Of a stretch of 64,000 nucleotides of DNA, positions 1 to 64,000 are shown in pieces; the stretch's first letter is position 1, and each line of letters opens with the position of its first letter. Where the stretch lies: contig JAIESQ010000013.1 of assembly GCA_019745975.1 (NCBI GenBank), positions 86,780-150,779 of the forward strand, in the 5' to 3' direction. Below the pieces are notes generated by a model. It did not search any database, was not told the origin of the DNA, and worked only from the letters and a program-made list of their open reading frames with translations. Both the position numbers and the translations under genes were made by a program. The stretch comes from Pirellulales bacterium (GTDB lineage Bacteria > Planctomycetota > Planctomycetia > Pirellulales > JAEUIK01).

Positions 1-347
1 TCTTGATCGAGCGAAGATTCGAGGAACGGTCCTGAACTTCCAAAACCCGCGCACGCGATTAGGAGGCCGACATCAAGTTCCCGAGTGGCCTCCTCAAGTG
101 TTTCAATACCCGTCTCCTTGGCCAGGTCGAGACACACTACTCGACATTGACACCCGTGACTCGCGGTGAGCTGCGCTGCGAATTGTTCCAGAATGTCCTT
201 ACTGCGTGCGACCAGCACCAGATTGAGCTTGGCTTCCGCCAACAGCGAGGCCAACTCACGTCCGATCCCCGACGAGGCGCCGGTGACAACCGCCCACGGG
301 CCGTACTTTGCTTGGAATCGTTCCTGCCAGCGGGTTTGACTCTGCAT
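1..347 (-). CDS. short-chain dehydrogenase/reductase (SDR), N-terminal part; the 3' end runs off the window
   Basis: Not in the ORF track because it is edge-truncated. Reverse translation from ATG 347 gives MQSQTRWQERFQAKYGPWAVVTGASSGIGRELASLLAEAKLNLVLVARS..., which contains the TGxxxGIG Rossmann motif of classical SDRs. GAGAGG lies about 9 nt upstream. Confidence 0.8.
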   Translation of the reverse strand, partial: MQSQTRWQERFQAKYGPWAVVTGASSGIGRELASLLAEAKLNLVLVARSKDILEQFAAQLTASHGCQCRVVCLDLAKETGIETLEEATRELDVGLLIACAGFGSSGPFLESSLDQ

Positions 348-364
348 TGTTAATTACCTCTCAA

Positions 365-1927
365 CTAGTACTACAGCGCTAACTCGTGCTCCATCCGCAG
401 CGCGGCAGGTCGGTCATTCGGATGCCCAGCGCGGCGAGTGCTCGTCGTGTTGTTTTGCTGTGTGACTGACGTGCTTGGGCGTTGCGTCGCTGGGTGTAAG
501 CGATTTCGGCCGCGGCGGCTTCGAGAATTCGTCGCGCGGCCGTGCGTCCCAATCCCCACGAGCGCACCAGGGCGGCCGCGGCCGTGCGGACCTGGCAGAC
601 GGTCAGTTCCGGATTTTTCCCCCCCCAGTTGCTGCTGCATTTCGGAGAGGAACAAGTGGGTCACGGCCGTGATCGCTTGATGGCGCTTCAGACCCCGGTA
701 CGACCGCCCCTCGAAATGATCGAACCCCAGCTCTGTCTTCTGGTCTTCAAAGCAGCGTTCCACGCGCCAGCGTGAAAAACCCACGTGCAGGAGTTCTTTG
801 ACCGAAGTTTCGGGCGGCGCGTTGCTGACAAAGAACTTCACTTCACTTGGATTGCGCACGTTGCGGGCCACGATCAAGTGCAGCGGCTTGCCTGGCAGGC
901 CGTTCTCGTCCTTGGGTACGAGCAGCACGTGCTTGGTCTCCCAGACCACCGGCCCCTTGTGAGTGTCTTTGATGCGCCACCGCTTCCAGGCTTGGTCTTT
1001 CAAGGCAGGCGTCCAGTTCAGGTGATACTCGACGCTGTGCGCCGGAGCACTGCCAGCCGTCAGCCGCGGTGTCGTGCGACCACGTCCACGGCTCCCTTTG
1101 CGAAAAGGTCGATCGGTCACGCACGGCGCGCTGAGCCAACCCGTGAACGACCGCGGCACCTCCGCTACGTAGGCTTGTCCGCGCGCGTCCAATTGCCGCA
1201 AAAACTCGGGCTTTCCACCGTAGGCTTCGTCGAAGGTCAGGTAACGAAACGTCACACCATTGGCCCGCGCGCGATCGTACAAGGCCAGGGCAATCTGCCA
1301 CTTCGGCCGATACGTCATCTCGTCCGGAATGTGCGCCGCGCGGCACCGCGCGCGGTCTTCCGACCAGCTTTCCGGCAGGAACAACTCGCTGTCCAACAGG
1401 CAGTGGAAGTCATCCACCGCATAGCCCAAGTGGACCGTCGTCACGCAGTTGTCCTGCTTGCCTGTGGCGCCACACCATTGGCGCTGCACGCCAGGTGTCT
1501 TGTCTCCCTTCTTCGGGCACGAGGTCTCGTCGATCAGGCCAATCGAATCGTCACTGGTGTGATCCCGCGCGACGCGCCACTGCAAGGTGTCGATCAACTG
1601 CTCTTGGTCCCACTCCAGAAAGTTGAGAAACTGCTGCAAGGTTCGGGGAGGCACGCCGGCCGCCAGTGCGATCGGTTCGACGCTCTTGCGATCCAACTTC
1701 GACAACTGACCTTCGACGTAGGTCTTCAAGTGCCCGCGCGTGTCCGAGCGACCAAAGCAATCGCGGTACTCCTGGAGGTAGCTGAGCAACTTCGGTTTCA
1801 AGCGACGAATGGCGGTGGCGTCCATGCCTGATTCTCCCTGATGGTTCGACAACCGGTCCTCCGGCCTGCCACCAGTCTCGCCGATTCCGCCGCCTTCACC
1901 AATACCGAGTTAGCGCTGTAGTACTAG
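365..1927 (-). mobile_element. IS701-family-like insertion sequence (1563 bp)
   Basis: Perfect 22-bp terminal inverted repeats CTAGTACTACAGCGCTAACTCG at 365-386 and, reverse-complemented, at 1906-1927 enclose a single DDE transposase ORF. The outermost CTAG is palindromic, so it could be part of the IR or a 4-bp target duplication. Confidence 0.85.
371..1825 (-). pseudogene. IS701-like DDE transposase, apparently frameshifted near the 3' end
   Basis: The 493-aa track ORF has IS701-type features (RKSVEPIA..., LIDETSCPKKG, LTFDEAYGG). ATG 1825 has GGGAGA 7 nt upstream; the track start at 1852 is TTG. After a G8A5 tract (614-626) the frame becomes Arg/Gly-rich junk, while the +1 frame (ORF 379..567) reads protein-like. 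Confidence 0.75.
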
Positions 1928-3251
1928 GGAAGCATTTGCCAAAGGCATTCAAGAGCGACAATCGCCCCTTCACCCGCACTTTGCGTCGTAGGATCGCCCA
2001 AACAATGCTCTTCTCCTTGCGAAGGAAGCCCAGCCATGTGGCGGCGTCGGCCGTAACCGAGCAATTGGGGCTGCCGATCAATCCGCTCTGCACGGTTAGC
2101 GTTTCGTCGCGAATCGTGATGGTGGCTTGCATCGTCTCGGCGCCGGTAAATGTGAAGTGGTAGACAGCGCTGAGCCCTTTCGCCTGGCCCGCCTGAAAAA
2201 CGATGTGCATGCCTGACAGGAACCCTGCGATGCTCGACGGTCGGACACCGTTGACCCGTTTGGCGGTCTTGTGTGGGAACTTGCGCGCCACGTACTCCTC
2301 CGCATCGGAGTGGGGGACGACATAGATCGTCTCTTCCTTTTGCTGGAGCGGCTTAACCATTTCGGCAACGAATTCGGCGCGATCAGCCAGGAACGGCGCG
2401 ATCACCTCTTCGCCCGCCGGGCAGACGGCGAGACAATACGCCGCCTTGTAATTTGCTCCGAAGCTCAGGCTTTGCCACATCGACGCCGTCTCCTGGTCCG
2501 TCACGCGGTGGCGATAGGCCAGGGCGCTGGGGCTGTCGGCGATCTGCTCCACCCAATCAGTGAACCCGTTCATGAATTCGCGGTAGTTGTGCGTCAGGCA
2601 GGCGCTGGGATCGAAACGACCATCGGGCTTGATCGCCCCCACTGGGCACGCCGCCACGCACAGTTTGCAACTCAGGCAGGGGTTGTAGTCGATCGGTCGC
2701 GATTCGCTGTCCAACTCGGCGGCCAATAGAATTGTGCCGAGCAAGATGAAGTTGCCGAACTTCGGGTGGATGACGTTGCGGTGAATCCCCATCTGTCCGA
2801 GACCGGCCGCGACCGCGACGGGCTTGTGCGAAACTACCCAGATTTTTCCCGGGAACCCGTTCATCTCCATCGGGAATCCGACAGCAGCGTTCATTGCGCG
2901 AATACCCTCAGCTTCAAGCCGGCGGACAATTTCACGGGCGACGTCATTGACGTGGTCACCTGTGTGATGGAATTCGAGGTTGGCCACCGAGCGGGCGGGG
3001 CTACGGATGGGCTCGCGATTCATACGGCAAACGAGCGCGATGAGCGACTTCGTTGCTGGAAAGGCCTTGAGAATGCTGGCTCGCTCACCGGCGATGTCCG
3101 GACGATCGAGCGAGACGAAGCCGACGTCGTCCGCGCCACAATCGAGGCATAACTGCCGCAGCCAGGCGGTCGAAAGCGGCGCGGCGGCGGCCGCCGCCGG
3201 GAAGCGCCGTTTCAGGGCGGCCACGGTAGGGTGCTCTTCGAGTTTGGTCAT
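1896..3251 (-). CDS. QueG/reductive-dehalogenase-like 4Fe-4S protein with a C-terminal SCP2-like domain
   Basis: Cys clusters CLSCKLCVAACP and CLAVCP are present. The N-terminal region resembles epoxyqueuosine-reductase-type proteins, and the C-terminal ~100 aa are SCP2-like (AVYHFTFTG...KVRVKGRLSLLNAF). The likely start is MTKLEEHP at 3251. The last ~9 codons are encoded by the IS inverted repeat. Confidence 0.65.
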   Translation of the reverse strand: MTKLEEHPTVAALKRRFPAAAAAAPLSTAWLRQLCLDCGADDVGFVSLDRPDIAGERASILKAFPATKSLIALVCRMNREPIRSPARSVANLEFHHTGDHVNDVAREIVRRLEAEGIRAMNAAVGFPMEMNGFPGKIWVVSHKPVAVAAGLGQMGIHRNVIHPKFGNFILLGTILLAAELDSESRPIDYNPCLSCKLCVAACPVGAIKPDGRFDPSACLTHNYREFMNGFTDWVEQIADSPSALAYRHRVTDQETASMWQSLSFGANYKAAYCLAVCPAGEEVIAPFLADRAEFVAEMVKPLQQKEETIYVVPHSDAEEYVARKFPHKTAKRVNGVRPSSIAGFLSGMHIVFQAGQAKGLSAVYHFTFTGAETMQATITIRDETLTVQSGLIGSPNCSVTADAATWLGFLRKEKSIVWAILRRKVRVKGRLSLLNAFGKCFPSTTALTRYW

Positions 3252-3278
3252 AAAATCGCTCCTAAAATCGCGGGGACA

Positions 3279-3315
3279 CTTGCATTTTGCAAGTGATATG
3301 CTTGCATTATGCAAG
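3279..3315. promoter_or_regulatory. two tandem palindromes, candidate HxlR operator
   Basis: CTTGCATTTTGCAAG (3279-3293) and CTTGCATTATGCAAG (3301-3315) lie in the 57-bp divergent spacer between the 4Fe-4S gene and the HxlR gene. The second overlaps ATG 3309. Confidence 0.5.
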
Positions 3316-3716
3316 TGCGTCGTATAAAGTCAAGAGGAGTGCGGCAAAGCGGTGAAGCGAGGTGGAATTTGAAGACGAAGAGACGTTCGCCCTGTCCGGT
3401 CGCGTGTACGTTGGACCTAGTCGGCGACAAATGGACCATGCTCGTCGTGCGCGACCTGGCGAGCGGCAAGTCGCTTTTCAAGGAATTCAGTGCGTCGCCA
3501 GAACGAATAGCGACGAACATCCTGACGGACAGGCTCAACCGGCTGGTCAAGCATGGACTGGTGGAGAAGTACGGCTCGGCGCAGCAGCCGGGACGCGATG
3601 CCTACCGCCTGACCACAAAGGGTAGGACCTTATTGCCTGTACTCGGTGCCCTCGCCGATTGGGGACTGATGAACATCAAGGGCACGGAAGCTCGCATTAA
3701 GCTGAAAACGAGCTAA
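3309..3716 (+). CDS. HxlR-family winged-helix transcriptional regulator
   Basis: CPVACTLDLVGDKWTMLVVRDL...FSASPERIATNILTDRLNRLVKHGLV is a typical HxlR HTH. The start is uncertain; GTG 3339 is an alternative. Confidence 0.85.
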   Translation: MQVRRIKSRGVRQSGEARWNLKTKRRSPCPVACTLDLVGDKWTMLVVRDLASGKSLFKEFSASPERIATNILTDRLNRLVKHGLVEKYGSAQQPGRDAYRLTTKGRTLLPVLGALADWGLMNIKGTEARIKLKTS

Positions 3717-4260
3717 TTTCGACTTCGTATTGGGACTACCGCGGCCTAACAAGCCTTCGCGAACAACCACGGGCAGCACCCAATCCCCACTGCTTACGAT
3801 CGCGCGTCTGATCGCTCCTTCGTGCAGAAGGCCGATAACGAGCAATTGCCACTGAAGCCGATGGGATCAATCGTCTCGGAAAGTCGTCATTTCTGACACC
3901 GTGCCGTTTATGGACCCTTTGATAGGAGCCCTAAGAAACGGTTGGCTTGTTGCGACTGCGGCAGCTTTCAGTCTTACGGCACGAAGAAGCTGAGATGTAG
4001 CTCCGCATGTCGAAGATGAAATCGGTTCCACTGATCGACTGAAAGGCGGCCGATGACGGGGTGCGGAACGCGGCGAGTTTCCACGGCTAGTCGCTTGATA
4101 CCCTGCCTTAAGCGATGTGCTCTAAGCTAATCCGAATCAGCCGTTTGCCCTAGTCTCTGCTCGCGAGGTGGTTCCCGAGATTAAAGTGCGATTCGTCGAA
4201 ACATCGTTGGACCGCCCACTACAGCTTCGCTCATAGCGGTATTCTAGCCGGGGGCGGAGG

Positions 4261-4353
4261 TCATAGGCGGCGACTTTGAATTGCCCTGAACACAGCGCAG
4301 CCCAGCAAGCCACCAGCTGCCATCAAGAACAACATTCCAAACATGGTGAGCAT
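4261..4353 (-). CDS. possible 30-aa hydrophobic peptide
   Basis: My own translation gives MLTMFGMLFLMAAGGLLGCAVFRAIQSRRL with GGAGA 6 nt upstream of the ATG. It is below the ORF-track size cut-off and has no other support. Confidence 0.2.
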   Translation of the reverse strand: MLTMFGMLFLMAAGGLLGCAVFRAIQSRRL

Positions 4354-5439
4354 AGTATTCTCCGGCTAGGGGCGGGATTTCAGCAGCCATTCTATCAGCT
4401 AAGAGGTCTCACGCTTCGGCAAATCCCATATCGACTTCCGCGGTGACGTCGGCTTGGGAATTGCCCCCCAGCGGTAATGGACAATGGGGATTGATTCTAG
4501 CGATTTCCGGAGGCCAATACAGACGCGAGCCCCTCCAGAATCGGACCAACAAAGGCAGCGGGAACGCCTTCTTTCGTCCCATCATCTTCGGGGCCAGCTC
4601 AGGTACCCTCCACGAGTTCTTGAGGCCAGGACGCACACCGAATTGCGATCAGCTTTGCACAGCGGGCCAGCCATAAGTGTGCGGATTTTGTTTTGCCGCC
4701 CCCATGACTACATGTCCCAGGTTCATCCGCAGGCACAGCAGTAAAAGAATTCCTCCCGTCCAGGCATGTCTAATCGTTGGGCAAAGAATTGCATGCGCGA
4801 CTCTTTGCAGTTAGGGCAATCGTAGATTGGCCGATCGGGGGCGAGCCCGCACGCGCGGCGGTTCAATGACTCGTCGGTGGTGGCGGCACGGCCGTTTGAG
4901 GCGAGGAGCATCCGCGCAGCTTACCCCTGCGGAGCTTGTAGAAGCGCGGAATTCCTGTGTTTGCGCGAATAATAGACAAATAAGGATCTCGAATCACGCA
5001 AGTTTCGAAGTTATCGACTCCGGAAGCCCCATACCCCCAAGGATGTGCCGTCTTCAAGCAAAAGGAGACGCTTCCAAGAATCCTTCGTTTGATGCCGAGG
5101 AATGTCGCAACCGAAGAACAGGCCTTAAGCTAGGGAGTCACCGTCGCAAGAACTCGACTTCGAAATCAAAGTCCCAAGAAACGTTGAATTCGGCGATTGA
5201 TAAGACACGAGAATTCTTGCCCCTCTAGGGTCAAACCTGGACCCTACGACGTTCGCCGCAGATTTTGGACTCATTGACCGGTGACGCTCAGGAGGGCGTG
5301 TCCTGTGCGCGAAGGGATTGTGGCTGCCGCGCAGTTTTCTACAACACCGGCGTGGGAAGGTGAACGGAGACTGGCGACATCAAAGCCCGATCGCTCGGGT
5401 TGTGCGTCGGCTTTGAGACACGCCATCAAGCTATCCATT

Positions 5440-6666
5440 TTATCTGCCCTTGACACGAAGGAACCTGTCCCGAAGCGCAGTTCGGGAGCACTCAATCGCT
5501 GGAGTCGCGGTCAAGCCCGCAGGAAACGAAGAGTTGCGGGGAGCCGTGCGAACGTCGAACATCGTCGACTCGTCAAAGTTGAACAGACTCTTGAAGCCCA
5601 AAGCGCTTGTGTCGGTAATTGGGAATCTGGGCGGCGGGAAGTAATTGTCAAACGCCAGGTTCAGGCCGCCTCCCTCCACCACAATTCCGGCGTTGATGGT
5701 TCCGCCGGTGAAGTGGATTCCTTGCGAATCGACCAGTCGAATAATTCCGCCGGTCGGCGGGTCGCCATAGATGTGGCAGCCACTTAAGGTGTAGCCCTGG
5801 TCGACGCTCTCCGCTTGGACGTTGAAGAGTTTGTTGTGGTTGATATTTGAGGCTGCGATGATGCCGTGCCCGCTATTGAATCCCGGCAGCAAGTGGATGC
5901 CAATTCGGTTGTCGACGACATTCGCAGCGGTGACGACGTTGTTGCCGCCTATGATTTCGGCGGCGGTATCATTGCCGTTAAACGACAGGAGCGTGAAGAG
6001 GTTGTATTCGGCCGTGCCCGCTTCGCCAAGATGCAAGCCTACGCCGTTGTTGACGAAGGAGACAAAAGCGAATTGCCCCTGGTCTCCGCGGCGCTTGGGT
6101 TGACCGGCGCCCTGAACGATGTGGATGCCATATCCCTTGAAATCCTTGACGGTGAGCTTATCGACGATGAATCGATTGCAGTTGGAAATGAACAGCCCCG
6201 CTTCCTGACCTGGTTCGTCGGCGGCAGTTCTGGTTCCCGCTAGTGTGAGCGGGCCTTGAAGCGTCCAGTCGTCCACGTCCATTGCCGACAAGATCGGCAG
6301 ATTATCGACTCTGTGAGTAATCGTGGCTCCCTCCGCTCGGAGGACGAGGCCGGTGGTCATCTTCAGCGTGCGATTGACAACGTAGGTGCGCTTTGGAATC
6401 ACGACAGTGGCGTTCTGTCTGGTTGCGTCCGCGAACGCTGCGGCAAACGCGGGCCCATCATCGGTGACGCCATCTCCGCGAGCGCCATAGTCAAGCACAT
6501 TGACGTCGCCACTATTCGACCGCAGGAGGGCGACGAACCGTTGTGGCATGGTGTGCCAGAGCGTGAAAACAAATGGCATGCCATAGAGCAAGATGAATCC
6601 GGCCGCGATCAGCAAGCGTGTTCGCGTGATCTTATGCTTGAGGCTCGGCCGAAGACTCGATTTCAT
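5440..6666 (-). CDS. membrane-anchored right-handed beta-helix (pectate-lyase-superfamily / tailspike-like) protein
   Basis: The DYGARGDGVTDDGPAF motif is typical of the Pectate_lyase_3 / GH28-related N-terminus. It is followed by repetitive beta-helix-like segments (NN..G, IH..G) and preceded by an N-terminal TM segment. Confidence 0.65.
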   Translation of the reverse strand: MKSSLRPSLKHKITRTRLLIAAGFILLYGMPFVFTLWHTMPQRFVALLRSNSGDVNVLDYGARGDGVTDDGPAFAAAFADATRQNATVVIPKRTYVVNRTLKMTTGLVLRAEGATITHRVDNLPILSAMDVDDWTLQGPLTLAGTRTAADEPGQEAGLFISNCNRFIVDKLTVKDFKGYGIHIVQGAGQPKRRGDQGQFAFVSFVNNGVGLHLGEAGTAEYNLFTLLSFNGNDTAAEIIGGNNVVTAANVVDNRIGIHLLPGFNSGHGIIAASNINHNKLFNVQAESVDQGYTLSGCHIYGDPPTGGIIRLVDSQGIHFTGGTINAGIVVEGGGLNLAFDNYFPPPRFPITDTSALGFKSLFNFDESTMFDVRTAPRNSSFPAGLTATPAIECSRTALRDRFLRVKGR

Positions 6667-6776
6667 TGTTCGCTCAAGTGTCTGTTCTCCGTGCTATTCG
6701 CATTCATTGCCACAGGGGGCGACGATTGTCACCTCGAATCTCTGTTGATCGCAGCCTCAGGATGCGCCAATTGTGC

Positions 6777-7796
6777 TTAGTAGCGCAGCACATAGGCCGG
6801 CGACTTGCTGAGCCGGTCGCGATTCCTGATGTACGTCAGCGTTGTCCTCGGGTCGGCGTGGCCAGCGAAGTCTTGTAGGTCGATGATATCGCTCCCTTGC
6901 TGGCGGGCGGTTGTCAGGGCCGTAACGCGGAATGAGTGGACCGTCACGTTCGGATCGAGGCGTAGATGTCGGACATACCTCTCAACCAACTTCTGAATAG
7001 CCCGCCTGGTAATTGGCTTCGCTACGAACCCCGTGGTGCCATTGGATCGGGCTGCCGTGCCGGGTCGAAACATCGGTCCAGTTGACTCTTGCCGAATACG
7101 AGCGGCATCGAGCCACGCTTCCAACCGCTCGGCCGCTTCGAGATGCAGTGGAACGCGGCGTTCCTTGCCCCCCTTCCCATGCACCTCAAGAATCTTGTGG
7201 ACGCCGGTGGTCTTGTAGCTGCCGACCTTGAGTCGTGTCAGCTCGCCGACGCGGCAGCCTGTATAGGCCAGGACGGCAAAGATGGCGCGATCGCGGACGC
7301 CGGCTGGCGTCACCTCGGAAGGCGCTTCAAGAAGTCGGCGACAATCCTCGGGTGTGAGCCCAACGGTCTTCCCGTCGCGCGGCGCCGACGGCGCAGCCAC
7401 GAAATCGGAATGCGCGGGATTGGCTCCCACAAATCCATAGGTCTGCAAATAGGAAAAGAGGGACCGCAATACCGTTAGCTTACGGCGAATGGAGCTGTTT
7501 GTGAGTCCCTGTGCTGCCAGGTGATCGCGCCAGCCCGCAACGTGATGCGGTCGTATGGCCGCAAGCTGGTCAACGTCGTTCGTGGGGTGACCGCAGAAAG
7601 TCAAGAATTGGCCGAGGTCCCGATCGTAGTTGGACCGCGTGTCCTGCGATGGCGATTTAAGAATCCAAGCTCGGGATGCTTCCTGAATGGGAGTCGTCGG
7701 ATCGGTCGCAATGATCGACGACGAATGGTTAACGATCGTCAACGATTTGGACGTTGGTGGTTGGGCAAGTTCGTTCGGGTCCATCGGATCGGTCAT
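6777..7796 (-). CDS. tyrosine recombinase / integrase
   Basis: The C-terminal catalytic region has AYTGCRVGEL (Arg), HSFRVTALT (HxxR) and GHADPRTTLTYI (His...Tyr). Confidence 0.85.
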   Translation of the reverse strand: MTDPMDPNELAQPPTSKSLTIVNHSSSIIATDPTTPIQEASRAWILKSPSQDTRSNYDRDLGQFLTFCGHPTNDVDQLAAIRPHHVAGWRDHLAAQGLTNSSIRRKLTVLRSLFSYLQTYGFVGANPAHSDFVAAPSAPRDGKTVGLTPEDCRRLLEAPSEVTPAGVRDRAIFAVLAYTGCRVGELTRLKVGSYKTTGVHKILEVHGKGGKERRVPLHLEAAERLEAWLDAARIRQESTGPMFRPGTAARSNGTTGFVAKPITRRAIQKLVERYVRHLRLDPNVTVHSFRVTALTTARQQGSDIIDLQDFAGHADPRTTLTYIRNRDRLSKSPAYVLRY

Positions 7797-7949
7797 GGTT
7801 CACCTAAAGTGGGTTGAACTAAACCGCTACGCGGTGGGTGAGGGTGCTGTACGGTTCGAGAGACAGGGCGATGTTTCAACTGAGACGGCGCTGTCAGCCG
7901 GGTCGACTCTCTGAACTGCATGCAGCAGTCGCGATTCTCTTCGATGCCG

Positions 7950-8483
7950 TTAGGTATCGCCTCCTAACACACCGTCACCCGTAATGACGAAGTGAGAGCC
8001 GTCGTCCCGGTGACCAAAGAGTCGCCAGTGCTCTGAGTACTCACCGCGACGTGAATCACATGGGAACGCTTCGAGCCCGAAGTCGCCACCCAGTGAAATC
8101 TGAAAGCCGCCGTAGTTGTCGCCGCAGGCGCTGACGACCTTCAGCGGCCTAAGCAAGCGTTGTGCGAACCATTCGAGCTGAACGACATCGAGCACCGAAG
8201 GGTTCTTGTCCCAGTCGAAATCGTCCCATGGGATGGCATCATCTGCGGGGTAGAGCAGGTCGTCACGTCCAAAAACAATGCTGTTAGCATCAACCAGTCG
8301 CCAACGACACTGAATGTGCAAGGAGAGCTGAGACACTTCGACCACCTCGCCTTTGCGATTCGTCTTCTTTTGGAGCGTGCCGAATCCAAACATCTGCATA
8401 TTGGCAGCTCGCGAACATTCGACGATCGGCTGGCCGACGAGCGAGCCCAATTCCGTGGTGATGCGTTCGGCAAGAGTGATCAT
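7950..8483 (-). CDS. hypothetical protein
   Basis: This 177-aa ORF has protein-like composition, but I recognise no domain. Confidence 0.45.
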   Translation of the reverse strand: MITLAERITTELGSLVGQPIVECSRAANMQMFGFGTLQKKTNRKGEVVEVSQLSLHIQCRWRLVDANSIVFGRDDLLYPADDAIPWDDFDWDKNPSVLDVVQLEWFAQRLLRPLKVVSACGDNYGGFQISLGGDFGLEAFPCDSRRGEYSEHWRLFGHRDDGSHFVITGDGVLGGDT

Positions 8484-8731
8484 CGGTAACGGCTCATCTT
8501 ATTTCGTTTCGTGCGGGAATTGGGCACATATGCCAGCAAATTGCTGATGCAGTCACAAATTCTCTCTTCCATAGTGACTGCCTGCTCGTGAATCAGATCA
8601 GCGAACCACGGGGGGCGGTGATAGTGCTCACGGTTGTATCGGTTGTAGGGACTTGCGCGCCGAGGTCAAGCGAATCAGGCTGAAGGAGAAGCGTGCAGCA
8701 TCTGTCTGTCCTATCTTTCGGAGCCTCGACC

Positions 8732-9583
8732 ATGACTGCGTTGCGCCAACGACTCATCGACGATTTGCAATTGAGGAACTTTTCACCAAAGACGCAACAG
8801 GCGTATGTGCAGGCGGTAGCGCGGTTCGCGCGGCACTTCAGGGCCTCGCCCGATCGGCTCGGGCCTGAGCAAGTTCGACAGTATCTCTTGTACCTGGTGA
8901 AAGAGAAGCACGCCGGATGGAGCACGTACAACGTCGCGCTCTGCGCGCTGCGGTTCTTCTACCAGACGACGTTGGGGCGGACGGCGCTGTTGGACGGCAT
9001 TCCCTGCCCGAAGGAGCCGAAGCGGCTGCCGGTGGTCCTGAGCCGCGACGAGGTCACGCAGTTTCTGGCGGCCGCGCCACGGTTCAAGTCGCGCGTGATG
9101 CTCACCCTGGGTTACGCCGCAGGGTTACGGGTTTCGGAGATTGTGGCACTGGAAGTAGGCGACATCGACAGTCGCCGAATGGTGCTGCGCATTCGCCAAG
9201 CGAAGGGGCGCAAGGACCGCTACGTGATGCTCTCGCCCAAACTGCTGGAGTTGCTGCGAACATACTGGAAGCGGGCACGGCCGAGACCGTGCGGCAACCT
9301 GTTCGCCAGTCGCACCGGCAAGCCGCTTTCGACTCGCACGGTGATTGTGACTTGTCGGCGAACGTTGCAACGGTCGAGACTCGCCAAGCACGTGACCGTG
9401 CACACCCTGCGGCACAGTTTTGCTACGCACCTGTTGGAAGCGGGGGTCGACCTGCGGACCATCCAGGTTCTCTTGGGACACCGCAGTCTGAAGACGACCG
9501 CCATCTATACGGCGGTATCGACCGAGCGGATCATGTCGGTGACCAGTCCCTTCGACGCGCTGGCGCCGATCGAAACGACGTAG
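8732..9583 (+). CDS. tyrosine recombinase (integrase type commonly paired with IS91-like transposases)
   Basis: The sequence reads MTALRQRLIDDLQLRNFSPKTQQAYV... with the catalytic motifs GLRVSEI, HTLRHSFATHLLE and LLGHRSLKTTAIYT. Confidence 0.85.
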   Translation: MTALRQRLIDDLQLRNFSPKTQQAYVQAVARFARHFRASPDRLGPEQVRQYLLYLVKEKHAGWSTYNVALCALRFFYQTTLGRTALLDGIPCPKEPKRLPVVLSRDEVTQFLAAAPRFKSRVMLTLGYAAGLRVSEIVALEVGDIDSRRMVLRIRQAKGRKDRYVMLSPKLLELLRTYWKRARPRPCGNLFASRTGKPLSTRTVIVTCRRTLQRSRLAKHVTVHTLRHSFATHLLEAGVDLRTIQVLLGHRSLKTTAIYTAVSTERIMSVTSPFDALAPIETT

Positions 9584-9600
9584 ATCGCGCGAAGGCCGAG

Positions 9601-10812
9601 GTGGGCGACGTGTTTCGCGCCGCGGGAGCCGAATTCCTGCAGCGACACGCCCATGTACTTCGCGGCGAACAACGCCGTGCGATCAAGGATCTGGCCGCCT
9701 GCCGCACCGCCGCGCTGGGCGGCCACGAAGAAGCCTGCGATGCGTGCGGCCATCGTCGCTTCGCGTACAACTCATGCCGCAATCGTCACTGCCCGAAGTG
9801 CCAAGCCTCGGCCCGCGCACGCTGGCTCGAAGCGCGCTCCGCCGAGCTGATCGACGTGCCGTACTTCCATGTCGTATTCACGCTGCCAGCGGAGTTCGGT
9901 CCTCTGGCACTTCATAATCCGCGCATGATTTATGGCCTGCTGTTTCGAGCGGCGTCCGAAACGCTCTTGCAAATCGCTGCCGACCGCAAGCACCTTGGCG
10001 CCGAGATCGGTTTTCTGGCCGTGTTGCACACCTGGGGTCAGAACCTGTTGCACCATCCGCACCTGCACTGCGTCGTGCCTTCCGGTGGACTATCCCCCAA
10101 CGGCCAAGGCTGGATCGCCGGGCGTGACGATTTCTTCTTGCCCGTACAGGTATTGAGTCGCGTGTTTCGCGGGAAGTTCATCGCCTTGGTCAAGCGTGCC
10201 TGTGAACGTGGTCAGTTGGTCTTTCCCGGCCGATTGCGCCCCTTGGAAGACCGGAACTGTTTTGAACAGCTGCTCGATCAGGCTGTCCGACAAGATTGGG
10301 TTGTCTACGCCAAACCACCATTCGGCGGCGCACCACAAGTACTCAAGTACTTGGCCCGCTACACGCACCGCGTGGCGATCGCCAACTCGCGGATCGCGAC
10401 GTTCGATGGCCAACGTGTGTCGTTCCGCTGGAAAGACTATGCCGATGATAACCAGCACAAAACGATGACCCTTGCGGCCGACGAGTTCATCCGCCGCTTT
10501 CTGATGCACGTTCTGCCGCGCGGCTTCACCCGCATCCGCTATTACGGCTTCCTGGCCAACCGCCATCGCGCGCAGAAGCTGGCCATCATCCGAGGGACGC
10601 TGGGGGCGTCGCTCACCGACGCTGCGGCCCAGTCACCGCCAGAAGCAGAAGCGCGCGCCGACGGCGAACCCGCCGGGGAGGTTTGTCCGGTCTGTAACTC
10701 AGGTCGAATCCACAAGGTAGCCATCCTGATACCTGTCGCCCCGCCACCGTTGAGCTGGCTGTTGCCAGCGGCGCATCGACACGGGCCAAGAATCGGGTGG
10801 GATACGTCGTGA
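9601..10812 (+). CDS. IS91-family (Y2 HUH) transposase
   Basis: The zinc-binding N-terminus is CRTAALGGHEEACDACGHRRFAYNSCRNRHCPKCQ, followed by FHVVFTLP, LHTWGQNLLHHPHLHCVVP and YLARYTHRVAI. I place the start at GTG 9601; the track ORF from 8917 overlaps the integrase in another frame. Confidence 0.85.
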   Translation: MGDVFRAAGAEFLQRHAHVLRGEQRRAIKDLAACRTAALGGHEEACDACGHRRFAYNSCRNRHCPKCQASARARWLEARSAELIDVPYFHVVFTLPAEFGPLALHNPRMIYGLLFRAASETLLQIAADRKHLGAEIGFLAVLHTWGQNLLHHPHLHCVVPSGGLSPNGQGWIAGRDDFFLPVQVLSRVFRGKFIALVKRACERGQLVFPGRLRPLEDRNCFEQLLDQAVRQDWVVYAKPPFGGAPQVLKYLARYTHRVAIANSRIATFDGQRVSFRWKDYADDNQHKTMTLAADEFIRRFLMHVLPRGFTRIRYYGFLANRHRAQKLAIIRGTLGASLTDAAAQSPPEAEARADGEPAGEVCPVCNSGRIHKVAILIPVAPPPLSWLLPAAHRHGPRIGWDTS

Positions 10813-11319
10813 CTCTCTTGACTCGGCTCAATCGGCTGCGACATAACATCGACGCTCTTGCGAGTGATCCACGCTCGCCTGCGCGCCGCAGGCACCACTT
10901 ATTCTTCCCATGAACCAAGTCATGTCACTCTCAGTCCGCTCTGACCGATATCGTGCCGACTTTCAGGCGCCGCCCCTTCGCGGCGCCCTCTCGGATGGGC
11001 CACTCTCGACACGGCGCGGTTTGATTGCATCTCCATAGTCGGGCCGCCCAGAGCGGTTTCGTTCAACCGGCTGTATCCGAAGTGCCGGTCCTCCGGCCAA
11101 TTACCATCGCTCACAACGCAACGCCCGCACCGCCTGAGACCGTCCGCGGCAGGGGCACTTCGGATACAGCCCTCTGGGTTAGGCGCACCATAGCAGGCCT
11201 GTGGTATCCGCGCAACGGTTTTCAATCAGGGGATCGCAACAGTAAACGTTCATTAACCATTCTTTAGGGAGATGCGTGCTAGAAAAGAAGGAGATGCTCA
11301 ATTGAATGAATAGGTCTCT

Positions 11320-11697
11320 ATGACGGGCGAGAAGGATGCACCTGCGACAACGCCGCCGATGTCGATTACCCTCGGACGCATGTTCCTCGTTGCGGCCGAA
11401 CTCGCCACATGGACGGAAGATGAGCGGGCGTGGTTGAAGTCTCGGCCGAAGTATCAGGAGTACGAAGGCTCATTGCGAGACGCAATCGCCGAATTCAGAT
11501 TCAAAGAGCTACTGACCACGGATCAGCTCGTTGCGTTCTCGAACAACGAAGCCTGGGCACCATTCCAAAACAGGCTTGACGACTTGGTGGAGCGTCGCGT
11601 GTCGCTTCTCGATGGTTTTGGTCAGCAGGTAAAAGGAAATCTGTTTTCGCAGCGGATCGATCGCGAACATCGCGGACCGAGCGAGCCTTGGCGGTAG
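11320..11697 (+). CDS. hypothetical protein
   Basis: This 125-aa ORF has no recognised domain and its start is uncertain. Confidence 0.4.
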   Translation: MTGEKDAPATTPPMSITLGRMFLVAAELATWTEDERAWLKSRPKYQEYEGSLRDAIAEFRFKELLTTDQLVAFSNNEAWAPFQNRLDDLVERRVSLLDGFGQQVKGNLFSQRIDREHRGPSEPWR

Positions 11698-11721
11698 CGA
11701 GATTCGTCAAAGCTATTTGCC

Positions 11722-12804
11722 TCATGCATTCGGATTGCTCGCTCGAAGTCCCAAGCTGATGAGAATCCCAGAAAGCAAAGCCTCCTGCCCGGACGACGCA
11801 GGTTTGACAACCAACTCCCATAACGGTTGTCCGCTCTTATGCTCGTAGTTTCCTGTTGGACGGAACTGGTAACCCTTTGCACGCACTTCAGAGAGAGGAA
11901 ATGCCACACGGTTCAAGATGTGGAGCGGCTCGGCAAGTCTGTCTGGACAGGTGCACAGGGCGCCGACTTGAGAATCAATTGCGAGGGCGAGGTAACGGGT
12001 GGGATCACCTGAAAGCCCCGAGTCGACAGCGGAGCGTTGAGCAAAGCCCTCCAGAAACACGTGGCGGGTTGGGAACTGCAAATCCGAAACACCAACCTCA
12101 GAGGCCATTCGTTTGCCGGCACGTATTTCGTGGTATGCCTCTGCTGTCAGAGGCAAGACAATCGTCATGCCAACTGCCGCTCGTCGGCCTCTGACGACAT
12201 TTACGGTCCACGGGTTGGTGCGCCACCAGTCTATGGCGCGAGCCTCGTATGCATTCAAGGCTATGCCGATCATCGCCTCCGCTGTCTGGATGGCCTTTGC
12301 CGCCGTGAGATGATTCGCATCAGGGCTGACGGCTCGCGCAAGATAGGCGTACATCCACCGCACCGCTTGTCTGACCTGTGACGCACGTTTCGTCGGCGCC
12401 GGCGGAGCTTCCGAGTTGGTTTGGGAGCACAATGCTTCCAGCAGGCCGGGAACACCATCCGCCAACAAGTCTCGCTCCTGTTCCAACAGGTGCTCCGCCA
12501 GGGCGCGAGCCGAATGTGATGCTGGCTCAACGATCCCGCGAGCCCGGATGAATTCGAGGAATGCCGCGGCGCGATCGTCGGTCGGTTCCCCTGCCGCCAC
12601 TTTGTCAATGAAGTACTGGGCCAGAAGCGCAGCAAAATGCGGCGCGACAGCGGCGCCGCGTTTCATGTTCGTATAGACATCGCTGCGAATTGTCTTTCCC
12701 CTCGCTCGCACCGAATGTACGAACTCTTCTGTCAATGGCCACGCACGGCGCTCGGACATGAACGCACGAAAATCGGGAGAAAGGACGCGGCTGACTTTGT
12801 ACAT
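11722..12804 (-). CDS. hypothetical protein (360 aa)
   Basis: The start MYKVSRVL at 12804 has AAGGAG 6 nt upstream. The upstream part of the 452-aa track ORF is probably not coding. No domain recognised. Confidence 0.5.
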   Translation of the reverse strand: MYKVSRVLSPDFRAFMSERRAWPLTEEFVHSVRARGKTIRSDVYTNMKRGAAVAPHFAALLAQYFIDKVAAGEPTDDRAAAFLEFIRARGIVEPASHSARALAEHLLEQERDLLADGVPGLLEALCSQTNSEAPPAPTKRASQVRQAVRWMYAYLARAVSPDANHLTAAKAIQTAEAMIGIALNAYEARAIDWWRTNPWTVNVVRGRRAAVGMTIVLPLTAEAYHEIRAGKRMASEVGVSDLQFPTRHVFLEGFAQRSAVDSGLSGDPTRYLALAIDSQVGALCTCPDRLAEPLHILNRVAFPLSEVRAKGYQFRPTGNYEHKSGQPLWELVVKPASSGQEALLSGILISLGLRASNPNA

Positions 12805-12924
12805 GGGTACTCCTTGGACCGGGGCGCGAAAAACGTTACCCAAACTCTCGCGAGATTGAAAGTCCAAACGCCACATATTCTCGCGGGAAATTGTTGAGCG
12901 CTGCTGACGCGATTCTTGCTCGCT

Positions 12925-13058
12925 GGTTTCCCAGATTTTCCCAAATCGTACTCCTCGGCGACGGGTCATCGAATGATAGAAATCGCGAACGCGGGTCATG
13001 GTGCGAAGGTGTGGGAGAACCTCGCACTCGTGCGGTTTCCCGGGTTTTCCCAAATGGT
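12925..13058. repeat. two 25-nt direct repeats in the island control region
   Basis: GGTTTCCCAGATTTTCCCAAATCGT (12925-12949) and GGTTTCCCGGGTTTTCCCAAATGGT (13034-13058) match at 22 of 25 positions. They lie between the divergent 11722-12804 gene and the parB-containing block. Confidence 0.6.
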
Positions 13059-13280
13059 TGTCCACGAGGTGGACTCTCAAATTATTGGATTGGAGAACAA
13101 GTCATGGAGTTTCTAACGGCATTGGCGGGTTGGGCAGTGGTGCGGGCAGCAGCGGTGGTGCTTGAACGCGCTCTGGAGTGCGCGACACGAAAGCGCTAGC
13201 GAGCGATTAGTTAGTTGCGGGATGGCGGCACGGTGCCGCCCTCCGTTCATTCAGCGAATGGTCTTGTCAGGAGAGATGTG

Positions 13281-13553
13281 ATGAAGGGTATTCATCCGGC
13301 AGTTTATCTGATCGTGGCGGCTTTCTACGCTTTATGCCCCCTCGACGGGGACTTCATACTTGTGGGGGGCTGGCTCGATGATTTGCTGGTCGCGTTTATT
13401 TGCATAAGGGAATTCAACAAGCGCACGCGCGGCCCTGGGCCAGGGCAGCCTGGTGGAATGGCGATCGATGTGGAGCATTGCCCGGCTCCACCAAGGATTC
13501 AATCGCCTGTCGACCTCCTTGTCACGGCGAAGGGCAATCCAAACCTGAATTAG
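13281..13553 (+). CDS. DUF1232 (YkvA-like) membrane protein
   Basis: AVYLIVAAFYALCPLDGDFILVGGWLDDLLVAF matches the DUF1232 pattern (PxD...G.lDD). ATG 13281 is the likely start within track ORF 13215..13553. Confidence 0.6.
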   Translation: MKGIHPAVYLIVAAFYALCPLDGDFILVGGWLDDLLVAFICIREFNKRTRGPGPGQPGGMAIDVEHCPAPPRIQSPVDLLVTAKGNPNLN

Positions 13554-13570
13554 GCGAAAGGAGTCGCGAC

Positions 13571-14389
13571 ATGAAGGTCCAACTAGATCGACTTCCTTTG
13601 GAGCGCAACCCCCGCACAAAGGTGGAGGAAGCCAAGATCGCTGCGCTTGCACACACGCTCCAACTGGTCGGTCAGCAGGTGCCGATCAGTCTTCGGGCGG
13701 CGGGCGAGGAGTTCGAATTGACCGATGGTATGTGCCGGGTTCTTGCGGCTCGCAAGCTGGGCTGGACGGAAATCGAAGCCATTGTCGATGAGCATGAGCT
13801 GAACGAGGCAGAAGTGCTACAGCGTCAAGTAGTCATCCACCATCAACGGGCTGACCTGCCTCCGCTCGATAAGGCGCGGGCAGTCTCGCGGCTGATGGAA
13901 GTCGCTGGTTGCAATGCATCGCAGGCTGCCTCGAACCTGGGAATGTCGAACGCCACGGTGACAAGGCTACTAAGCCTCCTGACTTTGCCAGAAGACATTC
14001 AACGGCAAGTGGAGTCCGGAAAGCTCGCTGCGAGCACGGCCTATGAGTTGGCGCGTACTGGCGATCCAACAAAGCAAGCGGAGCTGGCCGACGCTGCCTC
14101 AAACGGAAGTCTCTCGCGGGATGCGGTGTCTGGGCATGTGAAAAGGATGAGAAAGCCTCGGAGCTCGAATGGTCGTGGCAGCGGCTTGCGCGCCGTTGCT
14201 CCGCTTGGTGACGGTCGGAGCTTAACGGTCACCGGCATCGAGCCGTCGCTCGATGGTTTTATCGCATGTCTGGAAGACGCATTGAGTCGGGCGCGCAGAG
14301 TGCGCACCAAGGGCCACTCTTTGGCCACCTTCTGCAAGACGCTGCGGGATGAGGCGAAAACTCACGCACATCAAGGAGCAATGCCATGA
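13571..14389 (+). CDS. ParB/Spo0J-like DNA-binding protein
   Basis: The ParB N-terminal-like region is QQVPISLRAAGEEFELTDGMCRVLAARKLGW, followed by the HTH ASQAASNLGMSNATVTRLLSLLTLPEDIQ. The start is ATG 13571 inside the longer track ORF. Confidence 0.75.
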   Translation: MKVQLDRLPLERNPRTKVEEAKIAALAHTLQLVGQQVPISLRAAGEEFELTDGMCRVLAARKLGWTEIEAIVDEHELNEAEVLQRQVVIHHQRADLPPLDKARAVSRLMEVAGCNASQAASNLGMSNATVTRLLSLLTLPEDIQRQVESGKLAASTAYELARTGDPTKQAELADAASNGSLSRDAVSGHVKRMRKPRSSNGRGSGLRAVAPLGDGRSLTVTGIEPSLDGFIACLEDALSRARRVRTKGHSLATFCKTLRDEAKTHAHQGAMP

Positions 14390-15903
14390 CGCAAGACCAA
14401 CAGCAAATGCTCGGCGGAGTGATGATGCTCCTCGTCGTCGTGCTCATCATCGGGAATCGGTATCGCGTGCGGGGTCGTGGTAGCCGGAATCTGGATCAAG
14501 TGCTGTTTGCCTGGAACAAGCACGACAAGTTCACGGTCCGCGGCCTGCTTGACGGCGGGGTGTCAATTCTCGGCCGCACCGGCAGTGGCAAGACGAGTGC
14601 CGCAGGCAGGCACCTCGGTGAGGCGATCGTCGGCAACCGCAATAGCTCAGGGCTGATCTGCGGGGCAAAGCCCGAAGATCTCGCCATGTGGCAGGGCATC
14701 TTCAAACGCGCGGGGCGATCGAAGGATTTGCTCGTGATGGAGCCGGGTGGAGACCTACGGATTAACTTCCTTGAGGAAGCGTCCCGGTACGGCGGTCAGA
14801 CTCGGGAGATCACGCAGTTCATCACCACGGTCGGCGAGACTCTGAGACGCGGCCATAACCAACGCCGGATGGAAGGCGCGGATTTTTGGGAAGCGCAGGC
14901 CGAACGGCGCATCTACAGCGCCGTGGAGGTGCTGCGGCTGGTCAAAGGGACGGTGACCGCTCCCGACCTTCAGCAATTCATCATGACCGCGCCTCTCAAG
15001 GCTACTCAACTGCGAGAGGAAGGCTGGCGATTGAGCTTTCATGGCAAGTGCATCGAAGCGGCGTATGCCAAGGCAAAGTCGACGACGGAAGAGCATGACT
15101 TCCAGATTGCTTGCGATTACGAGCTTGATGAGCTGCCCAACATGGCCGACAAGATGCGCTCGTCGATCATCACGACGGTCCTGGGGATACTTCACGTCTT
15201 CAATAGCGGTGTCGTCCGCGAGACGGTCTCGACGCGGACAGACGTGCATCTCAGGGACATTGTTGAGGGACGGAAGTTCCTCTTCATAAACGCTCCGCCA
15301 TCATCGCACGGCGCCACGGGTACCTTTCTGAACGTAGGTGCAAAGCACCTCATGGAACTGGTGATGCTGCAACGGGAAGTGAATGCGAATAGTCCGTTCC
15401 ATGTAATCTGGTGCGACGAGGCGCCTCAACTAGTTACGAGCTTCGACAGCCACAGCTACGTTCCACAATGTCGTTCTCATCGGGGCTGCATGGTGCTGTT
15501 GGGCCAATCGCTTCCTTCATATTACACCGCGTTTGGCGGAGAGAATGGCAAGCAACAAGCCCATGAAATGCTGGCTAACTTCGGCCATCACATTATCCAC
15601 GCTTTAGGCGACATCGAATCGGCGGAATGGGCCAGCGCGCTCGTGGGCAAGCAGTTGGAGACGTTCTTCGGCGGCTCGATGCAGCCAGCGCAAGACAGCT
15701 TCGATCAGTTGTTCGGCAATCAGCAATTCACTGGCAGTTTCTCGACGCAGTACCAGCCGAGGTTACAGGCAAGTGCATTCATGCAGGGGCTTCGCACGGG
15801 CGGGCCTCAGAACTTGTACTTGGCGGATGCCTTCGTGATTAAGACCGGCGAACCGTTTTCCAATGGCAATAACTGCCTCCAGGTGACATTCAGCCAGAGG
15901 TGA
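14386..15903 (+). CDS. TraD/TrwB/VirD4-like membrane-anchored P-loop NTPase (coupling-protein-like)
   Basis: It has an N-terminal TM segment (GGVMMLLVVVLIIG), Walker A LGRTGSGKTSAAG and a Walker-B-like FHVIWCDEAPQL. An ATGA overlap with the parB-like stop suggests translational coupling. Confidence 0.6.
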   Translation: MTQDQQQMLGGVMMLLVVVLIIGNRYRVRGRGSRNLDQVLFAWNKHDKFTVRGLLDGGVSILGRTGSGKTSAAGRHLGEAIVGNRNSSGLICGAKPEDLAMWQGIFKRAGRSKDLLVMEPGGDLRINFLEEASRYGGQTREITQFITTVGETLRRGHNQRRMEGADFWEAQAERRIYSAVEVLRLVKGTVTAPDLQQFIMTAPLKATQLREEGWRLSFHGKCIEAAYAKAKSTTEEHDFQIACDYELDELPNMADKMRSSIITTVLGILHVFNSGVVRETVSTRTDVHLRDIVEGRKFLFINAPPSSHGATGTFLNVGAKHLMELVMLQREVNANSPFHVIWCDEAPQLVTSFDSHSYVPQCRSHRGCMVLLGQSLPSYYTAFGGENGKQQAHEMLANFGHHIIHALGDIESAEWASALVGKQLETFFGGSMQPAQDSFDQLFGNQQFTGSFSTQYQPRLQASAFMQGLRTGGPQNLYLADAFVIKTGEPFSNGNNCLQVTFSQR

Positions 15904-15906
15904 ATC

Positions 15907-16491
15907 ATGTTCCATCAGCAGCGCCATCATGATGGCCAGGAGTTTGGAGGCTGGGACTTCCGAACGAAGTTCAACCTCGCCTACCTAGTGGTCAGCGGGT
16001 TTACGACGTGCTTCACCGTGTTCCTGCGCCACCGCTTCGGCAGAGAGGCATTAGGGCTGCGGGCCGTCATCGGGATTCTGGCGATGGTTGTCTACATGGC
16101 GACGTATCCAGAGAGCGCAGCCATGAGCGGATACTTTTTTCTGTGGTGGATCGCGCTGGTCTTGCAACGTTTGGGGCACTTTGTGCGGCGCACGAAGGGG
16201 ATCGTACTGCACAGCCGCTTTGAAGGCGAGCCGTGGATTGGTGCGCTGCTGCCGCCGGCGCTGCGCGAAGGCGGGGCCAAGTTTCTTGAGGTCGTACTGT
16301 GCGTGCTGGTTGCCGCCATGCTCCAAGGCGATGACATGGCTCTTGCCAACTTCATGTTTCTGGGCGCTGCCAGCCTAACGGTGAAGGCAGTCATTGACGG
16401 CCGTGCGGACTACCGGCGGGTGGCTCAGATGCGTGATGCAGAAATCGAGCAGCGGGCCATGTTGGACCGCTGGCGAGGAGGTCGTTTTTAG
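15907..16491 (+). CDS. polytopic membrane protein, hypothetical
   Basis: This 194-aa ORF has several hydrophobic segments and starts 3 nt after the upstream stop. Confidence 0.55.
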   Translation: MFHQQRHHDGQEFGGWDFRTKFNLAYLVVSGFTTCFTVFLRHRFGREALGLRAVIGILAMVVYMATYPESAAMSGYFFLWWIALVLQRLGHFVRRTKGIVLHSRFEGEPWIGALLPPALREGGAKFLEVVLCVLVAAMLQGDDMALANFMFLGAASLTVKAVIDGRADYRRVAQMRDAEIEQRAMLDRWRGGRF

Positions 16492-16503
16492 AAGGAGGGT
16501 GTC

Positions 16504-16770
16504 ATGGCTGATGACCATCGTTCCACGAGACCGTCATTTTGGGCGCCGTTGAAGGAGGCATTTGATAGAGGACGTGGGGAAATCGCGCAATCGCTCTCGG
16601 CATTTCCAGACAGCATTCGGCCGGTGGAAGTTGCGGCGGCGTCCCAACATCACAGCCCAGAAATGGAGGCGTCAGACAAAGGGTCGGTCCACGGCTACAA
16701 CCGGATGCTCGATTCCTACGCGGACCGCGGGATGCAGCGTGAGGAACCTGAACAGGAAATGGAGCGGTGA
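16504..16770 (+). CDS. hypothetical acidic protein (88 aa)
   Basis: A strong RBS, GAAGGAGGG, lies 5-6 nt upstream of ATG 16504. Confidence 0.5.
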   Translation: MADDHRSTRPSFWAPLKEAFDRGRGEIAQSLSAFPDSIRPVEVAAASQHHSPEMEASDKGSVHGYNRMLDSYADRGMQREEPEQEMER

Positions 16771-16833
16771 ATCATGGTGATCCTTGCAATCGCAGTTCTG
16801 TTGGTGATCGCACTGCCGCAGGAGGACTGAGCG

Positions 16834-16974
16834 ATGTCGTTCTCAGGATTGTTGTTTTTCGGAATGTGCTGGGGTTGCTACAAGCTCGGCTTCTACCAGG
16901 CCACGAATCCCGGCGAAGTGGAACGACTCGGCCGCCTCGCCTGGGAGCGTCTCGGGCGGTGGCTGAGCAAATAG
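16834..16974 (+). CDS. small single-TM protein (46 aa)
   Basis: My own translation gives MSFSGLLFFGMCWGCYKLGFYQATNPGEVERLGRLAWERLGRWLSK with GGAGGA 7 nt upstream. A further 18-aa TM ORF (16774-16830) precedes it. Confidence 0.4.
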   Translation: MSFSGLLFFGMCWGCYKLGFYQATNPGEVERLGRLAWERLGRWLSK

Positions 16975-17023
16975 TGAATGTCTGTGTCTTGGCGTTTTCT
17001 AACCTCGAAGGGAGTGCGTGATC

Positions 17024-17179
17024 ATGGAAGCCGTAATTTTTCTGGGGCTCATTTCGTGCGGGATCTTCTGGTACTTCATGCTCCGCAGCGCGGGACGTGC
17101 CGCCAAGAAGGCGATCAGCGACAATCCGCAAATAGCGATGACCGCGATCAAAATCGCCGCCGACATGCTTCGCAAGTAA
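17024..17179 (+). CDS. small single-TM protein (51 aa)
   Basis: My own translation gives MEAVIFLGLISCGIFWYFMLRSAGRAAKKAISDNPQIAMTAIKIAADMLRK with AAGGGAG upstream. Confidence 0.4.
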   Translation: MEAVIFLGLISCGIFWYFMLRSAGRAAKKAISDNPQIAMTAIKIAADMLRK

Positions 17180-17249
17180 GAAACCAGATAAGCCGGGGGT
17201 GCTCGTCGCGCCCCCCGGCTTTTCATTCGTACCCGGGAAGGAGGTCAAC

Positions 17250-17501
17250 ATGTCGATGGCACAACAAGCTGCGGAAGGCGGCCAGGAGCCGCTGCTGATT
17301 ACCGCGGACCAGCTTGCAGCGTGGCTTCAGGTGTCGGTGCGCTCACTTTGGCGTCTGCGAAGCGCCGGACAGATTCCGCCACCGCTTCGCCTTCGCAAAG
17401 CCGTCCGCTGGCGTCTTGCGGATATCGAAGACTGGCTCGCAAAGGGCTGTCCCGCAAACTCGGAAGAGCCGGAGGCGCGACAAAGGCGTCGCTCGCGGTA
17501 A
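17250..17501 (+). CDS. AlpA/excisionase-family HTH DNA-binding protein
   Basis: LITADQLAAWLQVSVRSLWRLRSAGQIPPPLRLRKAVRWRLADIEDWL is the excisionase-type HTH pattern, and the gene lies immediately upstream of an integrase. Confidence 0.7.
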   Translation: MSMAQQAAEGGQEPLLITADQLAAWLQVSVRSLWRLRSAGQIPPPLRLRKAVRWRLADIEDWLAKGCPANSEEPEARQRRRSR

Positions 17502-17542
17502 AATGGATTACGGTTCGCAGTCTGACTCTCGGAGCATGGATC

Positions 17543-18958
17543 ATGGCATCGGTCTACAAGCGGACGTGCAAAAACGGCAAGCCGAGCAAGTATTGGTACT
17601 TTTCCTATACGGACGAGAATGGGAAGCGCCGCATGGCGCGTGGCCTCACCGACAAGCGGCTTACCGAGCAGCTCGCGGCCAAACGCGAGGAGCAAGGGGA
17701 CCGGGTCCGTACCGGTTTAGTCGACCCGGCCGAAAAGCAACGTGCCGAAGCCCGGAAGGCGGCACTCTCATCGCATGTCGATGCGTTTGAGAACCATCTG
17801 AATAGCAAGGGCAATACGGGCAAGCACAACAAGCTGACGCTCAGTCGCATTCGTGCTGTGATTGAAGATGGGGCAATGGCGACGCTCGCCGACTTCACGG
17901 TCGAGGCCGTCGTCGAAGTTCTCCAGGACTTTCAAAAGGAAGATGACATTGGGCACCGGACATACAACCACTACGTCCAGGCGCTCGACGGCTTCGGCCG
18001 CTGGCTGGTCGCTTCCGATCGCGTGCTGAGCAACCCGCTCAAGGGTTTGCCTCGGCTCAATAGTGCCGAAGATGTACGGCACAAGCGCCGTGCGCTCTCG
18101 GCCAAGGAATTGGCCGCGCTGGTCGCCTCGGCAGAGACCAGCAAGAAAAAGGTCCAGGGCTACCCCGGCTGGCTTCGGGCGATCCTGTATCGCTTCGCCT
18201 ATCTCACCGGCCTGCGGCGGCGCGAATTGGGGAGCCTGACGACGAGCAGCTTCCAGTTGGATGATGAGACGCCGATATTGACGGTCGAGGCCGCCTGCTC
18301 GAAGCATCGCAAGAAAGACACCTTGCCGATTCATCCCGAACTCTTGGGCCTTCTCCGCGAATGGCTCCCGACACTCGATGCGGGCGCCCCACTCTTCCCG
18401 AAGTTGGAACGCAAGAAGACCTGGCGGATGGTGAAGACCGACCTCAAGGCAGTCGGCATCGAATACGAAACGGCGGAAGGCATTGCCGACTTCCATGCCT
18501 GTCGGCACTCGCACGTTTCCGGCTTGGTCAACAGCGGCGTGTCGCTGGCCCATGCCCGGCAGCTTGCCCGGCACGGCGACATTCGGATGACGATGAAATA
18601 TTTTCATGGGGACCTCCAGACGCAGGCTGAAGGACTGAGGTCGCTGCCAGGTCTCAATTCACTCGAACCGAAGTCAGAAGCGCTGCCAAAACCCGCAGCC
18701 CGCGATGCGAGCAGCGCGGACAAGGTGCAGCGCAATAGCATCGCGCCAGAGCCCCTTGGGGGTCATTCCGTGTCATTTGCTGGCACGCAAGTGGGCGACG
18801 ATCCGAGCGTCGTACCAATAAAAAACCCCTGCTCTGACAGGGGTTACGACGCCGAGGGTCACTCGGTGTCATCTGGTGGCAAAACTGCCAAAAAGTGGAG
18901 GCGGCGGGAATCGAACCCGCGTCCCGAAACGTTTCCACGCCAGCTTCTACGTGTGTAG
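17543..18958 (+). CDS. tyrosine integrase; the 3' extent is uncertain because the ORF reads into ssrA
   Basis: The sequence starts MASVYKRTCKNGKPSKYWYFSY..., with catalytic motifs YLTGLRRREL, HACRHSHVSGL and ARHGDIRMTMKYFH. There is no stop until 18958, which is 63 nt inside the tmRNA gene. Confidence 0.8.
   Translation: MASVYKRTCKNGKPSKYWYFSYTDENGKRRMARGLTDKRLTEQLAAKREEQGDRVRTGLVDPAEKQRAEARKAALSSHVDAFENHLNSKGNTGKHNKLTLSRIRAVIEDGAMATLADFTVEAVVEVLQDFQKEDDIGHRTYNHYVQALDGFGRWLVASDRVLSNPLKGLPRLNSAEDVRHKRRALSAKELAALVASAETSKKKVQGYPGWLRAILYRFAYLTGLRRRELGSLTTSSFQLDDETPILTVEAACSKHRKKDTLPIHPELLGLLREWLPTLDAGAPLFPKLERKKTWRMVKTDLKAVGIEYETAEGIADFHACRHSHVSGLVNSGVSLAHARQLARHGDIRMTMKYFHGDLQTQAEGLRSLPGLNSLEPKSEALPKPAARDASSADKVQRNSIAPEPLGGHSVSFAGTQVGDDPSVVPIKNPCSDRGYDAEGHSVSSGGKTAKKWRRRESNPRPETFPRQLLRV
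18818..18845 (-). terminator. intrinsic terminator downstream of ssrA
   Basis: The minus strand reads AACCCCTG-TCAGAG-CAGGGGTT followed by TTTTTATT, about 50 nt past the tmRNA 3' end. Confidence 0.6.
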
Positions 18959-19258
18959 CCGATAGTTTGAGTCTCGCTCTGGCAGCCCCCATCGGCAGGG
19001 TCCGCTTCGAGCCAGCCGGGAACGGTTTTTAACCTCGGGCGTGCCCAGCAGTGACCCGAGGCGAGCTGGAATTGTCAACCGACTTTTGGGCCTCTCCAGC
19101 GGGAGCCCCGCAGTCGGGGATGCCTATTTAACTAGGCAGCCAAAGCATAGGAACCTTCGGCAATTGAAGGTATTGGTCGGCTTTTTAACGTGGCCAGCTG
19201 ACCAACCACGACACGCCACTTGCGCTTCAATCCGTCCGGTCGAACCCAGTTCGCCCCC
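18896..19258 (-). ncRNA. ssrA: tmRNA (transfer-messenger RNA)
   Basis: The 5' end GGGGGCGAACUGGGUUCGAC pairs with the 3' end CGCCUCC-A, giving an acceptor stem with a G3:U pair. The T-arm is GCGGGUUCGAUUCCCGC. An internal tag frame GCC GAA GGU UCC UAU GCU UUG GCU GCC UAG (19161-19132) encodes AEGSYALAA-stop. Confidence 0.9.
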
Positions 19259-19435
19259 GGGTACAAACAGCCCGCAACTGGCCAGGGGAATGCGGCCAAG
19301 CGACAGGCTGCCGAAGGCAATTCTACCCCGATCTTCGCGGCCAAGCCAGTTGGAGTTTTTTGGCCAGGCGCGGCTGAACTTGTAGATTGGACGTCGATTC
19401 AACTTCAATGCGGCCAGTGGCGGGAGTCGCGACAC

Positions 19436-19819
19436 ATGCCAGCTCGTCGACGGCCGACTAGTTCGATCCGAGCCAAGCCGCCAGTGCGATCGTCGTACGA
19501 CGAATCGCTGGCGCGCCGCGTCCGTCACCTGCTCGCACGCAAGCCGGGTATCGCCGAGAAGCGGATGTTTGGCGGTCTGGCATTCCTCGTCGACGGCAAC
19601 ATGTGTGTCGGCATCTGGAAGGAATCGTTGATCGCGCGGCTGGGGCCCGAACAAGCCGCAGTTGCCCTGCGGCAGCCGGACGTTCGAGAGTTCGACGTGA
19701 CGGGGCGGCCGATGCGTGGTTGGGTGATGATCGATGCCCCCCAATTGGCCGACGACGTCGAGCTCGACGACTGGATCGGGCAGTGCCTGCGTTTCGTGCG
19801 CACGCTGCCGGCGAAGTGA
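19436..19819 (+). CDS. TfoX N-terminal-domain family protein
   Basis: LARRVRHLLARKPGIAEKRMFGGLAFLVDGNMCVGI matches the TfoX_N pattern (MFGG.AF...G). Confidence 0.65.
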   Translation: MPARRRPTSSIRAKPPVRSSYDESLARRVRHLLARKPGIAEKRMFGGLAFLVDGNMCVGIWKESLIARLGPEQAAVALRQPDVREFDVTGRPMRGWVMIDAPQLADDVELDDWIGQCLRFVRTLPAK

Positions 19820-19869
19820 GGTCGCAGCTCATATCACGCGGCATCTCGTGCGCGCGATCAAAACGGCGG

Positions 19870-19897
19870 GCACTGCTTCTGCGAAGCAGTGGCACAC
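19870..19897. repeat. REP unit (family 1)
   Basis: GCACTGCTTCTGCGAAGCAGTGGCACAC has a 9-bp stem and 3-nt loop. It is identical over 28 nt to 23911-23938. Confidence 0.85.
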
Positions 19898-19937
19898 ACG
19901 GGCGGCATTGTCGGCGCCTAAGTTCACGTGAGTCATG

Positions 19938-20930
19938 TCACGCGGCGCGGGCCGAGCGATCGCTGGCCAACGCGCGACCCAGCTCGCCGTCGACGTTGTG
20001 CATCTCGCGGATCGTGTACGGTTCCTTGCGCTGCACTTCGTAGTAGATGCGCGCTCCCAACTCGCCGAGCATGCCGAGCACGACGAACTGGAAACCCGCC
20101 AGCGTAGCCGTGGTGGCCAACATCAACAGCGGGTTGCCCGTCATGTCGACGTGCCCGAACAGCTTCATCGCAACCGTGGTCAGAGCCGCGGTCAGCCCGA
20201 CGGCCAAGCTCCCCAGCCCGATGCCGCCGAAGAGTTTCATCGGGCTGGCCAGGTACTGAATCAGATACTTGACCGTGATCAGGTCGAGCACCACGCGCAG
20301 CGTGCGCGACAAGCCATATTTCGATTGGCCGAAGCGGCGCGGATGATGCCGAGTGACAATCTCGGCGCAGCGCGCTCCATGCCAGTGTGCCAGGATTGGA
20401 ATGAAGCGGTGCATTTCGCCGAAGAGGTGCAGGTCGCGGGCGATGTCGCGGCGCACCGCCTTGAGCGTGCAGCCCAAGTCGTGCACCGGGAACTTCGTCA
20501 CCCGCGCGATCAGACGATTGGCCAACAGCGACGGTAACCGGCGCGTGAGGAACTTGTCGTGGCGCTCCTTGCGCCAGCCGTGCACAAGGTCATAGCCTTC
20601 GTCGAGCTTGGCCAAGAGCAGGGGAATGTCCGCCGGATCGTTTTGCAGATCGGCGTCCATGGTCACAATCACGTCGCCGGCGGCCAGGTGTAGCCCGGCG
20701 CTCATGGCGGCGGTCTGGCCGTAGTTGCGGCGGAAAGTCACGACTTTGACGGCCGGATCGAGCTTGGCCATGCGGGCCAGTTCGGCGGTCGAGCTATCGG
20801 TCGAGCCGTCGTCGACGAAGAGCATCTCGAACGGGCGATCGAGCCCTTCAAGTACCGGCCGCAGCGCCGCGTGCAAGCGTGGCAGATTCTCGATCTCGTT
20901 ATAGACCGGAATGACGACCGACACGCTCAT
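19938..20930 (-). CDS. family 2 glycosyltransferase (polyprenol-phosphate sugar transferase, ArnC/Dpm1-like)
   Basis: Motifs VVIPVYNE, FVDDGSTD and DADLQNDP are followed by two C-terminal TM segments. Confidence 0.85.
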   Translation of the reverse strand: MSVSVVIPVYNEIENLPRLHAALRPVLEGLDRPFEMLFVDDGSTDSSTAELARMAKLDPAVKVVTFRRNYGQTAAMSAGLHLAAGDVIVTMDADLQNDPADIPLLLAKLDEGYDLVHGWRKERHDKFLTRRLPSLLANRLIARVTKFPVHDLGCTLKAVRRDIARDLHLFGEMHRFIPILAHWHGARCAEIVTRHHPRRFGQSKYGLSRTLRVVLDLITVKYLIQYLASPMKLFGGIGLGSLAVGLTAALTTVAMKLFGHVDMTGNPLLMLATTATLAGFQFVVLGMLGELGARIYYEVQRKEPYTIREMHNVDGELGRALASDRSARAA

Positions 20931-20972
20931 GGAAGGAGCTCCTCGTAACGGTTGCTCGCGAACGACGTCGTA

Positions 20973-22841
20973 TCAGCGCGATTGTCGGTTGCCCGTGCGC
21001 GATGCCCTGGCCAGATTGTCCGGGCGCGCCAGGAGCACCAGGTCGTGTCGCCGCAAGAAGCGGCGCTGCCGCGCCAACTCACGAAACCCACCAGGCAGCC
21101 TCGCACGCACCTGATCGAGGTCCTTGTCGCGCACCAGCAGCACGGGATTGCGCGACTGGGCGACCTGCTGTTCAAACGCATCGAGACTGTCGAAGTGGCG
21201 TACTTGATTGCCGGAGTAGAACACCAGGCCTGGCTCAAAATGGTTCAGTGTTACCCAATCGGCCGCGGGGCCGACCTGCTCGCGCGCCACGGTTGCGAAG
21301 CCTGCGCTGGTCTGGTGCCTGGCGACGCGCACGGCGGCCACGGAAAAAAGTGCTACCGCAAAGACAACACCCATCACCATCAAGGTGTGCACGGCCCGGG
21401 TGATTCGTTCCTGCATTGCGAAGCGCCAGGCCAGCGCGCCGCCGACCAGCGGGATCAAACCGATCAGGCACAGCAGTGTTTCGCCGGGGAGCAAGATGTA
21501 GGCCACGATCGGCAGCACAACGACGAGCCCAATGCCAACACAGACGTACGTGCCGAGTGCCAGCGCAACCAGCTTACGACTGACTTCGCGCGGGCGAGCG
21601 ATCCAGCAGTCGAGAAACACGCCGGTCAACAGCGCCAGCGCCGGATACGCCGGCAGCACATAGTTCGGCAGCTTCGTACGGCAGAGCGAGAAGAAGACGA
21701 AGTACGTCGCCGCCCAGCAAGCGACGAACAGGTCGCTGGCGTGTATCGCGTCGCGCTGGTGCACGCGCCGCCACCAGGTGACGAGCGTCAACAGCAAGAG
21801 CATCGACCAGGGAAAGAACGTCACGTGCACGACCGCGGGATGGTAGAAGATCGTGCCGCGATGCCCTTCGAGCGGCTGCAAGAAGCGATTCACGTTGTGC
21901 TTGCCAAGAAAGCCGGCAAGCCATTGGCCATCGGTTTCGAGCCCCACGGCGAGATACCAAGGCAAGGCGACGAGCGCCACAACCGCCATGCCCGTCATCG
22001 GCCGCAGCGCCCAGAGTACCTTCACGACGTGGCTGGGGCGGAGGCAATCGGCCACGGTCCAGCAAACGGCGCGCACGCGTGATCGCCAGCCCGGCGGGTT
22101 GCTCGCGCAACCCGTCTCGGCGCGCGGCTCCCGGGCCATGACTAGCAGGAAGGTCGCCAACACACCGATCGGCAATACCACGCCCACGGGGCCCTTGGTT
22201 AGCACGGCCAGCCCCAACAGGGCGTACATCGCGATCCACCAGCCAATCGAGCGCGGAAGGTAGCGTCGCCAGCGCGGGTCGAAGTGCCGAGCCGGCTCTT
22301 TGGCGACACTGCTGGACAAGCCAGCAGTGGCACCCAACGTCGCGTCACCGTCGGCGATCGACAGCCAGCCGGCCGAGCCGGCCACGCCGCGCACATAGGC
22401 CAGCGCGCCGGCCGTGATGAAGAAGATCAGAGTCGAGTCAGGCGTCGAGGCTCGGCCCACGACGTCGAACATCAGGCTCGTGGCCAGAATGATCGCGGCC
22501 CAGAAACCTACCTGCGGTCGATAGAGCAACCGGCCGAGGTGATACACCATGAGCACGGTACCGATGGCCAAAAGCGCCGAGGGGAGCCGCGCCGCCAGCT
22601 CGTTGACCCCCAGCACGTGATACGACGAGAGCATCAGCCAGTAGAGCAGCACCGGTTTGTCGGTCCGCAACTCGTGGTTGAAGGTCGGCACGATCCAGTC
22701 GCCGCGGGCGAACATCTCGGCGCCGCAAGCGGCGTTCTTGGGTTCATCCTCGTCGAACAAAGTGGCCGACCCCAGATTCGCCAGCAGAACCAACGCGGCG
22801 ATCGAGACAATCAACACTTGTTGACGGGCGGATGATAGCAT
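20973..22841 (-). CDS. GT39/ArnT-like membrane glycosyltransferase (PMT_2 type)
   Basis: This is a polytopic 622-aa protein whose N-terminal loop DEPKNAACGAEMFARGDWIVPTFNHELRTDKPVLLYW is typical of ArnT/PMT family proteins. Confidence 0.75.
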   Translation of the reverse strand: MLSSARQQVLIVSIAALVLLANLGSATLFDEDEPKNAACGAEMFARGDWIVPTFNHELRTDKPVLLYWLMLSSYHVLGVNELAARLPSALLAIGTVLMVYHLGRLLYRPQVGFWAAIILATSLMFDVVGRASTPDSTLIFFITAGALAYVRGVAGSAGWLSIADGDATLGATAGLSSSVAKEPARHFDPRWRRYLPRSIGWWIAMYALLGLAVLTKGPVGVVLPIGVLATFLLVMAREPRAETGCASNPPGWRSRVRAVCWTVADCLRPSHVVKVLWALRPMTGMAVVALVALPWYLAVGLETDGQWLAGFLGKHNVNRFLQPLEGHRGTIFYHPAVVHVTFFPWSMLLLLTLVTWWRRVHQRDAIHASDLFVACWAATYFVFFSLCRTKLPNYVLPAYPALALLTGVFLDCWIARPREVSRKLVALALGTYVCVGIGLVVVLPIVAYILLPGETLLCLIGLIPLVGGALAWRFAMQERITRAVHTLMVMGVVFAVALFSVAAVRVARHQTSAGFATVAREQVGPAADWVTLNHFEPGLVFYSGNQVRHFDSLDAFEQQVAQSRNPVLLVRDKDLDQVRARLPGGFRELARQRRFLRRHDLVLLARPDNLARASRTGNRQSR

Positions 22842-23097
22842 GCTGGCAACTCGCGCGCAAAACGGGCCTGGCGACTCGGAAGACCGATCGGGGCGCGAAG
22901 TCTAGGGATCGCTCGCGGTCGCGCCAACGCCACTTGATCCGCGAGCCGCTGATCACGGTGCGCTTTCATCTTGCAGCGTTCTGGCAGCAGGGGCAGCCCT
23001 GAAGATCGCAAAACGCGCCTTGCGTTGGGCGGCCGGTAAAGCGACGATTCGCCCCCCGCGCAGCGCGGATGCTTGCGAGCGGAGTGGAGAGCCAGCC

Positions 23098-23898
23098 ATG
23101 ATCGATTCCGAAGGATTTCGCGACGGCGATCTGCGACGCGACGCGCCGCATCGCGGTCGCGATCTGGCGAGCGCCTCGCGCGGAGCGACTTCTTTGGCCC
23201 GGCCGCCGCAGTCAGGATCAATTCCGGCCGCCAGCGGAATTCGGCCGTGGCCGCGGCGATCGATCGCCTTGTTACTGCTTGCATCGCTCGGCGCTCTTTC
23301 GATCGACATGGCGCTGGCCCGCTGGTGCGCGGCAGGGAACGTCCCCAAGAACATGCATCGCTTGCTGGAGACCGCTGAAGATTTCGGGAACGGCTTTGGA
23401 GTCGTTCTGATCGCCCTGGCGATTGGCGTACTCGATCCCGCGCGCCGTCGCGCGCTAGTGCGCGTGCTCACCGCGGCTTATGGAGCCGGATTGGCGGCCA
23501 ATGCCGTTAAGATCCTCCTCGTGCGGTTTCGCCCGCGCGAGTTGAACTTAGTGGCGAGCGGATTGTCCGACACGTTTGGCGGCGTACTCGGACTGGGCGA
23601 TGGCCGCAGCCATAGCTTTCCTTCGGCTCATACAGCGACCGCGGTTGGCCTCGCGCTGCTGCTGGGCTGGCTCTACCCACGCGGCCGCTGGTACTTCGCG
23701 GCCTTGGCCGTGCTTGTCGGCGCGCAGCGCGTCGCGGTCGGGGCACATTTCCTAAGCGATGTGCTTGTGGGGGCGGCACTTGGCTTGGCGGTGGGGTGGT
23801 GCTGCACGGGTTGGCAGCGCGGAGCCGAGAGGTTCACGCGGTTTGAGACGCGTGGCGCCTTGCGGGCGGTCAAATCGGTCGGCGCGACATTGCAATAG
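23098..23898 (+). CDS. PAP2-family lipid phosphatase
   Basis: The sequence contains KILLVRFRP...SFPSAHTATAV...RVAVGAHFLSDV, i.e. PAP2 motifs (KxxxxxxRP, PSGH-like, SRxxxxxHxxxD-like). Confidence 0.75.
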   Translation: MIDSEGFRDGDLRRDAPHRGRDLASASRGATSLARPPQSGSIPAASGIRPWPRRSIALLLLASLGALSIDMALARWCAAGNVPKNMHRLLETAEDFGNGFGVVLIALAIGVLDPARRRALVRVLTAAYGAGLAANAVKILLVRFRPRELNLVASGLSDTFGGVLGLGDGRSHSFPSAHTATAVGLALLLGWLYPRGRWYFAALAVLVGAQRVAVGAHFLSDVLVGAALGLAVGWCCTGWQRGAERFTRFETRGALRAVKSVGATLQ

Positions 23899-23910
23899 CG
23901 CGCTACACTA

Positions 23911-23938
23911 GCACTGCTTCTGCGAAGCAGTGGCACAC
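23911..23938. repeat. REP unit (family 1)
   Basis: It is identical over 28 nt to 19870-19897 and in the same orientation. Confidence 0.85.
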
Positions 23939-23974
23939 CGTCGACGCAGCTCCCTAAACCCTGAACGACCTGGC

Positions 23975-24520
23975 CTAGCGCGGGATATTCAGGTCGCGGA
24001 TCGTCAGCAGCGTGCTGAGCTTGGCGCCGTGGACGGCAAATGCGTCGGCGCCTCCCTCCAACCGATCGACGATTGCCAGCACGCGGTCGACCTTGAGGCC
24101 GAAGTCGCGTGCCCGCTCGAGCGCCGCCATCGCCGAGCCGCCGGTGGTGATGACGTCCTCGACGATCACGGCCGAGTTGCCCGGCTGCACGGGCCCTTCG
24201 ACGAACTTGTTGGTGCCGTGTCCCTTGGCTTCTTTACGCACCATGAAGCCGACCAGCGGCAGGCCGCGGACGCCAGCCAAGGTGACGATCGCGGCCGTGA
24301 TCGGATCGGCGCCGATCGCCAATCCGCCCACGGCGGCCGGCAGCGATTCGCCCAAGAGCTCGAGCATCCCTTCGGCCACGAGCCGCGCGCCGGCGGCGTC
24401 GAGCGTGATCTGCTTGAGATCGAGGTAGAAGTTCGCCTTCTTCCCCGACGCCAAAGTGAAATCGCCGAGCTTGAGGGCCTTGGCGTGAATCAAATCGAGC
24501 AACTGCTGGCTGTCGTACAC
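23975..24520 (-). CDS. pyrE: orotate phosphoribosyltransferase
   Basis: FTLASGKKANFYLDLK is followed by the PRPP-binding loop VIVEDVITTGGS. Confidence 0.9.
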   Translation of the reverse strand: MYDSQQLLDLIHAKALKLGDFTLASGKKANFYLDLKQITLDAAGARLVAEGMLELLGESLPAAVGGLAIGADPITAAIVTLAGVRGLPLVGFMVRKEAKGHGTNKFVEGPVQPGNSAVIVEDVITTGGSAMAALERARDFGLKVDRVLAIVDRLEGGADAFAVHGAKLSTLLTIRDLNIPR

Positions 24521-24623
24521 GGCGCGTCTCGCGGGTGGGGCAACGTCGCTCGCGTTGTCCTGTGACTCGTCGAGCGGAGTCCCTCTATAGCAGGAGACGC
24601 TCAGACACGCCAGCGGCCAATGC

Positions 24624-26192
24624 CTACCGCCGAATCACGACCTTCGACCCGACCGACAAGATGTCGTACACGTCGTGTATGTCGCGATCGCTCAAGCGGA
24701 TGCAGCCGCGCTCATCGGCGCGCGCCGGCCCTTGCGGATCGTTCGAGCCGTGGATCCCCAATTGCTGCCCGAGCGAAATCCAGCGTTCCCCCAGCGGGTT
24801 GGCCGGATCGTCGGCGCCGATCACCTGGTCGGGCCCGTAATAGATTGGGTTCTCGACTTTGTCCTTCACCTCAAAGTTGCCCGGCGGGGCAACTTGATCG
24901 CGACCCACATCGATGGGGAAGCTGCCGGCGTAGCGCCCTTCAATCCACAGCGTGAGTAGTTTTTGATTGAGATCGACGACGGCCGAAAACGGGCCGCGCA
25001 CGACCTTGAGCTTTTCGCCCGGGCGAACCTGGCTCGGATCAGCGATGCCGTTGATCTTGGCCAGCAGTTGCCAGGGGATCTGATAGCGGTCCGCGACGTG
25101 CTGCAGGGTTTCGCCCGGCGGCAATTCGTACGGCGGCTCGACGAGCGACTCCTGCGAATAGACGACCGTGCCGGCCAACTGATCGAGCAGATCGTGAATC
25201 TCGCGCCGCTCAATCTCGCTTAAGCGCGGGTCGTTGTGCCAGCGCGATAGTTCGAGATGCGCGTCGGCCAGACGATCCTGGTCGAGCAAGTGACGCACGT
25301 TGGTCATCGTGCTGGCGAATTCGGCGCGCACGTCGGACGCGCCGCCCGTGGGCGGTGTGCTCGCGCCGGCGGCCGGTGGTGCAGCGCCGTCAACAGGCGC
25401 GAAAGGCGCCGCGGTTGCGGGAGCGACACCATCACCAGGTATCTGGCTGGGAGCGCCTGCTGCCTCGGGATACGCGGCCGGGGGCGCGAATTGGTCGCCT
25501 GCGGATGCGGAAGTTTGCGCTGGATCGAATGGCGGCGCGGCGGTGTTGGCTGCCGGCGCCGTGCCAAAGGGTGGCGCCGCACTATCGGCCGGAGCAACTC
25601 CCGCCCCACCTGGAGCGGCAGTGGGCCAGGCCGAATCGGTCGCCGGCGCTGTCGAATCAAACGCCGTTGCCGGCGGAGCGTCGAGACTCGCCGTAGTCGG
25701 TGGCTGCAAATCAGCGACCGGTGCGCCGGTGCCAACGGGAGGCGCTTCGGTCCCTGGCGGATGGGCGTTGGCCGCGTAGTTCGGTGGGGCTGATGTTGTC
25801 GGCGGGCCCGCGAATTGGGCGGCCGACGGAGCGTCGCTCCAAGCCGATTGAGCTGGCGCTGCCTCGCCGCTGGGCGCGACGGGCGCAAAGGGAGGCGCAT
25901 CGCCAACCGGCGCGCCGCTCGCCGGAGCAGCGTGCCCTTCGACGCCACCAGGCATGCTGATCGGCGGAAACGACGGCGCCGGCCCAGCGCCATCGCCAGG
26001 CATCTGCACGACCGGCACATTCGCCCAATCGTCGGGGATCGCCTCGGGCGGGTCCTTCGGTGGACGCCGATTCAGCGTGGCATAGACGCCGTAACCGACG
26101 GCGCCGAGGATGGCAAACACGATCATCGTTCGCAGCGTGCTCACCGACCGGTCCTCCTTGACCCTGTCGCGCAAAAACCCAACGCGCACCAT
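24624..26192 (-). CDS. LysM + YkuD (L,D-transpeptidase) domain protein with a long Pro/Ala-rich linker
   Basis: The LysM segment is ETLQHVADRYQIPWQLLAKINGI, and the YkuD catalytic region is GIHGSNDP...RGCIRLSDRD. An N-terminal TM segment is present; the start is uncertain. Confidence 0.8.
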   Translation of the reverse strand: MVRVGFLRDRVKEDRSVSTLRTMIVFAILGAVGYGVYATLNRRPPKDPPEAIPDDWANVPVVQMPGDGAGPAPSFPPISMPGGVEGHAAPASGAPVGDAPPFAPVAPSGEAAPAQSAWSDAPSAAQFAGPPTTSAPPNYAANAHPPGTEAPPVGTGAPVADLQPPTTASLDAPPATAFDSTAPATDSAWPTAAPGGAGVAPADSAAPPFGTAPAANTAAPPFDPAQTSASAGDQFAPPAAYPEAAGAPSQIPGDGVAPATAAPFAPVDGAAPPAAGASTPPTGGASDVRAEFASTMTNVRHLLDQDRLADAHLELSRWHNDPRLSEIERREIHDLLDQLAGTVVYSQESLVEPPYELPPGETLQHVADRYQIPWQLLAKINGIADPSQVRPGEKLKVVRGPFSAVVDLNQKLLTLWIEGRYAGSFPIDVGRDQVAPPGNFEVKDKVENPIYYGPDQVIGADDPANPLGERWISLGQQLGIHGSNDPQGPARADERGCIRLSDRDIHDVYDILSVGSKVVIRR

Positions 26193-26440
26193 CGGCGCGG
26201 GGCGGGATCATAGGCGAAGCGGCCCGGCGATGCTACGTCAGAGTGGCTAACACATCGGGCGGAAGCGGCGCTGCTGGCTGCGGTGCTAGCACCCAGGACT
26301 GCCATTAACCTCGTCGGGCAAAGCTCTGGACGCCGCGGACCAAAGCCTGCTGTCGCGGCATCGGCCGCGCGGCGGTCGGCGAAAGCGTCCGGATCAGACA
26401 CGGACTGAGCAACTGGCGAAAGCGATCTTCGACCAATCGA

Positions 26441-27817
26441 TTAGAACAGCTCTTCGATCGCGTGCTTGCCGAAGTCGACAATCGGGAAGGGGCGCGATTG
26501 CGGGCCGGGGAGCTTTGTTTCCAGATCGAGCCCTAGGCTGCGGAAGACCGTGGCCACGACTTCGCCCGAGTCGACCGGGCGTTCGGCCGGCACGCCGCCG
26601 ATGGGGTCGCTGCGTCCGACGACGCGGCCACCTTGCACGCCGCCGCCAGCGAACATGCTCGTCCAGCATTGTGGCCAGTGGTCGCGACCGCCCGCCGGGT
26701 TCACCTTGGGGGTGCGGCCAAATTCGGCCAATGAGCAGACGAGCGTATCGGCCAACAGCCCGCGATCGTGCAAGTCTTCCAACAGCGCGCTGTACGCCTG
26801 GTCGTACATGGGGGCGACGATATCGCGCATGCCTTCGATCGATGTGAACGGCTTCGAGCCGTGGATGTCCCAGGTGATCTCGTCGAACACGGTAAGAAAC
26901 GTGTTGACGGTGACGAAGCGCACGCCCGCCTCGACCAGGCGACGCGCGAGCAGACAGCACTGGCCGAACCGCGTCTGGCCGTAGCGCTCGCGCACGGGGG
27001 GCGGCTCCTTCGAAAGGTCGAACGCTTCGCGCGCCTGGGGGCTCGTCATCAGGCGGAAGGCCGCTTCGAAATTGCTATCCAATAGCGCTGCGTTATCGCT
27101 GGCTTCGAAGTCGCGCACCGTTTCGTCGACAATCGCCCGCAAGCGGCGGCGCCGCGCCAAGCGCGCTTCGCCGATCTCGGCCGGCGGCAACAGGTCGGGC
27201 ACTTTGAAGTTGTCTTGCGACGGATCGGCCATCAGCACGAACGGATCGTACGCCTTGCCCAAAAAGCCGGCGTCCTGCCCGTGGGGCAAATTGCCGCCGG
27301 TGCGTCCCATGGGCTCGGGCAAGAGAACGTGGGCCGGCAAGTCGGTGCGGCGGCCGAGCAAGTAGTTGGCCACGCAGCCGGCGTGCGGCGTGTTGATACC
27401 GCCGGTGAACAACCGGCCGGTTTGCATCATTTGATGGCCAGTGTCGTGCACCGCCGCGGCGGTGTGATAGCAACTGCGCACCAGCGAGAACTTGTCGGCG
27501 TGCCGGGCCATCCTCGGAAAGATCTCGGAAATCTGAATGTCGCCGCTGGCGGTCGAAATCGGCTGGAACGGGCCGCGAATTTCGGCCGGGGCCTCGGGCT
27601 TCATGTCCCAGGTGTCAAGCTGGCTGGGGGCGCCGAGGTTGAAGATCATGATCACGCTGCGGCTATCGGCCTTGGGATCGACGGCGCCGCGTGCCTGGGC
27701 AGCCAGCAGGTGTGGCAGCGACAGCCCGATGGCCCCCAGCGTGCCGGCTTGCAAAAAATCGCGCCGCGACAGCCCGTCGCAGGTGCGCACCCGGGCGTTG
27801 CTCGTAAGCGTCAGCAT
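26441..27817 (-). CDS. DUF1501-domain (sulfatase-fold) protein
   Basis: The TAT-like N-terminus is SRRDFLQAGTLGAIGLSL, and the conserved body includes IMIFNLGAPSQLDTWDMKP and DHWP. The start is ATG 27817 inside the longer track ORF. Confidence 0.85.
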   Translation of the reverse strand: MLTLTSNARVRTCDGLSRRDFLQAGTLGAIGLSLPHLLAAQARGAVDPKADSRSVIMIFNLGAPSQLDTWDMKPEAPAEIRGPFQPISTASGDIQISEIFPRMARHADKFSLVRSCYHTAAAVHDTGHQMMQTGRLFTGGINTPHAGCVANYLLGRRTDLPAHVLLPEPMGRTGGNLPHGQDAGFLGKAYDPFVLMADPSQDNFKVPDLLPPAEIGEARLARRRRLRAIVDETVRDFEASDNAALLDSNFEAAFRLMTSPQAREAFDLSKEPPPVRERYGQTRFGQCCLLARRLVEAGVRFVTVNTFLTVFDEITWDIHGSKPFTSIEGMRDIVAPMYDQAYSALLEDLHDRGLLADTLVCSLAEFGRTPKVNPAGGRDHWPQCWTSMFAGGGVQGGRVVGRSDPIGGVPAERPVDSGEVVATVFRSLGLDLETKLPGPQSRPFPIVDFGKHAIEELF

Positions 27818-27953
27818 GAAAACTCTCGCGCAAGTTGAGGCCGTCGCCGAATCGGCGAGTCCATGGCACCGCGTCTTGATGCTAACAACGTGCCCGCCTA
27901 CGATCAACCAAACTGCCCGTTTCCGCGGAAAATCGGAGATTCGAGCCTGGGTA

Positions 27954-28895
27954 TCACTGCACTTCAATGCGCAGCGACATGTCCGTTTCGACCTCTTGCA
28001 AGCGACGGTTGTAGGTCTCAACGATTGTCCTTAGGAGTTCGATAAACCGTGGCTGTTCTCCATCCGCCATTTCGATAATGTTGAGTGCTATGAAGTCCTC
28101 AATCGCCGCGATTGTAAATCGCACGTCAACGCCTTGATCTTCGGCGAGATGACGCGCCCTACCGACCTCGTTGCGCGGAACAAGTAACACGGGATATAGG
28201 CCGGCACCAAGATTGGCAGCACACTTACGAACTACATCGCTCCCCGGTGAAGCGGTAACGTGATAACACGTCGTACCGATCAAGAAATCGCCGCCGCGTC
28301 CCGTTTGCACATCCGCTGCGTGCCCTGCGAAATTAGGGACCGCAACATTGGGATGTCGATGCTCGAGCGTAGCACCGACAAGGTGTTGCTCGACTTTGCC
28401 ACCCGATCGTCCTCTTGCTTCTCCTAGGATCGATGCCACCCAGGCATCGGGGGCCATATGCGGGTCGCAACCGATCTTTAGGTGCTGCCGTCCAAGCCAC
28501 TCTCTGGCCAGCACGACGAGCTTCTCGATCGCTTGCTGCAGGAACGAATCCCGCTGATCGCCGTGCAGGTTGACTAGCCCACGCCCAAAATCGAGCGCCG
28601 CCAACAATCTTTGACCATCTTGATGAGCTTGTCGCGTCGTCACTTCCTTCAAGAACTTGTCCGCGGGAAGGCCGTAGGAACCCAAAGTCTCCGCAAGTCC
28701 GTATCGAGAACCCATGATTTCTCCGCCCGACGAAAGCACGTCCGCGGATTCGAGCGGGCACTTGTTCCGCAAGTGGTTCAAGATAACGATACCAACCGCG
28801 AGCGTGTTTCGAGAAATCTTGCGCTTGCGCGTGCAACTATCCAGCCACTCCGCCAGAGGCTTAAGAAGCGGGTTGCGGGGCGAGCGTCGCGTCAT
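27954..28895 (-). CDS. putative type II restriction endonuclease (resembles DUF4928-type proteins as far as I recall)
   Basis: Its start overlaps the stop of the upstream C5-methylase gene in an ATGA overlap (28892-28895), which is classical R-M operon geometry. The local GC is lower. The family assignment is from memory only. Confidence 0.45.
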   Translation of the reverse strand: MTRRSPRNPLLKPLAEWLDSCTRKRKISRNTLAVGIVILNHLRNKCPLESADVLSSGGEIMGSRYGLAETLGSYGLPADKFLKEVTTRQAHQDGQRLLAALDFGRGLVNLHGDQRDSFLQQAIEKLVVLAREWLGRQHLKIGCDPHMAPDAWVASILGEARGRSGGKVEQHLVGATLEHRHPNVAVPNFAGHAADVQTGRGGDFLIGTTCYHVTASPGSDVVRKCAANLGAGLYPVLLVPRNEVGRARHLAEDQGVDVRFTIAAIEDFIALNIIEMADGEQPRFIELLRTIVETYNRRLQEVETDMSLRIEVQ

Positions 28896-30469
28896 GCTTG
28901 GTGCTTGAGGACTCGACCACGAAGCATTTCGGTCAAAGCTGGATTCAAGTAGTTATCGATAATCCACTCGATCGCTGGCACGCATACGGCGTCGCCAAAC
29001 CCAAACAGCGCTTGGTTCAATGGTGCCGTGATCTTGTAGCTATCCGGTGTGCCTTGCAGTCGCGCGCATTCACGAGCTGTCATCAGCCGTACGCTAAACT
29101 TGCCACGGCCAGCTTTGAAGAGAATCTGCCGACCACTACCACCGCGAGGCGTTCGCAGGCACCCTGCGATCCCATCGGTTCGCAACTCAGCCATCGACCG
29201 CCCGTTTCGCACTCGACGAAATGCGGTCGCGTAGGTGTAGCGAGGCCCAGCAATCATCCGCTCTGCTGCAGCGGTATGACGCTCGCTAAGTTGTCCAAAG
29301 AAATAAGCCGCCCGGTCTTCATTCCACCATGCTGGGTCACTCGCCGGCAATTCTTCCACGATATCTGCAAGAGTTTGCGAACAACAGGGCGGCGCTGGCA
29401 GTCGACGAATATCCCACTCGATGTTGGGATGGCACGTGATGTAATTCGACAGTACGGGAGGACGAACCGCGCATGGAGGGACGATGCCGCTAGGGTCGTT
29501 AAGACGCGTGCGCTTCGCGACGATGAAAAGACGCGGCCTGCTCTGCGGCGTGAACGACGACGCATTCAGAATAAACGCGTCACAGCAATATCCGACCTCA
29601 TTGAGTGCAGTCATTGCGGTCTCAAAATCGCGACCGTCGTGCGACATCAAGAAGCCGACAACGTTCTCAAGCAAAACTAGGGGTGGCGCCTTTTCGCCAA
29701 GTTCGCGTAAGATGCGGACGAAACCCCAAAAGGCCCCTGATCGCGTACCGTTCAGGCCCTTCATCGCACCCGCAATCGAAAGGTCATTGCATGGGAACGA
29801 CGCGGTATAGATCGCGCACTCAGGCAAGCCATTAGACGCGACACTGTGAATGTCTTCGGTCGACAGATCCGTCGCACCAAAGTTAGCGCGGTACATTGCC
29901 GCCTTCTGTTCGTCAAAGTCATTAGCATATACGACTGGCCATCCGCGACTCTCAAACGCCAATCTCACCAAGCCAATCCCGGCGAAAAACTCGCCAACTT
30001 GGCGGCTCGCTAGAACTGCACTGCTTGACGAGGTCTTACGGTTTTCCAATGCAGCGACGGTCATGCTGACGCACCCCTCAAGGTTCTTCGCTACATCGGT
30101 CGCCCACAGACGCAGCACTGACCAACCCCGGCCTAGAATCTCATGTGTCGTTCGAAAATCACGCTCGATGTTGCGGCGAATCTTCGCGCGCCAGTACGCA
30201 GCGTTTGTGGCGGTTTGGAACTGCTCGTCAACCTGCGCTAGCCTCCGAGTGCGCCACTGATGTCCATGCCAGAAATCGCCATCGATGAATACTGCAAGGC
30301 GTTGCCTCGGGAAAACCAAGTCGGGTCGACCGGGCAACCGCGGATCGTGAATTCGAAAGCGGAACCCGAGCCTCCAGACTGCACGGCGAAAGGAAAGTTC
30401 CGGCTGCGTGTCCACAGAGCGCACGCGGGCCATTCGCTCGCTGCGTTCACTAGGTGTTAATACGTCCAT
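28892..30469 (-). CDS. fusion of Vsr (very-short-patch repair endonuclease) and DNA cytosine-5 methyltransferase
   Basis: The N-terminal ~140 aa are Vsr-like (RSERMARVRSVDTQPE...LPGRPDLVF...FIDGDFWHGH...WSVLRLW). The remainder has C5-MTase motifs FFAGIG (I), SFPCNDLS (IV), LENV (VI), QSRPRLF (VIII) and GDAVCVP (X). Confidence 0.85.
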   Translation of the reverse strand: MDVLTPSERSERMARVRSVDTQPELSFRRAVWRLGFRFRIHDPRLPGRPDLVFPRQRLAVFIDGDFWHGHQWRTRRLAQVDEQFQTATNAAYWRAKIRRNIERDFRTTHEILGRGWSVLRLWATDVAKNLEGCVSMTVAALENRKTSSSSAVLASRQVGEFFAGIGLVRLAFESRGWPVVYANDFDEQKAAMYRANFGATDLSTEDIHSVASNGLPECAIYTASFPCNDLSIAGAMKGLNGTRSGAFWGFVRILRELGEKAPPLVLLENVVGFLMSHDGRDFETAMTALNEVGYCCDAFILNASSFTPQSRPRLFIVAKRTRLNDPSGIVPPCAVRPPVLSNYITCHPNIEWDIRRLPAPPCCSQTLADIVEELPASDPAWWNEDRAAYFFGQLSERHTAAAERMIAGPRYTYATAFRRVRNGRSMAELRTDGIAGCLRTPRGGSGRQILFKAGRGKFSVRLMTARECARLQGTPDSYKITAPLNQALFGFGDAVCVPAIEWIIDNYLNPALTEMLRGRVLKHQA

Positions 30470-30555
30470 GCTGTACGGATGTGCATTCTAGCGACTGATG
30501 GTACAACGTCAACTTTTTGTATGCCGCTGAAATTCGCAGGCGAGGCAAGCGCAAT

Positions 30556-31500
30556 ATGGCTGGGAAAACGCATAGCAGCTACGAAGCAATCGCGTCGTCT
30601 GCCCTGCCACCGCAGGCCGAGAATCGAGAGGTCCCACGCAAGAAGGCAATCGCATCCGATTGGCGGATCATATGCGATGATGTCGCGATTGGCCTAGGGG
30701 CCATCGACAACGCAACGGTTGATCTTACGATCACGTCGCCGCCGTATTATCGACATCGCGATTACGGCGTCGAAGGCCAGATCGGAGCAGAGCCGCACAT
30801 CAGAGCCTACGTTGACCAGTTTCGGCGTGTGTTCTCGGAGCTGCTACGAGTCACGACTCCTGTCGGAACCTGCTTCGTCGTGATTGGAGACACTTATCGA
30901 CATCAGGAGCTATTGCTGATTCCGCATCGATTGGCGTTGCTTGCGGCGGAATGCGGTTGGATTGTCAGGAATGACATAATCTGGAGCAAACTCGATCCAC
31001 CACCGGAAAGCCCTCGCAACCGATGGCGTACCGGGCACGAGCATATTCTGTTTCTTACCAAGAACCGGTCGAGGTACAAATTCAACGCCGACTCTATTCG
31101 GGTTCCATATGCTCAAGCGACAATCAAACGCTGGGGGAATGGCCAAGTTTACGGCGGCCAGAAGAGTAGCCAACGGCAGCTTCCGAAGGATTCTCGAATG
31201 CGCCATGGCAAGTCGTTCCGACTTAACCCGAATGGGTGCATTCCCACCGACGTTTGGACGCTTCCGGCGGGCGATTCCTCCGTACGCCACTACGCCACCT
31301 TTCCTGAGCGATTGATCCAACCCATTGTCGAAGTGTGCAGCGAGCCAGGAGACCTGGTGCTAGATCCGTTTGCGGGAAGCGGCACCACGTGCCGAGTAGC
31401 GATCCTTATGGGCCGGAGAACAATCGGCATTGAGTTGAATCCAGAATATGCCGAGTTGGCAAGGAAACAGTTGAAAGAGCTGAGTACGAGGACAGACTAG
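30556..31500 (+). CDS. beta-class amino-methyltransferase (SPPY motif, probably N4-cytosine)
   Basis: Motif IV DLTITSPPYY precedes motif I LDPFAGSGTT, which is the beta-class order. SPPY rather than DPPY/NPPY favours m4C. Confidence 0.8.
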   Translation: MAGKTHSSYEAIASSALPPQAENREVPRKKAIASDWRIICDDVAIGLGAIDNATVDLTITSPPYYRHRDYGVEGQIGAEPHIRAYVDQFRRVFSELLRVTTPVGTCFVVIGDTYRHQELLLIPHRLALLAAECGWIVRNDIIWSKLDPPPESPRNRWRTGHEHILFLTKNRSRYKFNADSIRVPYAQATIKRWGNGQVYGGQKSSQRQLPKDSRMRHGKSFRLNPNGCIPTDVWTLPAGDSSVRHYATFPERLIQPIVEVCSEPGDLVLDPFAGSGTTCRVAILMGRRTIGIELNPEYAELARKQLKELSTRTD

Positions 31501-31560
31501 CCAAAGATACTCAAGCGCGATTGCAAATGGTGGAATCCATTCCACTAGCCGATTCAAGAC

Positions 31561-32736
31561 TTGGCACCAAAGGGCACTTACTCCATGCTCACCCTCGAAG
31601 GATGCCGGCAGCGACGCCAGCGGCTCTGGGACCGGGTCGACGGCAAGGTCGATTGGATTGTCATCGCCGATCCCCAGCACCTCGTTTACCTGGCCAATTA
31701 CTACCAGTCGCCATTTATTTTTCGCAGCACCAATGGTGCCGCGATTCTCGTGCTCGGCCGCGATGGCTCGGCGACTCTCGTTTGCGATAACCAATTGAAG
31801 GTCTACGCCGACGAAGCGTTCGTCGACACGATCGTTGCCCCCACCTGGTACAACGGTCAGACGAGCGCGCCTTCGCGCCGCGAGAAACTCGTGGCCAGCG
31901 CGCTTGAACATCTCAAGAGCTGCCCGGGAGACGTAATCGGCGTGGAAGCCGCGGCCGTGCCAACAGGCCTCGTCGAAGGGCTGCGCGCCGCGCGGTCGAA
32001 GCTGCATTTGCAGGCCGTCGATCAGATTCTGTTTGATCTGAAGCGGGCGAAGGACCCCGACGAATTGGCCGTGCTGCGCCGGGCGATGGCCGCGGTCGAC
32101 GCCGCCGAGCTGGCGGCGTTGCGCGGCGTCAAGCCGGGCATGACCGAACACGATTTCTTCCGGCTGGTGCAGGCGGCTTCGTGCGAAGCGGCCGGCGAGG
32201 CGGTGCAGATCTATGGCGACTTTGTCTCGGGTCCGCGCTGCGAAAAGGTGGGTGGGCCGCCGAGCGATCGCGTGATCGAGCGCGGCGACCTGGTGATTCT
32301 CGACACGTCGGTGATCGTGCGCGGCTATCGCGGCGACGTCTGCAATACGTTTGTCTGCGGCGCGACGCCGACCGCCGAGCAACGCCGCTTGTTCGAAGCC
32401 TGTCAGGAAGCGCTGGCCGCCGGCGTTGAGCAAGTGCGCGCCGGCCGCGCCGCCCGCGATATCGACGCGGCCGTGCGGTCGAGTTTCGCCGGCAAGCACC
32501 TGGCCGAGAATTTTCGTTCGCACTCGGGACACGGGATCGGCCTGGGACATCCCGATCCGCCGTATCTTGTGCCCGAGAGCACCGACACGCTGGTGGCCGG
32601 CGACGTGATCGCCATCGAACCGGGGCAATACATCACCGGCGTCGCCGGCATGCGTTACGAGCGCAACTACCTGGTGACCGACACCGGCTGCGAAGTGCTC
32701 ACGCACTTGCCGCACCAGCTCGATCAGGAGGCGTGA
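31561..32736 (+). CDS. M24-family metallopeptidase (Xaa-Pro peptidase/creatinase-like)
   Basis: Metal-ligand regions are DLVILDTSVIVRGYRGDVCNTF, HSGHGIGL and IAIEPG...YERN. ATG 31585 is an alternative start. Confidence 0.85.
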   Translation: MAPKGTYSMLTLEGCRQRRQRLWDRVDGKVDWIVIADPQHLVYLANYYQSPFIFRSTNGAAILVLGRDGSATLVCDNQLKVYADEAFVDTIVAPTWYNGQTSAPSRREKLVASALEHLKSCPGDVIGVEAAAVPTGLVEGLRAARSKLHLQAVDQILFDLKRAKDPDELAVLRRAMAAVDAAELAALRGVKPGMTEHDFFRLVQAASCEAAGEAVQIYGDFVSGPRCEKVGGPPSDRVIERGDLVILDTSVIVRGYRGDVCNTFVCGATPTAEQRRLFEACQEALAAGVEQVRAGRAARDIDAAVRSSFAGKHLAENFRSHSGHGIGLGHPDPPYLVPESTDTLVAGDVIAIEPGQYITGVAGMRYERNYLVTDTGCEVLTHLPHQLDQEA

Positions 32737-32742
32737 CAGGAG

Positions 32743-32879
32743 CTAGAAGCAGTTTCAAAACCGGCGATGAACCGACGTCGGGTGCCACTGCTAGAAGCGT
32801 CTAGCAGTGCTGTGTCGAACCTGGCACTGCTGGGCAAGCCAGCAGTCGCACCCAAATCAGGTTTTGAAACTGATTCTAG
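32743..32879. repeat. 137-bp REPIN-like composite element (family 1), copy 1
   Basis: Terminal inverted repeats CTAGAAGCAGTTTCAAAACC and GGTTTTGAAACTGATTCTAG enclose two inverted REP hairpins (CACTGCTAGA-AGCG-TCTAGCAGTG and CACTGCTGG-GCAAG-CCAGCAGTC). The element exactly fills the gap between two convergent stop codons. Confidence 0.85.
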
Positions 32880-34681
32880 GGATTCCAACCCTGGGTAACC
32901 CACAGCTCGAAATTCTCAAGCTGGCTGATCGGTTCGCGGCGGTCGAGCGGCACGTGGGAATACGTTTGAAGATGTGCGAGCAAGAAGACTTTGACTTGCA
33001 GCATCCACGTTTCAAGGTAGGGGCGCGGGCGCCAACCCGTTTTGGGATGCGGCGCGGGGTCGATTCGTGGCGCTAAGCTCCCGGGCGGGATAGACCGCCA
33101 GCCTCCCCCGACCAGCCAGACACGATGGCCGGATCGCAGCGCCGCTTCGATCTGGGCCACGAGCGGCGCCAGCGGCTCGCGCTCGGTCATGCGCTGCTTC
33201 AGCAAATCAAATCGGTGCAGCGCTGTAGTCTCCAAAGAGGGCAATGTCGTCCACGCCGCGGCGCCGTGGTAGTAACGGTGGAACGTCACGCCGGCATACC
33301 AAGGGCTGACGATGACCAGGTCGCCCGGCTCGGCGCGTTCGTTCAGCCGCGCGGCGATCTGGTCGAGATTGGATTGTCGCTGGTCGAGGATGTCGAAATC
33401 GGCCGACAGGCCCAGCACCAGTCCAAGTGCCAACAGGGCGATGCGCCACGCGCCGGCATTGCGCAATCCGGCCAGGGCGGCGTCGAGGGCCGCGGCCAAT
33501 AGCGCGATGGTCGGCAAATAGTGCCAGGCGCGCGCCGGCACGCGCATCCACCAGAAAAACAGGAGCATCCCCGGCACCGCCAGCGCGACGACCAAGACCG
33601 CGAACGCTGAGATTTCACTTGCAGGATGGCGCTCGCGGCTAGCTGCAGGGACCTCCGGGAGCGCGTCCCTTCGAACACGCTGTGTTCGCATCGCATGGCA
33701 GCCGCGCCAGGCGACGATCGATGCGGCAGCGCAGCAACCGCCCCAGAGCCAGGCAAATGCCGATGTCGGCTCGGCGAGCGCATCAAGGAGGCGTTGCCAG
33801 ACGTAACTGAAACTCACGTCCTCTAAGGTTAAGGCCGACCACTCGCTCGCCGCCCTCACCTGGCCAGCGTACGGCAGCAACGAGGTCGCCGCGGCCAATC
33901 CCAGCGCGATAGCGATCGCGGCCAGCTTCCAGCGGCCGGATGCCAAGGCGACGAGTGTCGCGGCGGTCACAAGTGCGGCAACCAGGACTGTGCTGGAATA
34001 AACGGTCTGCACGCTGGCGATTAGTGAGAGGGCCGCCAGCATCGCGCGTGGCCATGTCGGCCGCTCGAGCAGCTTGGCAACCAGGCCAAAGGAAAGCACC
34101 ACCCACAGCACACCTAAGCCATAGGGGCGAACCGCATCGCCGTAGCGGATCGAGATCGGGCTCATGCCCCAGAGCGCCAGCGCGACCGTAGGCCCAGTGC
34201 GATACAAAGCGAGCGTACAACCGGCCATTGCCGCCAAAATGGCGATTCCCACCAGGAAACCGAACTTGCGCAACGATGCATCGCTGTCGCCGAAGACGCG
34301 CGACCAGGCGCGGAAGGCCGCGGTGGCCAGCGGCGGAAAACTGTCGTTAGGCATTGCCTGCCAGACGTCGCTCCACGCCGGCAGTGTCGCCAGCGCGGCG
34401 GTTTGGGCTTCGTCGCGCCAGAGCGGTCCGGCATGACGGTAGTTGCGGAGGTGTAACCCTAGTATCAGCAGCATGGCCGCGAGCGCCGCGATCCATTCGG
34501 CCGCCCGAGCGAGCCGCGCGGCGTCAAACGCGATGCTGCCGCGCGACGACGCCGGGAGCGGCGTTGCGCTGGTCGTCGGTTTTCTTGGACTGTCGATCAT
34601 GGGCCGATTGTGCAGGTCGATTGCAAAGAGAGTACCATGACGCCTGCCGGTGACCGCCGCCCAAATGGCAGTTTCGCTCAA
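32876..34681 (-). CDS. polytopic membrane protein, GT-C (ArnT/PMT-like) glycosyltransferase candidate
   Basis: This 601-aa protein has many TM segments followed by a C-terminal soluble domain. Its overall architecture resembles GT39/GT83 enzymes, but I saw no diagnostic motif. Confidence 0.45.
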   Translation of the reverse strand: MSETAIWAAVTGRRHGTLFAIDLHNRPMIDSPRKPTTSATPLPASSRGSIAFDAARLARAAEWIAALAAMLLILGLHLRNYRHAGPLWRDEAQTAALATLPAWSDVWQAMPNDSFPPLATAAFRAWSRVFGDSDASLRKFGFLVGIAILAAMAGCTLALYRTGPTVALALWGMSPISIRYGDAVRPYGLGVLWVVLSFGLVAKLLERPTWPRAMLAALSLIASVQTVYSSTVLVAALVTAATLVALASGRWKLAAIAIALGLAAATSLLPYAGQVRAASEWSALTLEDVSFSYVWQRLLDALAEPTSAFAWLWGGCCAAASIVAWRGCHAMRTQRVRRDALPEVPAASRERHPASEISAFAVLVVALAVPGMLLFFWWMRVPARAWHYLPTIALLAAALDAALAGLRNAGAWRIALLALGLVLGLSADFDILDQRQSNLDQIAARLNERAEPGDLVIVSPWYAGVTFHRYYHGAAAWTTLPSLETTALHRFDLLKQRMTEREPLAPLVAQIEAALRSGHRVWLVGGGWRSIPPGSLAPRIDPAPHPKTGWRPRPYLETWMLQVKVFLLAHLQTYSHVPLDRREPISQLENFELWVTQGWNP

Positions 34682-34725
34682 AGCGTCCCCGCAAGAATCA
34701 ACGCACGCCCGTAGGAGCCTTAGTC

Positions 34726-36582
34726 ATGACGATCCGCCCGACGCACACGATCTGGTTCGCTTGTTGGGTGCTTCTGGTCGCGCTCGTGGTTCCCTTCGCG
34801 CAGATCCGAGCCGCTGACGACGCCCCTGCCGCCGAAGCGGCGCCGGCTACCGAAACACCAGCCGCGGCGCCGGCCGAGCGCATCGAGCAGATTCGTAGCC
34901 GCACGGAAGCTGCCGTGGCCACGGCCCGCGGCGATCGCGCGCAGTTGGTAGCGGCGTATAAGGCGCGCCGCGCGGAACTAGCGGCGCTAGCTAACGAAGC
35001 CGAAGCCGGCGATCCCTCCAAGCTGACCGTGGCCGACCATCGGGCCTTGGCCGATGTCTACAGTCGCGACCTGCAGCGGCCCGACGACGCGGCGCGTCAC
35101 GCCCAGGCCGCGCTCGACGCGGAGCCGGCCGATCCCCAAGCATGGGCAATACTAATCAATGCCCAGGCATCGAATCCCAACACATTAACTAATGCCGAAG
35201 CCAGTCTCGCCAAGGCGGCGCAGGTGCTCACACCCGAACAGGTGGCCCCGCTTCATGCCGCGATCGCCAGTTGGCAGATGCGCGGCAGGCAACACCGCGC
35301 GGCGGGCGATCACTTGGCGGCGTTTCTGGAACTGGGGCGTGGCCAGCTTCTGGGTCAGGGGCAACCGGCAGGCTCCTATGTGCGACGTGTCGAACAGGCC
35401 GTCGCGGCCTACGGAAGTGCCAAAGCAGAGGACGTGGCGCTCAAGTTGATCGAACGCGAACTGGCGGCACTGGGGACCGACGAGGCCCGCCAAGGCAAGC
35501 TGGCTTCGCCGCAGGTGGTGGCGGAGTTGACGGCCTTGAAGATCAGGCAACTCGTGCGAATGGGTCAGACCGACGCCGGCCGCGCGCTACTCGACGAATC
35601 GCTCCGCAATGCCCGCTCGGCGTACGACGCCGCGCCCGAAGATGCCGCGGCCCTGCAAGCGCTGTTGCCCTTTGCGCGACTTGAGTGGGAACAATCGAGG
35701 GCCAGCGCGCCATCGGCGGACGCGTCTGCTGCCGCCCAACCCGCGCTGTATCTGCAGCTCTTGGGCAAAGTGCTCAAGGATGACAAGGTCGACGCCGCGG
35801 TGCGTCGCGCCACGACCGAAGCGGCATTGGCTGCCGGCTTGCAACTCCTCTCCGACGACAACTTCGCCGATGCTGACGTAATCGCGAAGCACTTGGGCGA
35901 AGCACTCGTTCCCGAAGCCGAGCCGCCAGCGGCCGCCGCGGCCGCGCGCGTGCCGATCGATTCGCTGCAGAACCAGGTGCGCTCATTCATCCGGCGCGTG
36001 GCCAGCGAGCAAGCCCGCATGGCGCTCATTGGGCAACCCGCCTTCCCGCTGGAGACCGATGCCTGGGTCAACGGCGATCCGCTGACCGACGAAGACCTCA
36101 AGGGCAAGATCGTGCTTCTGGATTTTTGGGCCGTGTGGTGCGGACCGTGCATCGCCTGCTTCCCGCACTTGCGCGACTGGCATGAAAAGTACGCCGATCG
36201 CGGACTGGTGATCATCGGCCTCACGAAGTACTACAAGTATGGCTGGGACGCCGCCGCAGGGCGCGGCACCAAGATTGACGACATCACGCCTGAGGACGAG
36301 CGTGGGGCGCTGGTCCAATTCGCCGCGCATTACGAGCTCAAGCATCGCCTGGCCTACATGCCCGAGGGGGCCACGCTTTCCCAGCGGTATGGGGTGACCG
36401 GCATCCCGCAGATGGTGCTGATTGACCGCGAGGGAAAAGTGCGGATGATCCGCGTGGGGAGCGGGGAGGCCAACGCTCATGATTTAGAAACGCTCATCGA
36501 GGAGCTGTTAGCGTCCCCGACGAGCACCGCGGGCAGCGGCAATGAAACCGAGGCCGCAACCCCGGCCGAAAGCACCCCGTGA
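34726..36582 (+). CDS. secreted helical-repeat protein with a C-terminal TlpA/ResA-like thioredoxin domain
   Basis: A signal peptide is followed by an Ala-rich helical region. The C-terminus reads KGKIVLLDFWAVWCGPCIACFPHL...GVTGIPQMVLIDREGKV (WCGPC active site). Confidence 0.8.
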   Translation: MTIRPTHTIWFACWVLLVALVVPFAQIRAADDAPAAEAAPATETPAAAPAERIEQIRSRTEAAVATARGDRAQLVAAYKARRAELAALANEAEAGDPSKLTVADHRALADVYSRDLQRPDDAARHAQAALDAEPADPQAWAILINAQASNPNTLTNAEASLAKAAQVLTPEQVAPLHAAIASWQMRGRQHRAAGDHLAAFLELGRGQLLGQGQPAGSYVRRVEQAVAAYGSAKAEDVALKLIERELAALGTDEARQGKLASPQVVAELTALKIRQLVRMGQTDAGRALLDESLRNARSAYDAAPEDAAALQALLPFARLEWEQSRASAPSADASAAAQPALYLQLLGKVLKDDKVDAAVRRATTEAALAAGLQLLSDDNFADADVIAKHLGEALVPEAEPPAAAAAARVPIDSLQNQVRSFIRRVASEQARMALIGQPAFPLETDAWVNGDPLTDEDLKGKIVLLDFWAVWCGPCIACFPHLRDWHEKYADRGLVIIGLTKYYKYGWDAAAGRGTKIDDITPEDERGALVQFAAHYELKHRLAYMPEGATLSQRYGVTGIPQMVLIDREGKVRMIRVGSGEANAHDLETLIEELLASPTSTAGSGNETEAATPAESTP

Positions 36583-36736
36583 CCGAGCAAATAGCCAGAT
36601 TGGCCGGAGCATTTTGACAACCGCCTGCCGGGCAGATAGTTTGCCCAGAGCGAGCCAGCGGCGGTTTCAACTGCTGCCGCGGGCGCCTCTCCCTTGCCAA
36701 GCCTGGTTTGAATTCATCCGCACAAGGAGATTGACC

Positions 36737-37330
<594 letters not shown>

Positions 37331-37361
37331 GTGTGAGCGCGGCACGTTTGCTTCGAACACA

Positions 37362-37431
37362 AGCCCAGGGTAGATGGTCGTCGCGCGGCGTGGGATCGTG
37401 CGGTTTGGGCCATCTACCCTGGGCTTTTTTT
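37362..37431 (+). terminator. intrinsic terminator after gpx
   Basis: AGCCCAGGGTAGATGG (37362-37377) pairs with CCATCTACCCTGGGCT (37410-37425) and is followed by T7. Confidence 0.7.
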
Positions 37432-37681
37432 GCACACGTCTCGACCGATTTCGACCGCATTTGACCGCGCCGCAACTCCTGACTACGATGGGTTTTCGAG
37501 CAGTCGCTGCCGAAGTCGCCGGCGGCCGACCGCCTCACGGCGACCGCCCTTGCCCGACCGGAACTGGGCGCTGGGACGAGTCGGACGTGGAACCTATTCC
37601 CAAGTTGGCCCTCGAACGAGCCGCGCCCAGGGATGCAGCGCCGGCCGCTATTTCGAGCTTCCCCATTGAGGAGAGTGCGTC

Positions 37682-39337
37682 ATGGCCGCGAATGAGAATC
37701 AGGGACTGCATATTGCCTTGATCATCTTCGTGATGCTCACGGTGCTGTTGATCGCCACGACGTTTCTATTCTTCCACCGCTACAACACGCAGCTCGAACA
37801 ATCGGCCAAGGACCAGACCGACGCCCGCAAGGCGCAGACCGACATGTCGAAGCTGCAAGGAGAGCTCAACGACATCAAGCAGTTGATCGGCTTCGACCCG
37901 GCCGACCCGGCCGACAAGATTCGCACCGAATCGGAGGCCGACTGGAACAAGTACGCCGAAACGCTGCCGAAGGAAAACCGCAGCTATCGCGCGGCGCTAG
38001 GCAATCTGGCCTCGCGCGTGACCGACGTCAGCAAGAACCTCGACGTCACGCAAAAGTCGGAGCAGTCGCTCAAGGAACACAACGAGGGTCGTGAAGGCGT
38101 CAACGATAAGATCGTTCAAGAACACGTCACGGTCGTGACAACCACTCGCGATGACTTAAGTGGCCGCACCACCAAGTTCACCGAAGACGTCCAGCGGCTC
38201 GAGAAGGAAAAAGGGGACCTGGCTAAGGAGCGCGACAAACTGCAAGGCGAGCTCGATGCGCTCAACGAACAAAACAACAAGATGGTGAGCAAGCTCAATC
38301 AGGATATTGCCCTGCTCAACGCCCAATTGGATAAAGCGCAAAGCACGATCGACCGGCTGCGCGGCAAGACCGAATTCGTGGCCGATGGCGTGGTCCGCAA
38401 GGTCAACCAACGCAGTGGCATCGTCTGGATCAACGTGGGCTACGACGACAACGTCCCGCGGCAACTGGGCTTCAGCATCTATGGCATCGAAGAGAACGGC
38501 GGCGTCAGCAAGGAGCTCAAGGCCAAGGTCGAAATCACGCGCATCCTGGGGCCGCATCTGGCCGAAGCGCGCATCCTTGAGGACGAAATCACCGATCCCA
38601 TCGTGCCGGGGGACAAGATCGAGTCCCCCCTGTGGGACCCAGGCAACTCGCAGCGCTTCGCGCTGGCTGGCTTCATGGACGTCGACGGCGACGACCAGAG
38701 CGATCGGGCGATGATTCGTGATTTGATCGCCATGGCCGGTGGCACGATTGATGCCGAGCTCGACGACACCGGCAAGGAAGAAGGGGCAATCACCATCGAC
38801 ACGCGTTACCTGGTGCTCGGCGAGCCCAAGGAGAACGTCGAAGTCAAGGTCGGACAGCTCAAAGCGCAGGCCGAACAGTTGGGCGTTGAGGTGCTGTCGC
38901 TCGAGAAGTTCCTCGAGCACATCGGCTGGCATGACGCCCGACACGTGCTGCGGTACGACGGCACACGTCCGCGCGATTTCAAAGCCCCGGTCCCCGACGG
39001 AGGTATTCGCACGTCGACGGGCTCGGTCACGCAGCGATTCCGGCCGCGCCATCCGCGCGAGCGCTTGAAGCCCGACGCCAGCGCATTTGACGAAGACGAA
39101 GCAGCCGAAGCGCCGGCCACGGCCCCAGCTCGCCCAGCGGCTGCCGACGCCGCCGATGAAGGCGCGGAAGCGCCGGCCGACGAAATGCAAGCCGAAGGCG
39201 CCGCCGACGGTGCCGGTGCAGGGGATGTCTTCGACGAGCCCGCTGGCGATGAACCTGCCGCCGACGAGCCGGCCGAAGACGAAGCGCCCGCCGAGGAAGA
39301 AGCGCCGGCCGAAGAGCCCGCCGCCCCGGGGCGCTAG
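37682..39337 (+). CDS. membrane-anchored coiled-coil protein with an acidic Ala/Glu/Pro tail
   Basis: An N-terminal TM segment (IALIIFVMLTVLLIATTFLFF) is followed by a long heptad-like region and a low-complexity C-terminus. Confidence 0.6.
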   Translation: MAANENQGLHIALIIFVMLTVLLIATTFLFFHRYNTQLEQSAKDQTDARKAQTDMSKLQGELNDIKQLIGFDPADPADKIRTESEADWNKYAETLPKENRSYRAALGNLASRVTDVSKNLDVTQKSEQSLKEHNEGREGVNDKIVQEHVTVVTTTRDDLSGRTTKFTEDVQRLEKEKGDLAKERDKLQGELDALNEQNNKMVSKLNQDIALLNAQLDKAQSTIDRLRGKTEFVADGVVRKVNQRSGIVWINVGYDDNVPRQLGFSIYGIEENGGVSKELKAKVEITRILGPHLAEARILEDEITDPIVPGDKIESPLWDPGNSQRFALAGFMDVDGDDQSDRAMIRDLIAMAGGTIDAELDDTGKEEGAITIDTRYLVLGEPKENVEVKVGQLKAQAEQLGVEVLSLEKFLEHIGWHDARHVLRYDGTRPRDFKAPVPDGGIRTSTGSVTQRFRPRHPRERLKPDASAFDEDEAAEAPATAPARPAAADAADEGAEAPADEMQAEGAADGAGAGDVFDEPAGDEPAADEPAEDEAPAEEEAPAEEPAAPGR

Positions 39338-39369
39338 TCGCTTTCAGCCCCGGACGTTAGAACCATGCG

Positions 39370-41184
39370 ATGGCCCAGGCGAGAATCTTCAAACAGGCTA
39401 GAAGTAGCTTCCAAACCGACATTGAACCGACGTCGGGTGCCACTGCCAGCTCGTCTAGCAGTGCTGTGTCGAGCAATTCACTGCTGGGCAAGCCAGCAGT
39501 GGCACCCAAACCAGGTTTTGAAACTGCTTCTAGTGTAAACGGGACGCGGCCGCATGCGTGCGCAAGACTGATCCTGCGCGGCCTCTTGGTTTGTGCGTGG
39601 TTGGCCAGCGCCACGAATGCTCGCGCCGGCGAGCCGCCCGCCGCATCGGGGGCCGCGCCATTGCCGGCCGCCGTTGCCCGGCAACTTCGCGAACGGCTCG
39701 CATCGGGCACGCTTCGCTGGGGAGGCGACGCCGAAGGGGGGGCCCCTTATCAACTGCGCGATCCGCACGATCCCGAGCGCGTGATCGGCTTCGAAGTCGA
39801 GTTGGTCGACGCCGTGGCCGACAAGCTTGCCCGTTGGCTCGGTCGCCCGTTGGCGACCGAGTTCGTGCAGTACGAATGGACGAGCCTGCCGCTGGGCTTG
39901 GACAAACACGACTTCGACCTGATCGCCAGCGGCTTCGAGGGCAGCCCGCAGTGGTCGGCGGCGTATCGGCTGTCGCGGCCGTATTACGTCTGCCATCAAG
40001 AGCTGGCGATTCGCCGGACGGATGCCGCGCGGATCACGACCCTCGACGATTGCCGTGATCGAACCGTCGGCACCTTGGCGGCCAGCGCGGCTGAACGCCT
40101 GTTGGCCGCCAGCGAATTTACCAACATCGTCGCCTACGACGGGCAAGTCGAGCCGTATCTCGATCTGGAACTCGGGCGCGTCGACGCGGTGCTGTTGGAC
40201 TCGCCGATCACGACGTATTACGGCCGCACGAATCCCAAGTTTGCGTTTCTGCCGGCGCCGCAGGGCCAGGTCGAATATGTGCTGGCGGTTGCCCGCGGCG
40301 ACGAAGCGCTGGCGGCGGCGCTCGACGTGGCCCTGGGTGAAGTGATTCGCAACGGCCAGCTTCGCGAGATTCTCAGGCGCTGGCGGTTGTGGAATCCGGC
40401 GCAGGCGGCGCTGGCGCGGCCCCCCAATCGCGAGGCGGAATTGGCAGGGCTGGGCTTCGATGCGGCGGGCCAACCGCTGGCCGGTATGTCCGATCCGCCG
40501 AGCGATGCGATCGACGTGAACCTCGTGGCCGCCTCGGCCAAGGCATGGACCTTTTCGCAGTACGCGCCGCTGCTCTTGGCGGCCGCCGGCACCACGGTGG
40601 CGCTCTCGGTCACGAGCATGGCGCTGGCGATGGCTGGCGGATTGGTGGTGAGCTTGTGCCGGCTGTACGGGCCGCGACCGCTACAAGCCGCGGCCTTGGG
40701 CTACGTCGAGTTCTTTCGCGGTATTCCGCTGCTCTTGGTGTTGTTCTTCCTCTACTTCGGACTGGCGCACTACGGTGTCGACCTGCCGGCGACGCGCACC
40801 GCGGTGCTCGGCTTCGGGCTGACGTACGCGGCGTACGAAGCCGAAGTTTATCGCAGCGCCATCCGCTCGGTGCCGCGCGGCCAGTGGGAAGCGGCGCTGG
40901 CGCTGGGGATGTCGGGGCCGCAAGCGTTCCGCAAGGTGATCTTTCCGCAGGCGCTGCGCACGGCGCTGGCGCCGATGACGAACGACTTCGTCGCCCTCTT
41001 CAAAGACACGAGCCTGGTGAGCGTGATCGCCGTGCGCGAGCTGACCAAAGAGTACCTGATCCTGTCGCGATCGAGCCTGAAGTTCGTCGAGCTGGGGCTC
41101 TTGACCGCCGCGCTCTACCTGGCGATGTCGATCCCGCTGGGGTACCTGTCGCGCTGGCTGGAACGGCGCTGGGGGGCGGCGTGA
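39370..41184 (+). CDS. fused amino-acid ABC transporter substrate-binding domain + permease
   Basis: The type 3 SBP-like part is LRWGGDAEGGAPYQL...GFEVELVDAVA...FDLIASGF. The permease part has the EAA-like loop YAAYEAEVYRSAIRSVPRGQWEAALALGMS. The start is problematic (see findings). Confidence 0.8.
   Translation: MAQARIFKQARSSFQTDIEPTSGATASSSSSAVSSNSLLGKPAVAPKPGFETASSVNGTRPHACARLILRGLLVCAWLASATNARAGEPPAASGAAPLPAAVARQLRERLASGTLRWGGDAEGGAPYQLRDPHDPERVIGFEVELVDAVADKLARWLGRPLATEFVQYEWTSLPLGLDKHDFDLIASGFEGSPQWSAAYRLSRPYYVCHQELAIRRTDAARITTLDDCRDRTVGTLAASAAERLLAASEFTNIVAYDGQVEPYLDLELGRVDAVLLDSPITTYYGRTNPKFAFLPAPQGQVEYVLAVARGDEALAAALDVALGEVIRNGQLREILRRWRLWNPAQAALARPPNREAELAGLGFDAAGQPLAGMSDPPSDAIDVNLVAASAKAWTFSQYAPLLLAAAGTTVALSVTSMALAMAGGLVVSLCRLYGPRPLQAAALGYVEFFRGIPLLLVLFFLYFGLAHYGVDLPATRTAVLGFGLTYAAYEAEVYRSAIRSVPRGQWEAALALGMSGPQAFRKVIFPQALRTALAPMTNDFVALFKDTSLVSVIAVRELTKEYLILSRSSLKFVELGLLTAALYLAMSIPLGYLSRWLERRWGAA
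39398..39533. repeat. REPIN-like composite element (family 1), copy 2
   Basis: By my hand alignment it is about 88% identical to 32743-32879 over the full length, with the same terminal repeats. It lies inside the 5' end of the ABC ORF. Confidence 0.85.
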
Positions 41185-41185
41185 G

Positions 41186-42040
41186 CTACCCCGCCGCTTT
41201 GCGGGCGCCGTCGGAGGCCGCGGCCAGGCACGCGCGGATGTCGTCGAGCGGGTTCTCGGGCTTCTCCTCGTACTCAAGCGCCAGGCAGGCGTCGGCCGGG
41301 TAGTTCACCTTCTTCAATGCCTTGAAGACGCCGACGATGTCCAAGTGACCCTGGCCGAGGATCACGCCGTGCGTTTGCGATTTCTGCTCGGCGAAATCCT
41401 TGAGATGGATGCCGAACAGCCGCCCTTCGAGCAGGTTGATCACGCGCACGGGGTCTTCGGCCGAACGGATGTAGTGCCCCAGGTCGGCGCAGGCGCCAAT
41501 GTTGGGATGGCGCCCTTTAACGGCGTTGAGCACGTCGGCCACTTTGTTGTACTCGGCGCCGGGGCCGTGATTGTGGATGGCGATGCGGATGTCGTACTCG
41601 GCGACCAGCTTGTCGAGGCTGTCGAAGGAGTCCTCACTGGGATTGGCCGTGATATTGCGGATGCCGGCCCGCTTGGCGAACTCGAACCAGCGGCGGTTGG
41701 CTTCGTGATCCTTGGTGAAGGGGTTCACGCCGTGGGCGAGCGGCTGAATGGCAAGCGACTTGAGACGCGACTTCATGGCGTCGATCTCGTCGGCCGACGA
41801 CTTGCTCGGGAAGTGGGCCTCGAACAGTTCGACCGAGTGCAGCCCTAGCTCCTTGACGTAGTCGAGCGCCTGCTCGGCGCCGAAGCCGCGCAGCGAATAG
41901 GTCTGCAGGCCCATGAGGAAGCCGCCGTACTTGCTGGTGTCGGGCTCGGCGGCGCGGACGAGTCTAGTGCGCGTAGCGAATGTCGTGGCGGCGGCGGCGC
42001 CAGCGGCCAGAAACGTGCGGCGAGTGAGGTTGGTTGACAT
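41186..42040 (-). CDS. xylose-isomerase-like TIM-barrel (sugar phosphate isomerase/epimerase) protein with a TAT signal
   Basis: The twin-arginine N-terminus is TRRTFLAAGAAAA, and the AP-endonuclease-2/TIM-barrel pattern includes IAIHNHG and HLKD. Confidence 0.7.
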   Translation of the reverse strand: MSTNLTRRTFLAAGAAAATTFATRTRLVRAAEPDTSKYGGFLMGLQTYSLRGFGAEQALDYVKELGLHSVELFEAHFPSKSSADEIDAMKSRLKSLAIQPLAHGVNPFTKDHEANRRWFEFAKRAGIRNITANPSEDSFDSLDKLVAEYDIRIAIHNHGPGAEYNKVADVLNAVKGRHPNIGACADLGHYIRSAEDPVRVINLLEGRLFGIHLKDFAEQKSQTHGVILGQGHLDIVGVFKALKKVNYPADACLALEYEEKPENPLDDIRACLAAASDGARKAAG

Positions 42041-42164
42041 GTGCTAAGCTCCGACAGGCGGCGTGTTGGATTTGATCAATCGTAGTCGCCGACCATGATA
42101 GTGCCGCGCGTTGTCGAATGCACGATGGTGCGGCCGCCTCCCTGCGAACTGCAAAGCCAAGCGG

Positions 42165-42566
42165 CTACTGCCGTGGGACAGGAAAATTCCGCGACGCGTG
42201 GTCCAGCGACGGATGGTCTACCCGCGAAACGATCCCCTCGGCGACCAACCGCTCGAAGGCGTGCGCCAGGCTCGGTGGGTCGGCAGCTTCTTGTTCCCAG
42301 TGCGCGTACGTCGCTTCGTCGCACCACGCGCGCAGCTTGGGCATCGCCCGCAGGTGCGCGCCCAGATTGCGAAAGTCACGCATCGCTTGCTCGCTTCGCC
42401 AGACAGTGATTGTCCAGAAAGTCAGGCGGGCGTCGCCGTAGACGGCCGTGCCGAGGTTGCCTGCCGCGCGGCGCGCCTGGCCGCGCGACCGCAAGGTGAA
42501 GTAGAAGAACGCCGCCAAGTAGCGGAGCTTTCTGATCCGCAGCCGGGTAACCGAGACGAAGTACAT
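42165..42566 (-). CDS. small ABM-fold/DUF3291-like protein
   Basis: MYFVSVTRLRIRKLRYLAAFF...WTITVWRSEQAMRDF resembles DUF3291-type proteins. The assignment is from memory only. Confidence 0.4.
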   Translation of the reverse strand: MYFVSVTRLRIRKLRYLAAFFYFTLRSRGQARRAAGNLGTAVYGDARLTFWTITVWRSEQAMRDFRNLGAHLRAMPKLRAWCDEATYAHWEQEAADPPSLAHAFERLVAEGIVSRVDHPSLDHASRNFPVPRQ

Positions 42567-42659
42567 CGCGCGGCCTCAGCGGGCGGGGGCAAAAACGAAG
42601 CGCACCCACAGCGAACGAAACCGGCGACGCGTCACCCCAACCGCGATATCCCAACCGCG

Positions 42660-43769
42660 TTAGCCCCAGGCCGGGTTCAGCTTCAGCGTGAACTGGTTCT
42701 GCGGATCGGTTTTGTAAGCGTCGAGCGAGGGAGAGTAGGCCTTGATCTGCACGGTTTCACGGTCGGGCAAGAACTCGACCAAGCGCAGAAAGCCTTCGCC
42801 TCCTTCCTTCTTCATCTGATAGTTGACCAGCAGTTCGTGGACATGATTACCCGCGGGCGTGGCGGTCGTTTGCCGGCCCAGACCATCCTGCAGCACATGG
42901 CCGTTGAGGGTCATGAAGAAGTTGTCGTGGCGGGCGATCATCTTGTCCCAGAGCTGCTGCCCGTCGTTGACACCGCCGGCGAGCCTGGCCGTGCCATAGG
43001 AGTGGGGGTTCCAGGTCTGCTTCTTGCCGTACTTGGTCCAGTCATAGCGGGTGTCGTCGTAATACATGTAGGCATGCGTGGTGAGCAGCACCTTGTGATC
43101 GGGGTGCGCGGCCACGACTTTTTCGGCCCATTCGACCGGCGCGTCGCGCGGGCCCCATTCGAGCGCGAGCACGAGCACCTTCTGGCCGTGCGCGGTGAAC
43201 TTGTGAAAGCTGTTGTCGAGGCGCGTTTCGTCGAGCAGCCCGCCGAGCGCCGGGCTCTTGCACGCATCGGTCAGCGTGAAGTACTCGTTCAGGTAGGTGT
43301 CGCGCGTGGTGGCGTTACCCCCCGGCCCGCAGTCGTGATTGCCGTAGGCCAGCGAGTAAGAGACTTCGCCGTCGAGCGTGCGCATCGCTTTCTGGGCGAC
43401 GGTCCATTGCTCGGGCGTGTTGCGATTGGTGATGTCGCCCAGGTGCACGACAAACTGAATGTCGTGCTTCGCTTTGTTCTTGGCGATCCATTCCGTCTGA
43501 CGGTAAAAGTGGTCGGGCCAGCGCTCGCAGTAGACCTGCGTGTCGGGCAATGCCGCGATCGTCCACGAACCCTCGACGAATGGCAAAGGCTCGGCGACGT
43601 TTTCGTCGCCGGGGGCCCGCCGCAGGGGCGTGGTATCGGCGGCCCGCAGCCACCGCGGGGAAAGCCCGGCACCTAGGCCCACGAGCCCGCCGACCGCCAG
43701 CCGATTGATGTCACGTCGCGTGAAACGCGAGTCGCTCATGGCATGCTCCCCCAACGGTTGTTCAAGCAA
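42660..43769 (-). CDS. calcineurin-like metallophosphoesterase with a TAT signal
   Basis: The N-terminus is RRDINRLAVGGLVGLGAG, and the motifs are VVHLGDITN, YGNHD and LTTHAY. Confidence 0.8.
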   Translation of the reverse strand: MLEQPLGEHAMSDSRFTRRDINRLAVGGLVGLGAGLSPRWLRAADTTPLRRAPGDENVAEPLPFVEGSWTIAALPDTQVYCERWPDHFYRQTEWIAKNKAKHDIQFVVHLGDITNRNTPEQWTVAQKAMRTLDGEVSYSLAYGNHDCGPGGNATTRDTYLNEYFTLTDACKSPALGGLLDETRLDNSFHKFTAHGQKVLVLALEWGPRDAPVEWAEKVVAAHPDHKVLLTTHAYMYYDDTRYDWTKYGKKQTWNPHSYGTARLAGGVNDGQQLWDKMIARHDNFFMTLNGHVLQDGLGRQTTATPAGNHVHELLVNYQMKKEGGEGFLRLVEFLPDRETVQIKAYSPSLDAYKTDPQNQFTLKLNPAWG

Positions 43770-43785
43770 ATCGCCGCTGATAATT

Positions 43786-43892
43786 GTTAGCCGCGGAGCT
43801 TGCTCCGCGCGCTAGCTCGTCCGACCAAAATCGATGCGAGCTTCCGAGACAACATTGCACAGCTAGCGCGCGGGATAAATCCCGCGGCTAAC
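43786..43892. repeat. 107-bp nested inverted repeat
   Basis: GTTAGCCGCGG (43786-43796) pairs with CCGCGGCTAAC (43882-43892), and GCGCGCTAGCT (43807-43817) pairs with AGCTAGCGCGC (43861-43871). Confidence 0.6.
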
Positions 43893-43914
43893 AGAATGCG
43901 TGCCGATCGAAACA

Positions 43915-45111
43915 CTATTTTCGCGCCCGCTTGTGGCGTAGCGGCGTCCATGCGCCGGCCGCCTTGCTGCTGGCGACGCACTGCTGGATGAAGTACATCC
44001 CTTCGACGCCGTCGTTGATATTCGGATAGATCGTGGCCACGCGTTCGATCTTCTCGCCGGTCGCCCGGGCGACCATCGCGTCGTAGGCGAAGCGATAAAT
44101 GTTGGCGAACGCCTCGAAGAAGGCCTCGGGGTGGCCCGCCGGCAAGCGGCAGCTCGCCTTGGCCGTCTCGTGCAACCAGGCGACATTCGGATCGCGCGTG
44201 TACATTGCGTGCGGCTGGCCATTGCGGCGGAACCAGAGCACATTCGGCTCTTCCTGGCGCCACTGGATGGCCCCCTTGGTGCCATCGACTTCGATCGAAA
44301 TATCGTTCTCGCGGCCGTGGCTGATCTGCGAGGCGGTCACCGTGCCCAGCGCGCCGTTTTCAAAGCGAATCACCGCGTGGCCGTAGTCGTCGAGCGCTCG
44401 GCCCGACTCGAACGTTTTCAGGTTGCAGCTCACATCGACAGGCAGCAGGCCGGTGATGTAGCGCCCCAGGTTGTACGCGTGCGTGCCGATGTCGCCGAAG
44501 CAGCCGGCCGCGCCGCTGCGGGCCGGATCGGTCCGCCAGGCCGCCTGCTTCTGATCGTCCTTTTCGATGCGGCTGCGCAGCCAACCCTGAATGTAGTTGG
44601 CGCGAATCGCCTGAATCTCGCCCAGCTCGCCGGCGGCCACCATTTCGCGCGCCTGCCGCACAAGGGGGTAGCCGGTGTAGTTGTGCGTGACGGCGAAGAC
44701 TACGCCCGAGCGATCGACGGCCTCGGCCAAGTCTTCGGCCTGCTTGAGGTCGAAGGTCATGGGCTTGTCGCAGAGCACGTTGAAGCCGGCCTCGACGGCG
44801 GCCTTGGCGATTTCGTAGTGCGTGTGGTTGGGCGTGGCCACCGTGACAAAATCGATGCGCTCGCCTTCGGGGAGCTTCTTCTCGCTGTCGATCAGTTCGC
44901 GATACGAGCCGTACGCCCGCGCCGGCGGAATGTCGTAGTCGGGCGCCGAGGCTTTGGCCTTGGCCGGATCGCTCGACAACGCGCCCGCGACCAGCGCCGC
45001 GCGGTTATCGAGCACCGCCGCCGTGGCGTGCACGCGGCCGATGAACGCTCCCTGGCCGCCGCCGACCAGGGCCATGCGAAGTTTGCGTCCCAGTTTTCCG
45101 TTGGTGGACAT
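43915..45111 (-). CDS. Gfo/Idh/MocA-family NAD(P)-dependent oxidoreductase
   Basis: The start is [28 protein letters not shown] at 45111 (Rossmann GxGxxG), and EKP-like CDKPM is present. The upstream 92 codons of the track ORF were rejected. Confidence 0.85.
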
Positions 45112-45414
45112 GCCTGCGAGACTCCAAGTAGCGCGGGGATTGTCGTGTTTGGGCTTTCTTTTAGCACACCGTTGGGCCGGTCGCCATCGGTCGACGGGTT
45201 CTGGTAGGCGCACTGCAAAGTCAGAATTGCGAGGGGGACAGGTACATGTTTTCGGCCAAGATGAGTTGGCAAGGAACGACTTTGGCGCGCCGAAGAATGT
45301 ACCAGTCCCCGACTTTGCAGTTCGCCGGGGTCCTGCTGGAATCGGCCTGCGGCAACGGTTAGGATGCACGCGGAAGAGGTCGCTCACGCGCGTTCAGTTT
45401 AGGAGCCAACCATC

Positions 45415-45957
45415 ATGGGGTCGAATTGGAATCGTCGACGCGGAGTGTCGTTCGCCGGCGGCGCAGCCCTGGGGTTCGTTGCCGCGGCGCTGTTGTTGGG
45501 CGCCGGGTTGTGGCCGCACACGCCGCTACACGCCACGGCCACCGATCGTCACGAGAACTTTGCCATTGCCACCGGGCCATTGGATGAAAATGTCGAGGCG
45601 GTCTTCTTTCTCGACTTTGTCTCCGGCGATTTGAAGGCCGCCGTGCTCAGCCCGCAGTTCGGCCGCTTCAACGCCATGTTCACCCGCAACATCTTGAACG
45701 ATCTGGGAGTCGATCCGACGCAGAATCCGCGCTACCTGATGGTCACCGGCGTGGCGAACTTGCGGCGCTCCGGCGGCGGACAGTTCCGGCCGGGTGCTTC
45801 GGTGGTCTACATCGCCGAATTGACCAGCGGCAAGATCGCGGCCTACGCGGTTCCTTGGCGTCCCGACATCCACAATGCCGGCGCGCCGTTTCAAGGTGAG
45901 ATTGGCCTCTTGGACGTGGCGCAGTTCCGCGAGGTGGTAGTTCGCGACCAAGAGTAG
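45415..45957 (+). CDS. hypothetical exported/membrane-anchored protein
   Basis: This 180-aa ORF has an N-terminal hydrophobic segment and no recognised domain. Confidence 0.5.
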   Translation: MGSNWNRRRGVSFAGGAALGFVAAALLLGAGLWPHTPLHATATDRHENFAIATGPLDENVEAVFFLDFVSGDLKAAVLSPQFGRFNAMFTRNILNDLGVDPTQNPRYLMVTGVANLRRSGGGQFRPGASVVYIAELTSGKIAAYAVPWRPDIHNAGAPFQGEIGLLDVAQFREVVVRDQE

Positions 45958-46008
45958 ACTTGCCATGGCACGGGCTTCCGGCTCTTGTAGAACACGGATG
46001 GGCCAGCG

Positions 46009-46239
46009 GTGCCAACGAATTGCGGAGTGATTGCTGGCGTGGAAGTCGTCGTGAACGGCCAGCCGCGCGATGTGTCGGCCGATGCGACCGTCGCCGCGCT
46101 GTTGAGCGAGCTGGAACTCGACCCCCGGCACTGCGCCGTCGAAATCAATCTAGAGCTGGTGCCGCGGGCGCGCCACGCCGTGACGCGATTGGCCGCCGGC
46201 GACCGGCTCGAAATCGTCACGCTGGTCGGCGGCGGGTGA
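46009..46239 (+). CDS. thiS: sulfur-carrier protein ThiS
   Basis: The sequence VVVNGQPRDV...GDRLEIVTLVGGG ends in the diagnostic GG and lies directly upstream of thiG. The start is uncertain (GTG 46009 or 46027). Confidence 0.8.
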   Translation: MPTNCGVIAGVEVVVNGQPRDVSADATVAALLSELELDPRHCAVEINLELVPRARHAVTRLAAGDRLEIVTLVGGG

Positions 46240-46343
46240 ATGGTTCCCCCCAAGGGGTCTGGTCCATTTTTCGGCGAACCAATTTGCGTGGATTCATTCA
46301 GCGTTGGCCGTAAACATGGACCTGACCTCCTCCTGTTGCTTGT

Positions 46344-47225
46344 TTGCGTCCCCGTGACAGGGAACTTAGAAAGCGAATTGTGACCACCGACTTGTTGCAC
46401 GACGAGGCGCTCGAAGCGGACGGATTTACGCTGGGAACGCACCGGCTCGCCAGCCGGCTGATCGTTGGCACTGGCAAGTACGCCAGCTACGAGCTGATGG
46501 CCGAGGCGCTCTCCGTCTCCGGCACCGACTGCATCACGGTGGCCGTGCGTCGCGAGCGCCTGATCGACAAGTCGGGGCGCAACATCCTCGATTTTCTTCC
46601 CGGCAACCGCTACCTGCTTTTGCCCAACACGGCCGGCTGCTTCACGGCCGACGAGGCGGTTCGTGTGGCCCGCCTCGGGCGCGAGATTCTCCTGGGACTC
46701 GAAAACCCCGGCGCCGATTGGGTGAAGCTCGAAGTGCTCGGCGACAAGAAGACGCTGTTGCCCGACCCCATCGCCACGCTGGCCGCCACCGAACGATTGG
46801 TCGCCGAAGGGTTTCAGGTCCTTTGTTACACGACCGACGATCCGGTCACCGCCCTGCGCTTGAAGCAGGCGGGGGCGACGAGCGTCATGCCCGCCGGCAG
46901 CCCGATCGGCTCGGGCCAGGGGATCTTGAACCCCAATAATATCCGCATCTGCCTCGAATACCTCAAAGACGGCGACCCCGACTACCCGGTGATCGTCGAC
47001 GCCGGCGTAGGCACGGCGAGCGACGTCTCGATCGCCATGGAGCTTGGCGTGGATGGCGTGCTGCTCAATACCGGCATCGCGCACGCGCGCGATCCGCTGG
47101 TGATGGCCCGCGCCATGCGGCATGCGGTCGTGGCCGGGAGATTGGCGTATCTCGCCGGCCGCATCCCGCGTAAGCTTTATGCCACCGCCAGCAGCCCGGA
47201 CGAAGGGCGAGTGGCAAGCGGATAA
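46344..47225 (+). CDS. thiG: thiazole synthase ThiG
   Basis: Motifs are [33 protein letters not shown] and [12 protein letters not shown]. The start is uncertain (46344 or GTG 46380). Confidence 0.9.
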
Positions 47226-47302
47226 GGGCTGGTGGATTGCGTTTGCGATCCAAACTCGATTCTCTGACCACGACTCCCTGACCTCTAACCCCTCTAGGGA
47301 TC

Positions 47303-47908
47303 ATGTCCGACGAATGGTATTACGCAGTTGATGGCCGTCAGGCAGGCCCGGTCGCCGAAGCGCTCCTCAAGCAATTGATCGGCAGTGGCCAGGTCCGCCC
47401 GCAGGACCTTGTCTGGCGCGATGGCATGCCTCAGTGGCAACCGGCCGCCAGCGTGCTGGGTCTCTTGGCCGCACAAGCCGCGACCGTTTCCGCGGGCCCG
47501 CCCAGCGTTCCCCCATCGGCAGGTAACCCGTTCGATCCGGGGAGCGCCGCTACGGCAGCGTATGTGATGCCGCGAGCAGCCCCGGGCAAGGTGGTCGCCA
47601 TCAAAGTGATGATGATCGTCGGCGCGGCGATCGCGCTACTGTGGTCGCTGGGATTGATGGCGAGCTGTATCTTTCTGATTTGGCCCGGCACCTACCTGGC
47701 ATTGGTGACCGGCATTTGGGGGCTGGTGGCAGGGCTGAAGGCCGACCGCGAGCGTCCGCCCAAGGCAATCGCGATCCTGCAGATTTGTCTGATCCTCAAC
47801 TTCGACGTGACGAATCTGGCGCTGGGGATTGTCGAACTGGTGTTTCTAGGCGATCCCGAAGTGGCGACGCACTACGACGCGGCCAGCCAATTGCCTATCA
47901 TGCAGTAG
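47303..47908 (+). CDS. GYF_2 (DUF4339) domain membrane protein
   Basis: The N-terminal GYF-like segment is WYYAVDGRQAGPVAEALLKQLIGSGQVRPQDLVWRDGMPQWQPA, followed by three or four TM segments. Confidence 0.7.
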   Translation: MSDEWYYAVDGRQAGPVAEALLKQLIGSGQVRPQDLVWRDGMPQWQPAASVLGLLAAQAATVSAGPPSVPPSAGNPFDPGSAATAAYVMPRAAPGKVVAIKVMMIVGAAIALLWSLGLMASCIFLIWPGTYLALVTGIWGLVAGLKADRERPPKAIAILQICLILNFDVTNLALGIVELVFLGDPEVATHYDAASQLPIMQ

Positions 47909-47992
47909 CCTTCTCGGTCGGATCGGCGCGGCGAGTCGCTGCAACGTAGCTGGCCGACGGCAACTGCCCCCACCTAGCTGCCAGTTGAAAGG

Positions 47993-48058
47993 CTGTAGCC
48001 GGCCACTTCGAGGTCGGTGAATTGCCGTGAATACCGGGGTCACAGACCCCGGCTACAG
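47993..48058. repeat. palindromic repeat family 2, copy 1
   Basis: The outer IR is CTGTAGCCGG...CCGGCTACAG and the inner hairpin is CCGGGGTC-ACA-GACCCCGG. Its reverse complement aligns with 60645-60708. Confidence 0.75.
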
Positions 48059-48104
48059 AACCTATCGACGAACTACTAGTTGCCCTCGCCTCGAAAGGGT
48101 GCGC

Positions 48105-49220
48105 ATGCCCCGCTGGTTGGATTTCCGTAGCGATACGATCACTCGCCCCACGCCGGCCATGCGTCAAGCGATGGCCAATGCCGAAGTCGGCGACGATGTC
48201 TTCGGCGAAGACCCCACGGTGCTGGCCCTCGAAGCCCGCACCGCGGAACTGCTGGGCAAAGAGGCCGCGGTGTACGTTCCGTCGGGCACCATGTCGAACC
48301 AGCTCGGCGTGCGCGTCCACTGCCAGCCCGGCGACGAGATGATCTGTGAGGCGAGCTGCCATATCCTCAATTACGAGCAGGCGGGCTACGCGCAGCTCAG
48401 CGCCGTGGCGGCCCGTCCGATCGCGGGGCGGTATGGAGTGCTCGACGTAGAGCAACTCACCGGTTTGATCCGCCCGGCCGACGACCACTACCCGCGCTCG
48501 CGCGTTGTCTGCCTGGAGAACACGCACAACCGCGGCGGCGGGCGCATCCTGCCGCTCGACAAAGTCGCGGCGATCTGCGGTTGGGCGCATGGGCAAGGGC
48601 TCGCGACCCATCTTGATGGCGCGCGGCTGTTCAATGCGGTGGTGGCGACCGGCACTCCGGCGCACGAGTGGGCAAGCCACTTCGACACCGTCAGCGTCTG
48701 CTTCAGCAAAGGGTTGGGGGCGCCGGTTGGTTCGGCTTTGGCCGGGCCCAAGGATTTGATTCGCAAAGCGCGCCGGGCCCGCAAGTTGTTGGGGGGCGGT
48801 ATGCGTCAGGCGGGCGTAATCGCCGCCGGCGCGCTTTACGGCTTGAACCATCACATCGAGCGCCTGGCCGAAGACCACGTCAACGCGCGCGAGCTGGCCA
48901 AGGCGATTTCAGCGATCGACGGCCTCGCGCTGGATCCGCCCGACGTCGATACGAACATCGTCATCTTCCTGGTCTCGCCCAAGCTGGGCACCGCCGCCGA
49001 GTTTTGCGCGCGATTGAAAGAAGCCGGTGTGCTGATGTTGCCGATTGCCGCGCAGCAAGTGCGGGCGCTGGCGCACTTGGACGTGTCGCGCGAGGACGTG
49101 AAGGCCGCGGTCGAAGTGCTGCGGCGCGTGGCGGGCGAACTGGCCTATGGTGCGAAGCCCGGTGGCAACGGCCCTACCGGGGCGACCTCGACATCCGTCA
49201 GCTCGGCGTATCGCGGCTAG
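48105..49220 (+). CDS. ltaE: low-specificity L-threonine aldolase (PLP-dependent)
   Basis: The sequence contains [18 protein letters not shown]...[11 protein letters not shown]...[11 protein letters not shown]...[11 protein letters not shown] (PLP-binding lysine region). The start is ATG 48105. Confidence 0.85.
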
Positions 49221-49242
49221 GTCGACGCGCGGCGACGCAACG

Positions 49243-49313
49243 GGGGCGGGAGTCGTTTCCGGTTGCACGCGCCCCATTTGACTGGTGCTCTGTCGGAAAC
49301 GACTCCCGTCCCC
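49243..49313. repeat. hairpin repeat family 4, copy 1
   Basis: GGGGCGGGAGTCGTTTCCG (49243-49261) pairs with CGGAAACGACTCCCGTCCCC (49294-49313). The core 15 bp are perfect and the loop is about 32 nt. Confidence 0.8.
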
Positions 49314-49327
49314 TTAGGCACGCGCTC

Positions 49328-49750
49328 ATGAAATCCCAGACCGAGTACCTCGCCTTCAAGCTGCCCGAGCGGATGGGCCTGGTGAACATCACGCGCGAAG
49401 TCGAGCGCGTGGTCGCCGCCAGCGGCGTGCAAGAAGGGCTCTGTCTGGTCAACGCCATGCACATCACGGCCAGCGTGTTCATCAACGACGACGAACCGGG
49501 GCTGCACCACGATTACAAGCGGTGGCTCGAGGCCCTGGCCCCCTTCGATCCCTCGCCGCAGCGGTATCATCACAACCGCACGGGCGAGGACAACGCCGAC
49601 GCCCATCTCAAGCGCCAGATCATGGGGCGCGAAGTCGTGGTGGCGATCACCGCGGGCAAGCTCGACTTCGGCCCCTGGGAGCAGATCTTCTACGGCGAGT
49701 TCGACGGTCGCCGGCCGAAGCGCGTGCTGGTCAAGGTGATCGGGGAGTGA
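49328..49750 (+). CDS. yjbQ: YjbQ/UPF0047-family protein (secondary thiamine-phosphate synthase type)
   Basis: The sequence contains [27 protein letters not shown]...[15 protein letters not shown]...[15 protein letters not shown]. The start is ATG 49328 within the longer track ORF. Confidence 0.85.
49706..49750. repeat. 45-bp direct repeat, copy 1 (authentic 3' end of yjbQ)
   Basis: GGTCGCCGGCCGAAGCGCGTGCTGGTCAAGGTGATCGGGGAGTGA matches 50594-50638 at 42 of 45 positions. Confidence 0.85.
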
Positions 49751-49839
49751 CGCATCGACGGGGCGGCAGCACAGCCGAGAATTGACCCTGCCCGGTAACG
49801 TTGTAAAATAAATCAACGCCGTTTGCTGATCGAGACAGC

Positions 49840-50115
49840 GTGAGCAACGAACTGATCGTCGTCTGGGACTTACCCGATGACCCGCAGGGCAATGTACAAC
49901 ATATTGCCCAGCATGGCCTGACAGTGGACGATGTGGAAGACGTGCTCTACAGCCGTGATTCGGTCACGTCGTTCAGCCGTTCGAGCGGACAGCCGATCAC
50001 TTTCGGCTACACGACGGGTGGCGAGCACATCGCCGTCGTGTGGGAGCTTGTCGCCGCTGATCCGCGGACGATCTACCCGATCACCGCGTACGCGGTTCCC
50101 GAAGCGAGAGATTGA
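49840..50115 (+). CDS. BrnT/DUF497-like putative toxin
   Basis: IVVWDLPDDPQGNVQHIAQHGLTVDDVEDVL...GEHIAVVWE...IYPITAYAV follows the DUF497 pattern (WD...N..KHG....E..V). The start is GTG, and the assignment is by eye. Confidence 0.4.
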   Translation: MSNELIVVWDLPDDPQGNVQHIAQHGLTVDDVEDVLYSRDSVTSFSRSSGQPITFGYTTGGEHIAVVWELVAADPRTIYPITAYAVPEARD

Positions 50116-50224
50116 ACTATTGATAGCTGCGCAGTGAACGAACCAACTGGGGCGATTATTGTCGGGGCTCCCGGCCTTCCGCTGGTCGGCCGGGGGTCAT
50201 GTTCCGCGCAGCGAGGAATATAAC

Positions 50225-50581
50225 ATGAAACGCAAACGTGAATATCGTTCGATCGAGCGCTCTGCAGCCGAGCAAGCGCGGCTACGAACGATCCGAAAGC
50301 AATTCAAGAATCGACCAACCTTGCTCGAACTGGTCGGGAGTGGCGAATACGGCAAGCCAATTTCACACGCCGTGTTGCTCGATGTGCTCGTGCATCTCAA
50401 GTCGTTGCGACAGTCCGCTCAACTCAGCTTGGCAGAAATGTCCGAGCGCACGGGGATGGACAAGTCGGCGCTCAGTCGGCTGGAGAATTGCGCAGCCCCG
50501 AATCCGACATTTTCCACGGTCGAACGCTATCTGACTGCGCTGGGTAAACGCCTGCGCATCAAGATCGAAGATAGCCGCTAG
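50225..50581 (+). CDS. XRE-family HTH protein (putative antitoxin)
   Basis: LKSLRQSAQLSLAEMSERTGMDKSALSRLENCAAPNPTFSTVERYLTALG is an HTH_3 pattern. The start is ATG 50225. Confidence 0.65.
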   Translation: MKRKREYRSIERSAAEQARLRTIRKQFKNRPTLLELVGSGEYGKPISHAVLLDVLVHLKSLRQSAQLSLAEMSERTGMDKSALSRLENCAAPNPTFSTVERYLTALGKRLRIKIEDSR

Positions 50582-50593
50582 CACGTTCTGAGT

Positions 50594-50638
50594 GGCCGCC
50601 GGCCGAAGCGCGTGCTGGTCAAAGTGATCGGAGAGTGA
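50594..50638. repeat. 45-bp direct repeat, copy 2 (orphan duplicate of the yjbQ 3' end)
   Basis: GGCCGCCGGCCGAAGCGCGTGCTGGTCAAAGTGATCGGAGAGTGA. Confidence 0.85.
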
Positions 50639-50723
50639 GCTGAGACCAGTGCGGCGCGCTGCTAGCACGGCGCCGAGTTTGCCGGCTGGGTAGAGTAAGC
50701 CGCGAGTCCGCAGACGGCCGCGC

Positions 50724-50936
50724 CTACGCCGCTTCGTCCAGCTCCAGCTCGCGGAGCATTTCGATCGCCGCGCAGGCGTTGTCGAGTCCACCGATCTGTT
50801 CGACGAACTGTTCAACTGCCAGCACGTCGGCCGGGCGCAAGTCGCTACCAAGCGACAGCAGTCGGGCGGCGATCTCTTGGGTGCTCAAGTCTTGCAAGCG
50901 GACCTGAGGGTATTCGTCGTGCGATTCGAACTGCAT
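50724..50936 (-). CDS. hypothetical small acidic protein
   Basis: This is a 70-aa ORF with no recognised domain. Confidence 0.35.
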   Translation of the reverse strand: MQFESHDEYPQVRLQDLSTQEIAARLLSLGSDLRPADVLAVEQFVEQIGGLDNACAAIEMLRELELDEAA

Positions 50937-51152
50937 GGTCGATTCCTCGTCGCGTCGCTGCGGGGAAAGCCAGTGGCCGTCAACCCGGCTCTACCGACGA
51001 ATCGGCCATGTGCGAAGCGCGGCTGCAGCTTTTCGCGCGATCGGCCGACACTCGGCACCAACACCAAGTCATGCGCGAACCAATCACGCGCACCAGGCAA
51101 ACTATTGCGCGCGCAAGTGAGCGCTAGCAGTGACTTGGCGTGCTTCCCCGGG

Positions 51153-51276
51153 GTGCCACTGCTTCGCAGAAGCAGTGCGCGCTGATCGCTCGAATCGGCG
51201 ATGAAGACGGCACTGCTTGCCAGCTTGCGGCGTCTCAAGCGGTGCTGCATCCACCGGCTGGCAAGCAGTGGCACAC
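51153..51276. repeat. REP cluster (family 1)
   Basis: GTGCCACTGCTTC-GCA-GAAGCAGTGCGC lies at 51153-51180. A long hairpin follows: CACTGCTTGCCAGC (51211-51224) pairs with GCTGGCAAGCAGTG (51257-51270), then GCACAC. Confidence 0.8.
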
Positions 51277-51294
51277 GAATCGATGTCGCGTCGT

Positions 51295-51558
51295 TCAGCC
51301 GCCGCCGATCGCTGGGATGAAATGCACTTCGCTCGCGGGGCCGACGCGCGCCAACAGCCCGCGCGCCGTCACTCGGCCGTCGATCGAGGCCGCCAGACCG
51401 CGCGCAAGCTGGTCGTTTTCGGTGAGCCGCGCGGCCAGCCCCGGGAAGCGCTCGTCGAGCTGGCGAATCACCTGGCCGAGCGACTCGGCCGCTAGCTCGA
51501 CGCGGTCGAGCCCGCCGGTCAGCGAGCGCATCTGATTAGGAATGAAGACGAGCGCCAT
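51295..51558 (-). CDS. MoaD/ThiS-family ubiquitin-like sulfur-carrier protein
   Basis: This 87-aa protein ends in ...VHFIPAIGGG (C-terminal Gly-Gly) and has a beta-grasp-like length and pattern. Confidence 0.65.
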   Translation of the reverse strand: MALVFIPNQMRSLTGGLDRVELAAESLGQVIRQLDERFPGLAARLTENDQLARGLAASIDGRVTARGLLARVGPASEVHFIPAIGGG

Positions 51559-51569
51559 CGCGATGTCAC

Positions 51570-51641
51570 GGGGACGGAAGTCGTTTCTGATCGTCAGCGA
51601 CCTTGTGAATTCATCGTTGCCCAGAAACGACTCTCGTCCCC
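51570..51641. repeat. hairpin repeat family 4, copy 2
   Basis: GGGGACGGAAGTCGTTTCTG (51570-51589) pairs with CAGAAACGACTCTCGTCCCC (51622-51641). The stems are homologous to copy 1, but the loop is unrelated. Confidence 0.8.
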
Positions 51642-51647
51642 CTTGGA

Positions 51648-52469
51648 CTACGGTCGCACGCCGGCGCCAAGCTGCGCTTCGATCTGGGCGAGCAGCGCCG
51701 GGAGCTCGGCGACGCTTTCAATGACGTAGTGCGCGCCGGCGTCGCGCAGTTTGGCGGCGGCCCGTTCGACGCGCTCGACGCGCTCGGACTTGGGGAGCGC
51801 GGCAAGCTGGGCGGCGGTCAGGCCCACGTCGCTCCCGGTGGCCGACACGCCGATCGACCATGCGCCGGCCGCCAACCCTTCGCCAATGTCGGGCACCGTG
51901 TCGCCGACTTTGACGACGGCCGCCGGCGGAAACACATTCAGGTCTTGCATGACGCGATAGAGCATCCACGGCGCCGGGCGACCGCGCGGCACCTGCGTGA
52001 CGCAGCAGTTGGCATCGGTTGCAAAACCTTGTTCGCGCGCGATGGCGTAGCAGAGCTCGGCCGCTTCCTGAAAGTAGCCCGTCGTGCCGGCGAGCTTGAT
52101 TCCCCGACGGCGCAAATCGGCCACGGCATCCTTCAAACCCGGCACGAGCCCGCAATGCTGCGCGATGCACTTGACCTGCAACGGCATGAAGTCTTGATAC
52201 ATCTTGTCGATGTCGCTGGGGGCCAGGTCGCGGCCGTGCACGTTGCGCCACTGCTCGCCGACGCCCGGCATGGCAGCCAGCGCTTCGAGATGCTGGCGCT
52301 TGTCGAGCCCCATCGGCTCGCGCACCTGCTCGATCGACAACTCAATGCCGTTGGCCGCATAGACATCGTGAAATGGCGCGACCGGTCCGAAGCAGCCGTG
52401 GTCGACGATCGTGCCAGCCCAATCGAAGACAACCAGCTTGATGGCGGTGGGCGAGGCCAGGGCGTTCAT
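51648..52469 (-). CDS. phnX: phosphonoacetaldehyde hydrolase (phosphonatase, HAD family)
   Basis: VVFDWAGTIVD is the HAD motif I of the PhnX type. Also present are GTTGY and KVGDTVPDIGEG. Confidence 0.8.
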   Translation of the reverse strand: MNALASPTAIKLVVFDWAGTIVDHGCFGPVAPFHDVYAANGIELSIEQVREPMGLDKRQHLEALAAMPGVGEQWRNVHGRDLAPSDIDKMYQDFMPLQVKCIAQHCGLVPGLKDAVADLRRRGIKLAGTTGYFQEAAELCYAIAREQGFATDANCCVTQVPRGRPAPWMLYRVMQDLNVFPPAAVVKVGDTVPDIGEGLAAGAWSIGVSATGSDVGLTAAQLAALPKSERVERVERAAAKLRDAGAHYVIESVAELPALLAQIEAQLGAGVRP

Positions 52470-52527
52470 GTGATGCGACTCAACGACTGAATACGAAACA
52501 ACAGATTACCTAAAGCTGGGAGAGTTC

Positions 52528-52612
52528 ATCCACAGAAATCGCAGAACCGCACAGAAGAATCTGCAGGACGAGCGACGCTCACTTTCTGTGTCCTTTTGCG
52601 CCTTCTGTGGAT
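52528..52612. repeat. CACAGAA-rich inverted repeat family 3, copy 1
   Basis: ATCCACAGAAATCGCAGAACCGCACAGAAG...CTTTCTGTGTCCTTTTGCGCCTTCTGTGGAT. Confidence 0.7.
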
Positions 52613-52666
52613 TGTTCCTGGTTTCCCTTCGAGCGCGACACCGCGCGTGCTCTCTAGCGAGGCGGC

Positions 52667-54163
52667 TCACCCGCGGACCAACAGCTCGCGCAGCACGCGG
52701 CACGGCTGATTGTCGGTCAGCGATTGGTCGCGGCCATTGTACATGTAGGTGACGCGCGTGTGATCGAGCCCGAACAGGTGCAGGAGCGTGGCATGGTAAT
52801 CGTTGGCACTGACCGGGTCGACCTGCGCGCGATGGCCGAATTCGTCGGTGGCGCCGTGCGCCACGCCGCCGCGGATGCCGCCGCCAGCCAGCCACATGCT
52901 GTAACCCTGCCCGTTGTGGTCGCGGCCGATACTCTCAGGCGGGCCCGAACCTTCGGTCACCGGCAAGCGGCCAATCTCGCCCCCCCAGTGCACGAGTGTG
53001 GTCTCGAGCATGCCGCGGCTCTTGAGGTCTTTGATCAGCCCGGCCGAGGGCTTGTCAGTTTTGCGGCAACAGGCCGGCAACGCCGTGCGAATGCTCTGAT
53101 GGTTGTCCCAGATCTGGCCGGCGATGAACACTTGCACGAACCGCACGCCCCGTTCGACGAGCCGCCGCGCGATCAACAGCCGCGTGCCGTACTCGGCCGT
53201 CTCGGGATCATCGAGGCCGTAGAGCTTGGTGGTTGCGGAACTCTCGCCCGAGATGTCGAGCGCATCCTTGGCAGCCACTTGCATGCGCGCGGCCAGCTCG
53301 TAGCTGGCGATGCGGGCTTCGAGATCGGCTTCGCCGGGGTGCTGCGCCAGGTGCTGGCGGTTGAGCTCAGCCAGCAGGTCGAGATTCTGTCGCTGCAACT
53401 GGCCGCGCAAGTGTGGCGGCGGATCGAGATTCAGGATGCGCGGCTCCTGCGGCCGCACGACGGTCCCTTGATACAACGGCGGCAACCAGCCGTGCGACCA
53501 GTTCCGTACCCCATCGACCGGATGCCCGCCAGGGTCGGGCATGGCGATGTACGCCGGCAAGTCCTGGGTCTCGGACCCTAGCGCGTACGACAGCCAGCTC
53601 CCCAGCGCCGGCCGGCCGGGTTGCGGGCGGCCCGTATTCATCGTCCAGATCGACGGCTCGTGCCCGTTGATGTCGGTGTGCATCGAGCGGATCAGGCAGA
53701 TGTCGTCGACCACTTCGGCCAGATGGGGCAACAGTTCCGACAGCTCGGTACCGCACTGGCCATGAGGAGCGAACTTCCAGGGTGTGCCCAACAGTTTCTT
53801 GCTGGCGCGATTGATGAAGCTGTACGTCACCTCGCCGGGATAATCCTGGCCGCTGCGCTTAGAAAGCTCGGGCTTGGGCTCGAACAAATCGACGTGGCTC
53901 GGCCCGCCGTTCATGAACAGCGAGATCATCGCCTGGGCTTGCGGCTCGTAGTGCGTCTGGCGCGCGACAAGATCGAACTTGCGCGGCTGCCGGGGAATGT
54001 GCGTGGCCGCGCGCAGGCGGTCCTGCTCGACCAGCCAGGCCAGGGCGACGCTGCCGATGCCCAGGGCATTGCGCTCGAGAAACTGGCGACGGCTAAGTGC
54101 TGACGCGCTGGGCGGCGACATCGCGAGACGATTTGATTGGCAAGCTTCGTCGTGGGCGGACAC
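52667..54163 (-). CDS. DUF1501-domain (sulfatase-fold) protein
   Basis: The TAT-type N-terminus is SRRQFLERNALGIGSVALA, and the conserved body includes ISLFMNGGPSHVDLFEPKP and DHNG. Confidence 0.85.
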   Translation of the reverse strand: MSAHDEACQSNRLAMSPPSASALSRRQFLERNALGIGSVALAWLVEQDRLRAATHIPRQPRKFDLVARQTHYEPQAQAMISLFMNGGPSHVDLFEPKPELSKRSGQDYPGEVTYSFINRASKKLLGTPWKFAPHGQCGTELSELLPHLAEVVDDICLIRSMHTDINGHEPSIWTMNTGRPQPGRPALGSWLSYALGSETQDLPAYIAMPDPGGHPVDGVRNWSHGWLPPLYQGTVVRPQEPRILNLDPPPHLRGQLQRQNLDLLAELNRQHLAQHPGEADLEARIASYELAARMQVAAKDALDISGESSATTKLYGLDDPETAEYGTRLLIARRLVERGVRFVQVFIAGQIWDNHQSIRTALPACCRKTDKPSAGLIKDLKSRGMLETTLVHWGGEIGRLPVTEGSGPPESIGRDHNGQGYSMWLAGGGIRGGVAHGATDEFGHRAQVDPVSANDYHATLLHLFGLDHTRVTYMYNGRDQSLTDNQPCRVLRELLVRG

Positions 54164-54199
54164 AGTTGGGATCTCCGAATGGTCGCCGGGCAGTTATTG

Positions 54200-54280
54200 G
54201 TGTGCCACTGCTTGGCAACGGCAGTGCCGAACAGCTCTTTCGTATCTTAACGCGGGGCGCACTGCCGTTGCCAAGCAGTG
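54200..54280. repeat. REPIN flanking the RAYT gene (family 1)
   Basis: Perfect 22-bp arms CACTGCTTGGCAACGGCAGTGC (54206-54227) and GCACTGCCGTTGCCAAGCAGTG (54259-54280). Each arm is itself CACTGC-N9-GCAGTG. Confidence 0.9.
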
Positions 54281-54912
54281 CCGTGATTACTCGGTGCGTC
54301 GACGACCACCAGATGTGGCATCGTTCTGTCGACCTGAAGTGGTATCGCATTCTTTCCGTACCACTCAGCCGCGCTCGACCAAAACCAATCGTCTGGACGC
54401 GAAACCAGACCTCGTTGGACGGGGTTGTTATGAATGTACTCCAGCAAATCGTGAGCCGTCCGCGGCTCGTACACATTCCGATCCTGACCCGGGCCCGCCT
54501 GCCAAAAGCGGCGATAAGTGCGGCTCCGAGTTCGTACAGTCAATCTCTCGAGGAACCGCGATTGATGTTCGACGAGCCATGCAAGGGCCCTCTGTCCAAC
54601 CGGTCGTTTGATATCGGCGAGAATTCCTGAGACCTTTTCGTCGGACTTGCGAGGCCACACCAGCAGATGGACGTGCTCGGGCATAATGACCCAACCCCAC
54701 AAGTGGAAGCCGTGTTTGGCTCGCGCTTCCTCAATCGACTCGACGACCATCCATCGCGTGCGATCCTTGCTAAGCAAAGGCCAGCGTTGATAGCACGAAA
54801 AAGTAAGGAAATGCGCATGGCCAAGTTCGTCGTAGTGACGAATTGTTTTGCGAATTCCACGTAATGGTTTCGTGATTGGTCGCATAGCCGTAGCCACCGA
54901 ATAGCGCTCCAT
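54247..54912 (-). CDS. REP-associated tyrosine transposase (RAYT; IS200/IS605-like Y1 HUH transposase)
   Basis: The HUH motif is PEHVHLLVW and the catalytic Tyr region is LLEYIHNNPVQRGLV. The gene is flanked by REP palindromes, and its 3' end runs into the left palindrome. Confidence 0.85.
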   Translation of the reverse strand: MERYSVATAMRPITKPLRGIRKTIRHYDELGHAHFLTFSCYQRWPLLSKDRTRWMVVESIEEARAKHGFHLWGWVIMPEHVHLLVWPRKSDEKVSGILADIKRPVGQRALAWLVEHQSRFLERLTVRTRSRTYRRFWQAGPGQDRNVYEPRTAHDLLEYIHNNPVQRGLVSRPDDWFWSSAAEWYGKNAIPLQVDRTMPHLVVVDAPSNHGTAWQRQCAPR

Positions 54913-54944
54913 CGTGCCGCGGATTCAGCGCTCAAATCGCAAAG

Positions 54945-55023
54945 CACTGCTTCTACATAGCAGTGGCCAGGCCGAGGGTAATCCAACCCATTCGATCTCT
55001 GCTACTACGAAGCAGTGGCACAC
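54945..55023. repeat. REP units on the other RAYT flank (family 1)
   Basis: CACTGC-TTCTACATA-GCAGTG lies at 54945-54965. A degenerate unit ends in GAAGCAGTGGCACAC (to 55023). Confidence 0.8.
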
Positions 55024-55094
55024 ATGACCAACGTGCTTGCCTGCGTCGCGCAATGCGCCCTCGGTACACACTTGACCACCTCGCGCCTTTCGTC

Positions 55095-57899
55095 TCAATC
55101 CACGTACAAGAACTCATTTGAGCTCAGCAGCACCTGGCAGAGGTTCGTCAGCGACTGGAGCTCGGGATCGGCCAGGGCCGGGTCTTTCGACACGGCATCG
55201 TTGCCGGCCGCTTGTTTCGCGGCGTCGTCCCCGCTGGCCGCGGCACTGACGGCGGCCGCCACTTCGGTGCGCCGCGCCGCCAGATACTCAGTTTGCCGCG
55301 TGCAGAACTCCGTGGCGGACTTCAGCTCGTCTTCGCGCGGCTCGCGCAGGTAGGCGATCTGCCACGCCCTGCGGATCGCAGCCGTACGGTCGCCGGCCGA
55401 CTCGAATCGGACACGCCGGGCAAATCGGCCGGCCTCGGCCAGGATGAAATCGCTGTTCAACAGCGCAAGTCCTTGCGGCGCGACCGTCGACGCCGGTCGC
55501 CGATCGCAGTTGGTCTCCATCACCGGAGCGTCGAAGGTGCGGAGCATCGCCAGCGGTCGGCTGCGTCGAACCTCGACATAGACGCTGCGCCGCGATTCTT
55601 CGCCGCCGACAAAGGCCGCCAGGCTTGTGAGCGGCGCGGAAGGCTGCGCCGCCGACGCGACGACGATCTGACCGACCCCGTCTTCGCTCACCGGTACCGA
55701 CGGGCCAAACATCTTGGGATTGAGCGCGCCGGAGGCGGCCAGAATGCGATCGCGGATCGCTTCGGCCTCGAGCCGGCGGACCGACATCCGCCCAAGCCAG
55801 CGATTCTCAGGATCGGCTTCTCCCTTGGCCGGCTCGATTGCCGAACTCTGCCGGTAGGCCGTCGACGTCATCAACAGCTTGTGCAAACGCTTGAGCTGCC
55901 AGCCGCGGGCGACCAGCTCCTCGGCCAGCCAATCCAACAGCGCCGGATGGGTCGGACGTTCGCCAAGCGTGCCAAAATCGCTCGGGGTGCCGACGAGCCC
56001 TCGGCCAAAGTGATGCTGCCACAAGCGGTTGACCGCCACGCGGCCAACGAGCGGATGACGGCCGCTGGTGAGCCACCGGGCATACGCCAGGCGGCGGCCG
56101 GTCGTCGGCTGCCCCGCTGATTGCACGGGGATTTCGATCGACGAGCTCTCGGTCAGGCAGATCGACAATTCGCCCGGCGGCACTTCGGCCTGCGGCTGCT
56201 GGAAGTCGCCGCGATGGAACAGTCGCGTGACGGGGGGAGTGCGCCCCGGCACCTCGGTAAGCGCCATCACAAAATCTTCGACCGGTTTTTTGGCGCGGAC
56301 CTCGCCGATGCGGGCGTCGTACTTCTTAAGTTCGTCGGCCGCCGCCTGGTTGTACTGGTAGAGCACGCCAGGGTTGATGTTCACGCTCGGATTGTCGGCC
56401 AGCAGTTTGACCTGCTCGGGCCCGCGTTGGTCGGCGGGCGTTTGATAGGCGATCCGCAGGGGCTCGCGCATTTCCGGCGGGTACTTCTCGAGTTCCTTCT
56501 CGAGCGCCGCGGCCAGGTACTCTGCTTCTTTGGCGGCGCGCTCGGCGGCGATCTTGCCTGCTTCGGCCTCGACCTCGGCGGCCTTGGCGCGATCGGCGTC
56601 GGTAAACAGCGAAATGTTGCGCTCTGGCCGCGAGCGCCACGCCTGCCAGTCGTACGCCGGCTCGAACAACGCCCGCATCCGGTAGTAGTCGGTTTGCAGA
56701 ATCGGATCGTAGCGATGGTCATGGCACTGCGCACAGCCGACCGAGAGGGCCAACAGCGACGTCGAGACGATTTTGATCGTGTCGGCCACGGTTTGATTGC
56801 GGGCCAGGTTCTCGTCGATGCCACCGGTGCCGGTGCCGTCGGCCGCCATCCGCAGATAGCCGGTGGCCACAAGCTTGTCTTGAGCCTCGACCGAGAGGTT
56901 CTGATACGGCGGCGCGATCAGTTCATCGCCTGCCAACTGCTCGACGACAAACTCGTTGAAGGGTTTGTCGGAGTTGAACGCGCGAATCACGTAGTCGCGA
57001 TACTTGTAGGCATAAGGCCGCGGGCGGTCCTCGTCGACGTAGCCGTCCGACTCGGAGTAGCCGGCCACGTCGAGCCAGTGCCGCCCCCAGCGTTCGCCGT
57101 AGTGGGGCGACGCCAATAGCCGATCGATCAAGCGCTCGTAGGCGTCGGGGGCCGCGTCTGCCAAGAAGGTGGCCAGCTCATCGGCGCTGGGGGGCAAGCC
57201 GGTCAGATCGAAGCACGCCCGCTTAAAGAGCGTGAGTCTGTCGGCCGGTGGATTGAAGTTCAGCCCTTGCGCTTCGAGCTCGGCCAGCAGAAACGCGTCG
57301 ATCGGCGAGCGCACGCTGGCGGCGTCGCTAACCGCCGGCACAGCCGGACGCGCGACCGGCTGAAACGCCCAGAACTGGCGATCCTCGGGCGTGATCAGCG
57401 AGCCGGCGGGTTCAGCGGGCTCGGGGCGCTTGGTCGGCGCTCCGGCGTCGATCCAGCGGCCGATCGTTTCGACTTCCTCAGCCGACAGCTTGGCATCGGT
57501 CGGCGGCATCTCGCCGGCGTGCGGCCGCAGATAGACGAGGCTCTCCTCGCGGCTGCCGGGCTTGAGCGCCGAGCCACTCTCGCCACCGTGTTCGATCAGG
57601 CGCCGCAGCCGCAGATCGAGCCCGGCTTTGGCCGGCCCTTCGGCGCCGTGGCAGTGGAAGCAATGGGCCTTGAGAATCGGTCGGATGTGCTCTTCGTAGG
57701 TGAGTGCGGCGGCTGGAGCTGGGCCGGGCGAATCGTCTCCAACCGCGGCAGGCAGCCATGTCGCCGCCACCAACAACGCCACGGAGGCGCTTCTACCATG
57801 CAAGAAACACTTTCCGGCGAGGCGCAGTGACATGCCTACCTTCCCGCGAACTGGAGGGTTGTTTGCCGCAAAGCTCTCCCGGTACGAGTTGCCCAGCAA
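55095..57899 (-). CDS. PSCyt1 + DUF1549 + DUF1553 protein (planctomycete cytochrome-c-domain giant)
   Basis: The N-terminal heme-binding motif is CFHCHG with PSCyt context. The long DUF1549/DUF1553-type body includes CAQCHDHRYDP. Confidence 0.85.
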   Translation of the reverse strand: MLGNSYRESFAANNPPVRGKVGMSLRLAGKCFLHGRSASVALLVAATWLPAAVGDDSPGPAPAAALTYEEHIRPILKAHCFHCHGAEGPAKAGLDLRLRRLIEHGGESGSALKPGSREESLVYLRPHAGEMPPTDAKLSAEEVETIGRWIDAGAPTKRPEPAEPAGSLITPEDRQFWAFQPVARPAVPAVSDAASVRSPIDAFLLAELEAQGLNFNPPADRLTLFKRACFDLTGLPPSADELATFLADAAPDAYERLIDRLLASPHYGERWGRHWLDVAGYSESDGYVDEDRPRPYAYKYRDYVIRAFNSDKPFNEFVVEQLAGDELIAPPYQNLSVEAQDKLVATGYLRMAADGTGTGGIDENLARNQTVADTIKIVSTSLLALSVGCAQCHDHRYDPILQTDYYRMRALFEPAYDWQAWRSRPERNISLFTDADRAKAAEVEAEAGKIAAERAAKEAEYLAAALEKELEKYPPEMREPLRIAYQTPADQRGPEQVKLLADNPSVNINPGVLYQYNQAAADELKKYDARIGEVRAKKPVEDFVMALTEVPGRTPPVTRLFHRGDFQQPQAEVPPGELSICLTESSSIEIPVQSAGQPTTGRRLAYARWLTSGRHPLVGRVAVNRLWQHHFGRGLVGTPSDFGTLGERPTHPALLDWLAEELVARGWQLKRLHKLLMTSTAYRQSSAIEPAKGEADPENRWLGRMSVRRLEAEAIRDRILAASGALNPKMFGPSVPVSEDGVGQIVVASAAQPSAPLTSLAAFVGGEESRRSVYVEVRRSRPLAMLRTFDAPVMETNCDRRPASTVAPQGLALLNSDFILAEAGRFARRVRFESAGDRTAAIRRAWQIAYLREPREDELKSATEFCTRQTEYLAARRTEVAAAVSAAASGDDAAKQAAGNDAVSKDPALADPELQSLTNLCQVLLSSNEFLYVD

Positions 57900-58054
57900 T
57901 GGGGCGACCGTGACCCAGGAAGTTAGCGGCAGGCAAGGAGCGGTCGCCGGCGCGATCGCCCATCAACGCATCCATTGCCGTTGATGCGATGATTATGACA
58001 GTTGCCGCCAGCGGCGGCAATCTGCAGGGGGTCTTGGCCCAAACGGCCCTCCCG

Positions 58055-58450
58055 CTAGGGAGCCAGCCAGTCTTCGACTTCCAGCTCGGGCACGCGGGCG
58101 AAATCGGCCGTGTTGTGCGTGACCAATGTTAGCCCATGCACTCGCGCCGTCGCGGCGATCATCAAATCAACCGGTGGAATGACGATGCCCCGCCGGGACA
58201 GCGAGCCTTTGATCCGACCGAACATCTCAGCGCAGGCTTCGTCGAATGCCAGAACGTGCAACGAGCCGACCAATTCGGCGATTAAGATGCGATGCTTCGC
58301 GGAGTTGCGCCGGTAGCCCCATACGTGCAACTCGGCAAGCGATACGGTTGACAAGTAGAGCCGGCCGCCAGACTGATTGAACCGATGTGCCAGCGCATAA
58401 TCACGCTTGAGATGATGCGAGCAGATGTCGGTATCGAGCAAGTAGCTCAT
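58055..58450 (-). CDS. vapC: PIN-domain toxin VapC
   Basis: The sequence contains MSYLLDTDICS...AELHVW...DLMIAATA...LVTHNTADF (PIN acidic residues). An ATGA overlap links it to the upstream antitoxin gene. Confidence 0.85.
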   Translation of the reverse strand: MSYLLDTDICSHHLKRDYALAHRFNQSGGRLYLSTVSLAELHVWGYRRNSAKHRILIAELVGSLHVLAFDEACAEMFGRIKGSLSRRGIVIPPVDLMIAATARVHGLTLVTHNTADFARVPELEVEDWLAP

Positions 58451-58710
58451 TCGTCGAGCGCATCAAGCGAACTACGTCGTTCAAGCTTCCGTTCCTCGTA
58501 GATCTCCTTGAGGATGCGGTCGTCCTCCTCGGTCCAGTGATCCGCCAGCGCGCCGGCGGTGCGCGTCACCCAATTGGCATCCGTCGTTGGCTTGGCCGGG
58601 GCGCGCAGGACGATCTCCACCTGCTGCCCATCGGGCAAGCCCGCGTCTTCGGCTAGCTCGATCGTGCGGCCGCGAATCACGCCGTGCAGAATCTGATTCA
58701 CCTGGCTCAT
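58447..58710 (-). CDS. VapB-type antitoxin (AF2212/DUF104-like N-terminus)
   Basis: MSQVNQILHGVIRGRTIELAEDAGLPDGQQVEIVL follows the DUF104-like pattern. Its stop overlaps the vapC start. Confidence 0.7.
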   Translation of the reverse strand: MSQVNQILHGVIRGRTIELAEDAGLPDGQQVEIVLRAPAKPTTDANWVTRTAGALADHWTEEDDRILKEIYEERKLERRSSLDALDE

Positions 58711-58792
58711 CTGGCACTCGATCTCCAATGAGAAATGGCGCTACGCTGGCAACAGGCTATTCTACCCAATATGGCAATCCGATTGTGATTGC

Positions 58793-59032
58793 TCACTCAT
58801 CGAGCTCCCTGATGGTCGACAGCTTGCGCTCGCCCAGAATTTCGTCAAGGTACCGATCCATTTCTGGGTAGTCAGCCAGCATGCCGGCGGCCGTTCGACG
58901 AGGCGACTCGCGTGGCGGCTCGACTTGCAGCACCACGGCAACCTGCTGACCGTCGGGCAGGCCCGCATCTTCGGCCAGCTCGATCGTGCGGCCGCGAATC
59001 ACGCCGTGCAGAATCTGGTTCACCTGGCTCAT
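58793..59032 (-). CDS. second antitoxin paralog without its own toxin
   Basis: The N-terminal 31 aa, MSQVNQILHGVIRGRTIELAEDAGLPDGQQV, are identical to the neighbouring antitoxin. The C-terminus is related but diverged. Confidence 0.65.
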   Translation of the reverse strand: MSQVNQILHGVIRGRTIELAEDAGLPDGQQVAVVLQVEPPRESPRRTAAGMLADYPEMDRYLDEILGERKLSTIRELDE

Positions 59033-59153
59033 CGGTTTCCCCATCCCAAATCGGCTTGGCGCAATTCAAGAACACGCCGCTCAATTATAACGCGGGGACA
59101 GGCGTGAAATCACCGTGAGACAATCGTGAGACGGCCGCAATCCGCCCGCGCCG

Positions 59154-60626
59154 CTACATCCCCGGCGCGATCGCCAGGCAGATTTCCAGCAGCCGGTTCG
59201 GGCTGATGTTGGGATTGCGCTTCTTGGCCTGGCCGATCAGAGCGCCGGCCGCCTTGGTAGTGCCCTGCTTGATGTCGGCCAGAATCTTGGGATTGGCGGC
59301 CAACAGCTCGCGCGCGAGCGCTTCCAGCTCGCTTTCATCGACGCGCTCGATCCCCTTCTCGCGCAGCACGTCGGCCGCCGACTTGCCCGACGAGAGCATC
59401 TCGACGAACACCACCTCGCGGGCACGGGTGTGGTCGATATCTCCCTTTTTGACTAGCGCGATCAGCTCGGCCAATCGCGCGGCCGAGACAGGGAACTTGT
59501 CGATCGACAGGTCGCGGGCATTGAGCTCGCGGAGCACGTCCTGCTGCAACCAGTTGGCGGCCGCCTTGCCGTCGCCGGCGCCATCGGCCAGCGCGATGAA
59601 GTACGCGACCAACTCGCGACCCTGGTTCACCAGCACATCGCTGTCGTAAGGCGTGATGCCGTAGGTCGACTCGAGTCGCGTGCGCAGCGCCGCCGGCAGC
59701 TCGCCCAACTCGGCCCGCACCTGCTCGACTTCGGCCGCGGTCACGGTGGCCGGCACGAGGTCGGGCTCGGGAAAGTAGCGGTAGTCGCTCGACTCTTCCT
59801 TGTGTCGCTGGCCGCGCGTGACATTGGCCTGATCGTCCCAGCCGCGCGTCTGCTTGGGCACCTGGCCGAGCCGCTGGCCGGTCTCCTGCCACACCTGCCA
59901 TTGCCGCTCGGCTTCGTAAGCCAACGCGCGTTCGACCGCGCGAAAGCTGTTCATGTTCTTGATTTCGACGATCGGCGTCGGCACGTTGCCATCAGGCGTG
60001 TGCACGTGCAGGTTCACGTTGGCGTCAACGCGCAGGCTCCCCTCCTGCATGTTGCAATCGGAAACGCCAAGATACGTGAGCAGCAACTTGAGCTCAGTGA
60101 GAAACGCCTTGGCCTCGGCAGGGCTGCGCATGTCGGGCTTGCTGACGATCTCCAGCAAAGGCGTGCCGGTGCGGTTGAGGTCGATGCGGCTGTCGGCCTG
60201 GCCGGCGGCTTCGTCGTGCATGCTCTTGCCGGCGTCTTCTTCAAGGTGCGCGCGAATGATGCCGACGCGGCGCGGCTCGATCTTCCCCTTGGGGTCGCTG
60301 ATGTCCAACCAGCCTTCGCTCGAAAAAGGCAAGTCGTACTGGCTGATCTGGTAGCCCTTCGGCAGGTCGGGGTAGTAGTAGTTCTTGCGATCCCATTTGG
60401 TGAACGGCGCGATCTGGCAATTGAGGGCCACGGCCGTCCGCAGCCCCAGCTCGAACGCCCGGCGGTTCATCACCGGCAACACGCCCGGCATGCCGATGCA
60501 CACCTGGCACGTCTGTGTGTTTGGCGGCGCGCCGAAGCGCGTGCTGCACCCGCAGAACAGCTTGCTCGCGGTGGCTAGCTGCACGTGAATCTCAAGGCCG
60601 ATGATCGTGGTGTACGGTGCGGTCAC
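59154..60626 (-). CDS. gatB: Asp-tRNA(Asn)/Glu-tRNA(Gln) amidotransferase subunit B
   Basis: The sequence contains IGLEIHVQL...KLFCGC...PGVLPV...YYYPDLPKGYQISQ and a C-terminal GatB_Yqey domain. Confidence 0.95.
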   Translation of the reverse strand: MTAPYTTIIGLEIHVQLATASKLFCGCSTRFGAPPNTQTCQVCIGMPGVLPVMNRRAFELGLRTAVALNCQIAPFTKWDRKNYYYPDLPKGYQISQYDLPFSSEGWLDISDPKGKIEPRRVGIIRAHLEEDAGKSMHDEAAGQADSRIDLNRTGTPLLEIVSKPDMRSPAEAKAFLTELKLLLTYLGVSDCNMQEGSLRVDANVNLHVHTPDGNVPTPIVEIKNMNSFRAVERALAYEAERQWQVWQETGQRLGQVPKQTRGWDDQANVTRGQRHKEESSDYRYFPEPDLVPATVTAAEVEQVRAELGELPAALRTRLESTYGITPYDSDVLVNQGRELVAYFIALADGAGDGKAAANWLQQDVLRELNARDLSIDKFPVSAARLAELIALVKKGDIDHTRAREVVFVEMLSSGKSAADVLREKGIERVDESELEALARELLAANPKILADIKQGTTKAAGALIGQAKKRNPNISPNRLLEICLAIAPGM

Positions 60627-60644
60627 GATCGACTCACTCGGGCT

Positions 60645-60708
60645 CTGTAGCCGGGGTCTGCGACCCCGGATTGACGGTCAATCTCCGGCCTCAATGAGGC
60701 CGGCTACA
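60645..60708. repeat. palindromic repeat family 2, copy 2
   Basis: CTGTAGCCGGGGTCTGCGACCCCGG...CCGGCC-TCAATGA-GGCCGGCTACA lies in the gatA-gatB spacer. Confidence 0.75.
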
Positions 60709-60724
60709 ATTCTTCAATTAGTTG

Positions 60725-62278
60725 CTACGCCAACGTCGGCGCGCGGCGGTGCCAGTCGGTTTCGCGCTGGTACATGGCGGCGGCGCGCAGCAGCCTCTCT
60801 TCTTCGAACGGCGGCGCCTGCAACTGCAAGCCGATCGGCAAGCCGTTGCTCTGCCCACAGGGGACGACGATGCCGCCGACGCCGGCCAGGTTCGCGCTCA
60901 CGGTGTACAAGTCGACCAGATACATCGCCAGCGGGTCGTCGCTCTTCTCGCCGATCTTGAAGGCCGGCGTGCTCGTGACCGGGCCAACGATTAAGTCAAC
61001 ATCCTTGAACGCCGTGTCGTAATCCTGGCGGATCAGCCGGCGGACTTTGAGCGCCTTGAGATAGTAGGCGTCGTAGTAACCGGCCGACAGCGCGTAGGTG
61101 CCGAGCATGATGCGGCGCTTGACCTCGGGGCCGAACCCTTCGGCCCGGCTTTGCCGGTACATGCGCACGAGCGGTGTGTCCAGTTGGGCGACGGCTGCTT
61201 CGGCCGCCGCGCGCCCCGCGCTACCGTGCTCAAGCGCCGCGCGCTCGGCCTCGAGCGCTTCGCTCATTATTCTGACATCGGTGCGATGGCCATAGTGCAC
61301 GCCATCGTAACGGGCCAGGTTGCTCGACGCTTCGCTCGGCGCGATCACGTAGTAGCAGGCGACGCCGTACTTGCCGTGCGGGAGCGAGATATCGACGACC
61401 TTTGCCCCCAGCGACTGGTAGACCTTGATCGCCTCGCGCACCGCGCGCTCCACTTCGGCGTCGAGCCCGGCGGCGAAATGTTCGCGGGCAATCCCCAGCC
61501 GCAGCCCCGCGAGCGGTTTGTTCACCGATTTGCTGTAGGCCGGTACCTCCTTGGGGACCGAAGTGCTGTCGCGCGGGTCGTGGCCGGCGATGACTTCCAG
61601 CAAGAGTGCGGCGTCCTCGGCCGATTGGGCCAGCGGGCCGATCTGATCTAAGCTGCTGGCGAACGCGACCAGACCATAGCGGCTCACGCGACCGTACGTC
61701 GGCTTCAGACCGGTGACACCGCACAAGCCGGCCGGCTGGCGGATTGAGCCACCGGTGTCGGTGCCGATCGACAGCGGGACCATCCGCGCGGCCACGCAGG
61801 CCGCCGCGCCGCCGCTCGAACCGCCGGCGATCCGCGTCGTGTCCCACGGATTGCACGTGGGGCCAAACGCGGAGTTCTCGGTCGAGCCTCCCATCGCAAA
61901 TTCGTCGAGATTCGTGCGCCCCAAGAGCACGCCATCGGCCGCTTTGATCTTTTCGATCACCGCGGCGTCATACGGGGGGCGAAAGTTCTCCAGCATCCGC
62001 GAGCCGCAGGTACACAGCTCGTCGCGGTCGCAGAGCAAGTCCTTGATGGCAACCGGCAACCCGCCGAGTGGGCCGAGCTTATCGCCCCGCGCGCGGCGCT
62101 CGTCGATCGCCTTGGCTTGCGCCAGGGCGCGCTCGCTGTCGACTCGCAGGAAGGCGTGTACCGCGCCATCGTGCCGCTCGATCTGCTCCAGACACGCGCG
62201 GACTAGCTCCGCGCTCGACAGCCGACCGGCCGCCAGGTCGGCGAGCAACTCGGTGGCGGTTTTTTCTAAGAGGGTCAT
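60725..62278 (-). CDS. gatA: Glu-tRNA(Gln) amidotransferase subunit A
   Basis: The amidase signature is GGSSGGSAAAVA-like (GGSSGGAAACVA) with LPVAIKD. The start is MTLLEKTATEL at 62278; the upstream 73 codons of the track ORF were rejected. Confidence 0.95.
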   Translation of the reverse strand: MTLLEKTATELLADLAAGRLSSAELVRACLEQIERHDGAVHAFLRVDSERALAQAKAIDERRARGDKLGPLGGLPVAIKDLLCDRDELCTCGSRMLENFRPPYDAAVIEKIKAADGVLLGRTNLDEFAMGGSTENSAFGPTCNPWDTTRIAGGSSGGAAACVAARMVPLSIGTDTGGSIRQPAGLCGVTGLKPTYGRVSRYGLVAFASSLDQIGPLAQSAEDAALLLEVIAGHDPRDSTSVPKEVPAYSKSVNKPLAGLRLGIAREHFAAGLDAEVERAVREAIKVYQSLGAKVVDISLPHGKYGVACYYVIAPSEASSNLARYDGVHYGHRTDVRIMSEALEAERAALEHGSAGRAAAEAAVAQLDTPLVRMYRQSRAEGFGPEVKRRIMLGTYALSAGYYDAYYLKALKVRRLIRQDYDTAFKDVDLIVGPVTSTPAFKIGEKSDDPLAMYLVDLYTVSANLAGVGGIVVPCGQSNGLPIGLQLQAPPFEEERLLRAAAMYQRETDWHRRAPTLA

Positions 62279-62396
62279 TTCAGTAGGGTGCGTGAAACGC
62301 GCCGATTTTCTCGCCCGTGCTCCGTACGCCTCGTGTTGCGTAAGAGTGGTGTGCTGCGCACACCCTACAGACTCCCGCGTCGTCTCGGCAGCGGTC

Positions 62397-62687
62397 CTAT
62401 TCTCCCAACACCGCCGGCACCAGATAGCACTCGCGGTCGTGCTGCGGGGCATTGGCCAAGGCTTGCTCGCGCGGCAGGCTCGGCCGCACCACGTCATCGC
62501 GAAACACGTTGGCCAGCTCGATCGCGTGAGCCATCGGTTGCACGCCTTCAGTATCGAGCTCGGCCAGCAGGTTCATGTAATCGACGACCTGGCCAAGCTG
62601 CACGGTCATCCGCTCCAGCTCGGCGGGCGTGAGCAGCAGCCGCCCCAGCAGCGAGACCTTTTCGACGTCGGCGCGAGTGAGAGACAT
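62397..62687 (-). CDS. gatC: Glu-tRNA(Gln) amidotransferase subunit C
   Basis: This 96-aa protein is GatC-like throughout: MSLTRADVEKVSLLGRLLLTPAELERMTVQLGQVVDYMNLLAELDT. Confidence 0.9.
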   Translation of the reverse strand: MSLTRADVEKVSLLGRLLLTPAELERMTVQLGQVVDYMNLLAELDTEGVQPMAHAIELANVFRDDVVRPSLPREQALANAPQHDRECYLVPAVLGE

Positions 62688-62791
62688 GGGACACCTACTT
62701 ACGAATCGGCGGGCCAGGAACCCACAAGCTGCGCGAGCCTTGGCAAGCGGCTACGTCATCTTGCCAAACGTCACGCTGGAATACGAAGTCG

Positions 62792-62907
62792 ATCCACAGA
62801 AGGCACAGAGGAACGCAGAAGCCAAGATGGCGACAGAAGAATGACTGTAGGCCGAACGGTTATCGGTGCGGCCTCGAATTCTGTGTTCTTCTGTGCTTTC
62901 TGTGGAC
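62792..62907. repeat. CACAGAA-rich inverted repeat family 3, copy 2
   Basis: ATCCACAGAAGGCACAGAGGAACGCAGAAGCC...GAATTCTGTGTTCTTCTGTGCTTTCTGTGGAC. The arms match at about 27 of 32 positions. Confidence 0.7.
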
Positions 62908-62933
62908 CGGTATTTCTGCAACTTCCTCGCGAC

Positions 62934-63197
62934 CTACGATCCGGTGGGCAACTTGAACGGCTTGTTGCGGACCGTCTTGGTCACCGCGCCGCTGCGGAGG
63001 CACTGCGTGCAGACCCGCATCGACTTGCTCGTCCCCTTCACCGTCACGTGCACCCGCTGCAAATTCGGTTGGAACTTACGGGCCGTGATGCCGGTGACCT
63101 TGGTCCCCACGCCGCCGAGGTACTTGGCCTTGCCGCGGGTGGTGACCCGATTGCCGGTTTGGGCCGACTTGCCGCAGACTTCACAAACGCGAGACAT
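62934..63197 (-). CDS. rpmB: 50S ribosomal protein L28
   Basis: The sequence reads MSRVCEVCGKSAQTGNRVTTRGKAKYLGGVGTKVTGITARKFQPNLQRV.... The start at 63197 lies inside the longer track ORF. Confidence 0.9.
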   Translation of the reverse strand: MSRVCEVCGKSAQTGNRVTTRGKAKYLGGVGTKVTGITARKFQPNLQRVHVTVKGTSKSMRVCTQCLRSGAVTKTVRNKPFKLPTGS

Positions 63198-63344
63198 GGC
63201 GGAAAACCTCTTGCGGGGCAGGCGTGCGGGGCGACCAAAAACGAACCGCCGGCCGAACGCAAACGTTTGATAGCAGTAGATTTGAGAACTCGTCAATATA
63301 CCCAGATCGGGGCCGCTCGCAAGGTGGGTCGCGCGAAACGCGAG

Positions 63345-64000
63345 CTACGGAGCGGCCGGGCCGAACTTCATCCCGGCCGCCACCGCATACAGATACGGTC
63401 GAAAGCGATGCAGCGACCCGGCGCGGGTCCGCATCTCCAATTGATAGCGCCGCCCAGCCTGCACGGTTTCGAGAAAGCAGCGTTCCAAACGTGTCCCTTT
63501 GGCCACGGCCGTGCGCATGTACTGGACGCCGAGGAAGTCGCCGATCTGCAATCCCTTGACCGGCTCGGCGAGCGTGAATTTCTTAGCGGCCATCTCGGCC
63601 TCGAGCTGCGACTGCAACTCGGCCACGAAGGCAGCGACATTCTCCGCCGACAAGCTGACGGCGTCTTGCACCTCAGAAACGGTCAGCATGATCGAGGGGT
63701 AGGCGTCGTCCGGCTCAAGCTGAAACATCGCCAGCCGGTCTTTGTTGCGCGGGCCTAGCACCCAGTCGGCCGGCGGGGCGATCGTCAGCCGGCCGTCATC
63801 GAGTGCCGCCAAGGGATCGCCCAGCGGATTGAGCTTCGCGGTATCGATCACTTCGATCGTTGGCTGGGCCGGCGCGCTACTTGCCGCGTCGTGTGATTTC
63901 GCCCAGTCGGCTTGCGAAACGTCGGCTGCCGGTTGCGACGACCCACAGCCGCTCGCCACCAAAAGGACGAACGCGACAAGACGTGAGCCGAGCGCGCCGC
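63345..64000 (-). CDS. putative lipoprotein, 5' end beyond the window
   Basis: Reading upstream of the track start gives ...LVAFVLLVASGC, a lipobox-like signal that continues to the window edge. I recognise no domain in the mature part. Confidence 0.5.
   Translation of the reverse strand, partial: GALGSRLVAFVLLVASGCGSSQPAADVSQADWAKSHDAASSAPAQPTIEVIDTAKLNPLGDPLAALDDGRLTIAPPADWVLGPRNKDRLAMFQLEPDDAYPSIMLTVSEVQDAVSLSAENVAAFVAELQSQLEAEMAAKKFTLAEPVKGLQIGDFLGVQYMRTAVAKGTRLERCFLETVQAGRRYQLEMRTRAGSLHRFRPYLYAVAAGMKFGPAAP

Follow-up and report, generated by a model that had tools for sequence, protein, structure and literature searches.

Our analysis indicates that the gene block at positions 13281-18958 of the window, the 64-kb stretch of Pirellulales DNA examined here, is probably the conserved half of a small integrative mobilizable element belonging to a family specific to Planctomycetota. 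This half carries the type IV coupling protein (T4CP), ParB, and the functions for excision and integration, and the present copy lies at the 3' end of a tmRNA gene. The block is a partly seen mobilizable element and not a novel type of transfer system. The features concerned are as follows.

6777..7796, - strand: second tyrosine recombinase, probable cargo region (PF00589, 1e-26)
8693..10812, + strand: IS91-family unit within the island, consisting of a tyrosine recombinase ORF and a Y2 HUH transposase (Phage_integrase, 9e-42; Y2_Tnp, 4.5e-66; Zn_Tnp_IS91, 5e-32)
11722..13080, - strand: divergent orphan ORF, annotated as 360 aa (11722-12804)
13281..13553, + strand: small membrane protein, 90 aa, first gene of the block, N-terminal half hydrophobic
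13571..14389, + strand: ParB/Spo0J-family HTH protein, 272 aa (HTH_ParB, 5e-16; ParB_N, 8.5e-6; TIGR00180, 1.4e-26)
14386..15903, + strand: membrane-anchored T4CP of the VirD4/TrwB type, 505 aa, from a divergent planctomycete clade (Pfam, fold, and homologues)
15907..16491, + strand: mem194, polytopic membrane protein, 194 aa, 4-5 hydrophobic segments
16504..16770, + strand: p88, acidic soluble protein, 88 aa, conserved family (ORF cluster)
16774..16830, + strand: candidate hydrophobic mini-ORF, 18 aa, MVILAIAVLLVIALPQED (frame translation)
16834..16974, + strand: p46, small protein, 46 aa, N terminus hydrophobic (tblastn)
17018..17179, + strand: single-TM protein, 53 aa, TM segment at residues 1-24
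17199..17501, + strand: xis, excisionase/AlpA-type HTH_17 protein (PF12728, 6e-9; phrog_66 excisionase, 2.3e-12)
17543..18958, + strand: tyrosine integrase, 471 aa (PF00589 Phage_integrase, 4.6e-17)
18893..19258, - strand: complete tmRNA (ssrA) gene (Rfam RF00023, 162 bits, model positions 1-374)

Every ORF named in an earlier note on this DNA was found in its place, and the positions and spacing bear out its description of a co-directional, tightly packed block. The genes form a single operon-like unit that runs from the small TM protein through ParB, the T4CP, mem194, p88, and mini-ORFs of 18, 46, and 53 aa to xis and the tyrosine integrase, with successive gaps of 17, -4, 3, 12, 63, 43, 19, and 41 nt. 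The negative gap is the ATGA at 14386-14389, wherein the stop codon of ParB overlaps the start codon of the T4CP, and the 63-nt gap is occupied by the 18-aa ORF. Since this gene order is kept across dozens of genomes, the block is well beyond chance. Its first gene found no match in Pfam, NCBIfam, or a tblastn search of the related loci, and the DUF1232-like label previously given to it reflects a motif resemblance that no HMM supports. A genuine DUF1232 gene is present in the corresponding upstream region of one relative, L164.

The 505-aa protein matches PF02534 (T4SS-DNA_transf; 2.4e-9, 37 bits, cut-off 20.1) as well as TraG-D_C and TrwB_AAD_bind. It possesses a single N-terminal TM segment (residues 4-26), a Walker A motif (GRTGSGKT), and a Walker B motif (VIWCDEA), and all residues invariant in its family, those of both Walker motifs included, are retained. 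The best Foldseek matches of its AF2 model (pLDDT 88.7) were Cagbeta (6e-12), TrwB (7e-10, TMt 0.70), and DotL, with HerA far weaker. A profile of the family retrieved no PDB sequence, and the homologues, at 47-58% identity, fall into >200 clusters, nearly all from Planctomycetota. By its fold and Pfam domains, the ATPase is of the VirD4/TrwB type and not an FtsK/TraB-type translocase, to which it had been compared.

That comparison underlay the analogy preferred in the earlier note, namely, with actinomycete AICEs (pSAM2 type: Int/Xis, Rep, FtsK-like TraB, and Spd). In this scenario, one FtsK/TraB-type translocase and Spd-like membrane proteins would transfer double-stranded DNA without a relaxase. 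The likenesses are a small element integrated at a tRNA-type site, a single transfer ATPase with small membrane proteins adjoining int/xis, and a window devoid of a relaxase. However, the fold of the ATPase and the relaxase of its relatives contradict the analogy: neither FtsK/SpoIIIE nor TraB structures were among the 50 best structure matches, Pfam returned no FtsK_SpoIIIE match, the family uses a TrwC relaxase-helicase, and an AICE-type Rep was not found. AICE-like transfer is therefore scarcely credible.

The relatives provide the main support for a mobilizable element. Our survey comprised 73 loci from species-representative genomes, 69 of them family members, and the ParB-T4CP-membrane-p88-xis-recombinase module recurs in ~69 Planctomycetota loci. 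ParB immediately precedes the T4CP in 47 of the 61 loci having upstream sequence, and mem194, which directly follows the T4CP here, lies within 0.7 kb downstream of it in 55 of 60. In 41 loci, the downstream sequence is long enough to judge: 31 have an HTH_17 gene ahead of the recombinase, 23 a serine recombinase, and 4 a tyrosine integrase, the two recombinase types being interchangeable across the family. The co-occurrence survey that had been proposed links the module to xis and a recombinase across genomes.

TrwC and/or p171 were found upstream on the same strand, about 2-10 kb away (2.2-9.7 kb), in 19 of the 43 relatives whose upstream sequence covers at least 8 kb. TrwC is a MOBF relaxase-helicase (PF08751, 1e-70, plus AAA_30), and p171 is a conserved ~170-aa partner beside it; both lie at the element's other end. 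Among the carriers of this linkage are Blastopirellula marina DSM 3645, which is cultured, and Planctomicrobium sp. SH527, which has it twice. In L164, TrwC is encoded 9.4 kb upstream of ParB, with the DUF1232 gene and a sigma-like HTH gene in between, and is 68% identical to TrwC of the window-like locus L049; in L025, L035, and L037, TrwC/p171 lies at the extreme edge of the flank. The other 24, such as L011, show no TrwC in their 8-10 kb of upstream sequence and may include a relaxase-less subtype.

Pairwise comparisons delimit the elements. L044 and L015 are homologous over ~12.2 kb, starting ~780 bp ahead of trwC and ending just beyond the recombinase. For L024 and L026, which come from different species representatives, homology begins ~120 bp ahead of trwC and ends ~80 bp past the recombinase, with a nucleotide identity of 88-95%. 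Complete elements measure 12-17 kb and consist of a short noncoding left end, trwC and p171, 1-10+ kb of variable cargo, and then ParB-T4CP-mem194-p88-small TM proteins-xis-recombinase. No VirB4 or mating-pore (MPF) genes were found in them, and the family loci hold no conserved large ORFs besides those for TrwC, the T4CP, and the recombinase.

Since relatives that share the module encode a canonical MOBF TrwC at the far end of the element, the family appears to use relaxase-based processing of single-stranded DNA. In the mechanism that we propose, Xis and Int would excise the element from an ssrA or tRNA gene, TrwC would nick oriT and then unwind the DNA, and the TrwB-like T4CP, as a hexamer anchored by its one TM helix, would take the relaxase-ssDNA complex and pass it to a T4SS acting in trans. 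The conserved membrane and small proteins would serve as accessories of the T4CP. A mobilizable element parasitising a T4SS elsewhere, which the earlier note had listed as an alternative, is thus the best-supported reading, given the VirD4-type T4CP, TrwC in relatives, and the absence of an MPF.

With respect to the TrwA-TrwB-TrwC Dtr module of R388 (IncW), the family is alike in having a T4CP of the TrwB fold (TMt ~0.70) and similar length and a TrwC-family relaxase. In contrast, its T4CP shares just 12-14% sequence identity with TrwB and has one predicted TM helix, TrwA is lacking, with ParB in the accessory position, and the family is chromosomally integrated with no Trw/VirB mating-pore operon adjoining. 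No helper element is known for the family.

A 2024 preprint (bioRxiv 10.1101/2024.01.22.576637) used MOBscan/MacSyFinder to count 29 MOBF relaxases on 21 planctomycete chromosomes, where a T4CP is often found alongside and no complete MPF is reported; one MPF_T plasmid is known from Phycisphaera. These chromosomal loci are probably the same elements as the present family. The claim that no such module had been described for planctomycetes therefore fails for MOBF-T4CP pairs without an MPF but holds, as far as the accessible part of the preprint goes, for the architecture of ParB, T4CP, and membrane proteins. Element boundaries, tRNA/tmRNA integration, ParB-T4CP coupling, and mem194/p88, described here, are likewise absent from that part. 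The borrowed pore is hypothetical, as no helper T4SS was identified in any genome hosting these elements and the literature records no complete chromosomal MPF for the phylum.

In another hypothesis, the T4CP forms a VirB4-independent DNA translocon with mem194, p88, and small TM proteins, which makes the element self-transmissible without a helper T4SS. The phylum's apparent want of a chromosomal MPF in that preprint would fit, as would the conservation of the membrane and small proteins within the T4CP operon, the high identity between elements of different species representatives, and the fact that elements so small and devoid of an MPF are yet widespread, with several copies per genome. 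However, mem194 and p88 show no structural or sequence tie to any T4SS component, and helper systems may be too divergent for detection or plasmid-borne. To our knowledge, all characterised relaxase-dependent conjugation systems use a VirB4-family ATPase, and mobilizable elements generally outnumber conjugative ones. We consider self-transmission improbable.

It was also suggested that the ParB-ATPase pair serves exclusion or defence, targeting incoming DNA or phage rather than mediating transfer. PADLOC/NCBIfam did yield weak matches (mad8, 3.6e-5, for the ATPase; mad1, 0.027, for the HTH_17 protein), and family islands may bear defence cargo, such as the Wadjet-like genes and AbiE of L163. 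Nevertheless, these matches are low-scoring (21 bits; 13-18 bits) and generic (P-loop, HTH_17), no methyltransferase or further MADS component was found, and the module's strict linkage with xis/recombinase and TrwC across genomes marks it out as serving transfer, making a defence role very unlikely.

The ParB assignment of the earlier note was upheld by the HMM matches. An AAGGAG RBS places the true start at ATG 13571 and not at 13400. Translation of ParB is coupled to that of the T4CP, and no ParA partner accompanies it; most likely, ParB would be a DNA-binding adaptor or a regulator for the operon (KorB-like or TraM/TrwA-like) rather than act in ParA-driven partition.

The island's right-hand junction lies at the tmRNA gene, whose 3' end is the attachment site; the last ~22 codons of the integrase extend into this end, an overlap that the earlier note had missed. 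ARAGORN did not call this tmRNA. The integrase is 43-46% identical to its positional counterparts in L009, L011, and L072, which adjoin tRNA-Pro, a tRNA fragment, and tRNA-Ser, respectively; tRNA-Pro, -Ser, -Gln, -Arg, and -Leu are neighbours of the relatives. The likely start of xis is ATG 17250, preceded by a GGAGG RBS.

To the left, the island probably extends beyond the block, as suggested by the GC content, which is 0.55-0.61 between ~3 and 19 kb (with a local rise to 0.64 at the IS91-family unit) and 0.63-0.69 outside this range, by the cargo-type recombinase at 6777-7796, and by the lack of any repeat of the tmRNA end in 1-18800, where no left boundary is thus marked. Because this recombinase is 64-66% identical to genes between TrwC/p171 and ParB in the TrwC-bearing L014 and L054, we argue that the island reaches at least that far. 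HMM searches of the island ORFs of at least 300 aa detected no relaxase, VirB4, or phage structural domains, and TrwC queries taken from relatives had no match anywhere in the 64 kb; the search of the source contig (152,828 bp) covered the best 120 of 1925 matches. The absence of a relaxase and T4SS reported in the earlier note thus stands for the window, but the ATPase cannot be called lone for the copy as a whole, as the island's left end lies outside the window.

The orphan ORF was proposed as a place for a cryptic relaxase or Rep, but none was detectable by Pfam, NCBIfam, PHROG, or PADLOC, all without a match. A search of 5.8 billion proteins retrieved nothing but the ORF itself, and relatives have unrelated divergent genes at this position, often HTH_3 regulators.

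Given a window without TrwC or a left tmRNA-end repeat, and with IS91-family and IS4/DDE_5-family elements upstream of the block, the relaxase end of the present copy would either lie past the start of the window, >14 kb upstream, or have been lost by IS-mediated rearrangement. Since TrwC, p171, and a recognisable oriT were all missing from the window, this copy may truly lack a relaxase; if that end was lost, the copy could at best be mobilised in trans. A decayed or domesticated, immobile remnant, with its ParB-T4CP operon neutral or kept for another role, is a minor though real possibility, and the orphan ORF and further copy-specific genes immediately upstream, together with a ParB whose GERR CTP-binding box reads as a noncanonical GMCR, would fit it. 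However, all nine block ORFs are intact, the T4CP keeps its invariant residues, the GxCR variant also occurs in the TrwC-keeping elements L014 and L056, and the missing repeat fits an island of >18.9 kb equally well.

Neither mem194 nor p88 has a relative in Pfam or PDB. In an alignment of 26 mem194 sequences, R41, G45, R88, and G107 are invariant and a C-terminal MRDAEIEQ motif is conserved; the p88 cluster, found in 53 loci, shares the core VEEPGTxGNPTPQ and an acidic C-terminal tail. The 53-aa single-TM protein had no match in the related loci. The position of the 18-aa mini-ORF is held by ORFs of 41-42 aa in L003 and L080, and p46 has tblastn matches of 39-50% at the equivalent position in L011, L036, L040, L043, and L049.

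The ORF list and direct reading of the sequence agree on the co-directional plus-strand block described in the earlier note. The observation made there is confirmed, and its interpretation, an AICE-like mover of double-stranded DNA with a mobilisable element or a defence module as alternatives, stands in part: the best-supported model for the island and its family is an integrative mobilizable element (IME). The block ends at an integration site that had been overlooked, a complete tmRNA gene (ssrA) found with Rfam.

Features of the block and of its integration site (window coordinates, strand, description)
13281-13553, plus: 90-aa hydrophobic protein (ORF list)
13571-14389, plus: ParB, 272 aa, AAGGAG ribosome binding site (HTH_ParB 5e-16, TIGR00180 1.4e-26)
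14386-15903, plus: 505-aa ATPase, ATGA overlap with parB at 14386-14389 (T4SS-DNA_transf 2.4e-9)
15907-16491, plus: mem194, 194-aa membrane protein with 4-5 hydrophobic segments
16504-16770, plus: p88, 88-aa acidic protein (ORF list)
16774-16830, plus: mini-ORF of 18 aa (direct reading)
16834-16974, plus: mini-ORF of 46 aa (ORF list and direct reading)
17018-17179, plus: mini-ORF of 53 aa (ORF list and direct reading)
17199/17250-17501, plus: HTH_17 excisionase, xis (HTH_17 6e-9)
17543-18958, plus: tyrosine integrase (Phage_integrase 4.6e-17)
18893-19258, minus: complete tmRNA gene (Rfam, 162 bits)

The name "DUF1232-like" previously given to the first of these proteins is without any HMM support. 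The integrase ORF enters the 3' end of the tmRNA gene by about 65 nt, and together with the HTH_17 excisionase it forms an integration and excision module of the element's own at a specific site, as an IME would have. ARAGORN, despite the Rfam match, returned no tRNA or tmRNA gene across the window. Between about 3 kb and 19 kb the GC content is 0.55 to 0.61; to the right of the tmRNA gene it is 0.63 to 0.69.

By its predicted fold, the 505-aa ATPase appears to have the defining features of a VirD4/TrwB-type coupling protein (T4CP) and to fail the defining feature of the AICE translocase TraB. It exceeds the curated Pfam cut-offs for T4SS-DNA_transf (PF02534, 37.0 bits, cut-off 20.1), TraG-D_C (PF12696, 23.0 bits, cut-off 22) and TrwB_AAD_bind (PF10412, 22.2 bits, cut-off 20.5), and it carries the Walker A motif GRTGSGKT and the Walker B motif VIWCDEA; residues G63, G66, K69, D344, and E345 are the same in every sequence of the family alignment. 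An AlphaFold (AF2) model built from a 28-sequence family alignment (mean pLDDT, 88.7; pTM, 0.84) has a single N-terminal transmembrane helix, a RecA-like core, and a helical insert at about residues 128 to 294; the RecA-like nucleotide-binding domain with both Walker motifs and an all-alpha insert is the arrangement seen in the TrwB structure. Foldseek, the comparison that the earlier note had proposed, placed three solved T4CP types at the top, namely, Cagbeta of Helicobacter pylori (6e-12), TrwB of R388 (7e-10; target TM-score of about 0.70), and DotL of Legionella (3e-8), with HerA-type ATPases ranking behind them at 1e-6 or weaker. The membrane anchor is one hydrophobic helix, at residues 4 to 26; TrwB has two transmembrane helices. 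Since a 28-sequence profile found nothing at an E value of ≤0.01 among PDB sequences, the T4CP family appears to be divergent in sequence, and only distant relatives, at 22 to 27% identity, were found in the plasmid collection.

The AICE-like reading, in which an FtsK/TraB-type translocase would move the element, is contradicted by this fold and by the linkage of the family to TrwC, a MOBF relaxase-helicase. The ATPase has no FtsK_SpoIIIE Pfam match, the top 50 Foldseek matches listed for its model include no structure of FtsK/SpoIIIE or TraB, and no AICE-type Rep domain (RepSA/RepAM) was found in any island ORF. A same-strand TrwC/TraI gene is found some 8 to 10 kb upstream in Blastopirellula marina DSM 3645 and in Planctomicrobium sp. 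SH527; a representative TrwC matches PF08751 (1e-70) and AAA_30 (1.7e-46), and right after TrwC there is always a conserved protein of about 170 aa with no known domain (p171). Of the 43 relatives whose upstream sequence spans at least 8 kb, 19 have TrwC and/or p171, with p171 lying 2.2 to 9.7 kb from the T4CP gene and variable cargo occupying the space between. As p171 is found at the outer limit of the retrieved flank in several further loci (L025, L035, and L037), the true TrwC-linked fraction is higher. Many relatives with the same module carry the relaxase, and the description of the module as relaxase free has to be corrected.

The TrwC-bearing locus L049 shares p88 and the 46-aa mini-protein with the window, and two L049-like loci, L163 and L164, were viewed with 10 kb on either side of trwC. 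In L164, 9.4 kb separate TrwC from the downstream ParB gene, which is immediately preceded by genes for a DUF1232 protein and a sigma-like HTH protein. In L163, an ECF-sigma/Ser-Thr-kinase pair follows TrwC; because a pair of the same type precedes the module in L011, these pairs are suggested to be cargo and the TrwC gene of L011 to lie outside the fetched flank. No oriT motif was recognized upstream of trwC in 14 relatives, where the sole find was a promoter- or operator-like element, GTTAAGGAA...TTAACGAATC...TAAAAT, located 17 to 44 nt upstream of the trwC ORF start in 8 of them (L021, L026, L029, L019, L020, L065, L061, and L024).

Homologs of the T4CP fall into more than 200 clusters at 47 to 58% identity, with Pirellulales, Blastopirellula marina, Planctomicrobium, and Fimbriiglobus as named sources. 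A scan of species-representative genomes yielded 73 loci, nearly all from Planctomycetota and with two copies in some genomes; Fimbriiglobus ruber and Aeoliella are among the carriers. The ORFs of all these loci were clustered and reference proteins were mapped by tblastn; 69 of the loci belong to the family. This co-occurrence survey, likewise proposed earlier, shows that the trio of ParB, T4CP, and mem194 recurs, followed by an HTH_17 gene and a recombinase. ParB is directly upstream of the T4CP in 47 of the 61 loci with sequence there, mem194 is directly downstream in 55 of 60, and 53 loci have a member of the p88 family. Where at least 6 kb of downstream sequence was available (41 loci), 31 loci have the HTH_17 gene, 23 have a serine recombinase, and 4, the window among them, have a tyrosine integrase; the relatives adjoin tRNA-Pro, -Ser, -Gln, -Arg, and -Leu genes. 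Neither mem194 nor p88 has Pfam relatives, and their profiles gave no meaningful matches to PDB sequences; both are genuine protein families, with conserved residues in their alignments. By sequence comparison, the module is a conserved unit found across the planctomycetes. The hallmarks of the family are ParB-T4CP coupling, conserved uncharacterized membrane proteins, and interchangeable recombinases.

A membrane protein in a similar position is found on plasmid 1 of Nitrosospira multiformis (L165; NC_007615.1, 850-5188; 18.9 kb with 19 annotated genes; typed by MOB-suite as "conjugative, MPF_T"). Besides MobC, a MOBP relaxase, and two small ORFs, this plasmid encodes a distant T4CP relative (24% identity) and, overlapping it, a 195-aa membrane protein. 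The latter is a positional analog of mem194, with homology undetectable by hhalign (probability, 1.5%).

Comparison of related loci delimits the element. Between L044 and L015, DNA homology extends from about 780 bp upstream of trwC to just past the recombinase gene, about 12.2 kb, and is broken at the cargo alone; between L024 and L026, which come from different species representatives, it extends from about 120 bp before trwC to about 80 bp after the serine recombinase gene, at 88 to 95% nucleotide identity. ORF clustering identified TrwC, the T4CP, and the recombinase as the only conserved large ORFs of the family loci, so that complete elements encode no VirB4 or other mating-pore (MPF) protein, for which the 12 to 17 kb of the delimited relatives would leave no room. 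Correspondingly, VirB4/MPF domains were found neither among the island ORFs of the window nor in any related locus; the complete MPF set, including a VirB4-family ATPase, that would mark an integrative conjugative element is lacking, as is expected of an IME. This agrees with a 2024 preprint (bioRxiv 10.1101/2024.01.22.576637), which lists 29 MOBF relaxases spread over 21 planctomycete chromosomes, notes that a T4CP is "often" present alongside, and reports no complete chromosomal MPF system for the phylum. Our element belongs to an IME-type family probably noticed there already, whose architecture the accessible text does not describe.

As an IME, the element would be excised from ssrA by Xis and Int, TrwC would nick and unwind the DNA at a putative oriT, and the TrwB-like T4CP would pass the nucleoprotein to a T4SS supplied in trans. 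The abundance of these elements in a phylum for which no complete chromosomal MPF is reported would also fit a family of self-transmissible conjugative elements that dispense with VirB4 and a canonical mating pore, a reading which conflicts with all characterized relaxase-dependent systems and which we consider very improbable. We give equally little credence to the corresponding machinery, a minimal single-stranded DNA translocon of T4CP, mem194, and mini-proteins fitted to the planctomycete envelope, with ParB as the DNA-loading adaptor. If movement without a conventional T4SS were true, the accepted minimal requirements for conjugation would change. The defence alternative of the earlier note fell away when PADLOC was run: mad8 (3.6e-5, 21 bits) and mad1 (0.027) of the MADS system were the only matches, both weak and generic, and no other components of this or another system, including the methyltransferase, were found.

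The ParB protein scores 59.1 bits against HTH_ParB (cut-off, 22.6), 93.4 bits against TIGR00180 (cut-off, 58.45), and 26.2 bits against ParB_N, 0.1 under the cut-off. In place of the GERRxRA CTP-binding box and the ENxxR motif, it reads GMCRVLAA and HHQR. Most relatives retain GERR and ENxHR, a minority including B. marina have GGCR, and the boxes in L014, L030, L056, L043, L011, and L009 read GGCR, GHRR, or GFHT; the replacement of GERR by these variants and by GMCR suggests ParB sub-lineages that may lack CTP binding or hydrolysis. Neither the block nor the related loci contain a ParA-type gene, and a non-exhaustive look upstream of parB found no striking repeated palindrome that could serve as parS; a ParABS partition system with cognate ParA and parS sites was thus not recognized. 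From the lack of a ParA partner and the translational coupling to the T4CP gene, a stop/start overlap also found in cultured strains, we infer that ParB acts as an adaptor or regulator (KorB-like or TraM/TrwA-like) and not in partition.

The claim of a lone T4CP without relaxase or T4SS holds within the 64-kb window and is unsafe as a conclusion on the element, whose left end was not found and whose relatives carry TrwC. Neither type of TrwC nor p171 has a match anywhere in the window, the promoter-like element found upstream of trwC is absent, and no oriT was recognized. These absences raise the possibility that the window copy is a decayed remnant, which we regard as plausible but unlikely; the GMCR box of its ParB is a lineage trait and not proof of decay, because some elements that carry TrwC, that of B. 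marina for example, have the GGCR variant. Since no direct repeat of the tmRNA 3' end was found in 1-18800 by repeat search, 3-mismatch patterns, or blastn-short (the best match was an 11-mer inside an ORF, with nothing above chance), the left end of the island either lies before the window start or has been destroyed. A tmRNA gene was near homologs of the neighboring GT2 gene in none of the seven long metagenomic loci tested, and synteny is therefore not conserved at that distance. An exact 41-mer taken from the start of the window had no match among the metagenomic contigs.

Features of the left flank (window coordinates, strand, description)
6777-7796, minus: second tyrosine recombinase, 64-66% identical to cargo-region genes of TrwC-bearing L014 and L054
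8693-10812, plus: IS91-family unit, a tyrosine-recombinase ORF and then an overlapping Y2 HUH rolling-circle transposase (Y2_Tnp 4.5e-66, Zn_Tnp_IS91)
11722-13080, minus: orphan divergent ORF of 360/452 aa (annotated as a 360-aa hypothetical protein, K2Y37_02945), no domain match

The orphan ORF had been suspected of encoding a cryptic relaxase or Rep; neither was found, as it has no domain matches and no homologs, its sole match among 5.8 billion proteins being its own sequence. The IS91-family unit lies inside the island, with a higher local GC content of 0.64, and the upstream 13 kb also holds an IS4/DDE_5 transposase gene and a pectate-lyase-like gene. The second recombinase is all that the window has in common with the L014 and L054 cargo, the neighbors being different; weaker homologs precede the module in L011, L031, L038, L039, L042, and L046, and the gene has the look of a recurrent cassette. 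Many metagenomic contigs (L007, L008, L009, L018, L028, L036, L043, L045, L072, and L080-L082) stop at parB or shortly before it, 0.3 to 4 kb upstream of the T4CP gene, which suggests that assemblies break at the cargo junction because this region varies between strains or is repeated.

To our knowledge, conjugation between planctomycetes has never been demonstrated; the relaxase-T4CP family is nonetheless abundant, with several copies per genome that are near identical across species. Its architecture offers concrete targets for the first work on conjugation in the phylum, namely, the element limits, the tRNA and tmRNA sites, ParB-T4CP coupling, and the membrane proteins, with B. marina DSM 3645 and Planctomicrobium sp. 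SH527 as cultured hosts, and could serve as a basis for genetic tools. For the window itself the gain is more modest, a corrected view of a supposedly relaxase-free island that is visible only in part.

Signs of tandem accretion are seen in two relatives: in L164 (1-12784), the intact trwC is preceded by a fragmented second TrwC copy and a P4-type integrase, and L011 has, at 14050-14120, a lone 3' tRNA fragment after the integrase, followed by mobile-looking PD-(D/E)XK nuclease and amidase genes. Beside trwC in L163 (1-9600), the opposite strand carries members of anti-phage defence families: Wadjet-like genes (JetB/MksE, DUF3375, and an SbcC-like ATPase), AbiEi/AbiEii, and a methyltransferase. 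Within the window, 27954-31500 forms a patch with a low GC content of 0.56, whose genes were characterized by reading their translations only.

Features of the low-GC patch (window coordinates, strand, description)
27954-28895, minus: 313-aa protein
28892-30469, minus: Vsr-like endonuclease fused to a cytosine-5 methyltransferase
30517-31500, plus: N4/N6 methyltransferase-like protein

These genes appear to encode a restriction-modification cluster, and the patch is probably a separate small island.

Follow-up and report, generated by a model that had tools for sequence, protein, structure and literature searches.

The longest ORF at the locus, on the minus strand of a 64-kb stretch of Pirellulales DNA analysed here in full (the window), encodes 221 aa and is a REP-associated tyrosine transposase (RAYT) gene of a known kind, accompanied by the REPs expected for such a system (Table 1). 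Comparison with the homologue P0003 suggests that the true start is likely the methionine at 54885 (MRPITKP...), which would give a product of 212 aa. The HUH motif region reads VIMPEHVHLLVW with PEHVHLLVW present, and the HUH and YIHNNP motifs that an earlier reading of the sequence alone had placed in this ORF are both intact in the translation. Residues H80, H82, H161, N163 and P164 are invariant among RAYT homologues in alignments of 12 and of 35 sequences, Y159 is invariant in the 12 and nearly invariant in the 35, and the HUH, WQ and Y---NP motifs are unchanged across the 35 homologues.

Hairpins lie on both sides of the gene. The left flank had been described as a perfect palindrome with 22-bp arms, each arm itself a CACTGC-N9-GCAGTG hairpin, and this description was borne out, with arms at 54206-54227 and 54259-54280 that are 22 nt long, 100% complementary and each contain the hairpin. 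About 12 codons at the end of the ORF had been thought to be encoded by a palindrome arm; we find that the last 11 codons overlap the arm at 54259-54280, and the resulting tail (TAWQRQCAPR...) is also present in the two closest homologues. Alone the outer left unit forms a weak hairpin with a 6-bp stem (z = -1.4), and jointly the two left units form a 22-bp hairpin of -31.6 kcal/mol (z = -6.3). The two further units proposed for the right flank were located at 54945-54965, with an exact core, and at 54997-55017, with one stem mismatch (CTCTGC); the former is the ortholog of the upstream unit of a related locus, L121, in which a foot is present.

Table 1 Features of the RAYT locus and REP units elsewhere in the window
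Feature	Position	Strand	Remarks
REP singlet, GTGTGC foot	19871..19897	-	41 nt downstream of GT2 gene
REP singlet, GGGTGC foot	22307..22335	-	In frame inside PMT_2-like ORF
REP singlet, GTGTGC foot	23912..23938	-	37 nt downstream of ORF 23975-24520
REP doublet, feet outward, GGGTGC feet	32780..32853	.	Between convergent genes
REP doublet, feet outward, GGGTGC feet	39435..39507	.	
REP heterodoublet, feet outward	51151..51276	.	One GGGTGC and one GTGTGC foot; second unit with 14-bp stem
Outer REP unit, downstream of RAYT	54200..54226	+	Foot GTGTGC (54200-54205) and CACTGC-N9-GCAGTG; foot away from gene
RAYT (TnpAREP-like HUH/Y1) gene	54247..54912	-	Longest ORF, 221 aa
Inner REP hairpin without foot	54260..54280	+	Inverted partner of 54206-54226; within last 11 ORF codons
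Codon of putative catalytic Tyr159	54436..54438	-	YIHNNP motif (EYIHNNP)
HUH motif codons, His80-Val81-His82	54667..54675	-	H80 and H82 invariant in alignment A1
Inner REP hairpin, upstream of RAYT	54945..54965	-	Exact core, degenerate foot CCTGGC
Outer REP unit, upstream of RAYT	54997..55023	-	Foot GTGTGC (minus strand, 55023-55018); foot away from gene

REP units in the window and in other assemblies

The locus had been read as an 824-bp unit bounded by 14-bp inverted repeats. These repeats are exact, the 14-mer GTGTGCCACTGCTT occupying 54200-54213 and its perfect reverse complement 55010-55023, but they are not the termini of a mobile unit, as the 14-mer is found again at three gene-less loci (19884, 23925 and 51263; five occurrences in the window, none being expected from shuffles). 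Each marks the head of a REP unit, which consists of a G[G/T]GTGC foot and then a CACTGC...GCAGTG hairpin. With inverted REP units on both sides of the RAYT gene and their conserved feet pointing outward, the locus is a 'REPtron'.

Within the window the pattern CACTGC-N3-30-GCAGTG occurs 10 times against 0.16 expected, and G[GT]GTGCCACTGC with at most one mismatch 11 times against 0.74 expected. The window holds 13 REP units in total, and the 11 that carry a foot are distributed over eight loci, either singly or as doublets with their feet outward. All 11 feet fit G[GT]GTGC, and 6 of them are GGGTGC. One of the eight loci lies in frame within an ORF and the other seven are extragenic or flank the RAYT gene; folding energies of the doublets range from -22.7 to -40.4 kcal/mol (z = -4.4 to -6.3). 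Confinement of the hairpin to a few loci had been named beforehand as grounds for doubting its relationship with the RAYT, and it is in fact enriched beyond the gene flanks, within the window as well as in further Planctomycetota assemblies. Since the hairpins that flank the RAYT also recur elsewhere in the window, the gene is a genuine instance of an already known system, and one to be expected. When the window was searched in general terms for hairpins with a GTGC foot, no REP family emerged besides the CACTGC core. Rfam contains no family matching the REP hairpin, its sole match in the window being a tmRNA.

The cognate REP is a hairpin with a CACTGC/GCAGTG stem base, a variable but complementary inner stem and a loop of 3-5 nt, and it is preceded immediately on its 5' side by G[G/T]GTGC, a foot that is conserved and unpaired. 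A pattern scan of the collection, which shows distribution and not abundance, gave at least 120 REP-bearing loci. Among the matches listed, the CACTGC-core REP is present in dozens of Planctomycetota assemblies, and the fixed 6-bp stem is lengthened by at least 2 Watson-Crick pairs in 125 of 161 units (6.7% in shuffles), the extending pairs having several different sequences among the 125. Adjacent REP pairs in other assemblies were feet-outward in 24 of 34 listed cases and feet-inward in 0, with doublet spacers mostly of 12-31 nt. Among the listed matches, TGG stems are the main partners of GGGTGC feet, and TTC, TTG or TC stems those of GTGTGC feet. A RAYT gene was found at 1 of the 120 REP-bearing loci listed, the other 119 being without a transposase gene.

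Protein family and stability of the gene

The NCBIfam model NF047646 (REP_Tyr_transpos) scores the window protein at 93.4 bits, above its cut-off of 80, the clade-A homologues P0003, P0095, P0026 and P0067 as well as P0089 at 90-97, and a clade-B example (L093) at 75.6, slightly under the cut-off. The IS200 equivalog model NF033573 fails with 16.3 against a cut-off of 55, and Pfam Y1_Tnp (PF01797) matches the N-terminal half only, at 21.6 bits against a gathering threshold of 23 (E = 2.6e-4). The sole match in a sequence search of the PDB was TnpAREP of E. coli (4ER8), which is also the top Foldseek match of the AF2 model (pLDDT 86) with E = 2.4e-9 and TM 0.57/0.71 (TMt 0.71), the IS transposases ISDra2 and IS608 TnpA following behind it at E ~5e-5 or weaker. 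Grouping with ordinary IS200 transposases had been stated as a finding that would speak against a RAYT; the opposite was found. K2Y37_03160, a protein of a Pirellulales MAG, is 99% identical to the window protein. The motifs EHVH, WQ, YIHNNP and C-terminal WSS fit class 2 and are common to subclasses 2.1, 2.4 and 2.6, Y---NP being the signature of class-2 TnpAY1 (PMC6006769). Subclass 2.1 (Group 1) is reported to lack REPs.

The relative L121, whose RAYT has 77% protein identity to that of the window and whose neighbourhood has 85-87% nucleotide identity, has the same gene order (PSD1-RAYT-DUF1501-HAD-ThiS) and the same REP layout. From this shared neighbourhood and layout the RAYT gene looks to be vertically inherited at a stable chromosomal position, one relative having been compared, and the conserved synteny argues that the gene does not move. 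Through a compensatory C/G swap the 22-nt palindrome stays perfect in both sequences. The REP doublet at 51151-51276 is absent from the orthologous L121 site, and this 'empty site' could reflect a deletion there rather than an insertion in the window lineage. The window carries one RAYT copy, and no close relatives of it were found on plasmids among 72,556 plasmid records. G+C of the RAYT gene is 6-10 points below that of its neighbours, which could point to a foreign origin; its relatives show the same offset.

These observations bear on a rival explanation under which the locus would be an insertion sequence of the IS200 type that moves autonomously (TnpA only, or a 'TIRtron'), with the inverted repeats and hairpins as the ends of a mobile 824-bp unit. 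The Pfam match is indeed named 'Transposase IS200 like' but the dedicated IS200 model fails and the protein has the class 2 Y---NP motif in place of Y[IV]ENQ (PMC6006769). The 14-bp inverted repeats are perfect at both ends but, as described above, the supposedly terminal 14-mer also stands at loci that lack the gene, and the subterminal hairpins resemble IS200/IS605 ends but are found at 119 of 120 listed loci without any transposase gene. A G+C under that of the neighbours would suit an element of this kind, yet the gene is single-copy in 64 kb, no TnpB lies beside it (the neighbours are DUF1501 and PSCyt/PSD1 genes), and the insertion site and its neighbours are kept in a genome only ~86% identical. 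We regard the insertion sequence reading as largely refuted and give it very little credence. By contrast it is highly probable that the window contains a domesticated, fixed RAYT (TnpAREP, class 2 Y1 HUH) inside its own REPtron with cognate CACTGC-hairpin REPs that bear a G[G/T]GTGC foot, the gene being apparently immobile and chromosomally fixed.

Other assignments were tried and rejected. IS200/IS605 TnpA was set aside on the failed NF033573 model, the YIHNNP motif, the single window copy, the synteny with L121 and the lack of tnpB. A TIRYT or TIRtron, which has long terminal inverted repeats and not REPs, was set aside on the recurrence of the repeats, as REP heads, without the gene. Class 3 TnpAY1, known from Planctomycetes, Acidobacteria and Proteobacteria, are marked by Y----Q (YV[VI]xEQ) and W[TA] in the protein and by CnGA at the foot (Quentin et al. 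2018, PMC6006769); the window protein is not of this class since it has YIHNNP, WQ (as FWQ) and a GTGC foot.

Foot types, RAYT clades and possible host roles

Four further contigs carry homologues at 77, 69, 67 and 62% identity, each of them between GTGTGC-CACTGC units whose feet point outward, and the layout of the window locus is repeated in L121-L124. Across 80 metagenomic homologue loci G[GT]GTGC is gene-distal in 56 of 75 upstream and 53 of 69 downstream flanks, the reverse orientation being seen in 19 of 75 and 17 of 69 respectively, and in an unbiased hairpin scan of homologue flanks GTGC accounted for 54 of 165 distal feet. Over ~85 homologous loci the GTGC foot is constant and the stem sequence varies with the protein clade. 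Clade-A loci have GTGTGC feet and clade-B loci (L093/Symmachiella-like) GGGTGC feet, with one foot of each type at the clade-B locus L206.

The gene-distal feet on both sides of the RAYT in ~75% of flanks, among divergent homologues, and the change of stem with RAYT clade are left unexplained if the hairpins are simply selected host elements (terminators, mRNA 3' stabilisers or protein-binding sites) beside which a RAYT, maybe an inactive relic, lies incidentally. Such an account also sits poorly with an ORF and catalytic motifs that are intact and conserved. It does gain from the REP unit being near-identical in dozens of assemblies of different planctomycete families while doublet spacers are not conserved, a pattern that fits selection on the unit itself. 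The singlets at 19871 and 23912 sit 37-41 nt past stop codons on the transcribed strand, and REPs of E. coli affect termination and mRNA stability (PMC6006769). A host role and RAYT-dependent spread can however coexist, and we consider a host role with merely incidental RAYT adjacency to be improbable.

Within the preferred RAYT/REPtron reading, the chances appear evenly balanced as to whether the window RAYT serves the GTGTGC subfamily only, with a second RAYT, of clade B and encoded outside the window, acting on the GGGTGC units (6 of 11). The foot types divide by clade as above, they go with different stems among the matches listed, and the feet of one doublet are normally of equal type, all of which point to two enzymes. 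The 51151-51276 doublet on the other hand mixes both types and the 64-kb window itself contains no clade-B RAYT; with their common CACTGC stem base, cross-recognition of the foot types is possible. In a search seeded with the clade-B RAYT, the best 120 matches included no further RAYT of the source MAG, a result that is uninformative. As 6 of the 11 feet are GGGTGC, which elsewhere accompanies a different RAYT clade, the window protein may serve only part of the REP population, and its pairing with one or other foot subtype is inferred rather than observed.

Relation to known systems and implications

The best sequence and fold match of the window protein is E. coli TnpAREP (yafM; 4ER8; the REP/BIME 'REPtron'; Quentin subclass 2.2/Bertels Group 2). 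Both proteins have HUH and a single Tyr in Y---NP, and both genes lie between inverted REP hairpins dispersed through the chromosome (here through the 64-kb window), are single-copy (here within 64 kb) and are not plasmid-borne (here as judged from 72,556 plasmid records); in both systems an unpaired, conserved foot precedes each REP hairpin on its 5' side. Protein identity is however just ~20%, the foot is G[GT]GTGC in the window and GTAG in E. coli, and the window type is longer (~197-221 aa compared with 165 aa) with a conserved C-terminal W-x-W-SS...VDRT extension. Stems in the window are perfect and 8-9 bp long, and they lack the bulge on which E. coli TnpAREP depends (PMC8266576). The canonical REP foot is a 5' GT[AG]G tetranucleotide (PMC6006769), whereas the foot is GTGC in the window and in most homologue flanks, so that the cleavage-site rules of E. 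coli may not transfer. This mismatch bears on the REP type and not on the protein family.

The RAYT-REPIN systems of Pseudomonas and Stenotrophomonas (Bertels Groups 2 and 3; subclass 2.5) likewise show inverted REP doublets folding into long hairpins, several REP subfamilies together, each with its own RAYT clade elsewhere (a second RAYT being predicted here), and evidence of vertical inheritance of the RAYT. The window system differs in its phylum, its foot and its YIHNNP motif instead of YI[VI]ANP, and its REP unit is common, nearly unchanged, to many species and families, whereas REPs have been described as species-specific (PMC6006769). The HUH/Y1 fold is shared with IS200/IS605 TnpA (IS608, ISDra2), which recognises a hairpin and a 5' guide on single-stranded DNA much as the window RAYT might. 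Those elements are nonetheless distinct in their Y motif, and the window protein fails their model, is single-copy within 64 kb and syntenic, is without TnpB and has hairpins that are dispersed without the gene.

RAYT/REPIN biology had been taken in the sequence-only reading as established for gamma-proteobacteria, but RAYTs are not confined there. NCBI already labels Planctomycetota homologues 'REP-associated tyrosine transposase', and GTAG-type REP families have been reported in Planctomyces brasiliensis, P. limnophilus and Rhodopirellula baltica within a survey that treats GTAG repeats as a class associated with transposase genes (Di Nocera et al. 2013, PMC3733652). Like those families the window units are short tagged palindromic repeats in Planctomycetes, but the tags that define the families always end in G (GTAG, GYAG, GTRG, GTMG, GTGG) and that of the window is GTGC, a distinction drawn here from the tags (PMC3733652). 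Class 3 TnpAY1 resemble the window system in being Y1 HUH proteins of Planctomycetes with flanking repeated hairpins that are sometimes abundant in the genome. On this REP sequence, or on REPs and REPINs in Planctomycetota, the literature we found comprised general surveys only, and the supplements of PMC6006769 give no planctomycete names.

By analogy with E. coli TnpAREP (4ER8; PMC8266576) the RAYT would bind the folded hairpin and foot on single-stranded DNA. Cleavage near the hairpin could then involve a metal bound by the HUH residues His80 and His82 together with Tyr159, which would form a 5'-phosphotyrosine link. Rejoining of strands may lead to REP units and feet-outward doublets (REPINs) being excised, copied or rearranged in trans, while the RAYT gene itself would remain in place. 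Binding, cleavage and current activity we infer from this related enzyme.

The GTGC foot in place of GT[AG]G appears to be undescribed, no counterpart having been found in the literature consulted, with the planctomycete families of Di Nocera et al. compared by their tags. We would put slightly below even the chance that GTGC-footed REPs are a third, undescribed tag superfamily beside GTAG/GTGG and CGTC. Such a superfamily would be served by large RAYT clades (thousands of metagenome proteins), with the foot invariant and the stem co-evolving with the protein; two Planctomycetota clades ~43% identical would share the CACTGC stem base and be told apart by a single foot position (GTGTGC or GGGTGC), both types occurring in the window, and the unit would be nearly unchanged across families. 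If true, conservation of a REP across families, contrary to species-specificity, hints at an added host function or at an unusually tight constraint between enzyme and substrate.

RAYT/REPIN biology has been worked out nearly all in Gammaproteobacteria. The locus offers a clean, predicted enzyme-substrate pair from outside the proteobacteria. Its hairpin is short and perfect, its foot differs, and among natural variants the stem co-varies with the protein and the foot does not. With this pair and this variation the recognition rules are directly testable by foot and stem swaps among clade A, clade B and distant relatives. The pattern of G[GT]GTGC plus hairpin is invisible to searches built on GT[AG]G feet. 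The RAYT/REP reading accounts for a repeat that is met again and again in assemblies of planctomycetes, and it draws attention to REPs inserted in frame within genes.

A class-2 type RAYT gene and its flanks

The open reading frame picked out as a RAYT (REP-associated tyrosine transposase) from sequence alone encodes 221 aa with the HUH and tyrosine motifs (VIMPEHVHLLVW and LLEYIHNNPVQRG), and profile searches confirm the class, giving 93.4 bits for the NCBIfam REP-associated tyrosine transposase model (cut-off 80) as against 16.3 bits for the IS200/IS605 model (cut-off 55), so that it is not an ordinary IS200 transposase. Its Pfam Y1_Tnp score of 21.6 lies slightly below the threshold of 23. 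A sequence search of the PDB matched a sole chain, 4ER8 of E. coli TnpAREP, which was also the best structural match (E 2.4e-9) of an AlphaFold prediction (35 homologues as input, pLDDT 86), with the ISDra2 and IS608 transposases around four orders of magnitude weaker. Across homologue alignments the H-V-H, F-W-Q and H-x-N-P motifs do not vary, and Y159, the motif tyrosine, is invariant or nearly so. Y---NP is the signature of class 2 (TnpAREP; Quentin et al. 2018, PMC6006769), the type that the window protein shares with E. coli TnpAREP, its nearest fold. The planctomycete 'class 3' of that study has a Y----Q motif and a CnGA foot and is ruled out as its identity.

Homologues are ~197 aa in length and the window ORF is longer at both ends, with an upstream alternative start and a C-terminal tail; the true start is likely the Met at 54885. 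The tail, encoded by a REP arm, is common to the window protein and its two closest relatives in the alignment. As the sequence-only reading had proposed, the left flank holds a perfect palindrome with 22-nt arms (54206-54227 / 54259-54280), each arm being CACTGC-N9-GCAGTG, and the inner arm encodes the last 11 codons (~12 in that reading), TAWQRQC being the arm read in-frame. That reading was also right about two further right-flank units (54945-54965 and 54997-55017, the latter with one mismatch) and about exact 14-bp inverted repeats, GTGTGCCACTGCTT at 54200-54213 and its perfect reverse complement at 55010-55023, but it took the repeats for the boundaries of an 824-bp unit when they are merely two REP heads that recur elsewhere in the window (5 exact copies of the 14-mer versus 0 in 100 shuffles).

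The gene has 55.9% G+C and a GC3 of 0.59, versus ~66% and 0.80-0.84 in its neighbours. RAYT genes of clade A, the clade of the window protein, lie 4-9 points below the surrounding G+C (the window gene, L121 3680-4318, L122 10001-10591 and L123 10001-10699, the last three on contigs compared here); L093, an example of the Symmachiella-like clade B, has no such offset.

tblastn found 1 RAYT copy in the window, no TnpB is present near it, and a plasmid collection contained no close relative, just six distant ones, all at <30% identity. On L121, the closest relative contig with flanks (RAYT protein 77% and DNA ~86% identical), the gene order PSCyt/PSD1 - RAYT - DUF1501 - HAD - ThiS is kept and the REP layout matches, with GTGTGCCACTGC... 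upstream, a hairpin in the ORF 3' end and ...GCAGTGGCACAC downstream. On these grounds the window RAYT behaves not as an insertion sequence but in the way that Bertels et al. (2017, PMC5581495) describe for RAYTs that are domesticated.

REP units within the window

The REP unit is asymmetric, with a conserved foot G[G/T]GTGC directly 5' of a hairpin with stem base CACTGC/GCAGTG. The hairpin motif is enriched beyond the gene flanks: the window holds 11 footed units versus 0.74 expected (foot GTGTGC in 5, GGGTGC in 6), and CACTGC-N3-30-GCAGTG occurs 10 times versus 0.16 expected. When folded as ssDNA the dispersed singlets have stems of 9 bp (z about -3.5) and the doublets give long hairpins (z = -4.4 to -6.3), while the outer left unit of the gene folds weakly alone and forms a 22-bp hairpin with the inner unit.

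Coordinates of the RAYT gene and dispersed REP units (window positions)
Feature	Position	Strand	Detail
RAYT gene	54247-54912	-	between two feet-outward REP units, plus two footless inner hairpins
REP singlet	19871
REP singlet	22307-22335		GGGTGC foot + 9-bp stem; within ORF 20973-22841 (-)
REP singlet	23912
Inverted doublet	32780-32853		feet outward
Inverted doublet	39435-39507		feet outward
Inverted doublet	51151-51276		feet outward

Comparison with L121 shows changes in REP content. At its orthologous ThiS-downstream intergenic site (7264-7289) ~136 nt that include the third doublet are missing, an insertion or deletion of unpolarised direction between ~86% identical genomes. Between the 3' palindrome of the window RAYT (54206-54280) and that of L121 (4285-4360) a C->G change in one arm is matched by G->C in the other, and because of this compensatory change the 22-nt palindrome is perfect in both. 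Upstream of the gene the window carries one outer unit more than L121, and its orthologue of the footed unit upstream of the L121 gene no longer has a foot. On L122 a ~166-bp tandem duplication (10592-10930) comprises the RAYT 3' end and the downstream REP unit.

The singlet with the 9-bp stem lies in-frame in a 622-aa PMT_2/GT39-like membrane glycosyltransferase, where it encodes ...TLGATAGLSSSV... and looks like a tolerated insertion; the Pfam PMT_2 match ends at residue 160, shortly before it. Two ~135-nt composite elements (32744-32880 and 39413-39535, 86% mutual identity) each carry a feet-outward doublet inside outer inverted arms, CTAGAAGCAGTTTCAAAACC ... GGTTTTGAAACTG(A/C)TTCTAG, and are a larger MITE-like unit around a REPIN (inverted REP doublet). 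A tmRNA gene (18893-19258 (-); Rfam RF00023, 162 bits) lies ~600 nt from the first singlet.

REPs and RAYTs in other genomes

Searching species-representative genomes with the pattern CACTGC-N7-14-GCAGTGGCAC gave at least 120 loci. Among the matches listed 93/120 were in assemblies labelled Planctomycetota by the MAG taxonomy as given (Pirellulales, Lacipirellulaceae, Thermoguttaceae, Planctomycetaceae and Phycisphaerae), and an extended stem was present at 82/93 of these versus 6/27 other loci; the remaining non-Planctomycetota matches look like chance. Stems were extended by at least 2 pairs in 125/161 units listed versus 6.7% of shuffles, and since the extending pairs covary in sequence (TGG/CCA, TTC/GAA, TTG/CAA, TC/GA) the hairpin is supported. 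Among the same matches a RAYT gene was present at 1/120 loci, adjacent pairs were feet-outward in 24/34 and feet-inward in 0/34 cases, and doublet spacers were mostly 12-31 nt and not conserved from assembly to assembly. The commonest unit listed, CACTGCTGG[A/G]CAAGCCAGCAGTGGCACCC, is near-identical in many assemblies, which is unusual because REPs are described as species-specific (PMC6006769).

Canonical planctomycete-type REPs also occur in six MAG contigs (L012, L031, L062, L070, L086, L115) labelled Enterobacteriaceae, Thermodesulfobacteriota, Deltaproteobacteria or unclassified, reflecting either mis-binned contigs or spread outside the phylum. Two units, L037 7814-7844 and L043 1599-1629, have a foot on both sides of one hairpin (GTGCCACTGC...GCAGTGGCAC) and resemble the double-foot REPs of RAYT subclass 2.4.

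Three independent lines of sequence comparison support a real RAYT-REP link, namely homologue flanks, foot orientation and the relation of stem to clade. Feet-outward footed units also flank clade-A homologues in unrelated neighbourhoods (L122, 62%; L123, 67%; L124, 69%) and likewise L133 and L178 (clade A, 47-50% identity). Around homologue genes (35-69% protein identity) at 80 metagenomic loci the foot was strongly biased in orientation, G[GT]GTGC being gene-distal in 56/75 flanks upstream and 53/69 downstream, with the reverse orientation in 19/75 and 17/69; foot density near the gene was 4.4x that >600 nt away. An unbiased perfect-hairpin scan returned GTGC as 54/165 gene-distal feet, with GGTG the runner-up at 17. 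Across protein clades the foot is constant and the stem varies: clade A has GTGTGC with CACTGC, clade B (L093, L204-206) GGGTGC with CACTGC, clade-B relatives GGGTGC with CACTGG, and other clades GGGTGC with CATGCC, CACGG, CCCAGG, CGCACC or CCCACC. Distant homologues on metagenome contigs L162-L203 (35-41% identity) have hairpins with a GGGTGC foot and very different G+C-rich stems (GGGTGC-CCCAGGTTCG..., GGGTGC-CGCACCCTTCGG..., GGGTGC-CCCATC...), several followed by T-rich runs.

Relation to known systems and predicted activity

That RAYT genes can be flanked by REPs is established from earlier work (Nunvar 2010; Bertels and Rainey 2011; Ton-Hoang and Messing 2012). Planctomycete homologues are already named RAYTs by NCBI's pipeline, and a clade-B protein is identical to 'REP-associated tyrosine transposase [Symmachiella dynata]'. 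RAYTs and REPs have also been surveyed across phyla, with GTAG-type REPs listed for three planctomycetes in PMC3733652; given all this the window RAYT/REP belongs to an already known kind. The tags given in PMC6006769 and PMC3733652 comprise GTAG with its G-ending variants, GTGG, CGTC and CnGA. Our search of the literature on REP tags found no description of a GTGC foot, nor did a search for this REP sequence or its breadth across Planctomycetota. The REP search of Quentin et al. used a GT[AG]G rule (PMC6006769) and would thus have missed GTGC-footed REPs.

E. coli TnpAREP binds folded single-stranded REPs, needs a 5' guide motif, and uses a tyrosine to cut DNA and join it again (PMC6006769, PMC8266576). 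By analogy the window protein would most likely recognise the G[GT]GTGC foot and CACTGC-based stem on ssDNA, and may act on REP units and doublets in trans. Because the foot types of the window pair elsewhere with two RAYT clades, we put at roughly even the chance that this genome encodes a clade-B RAYT in addition, outside the window.
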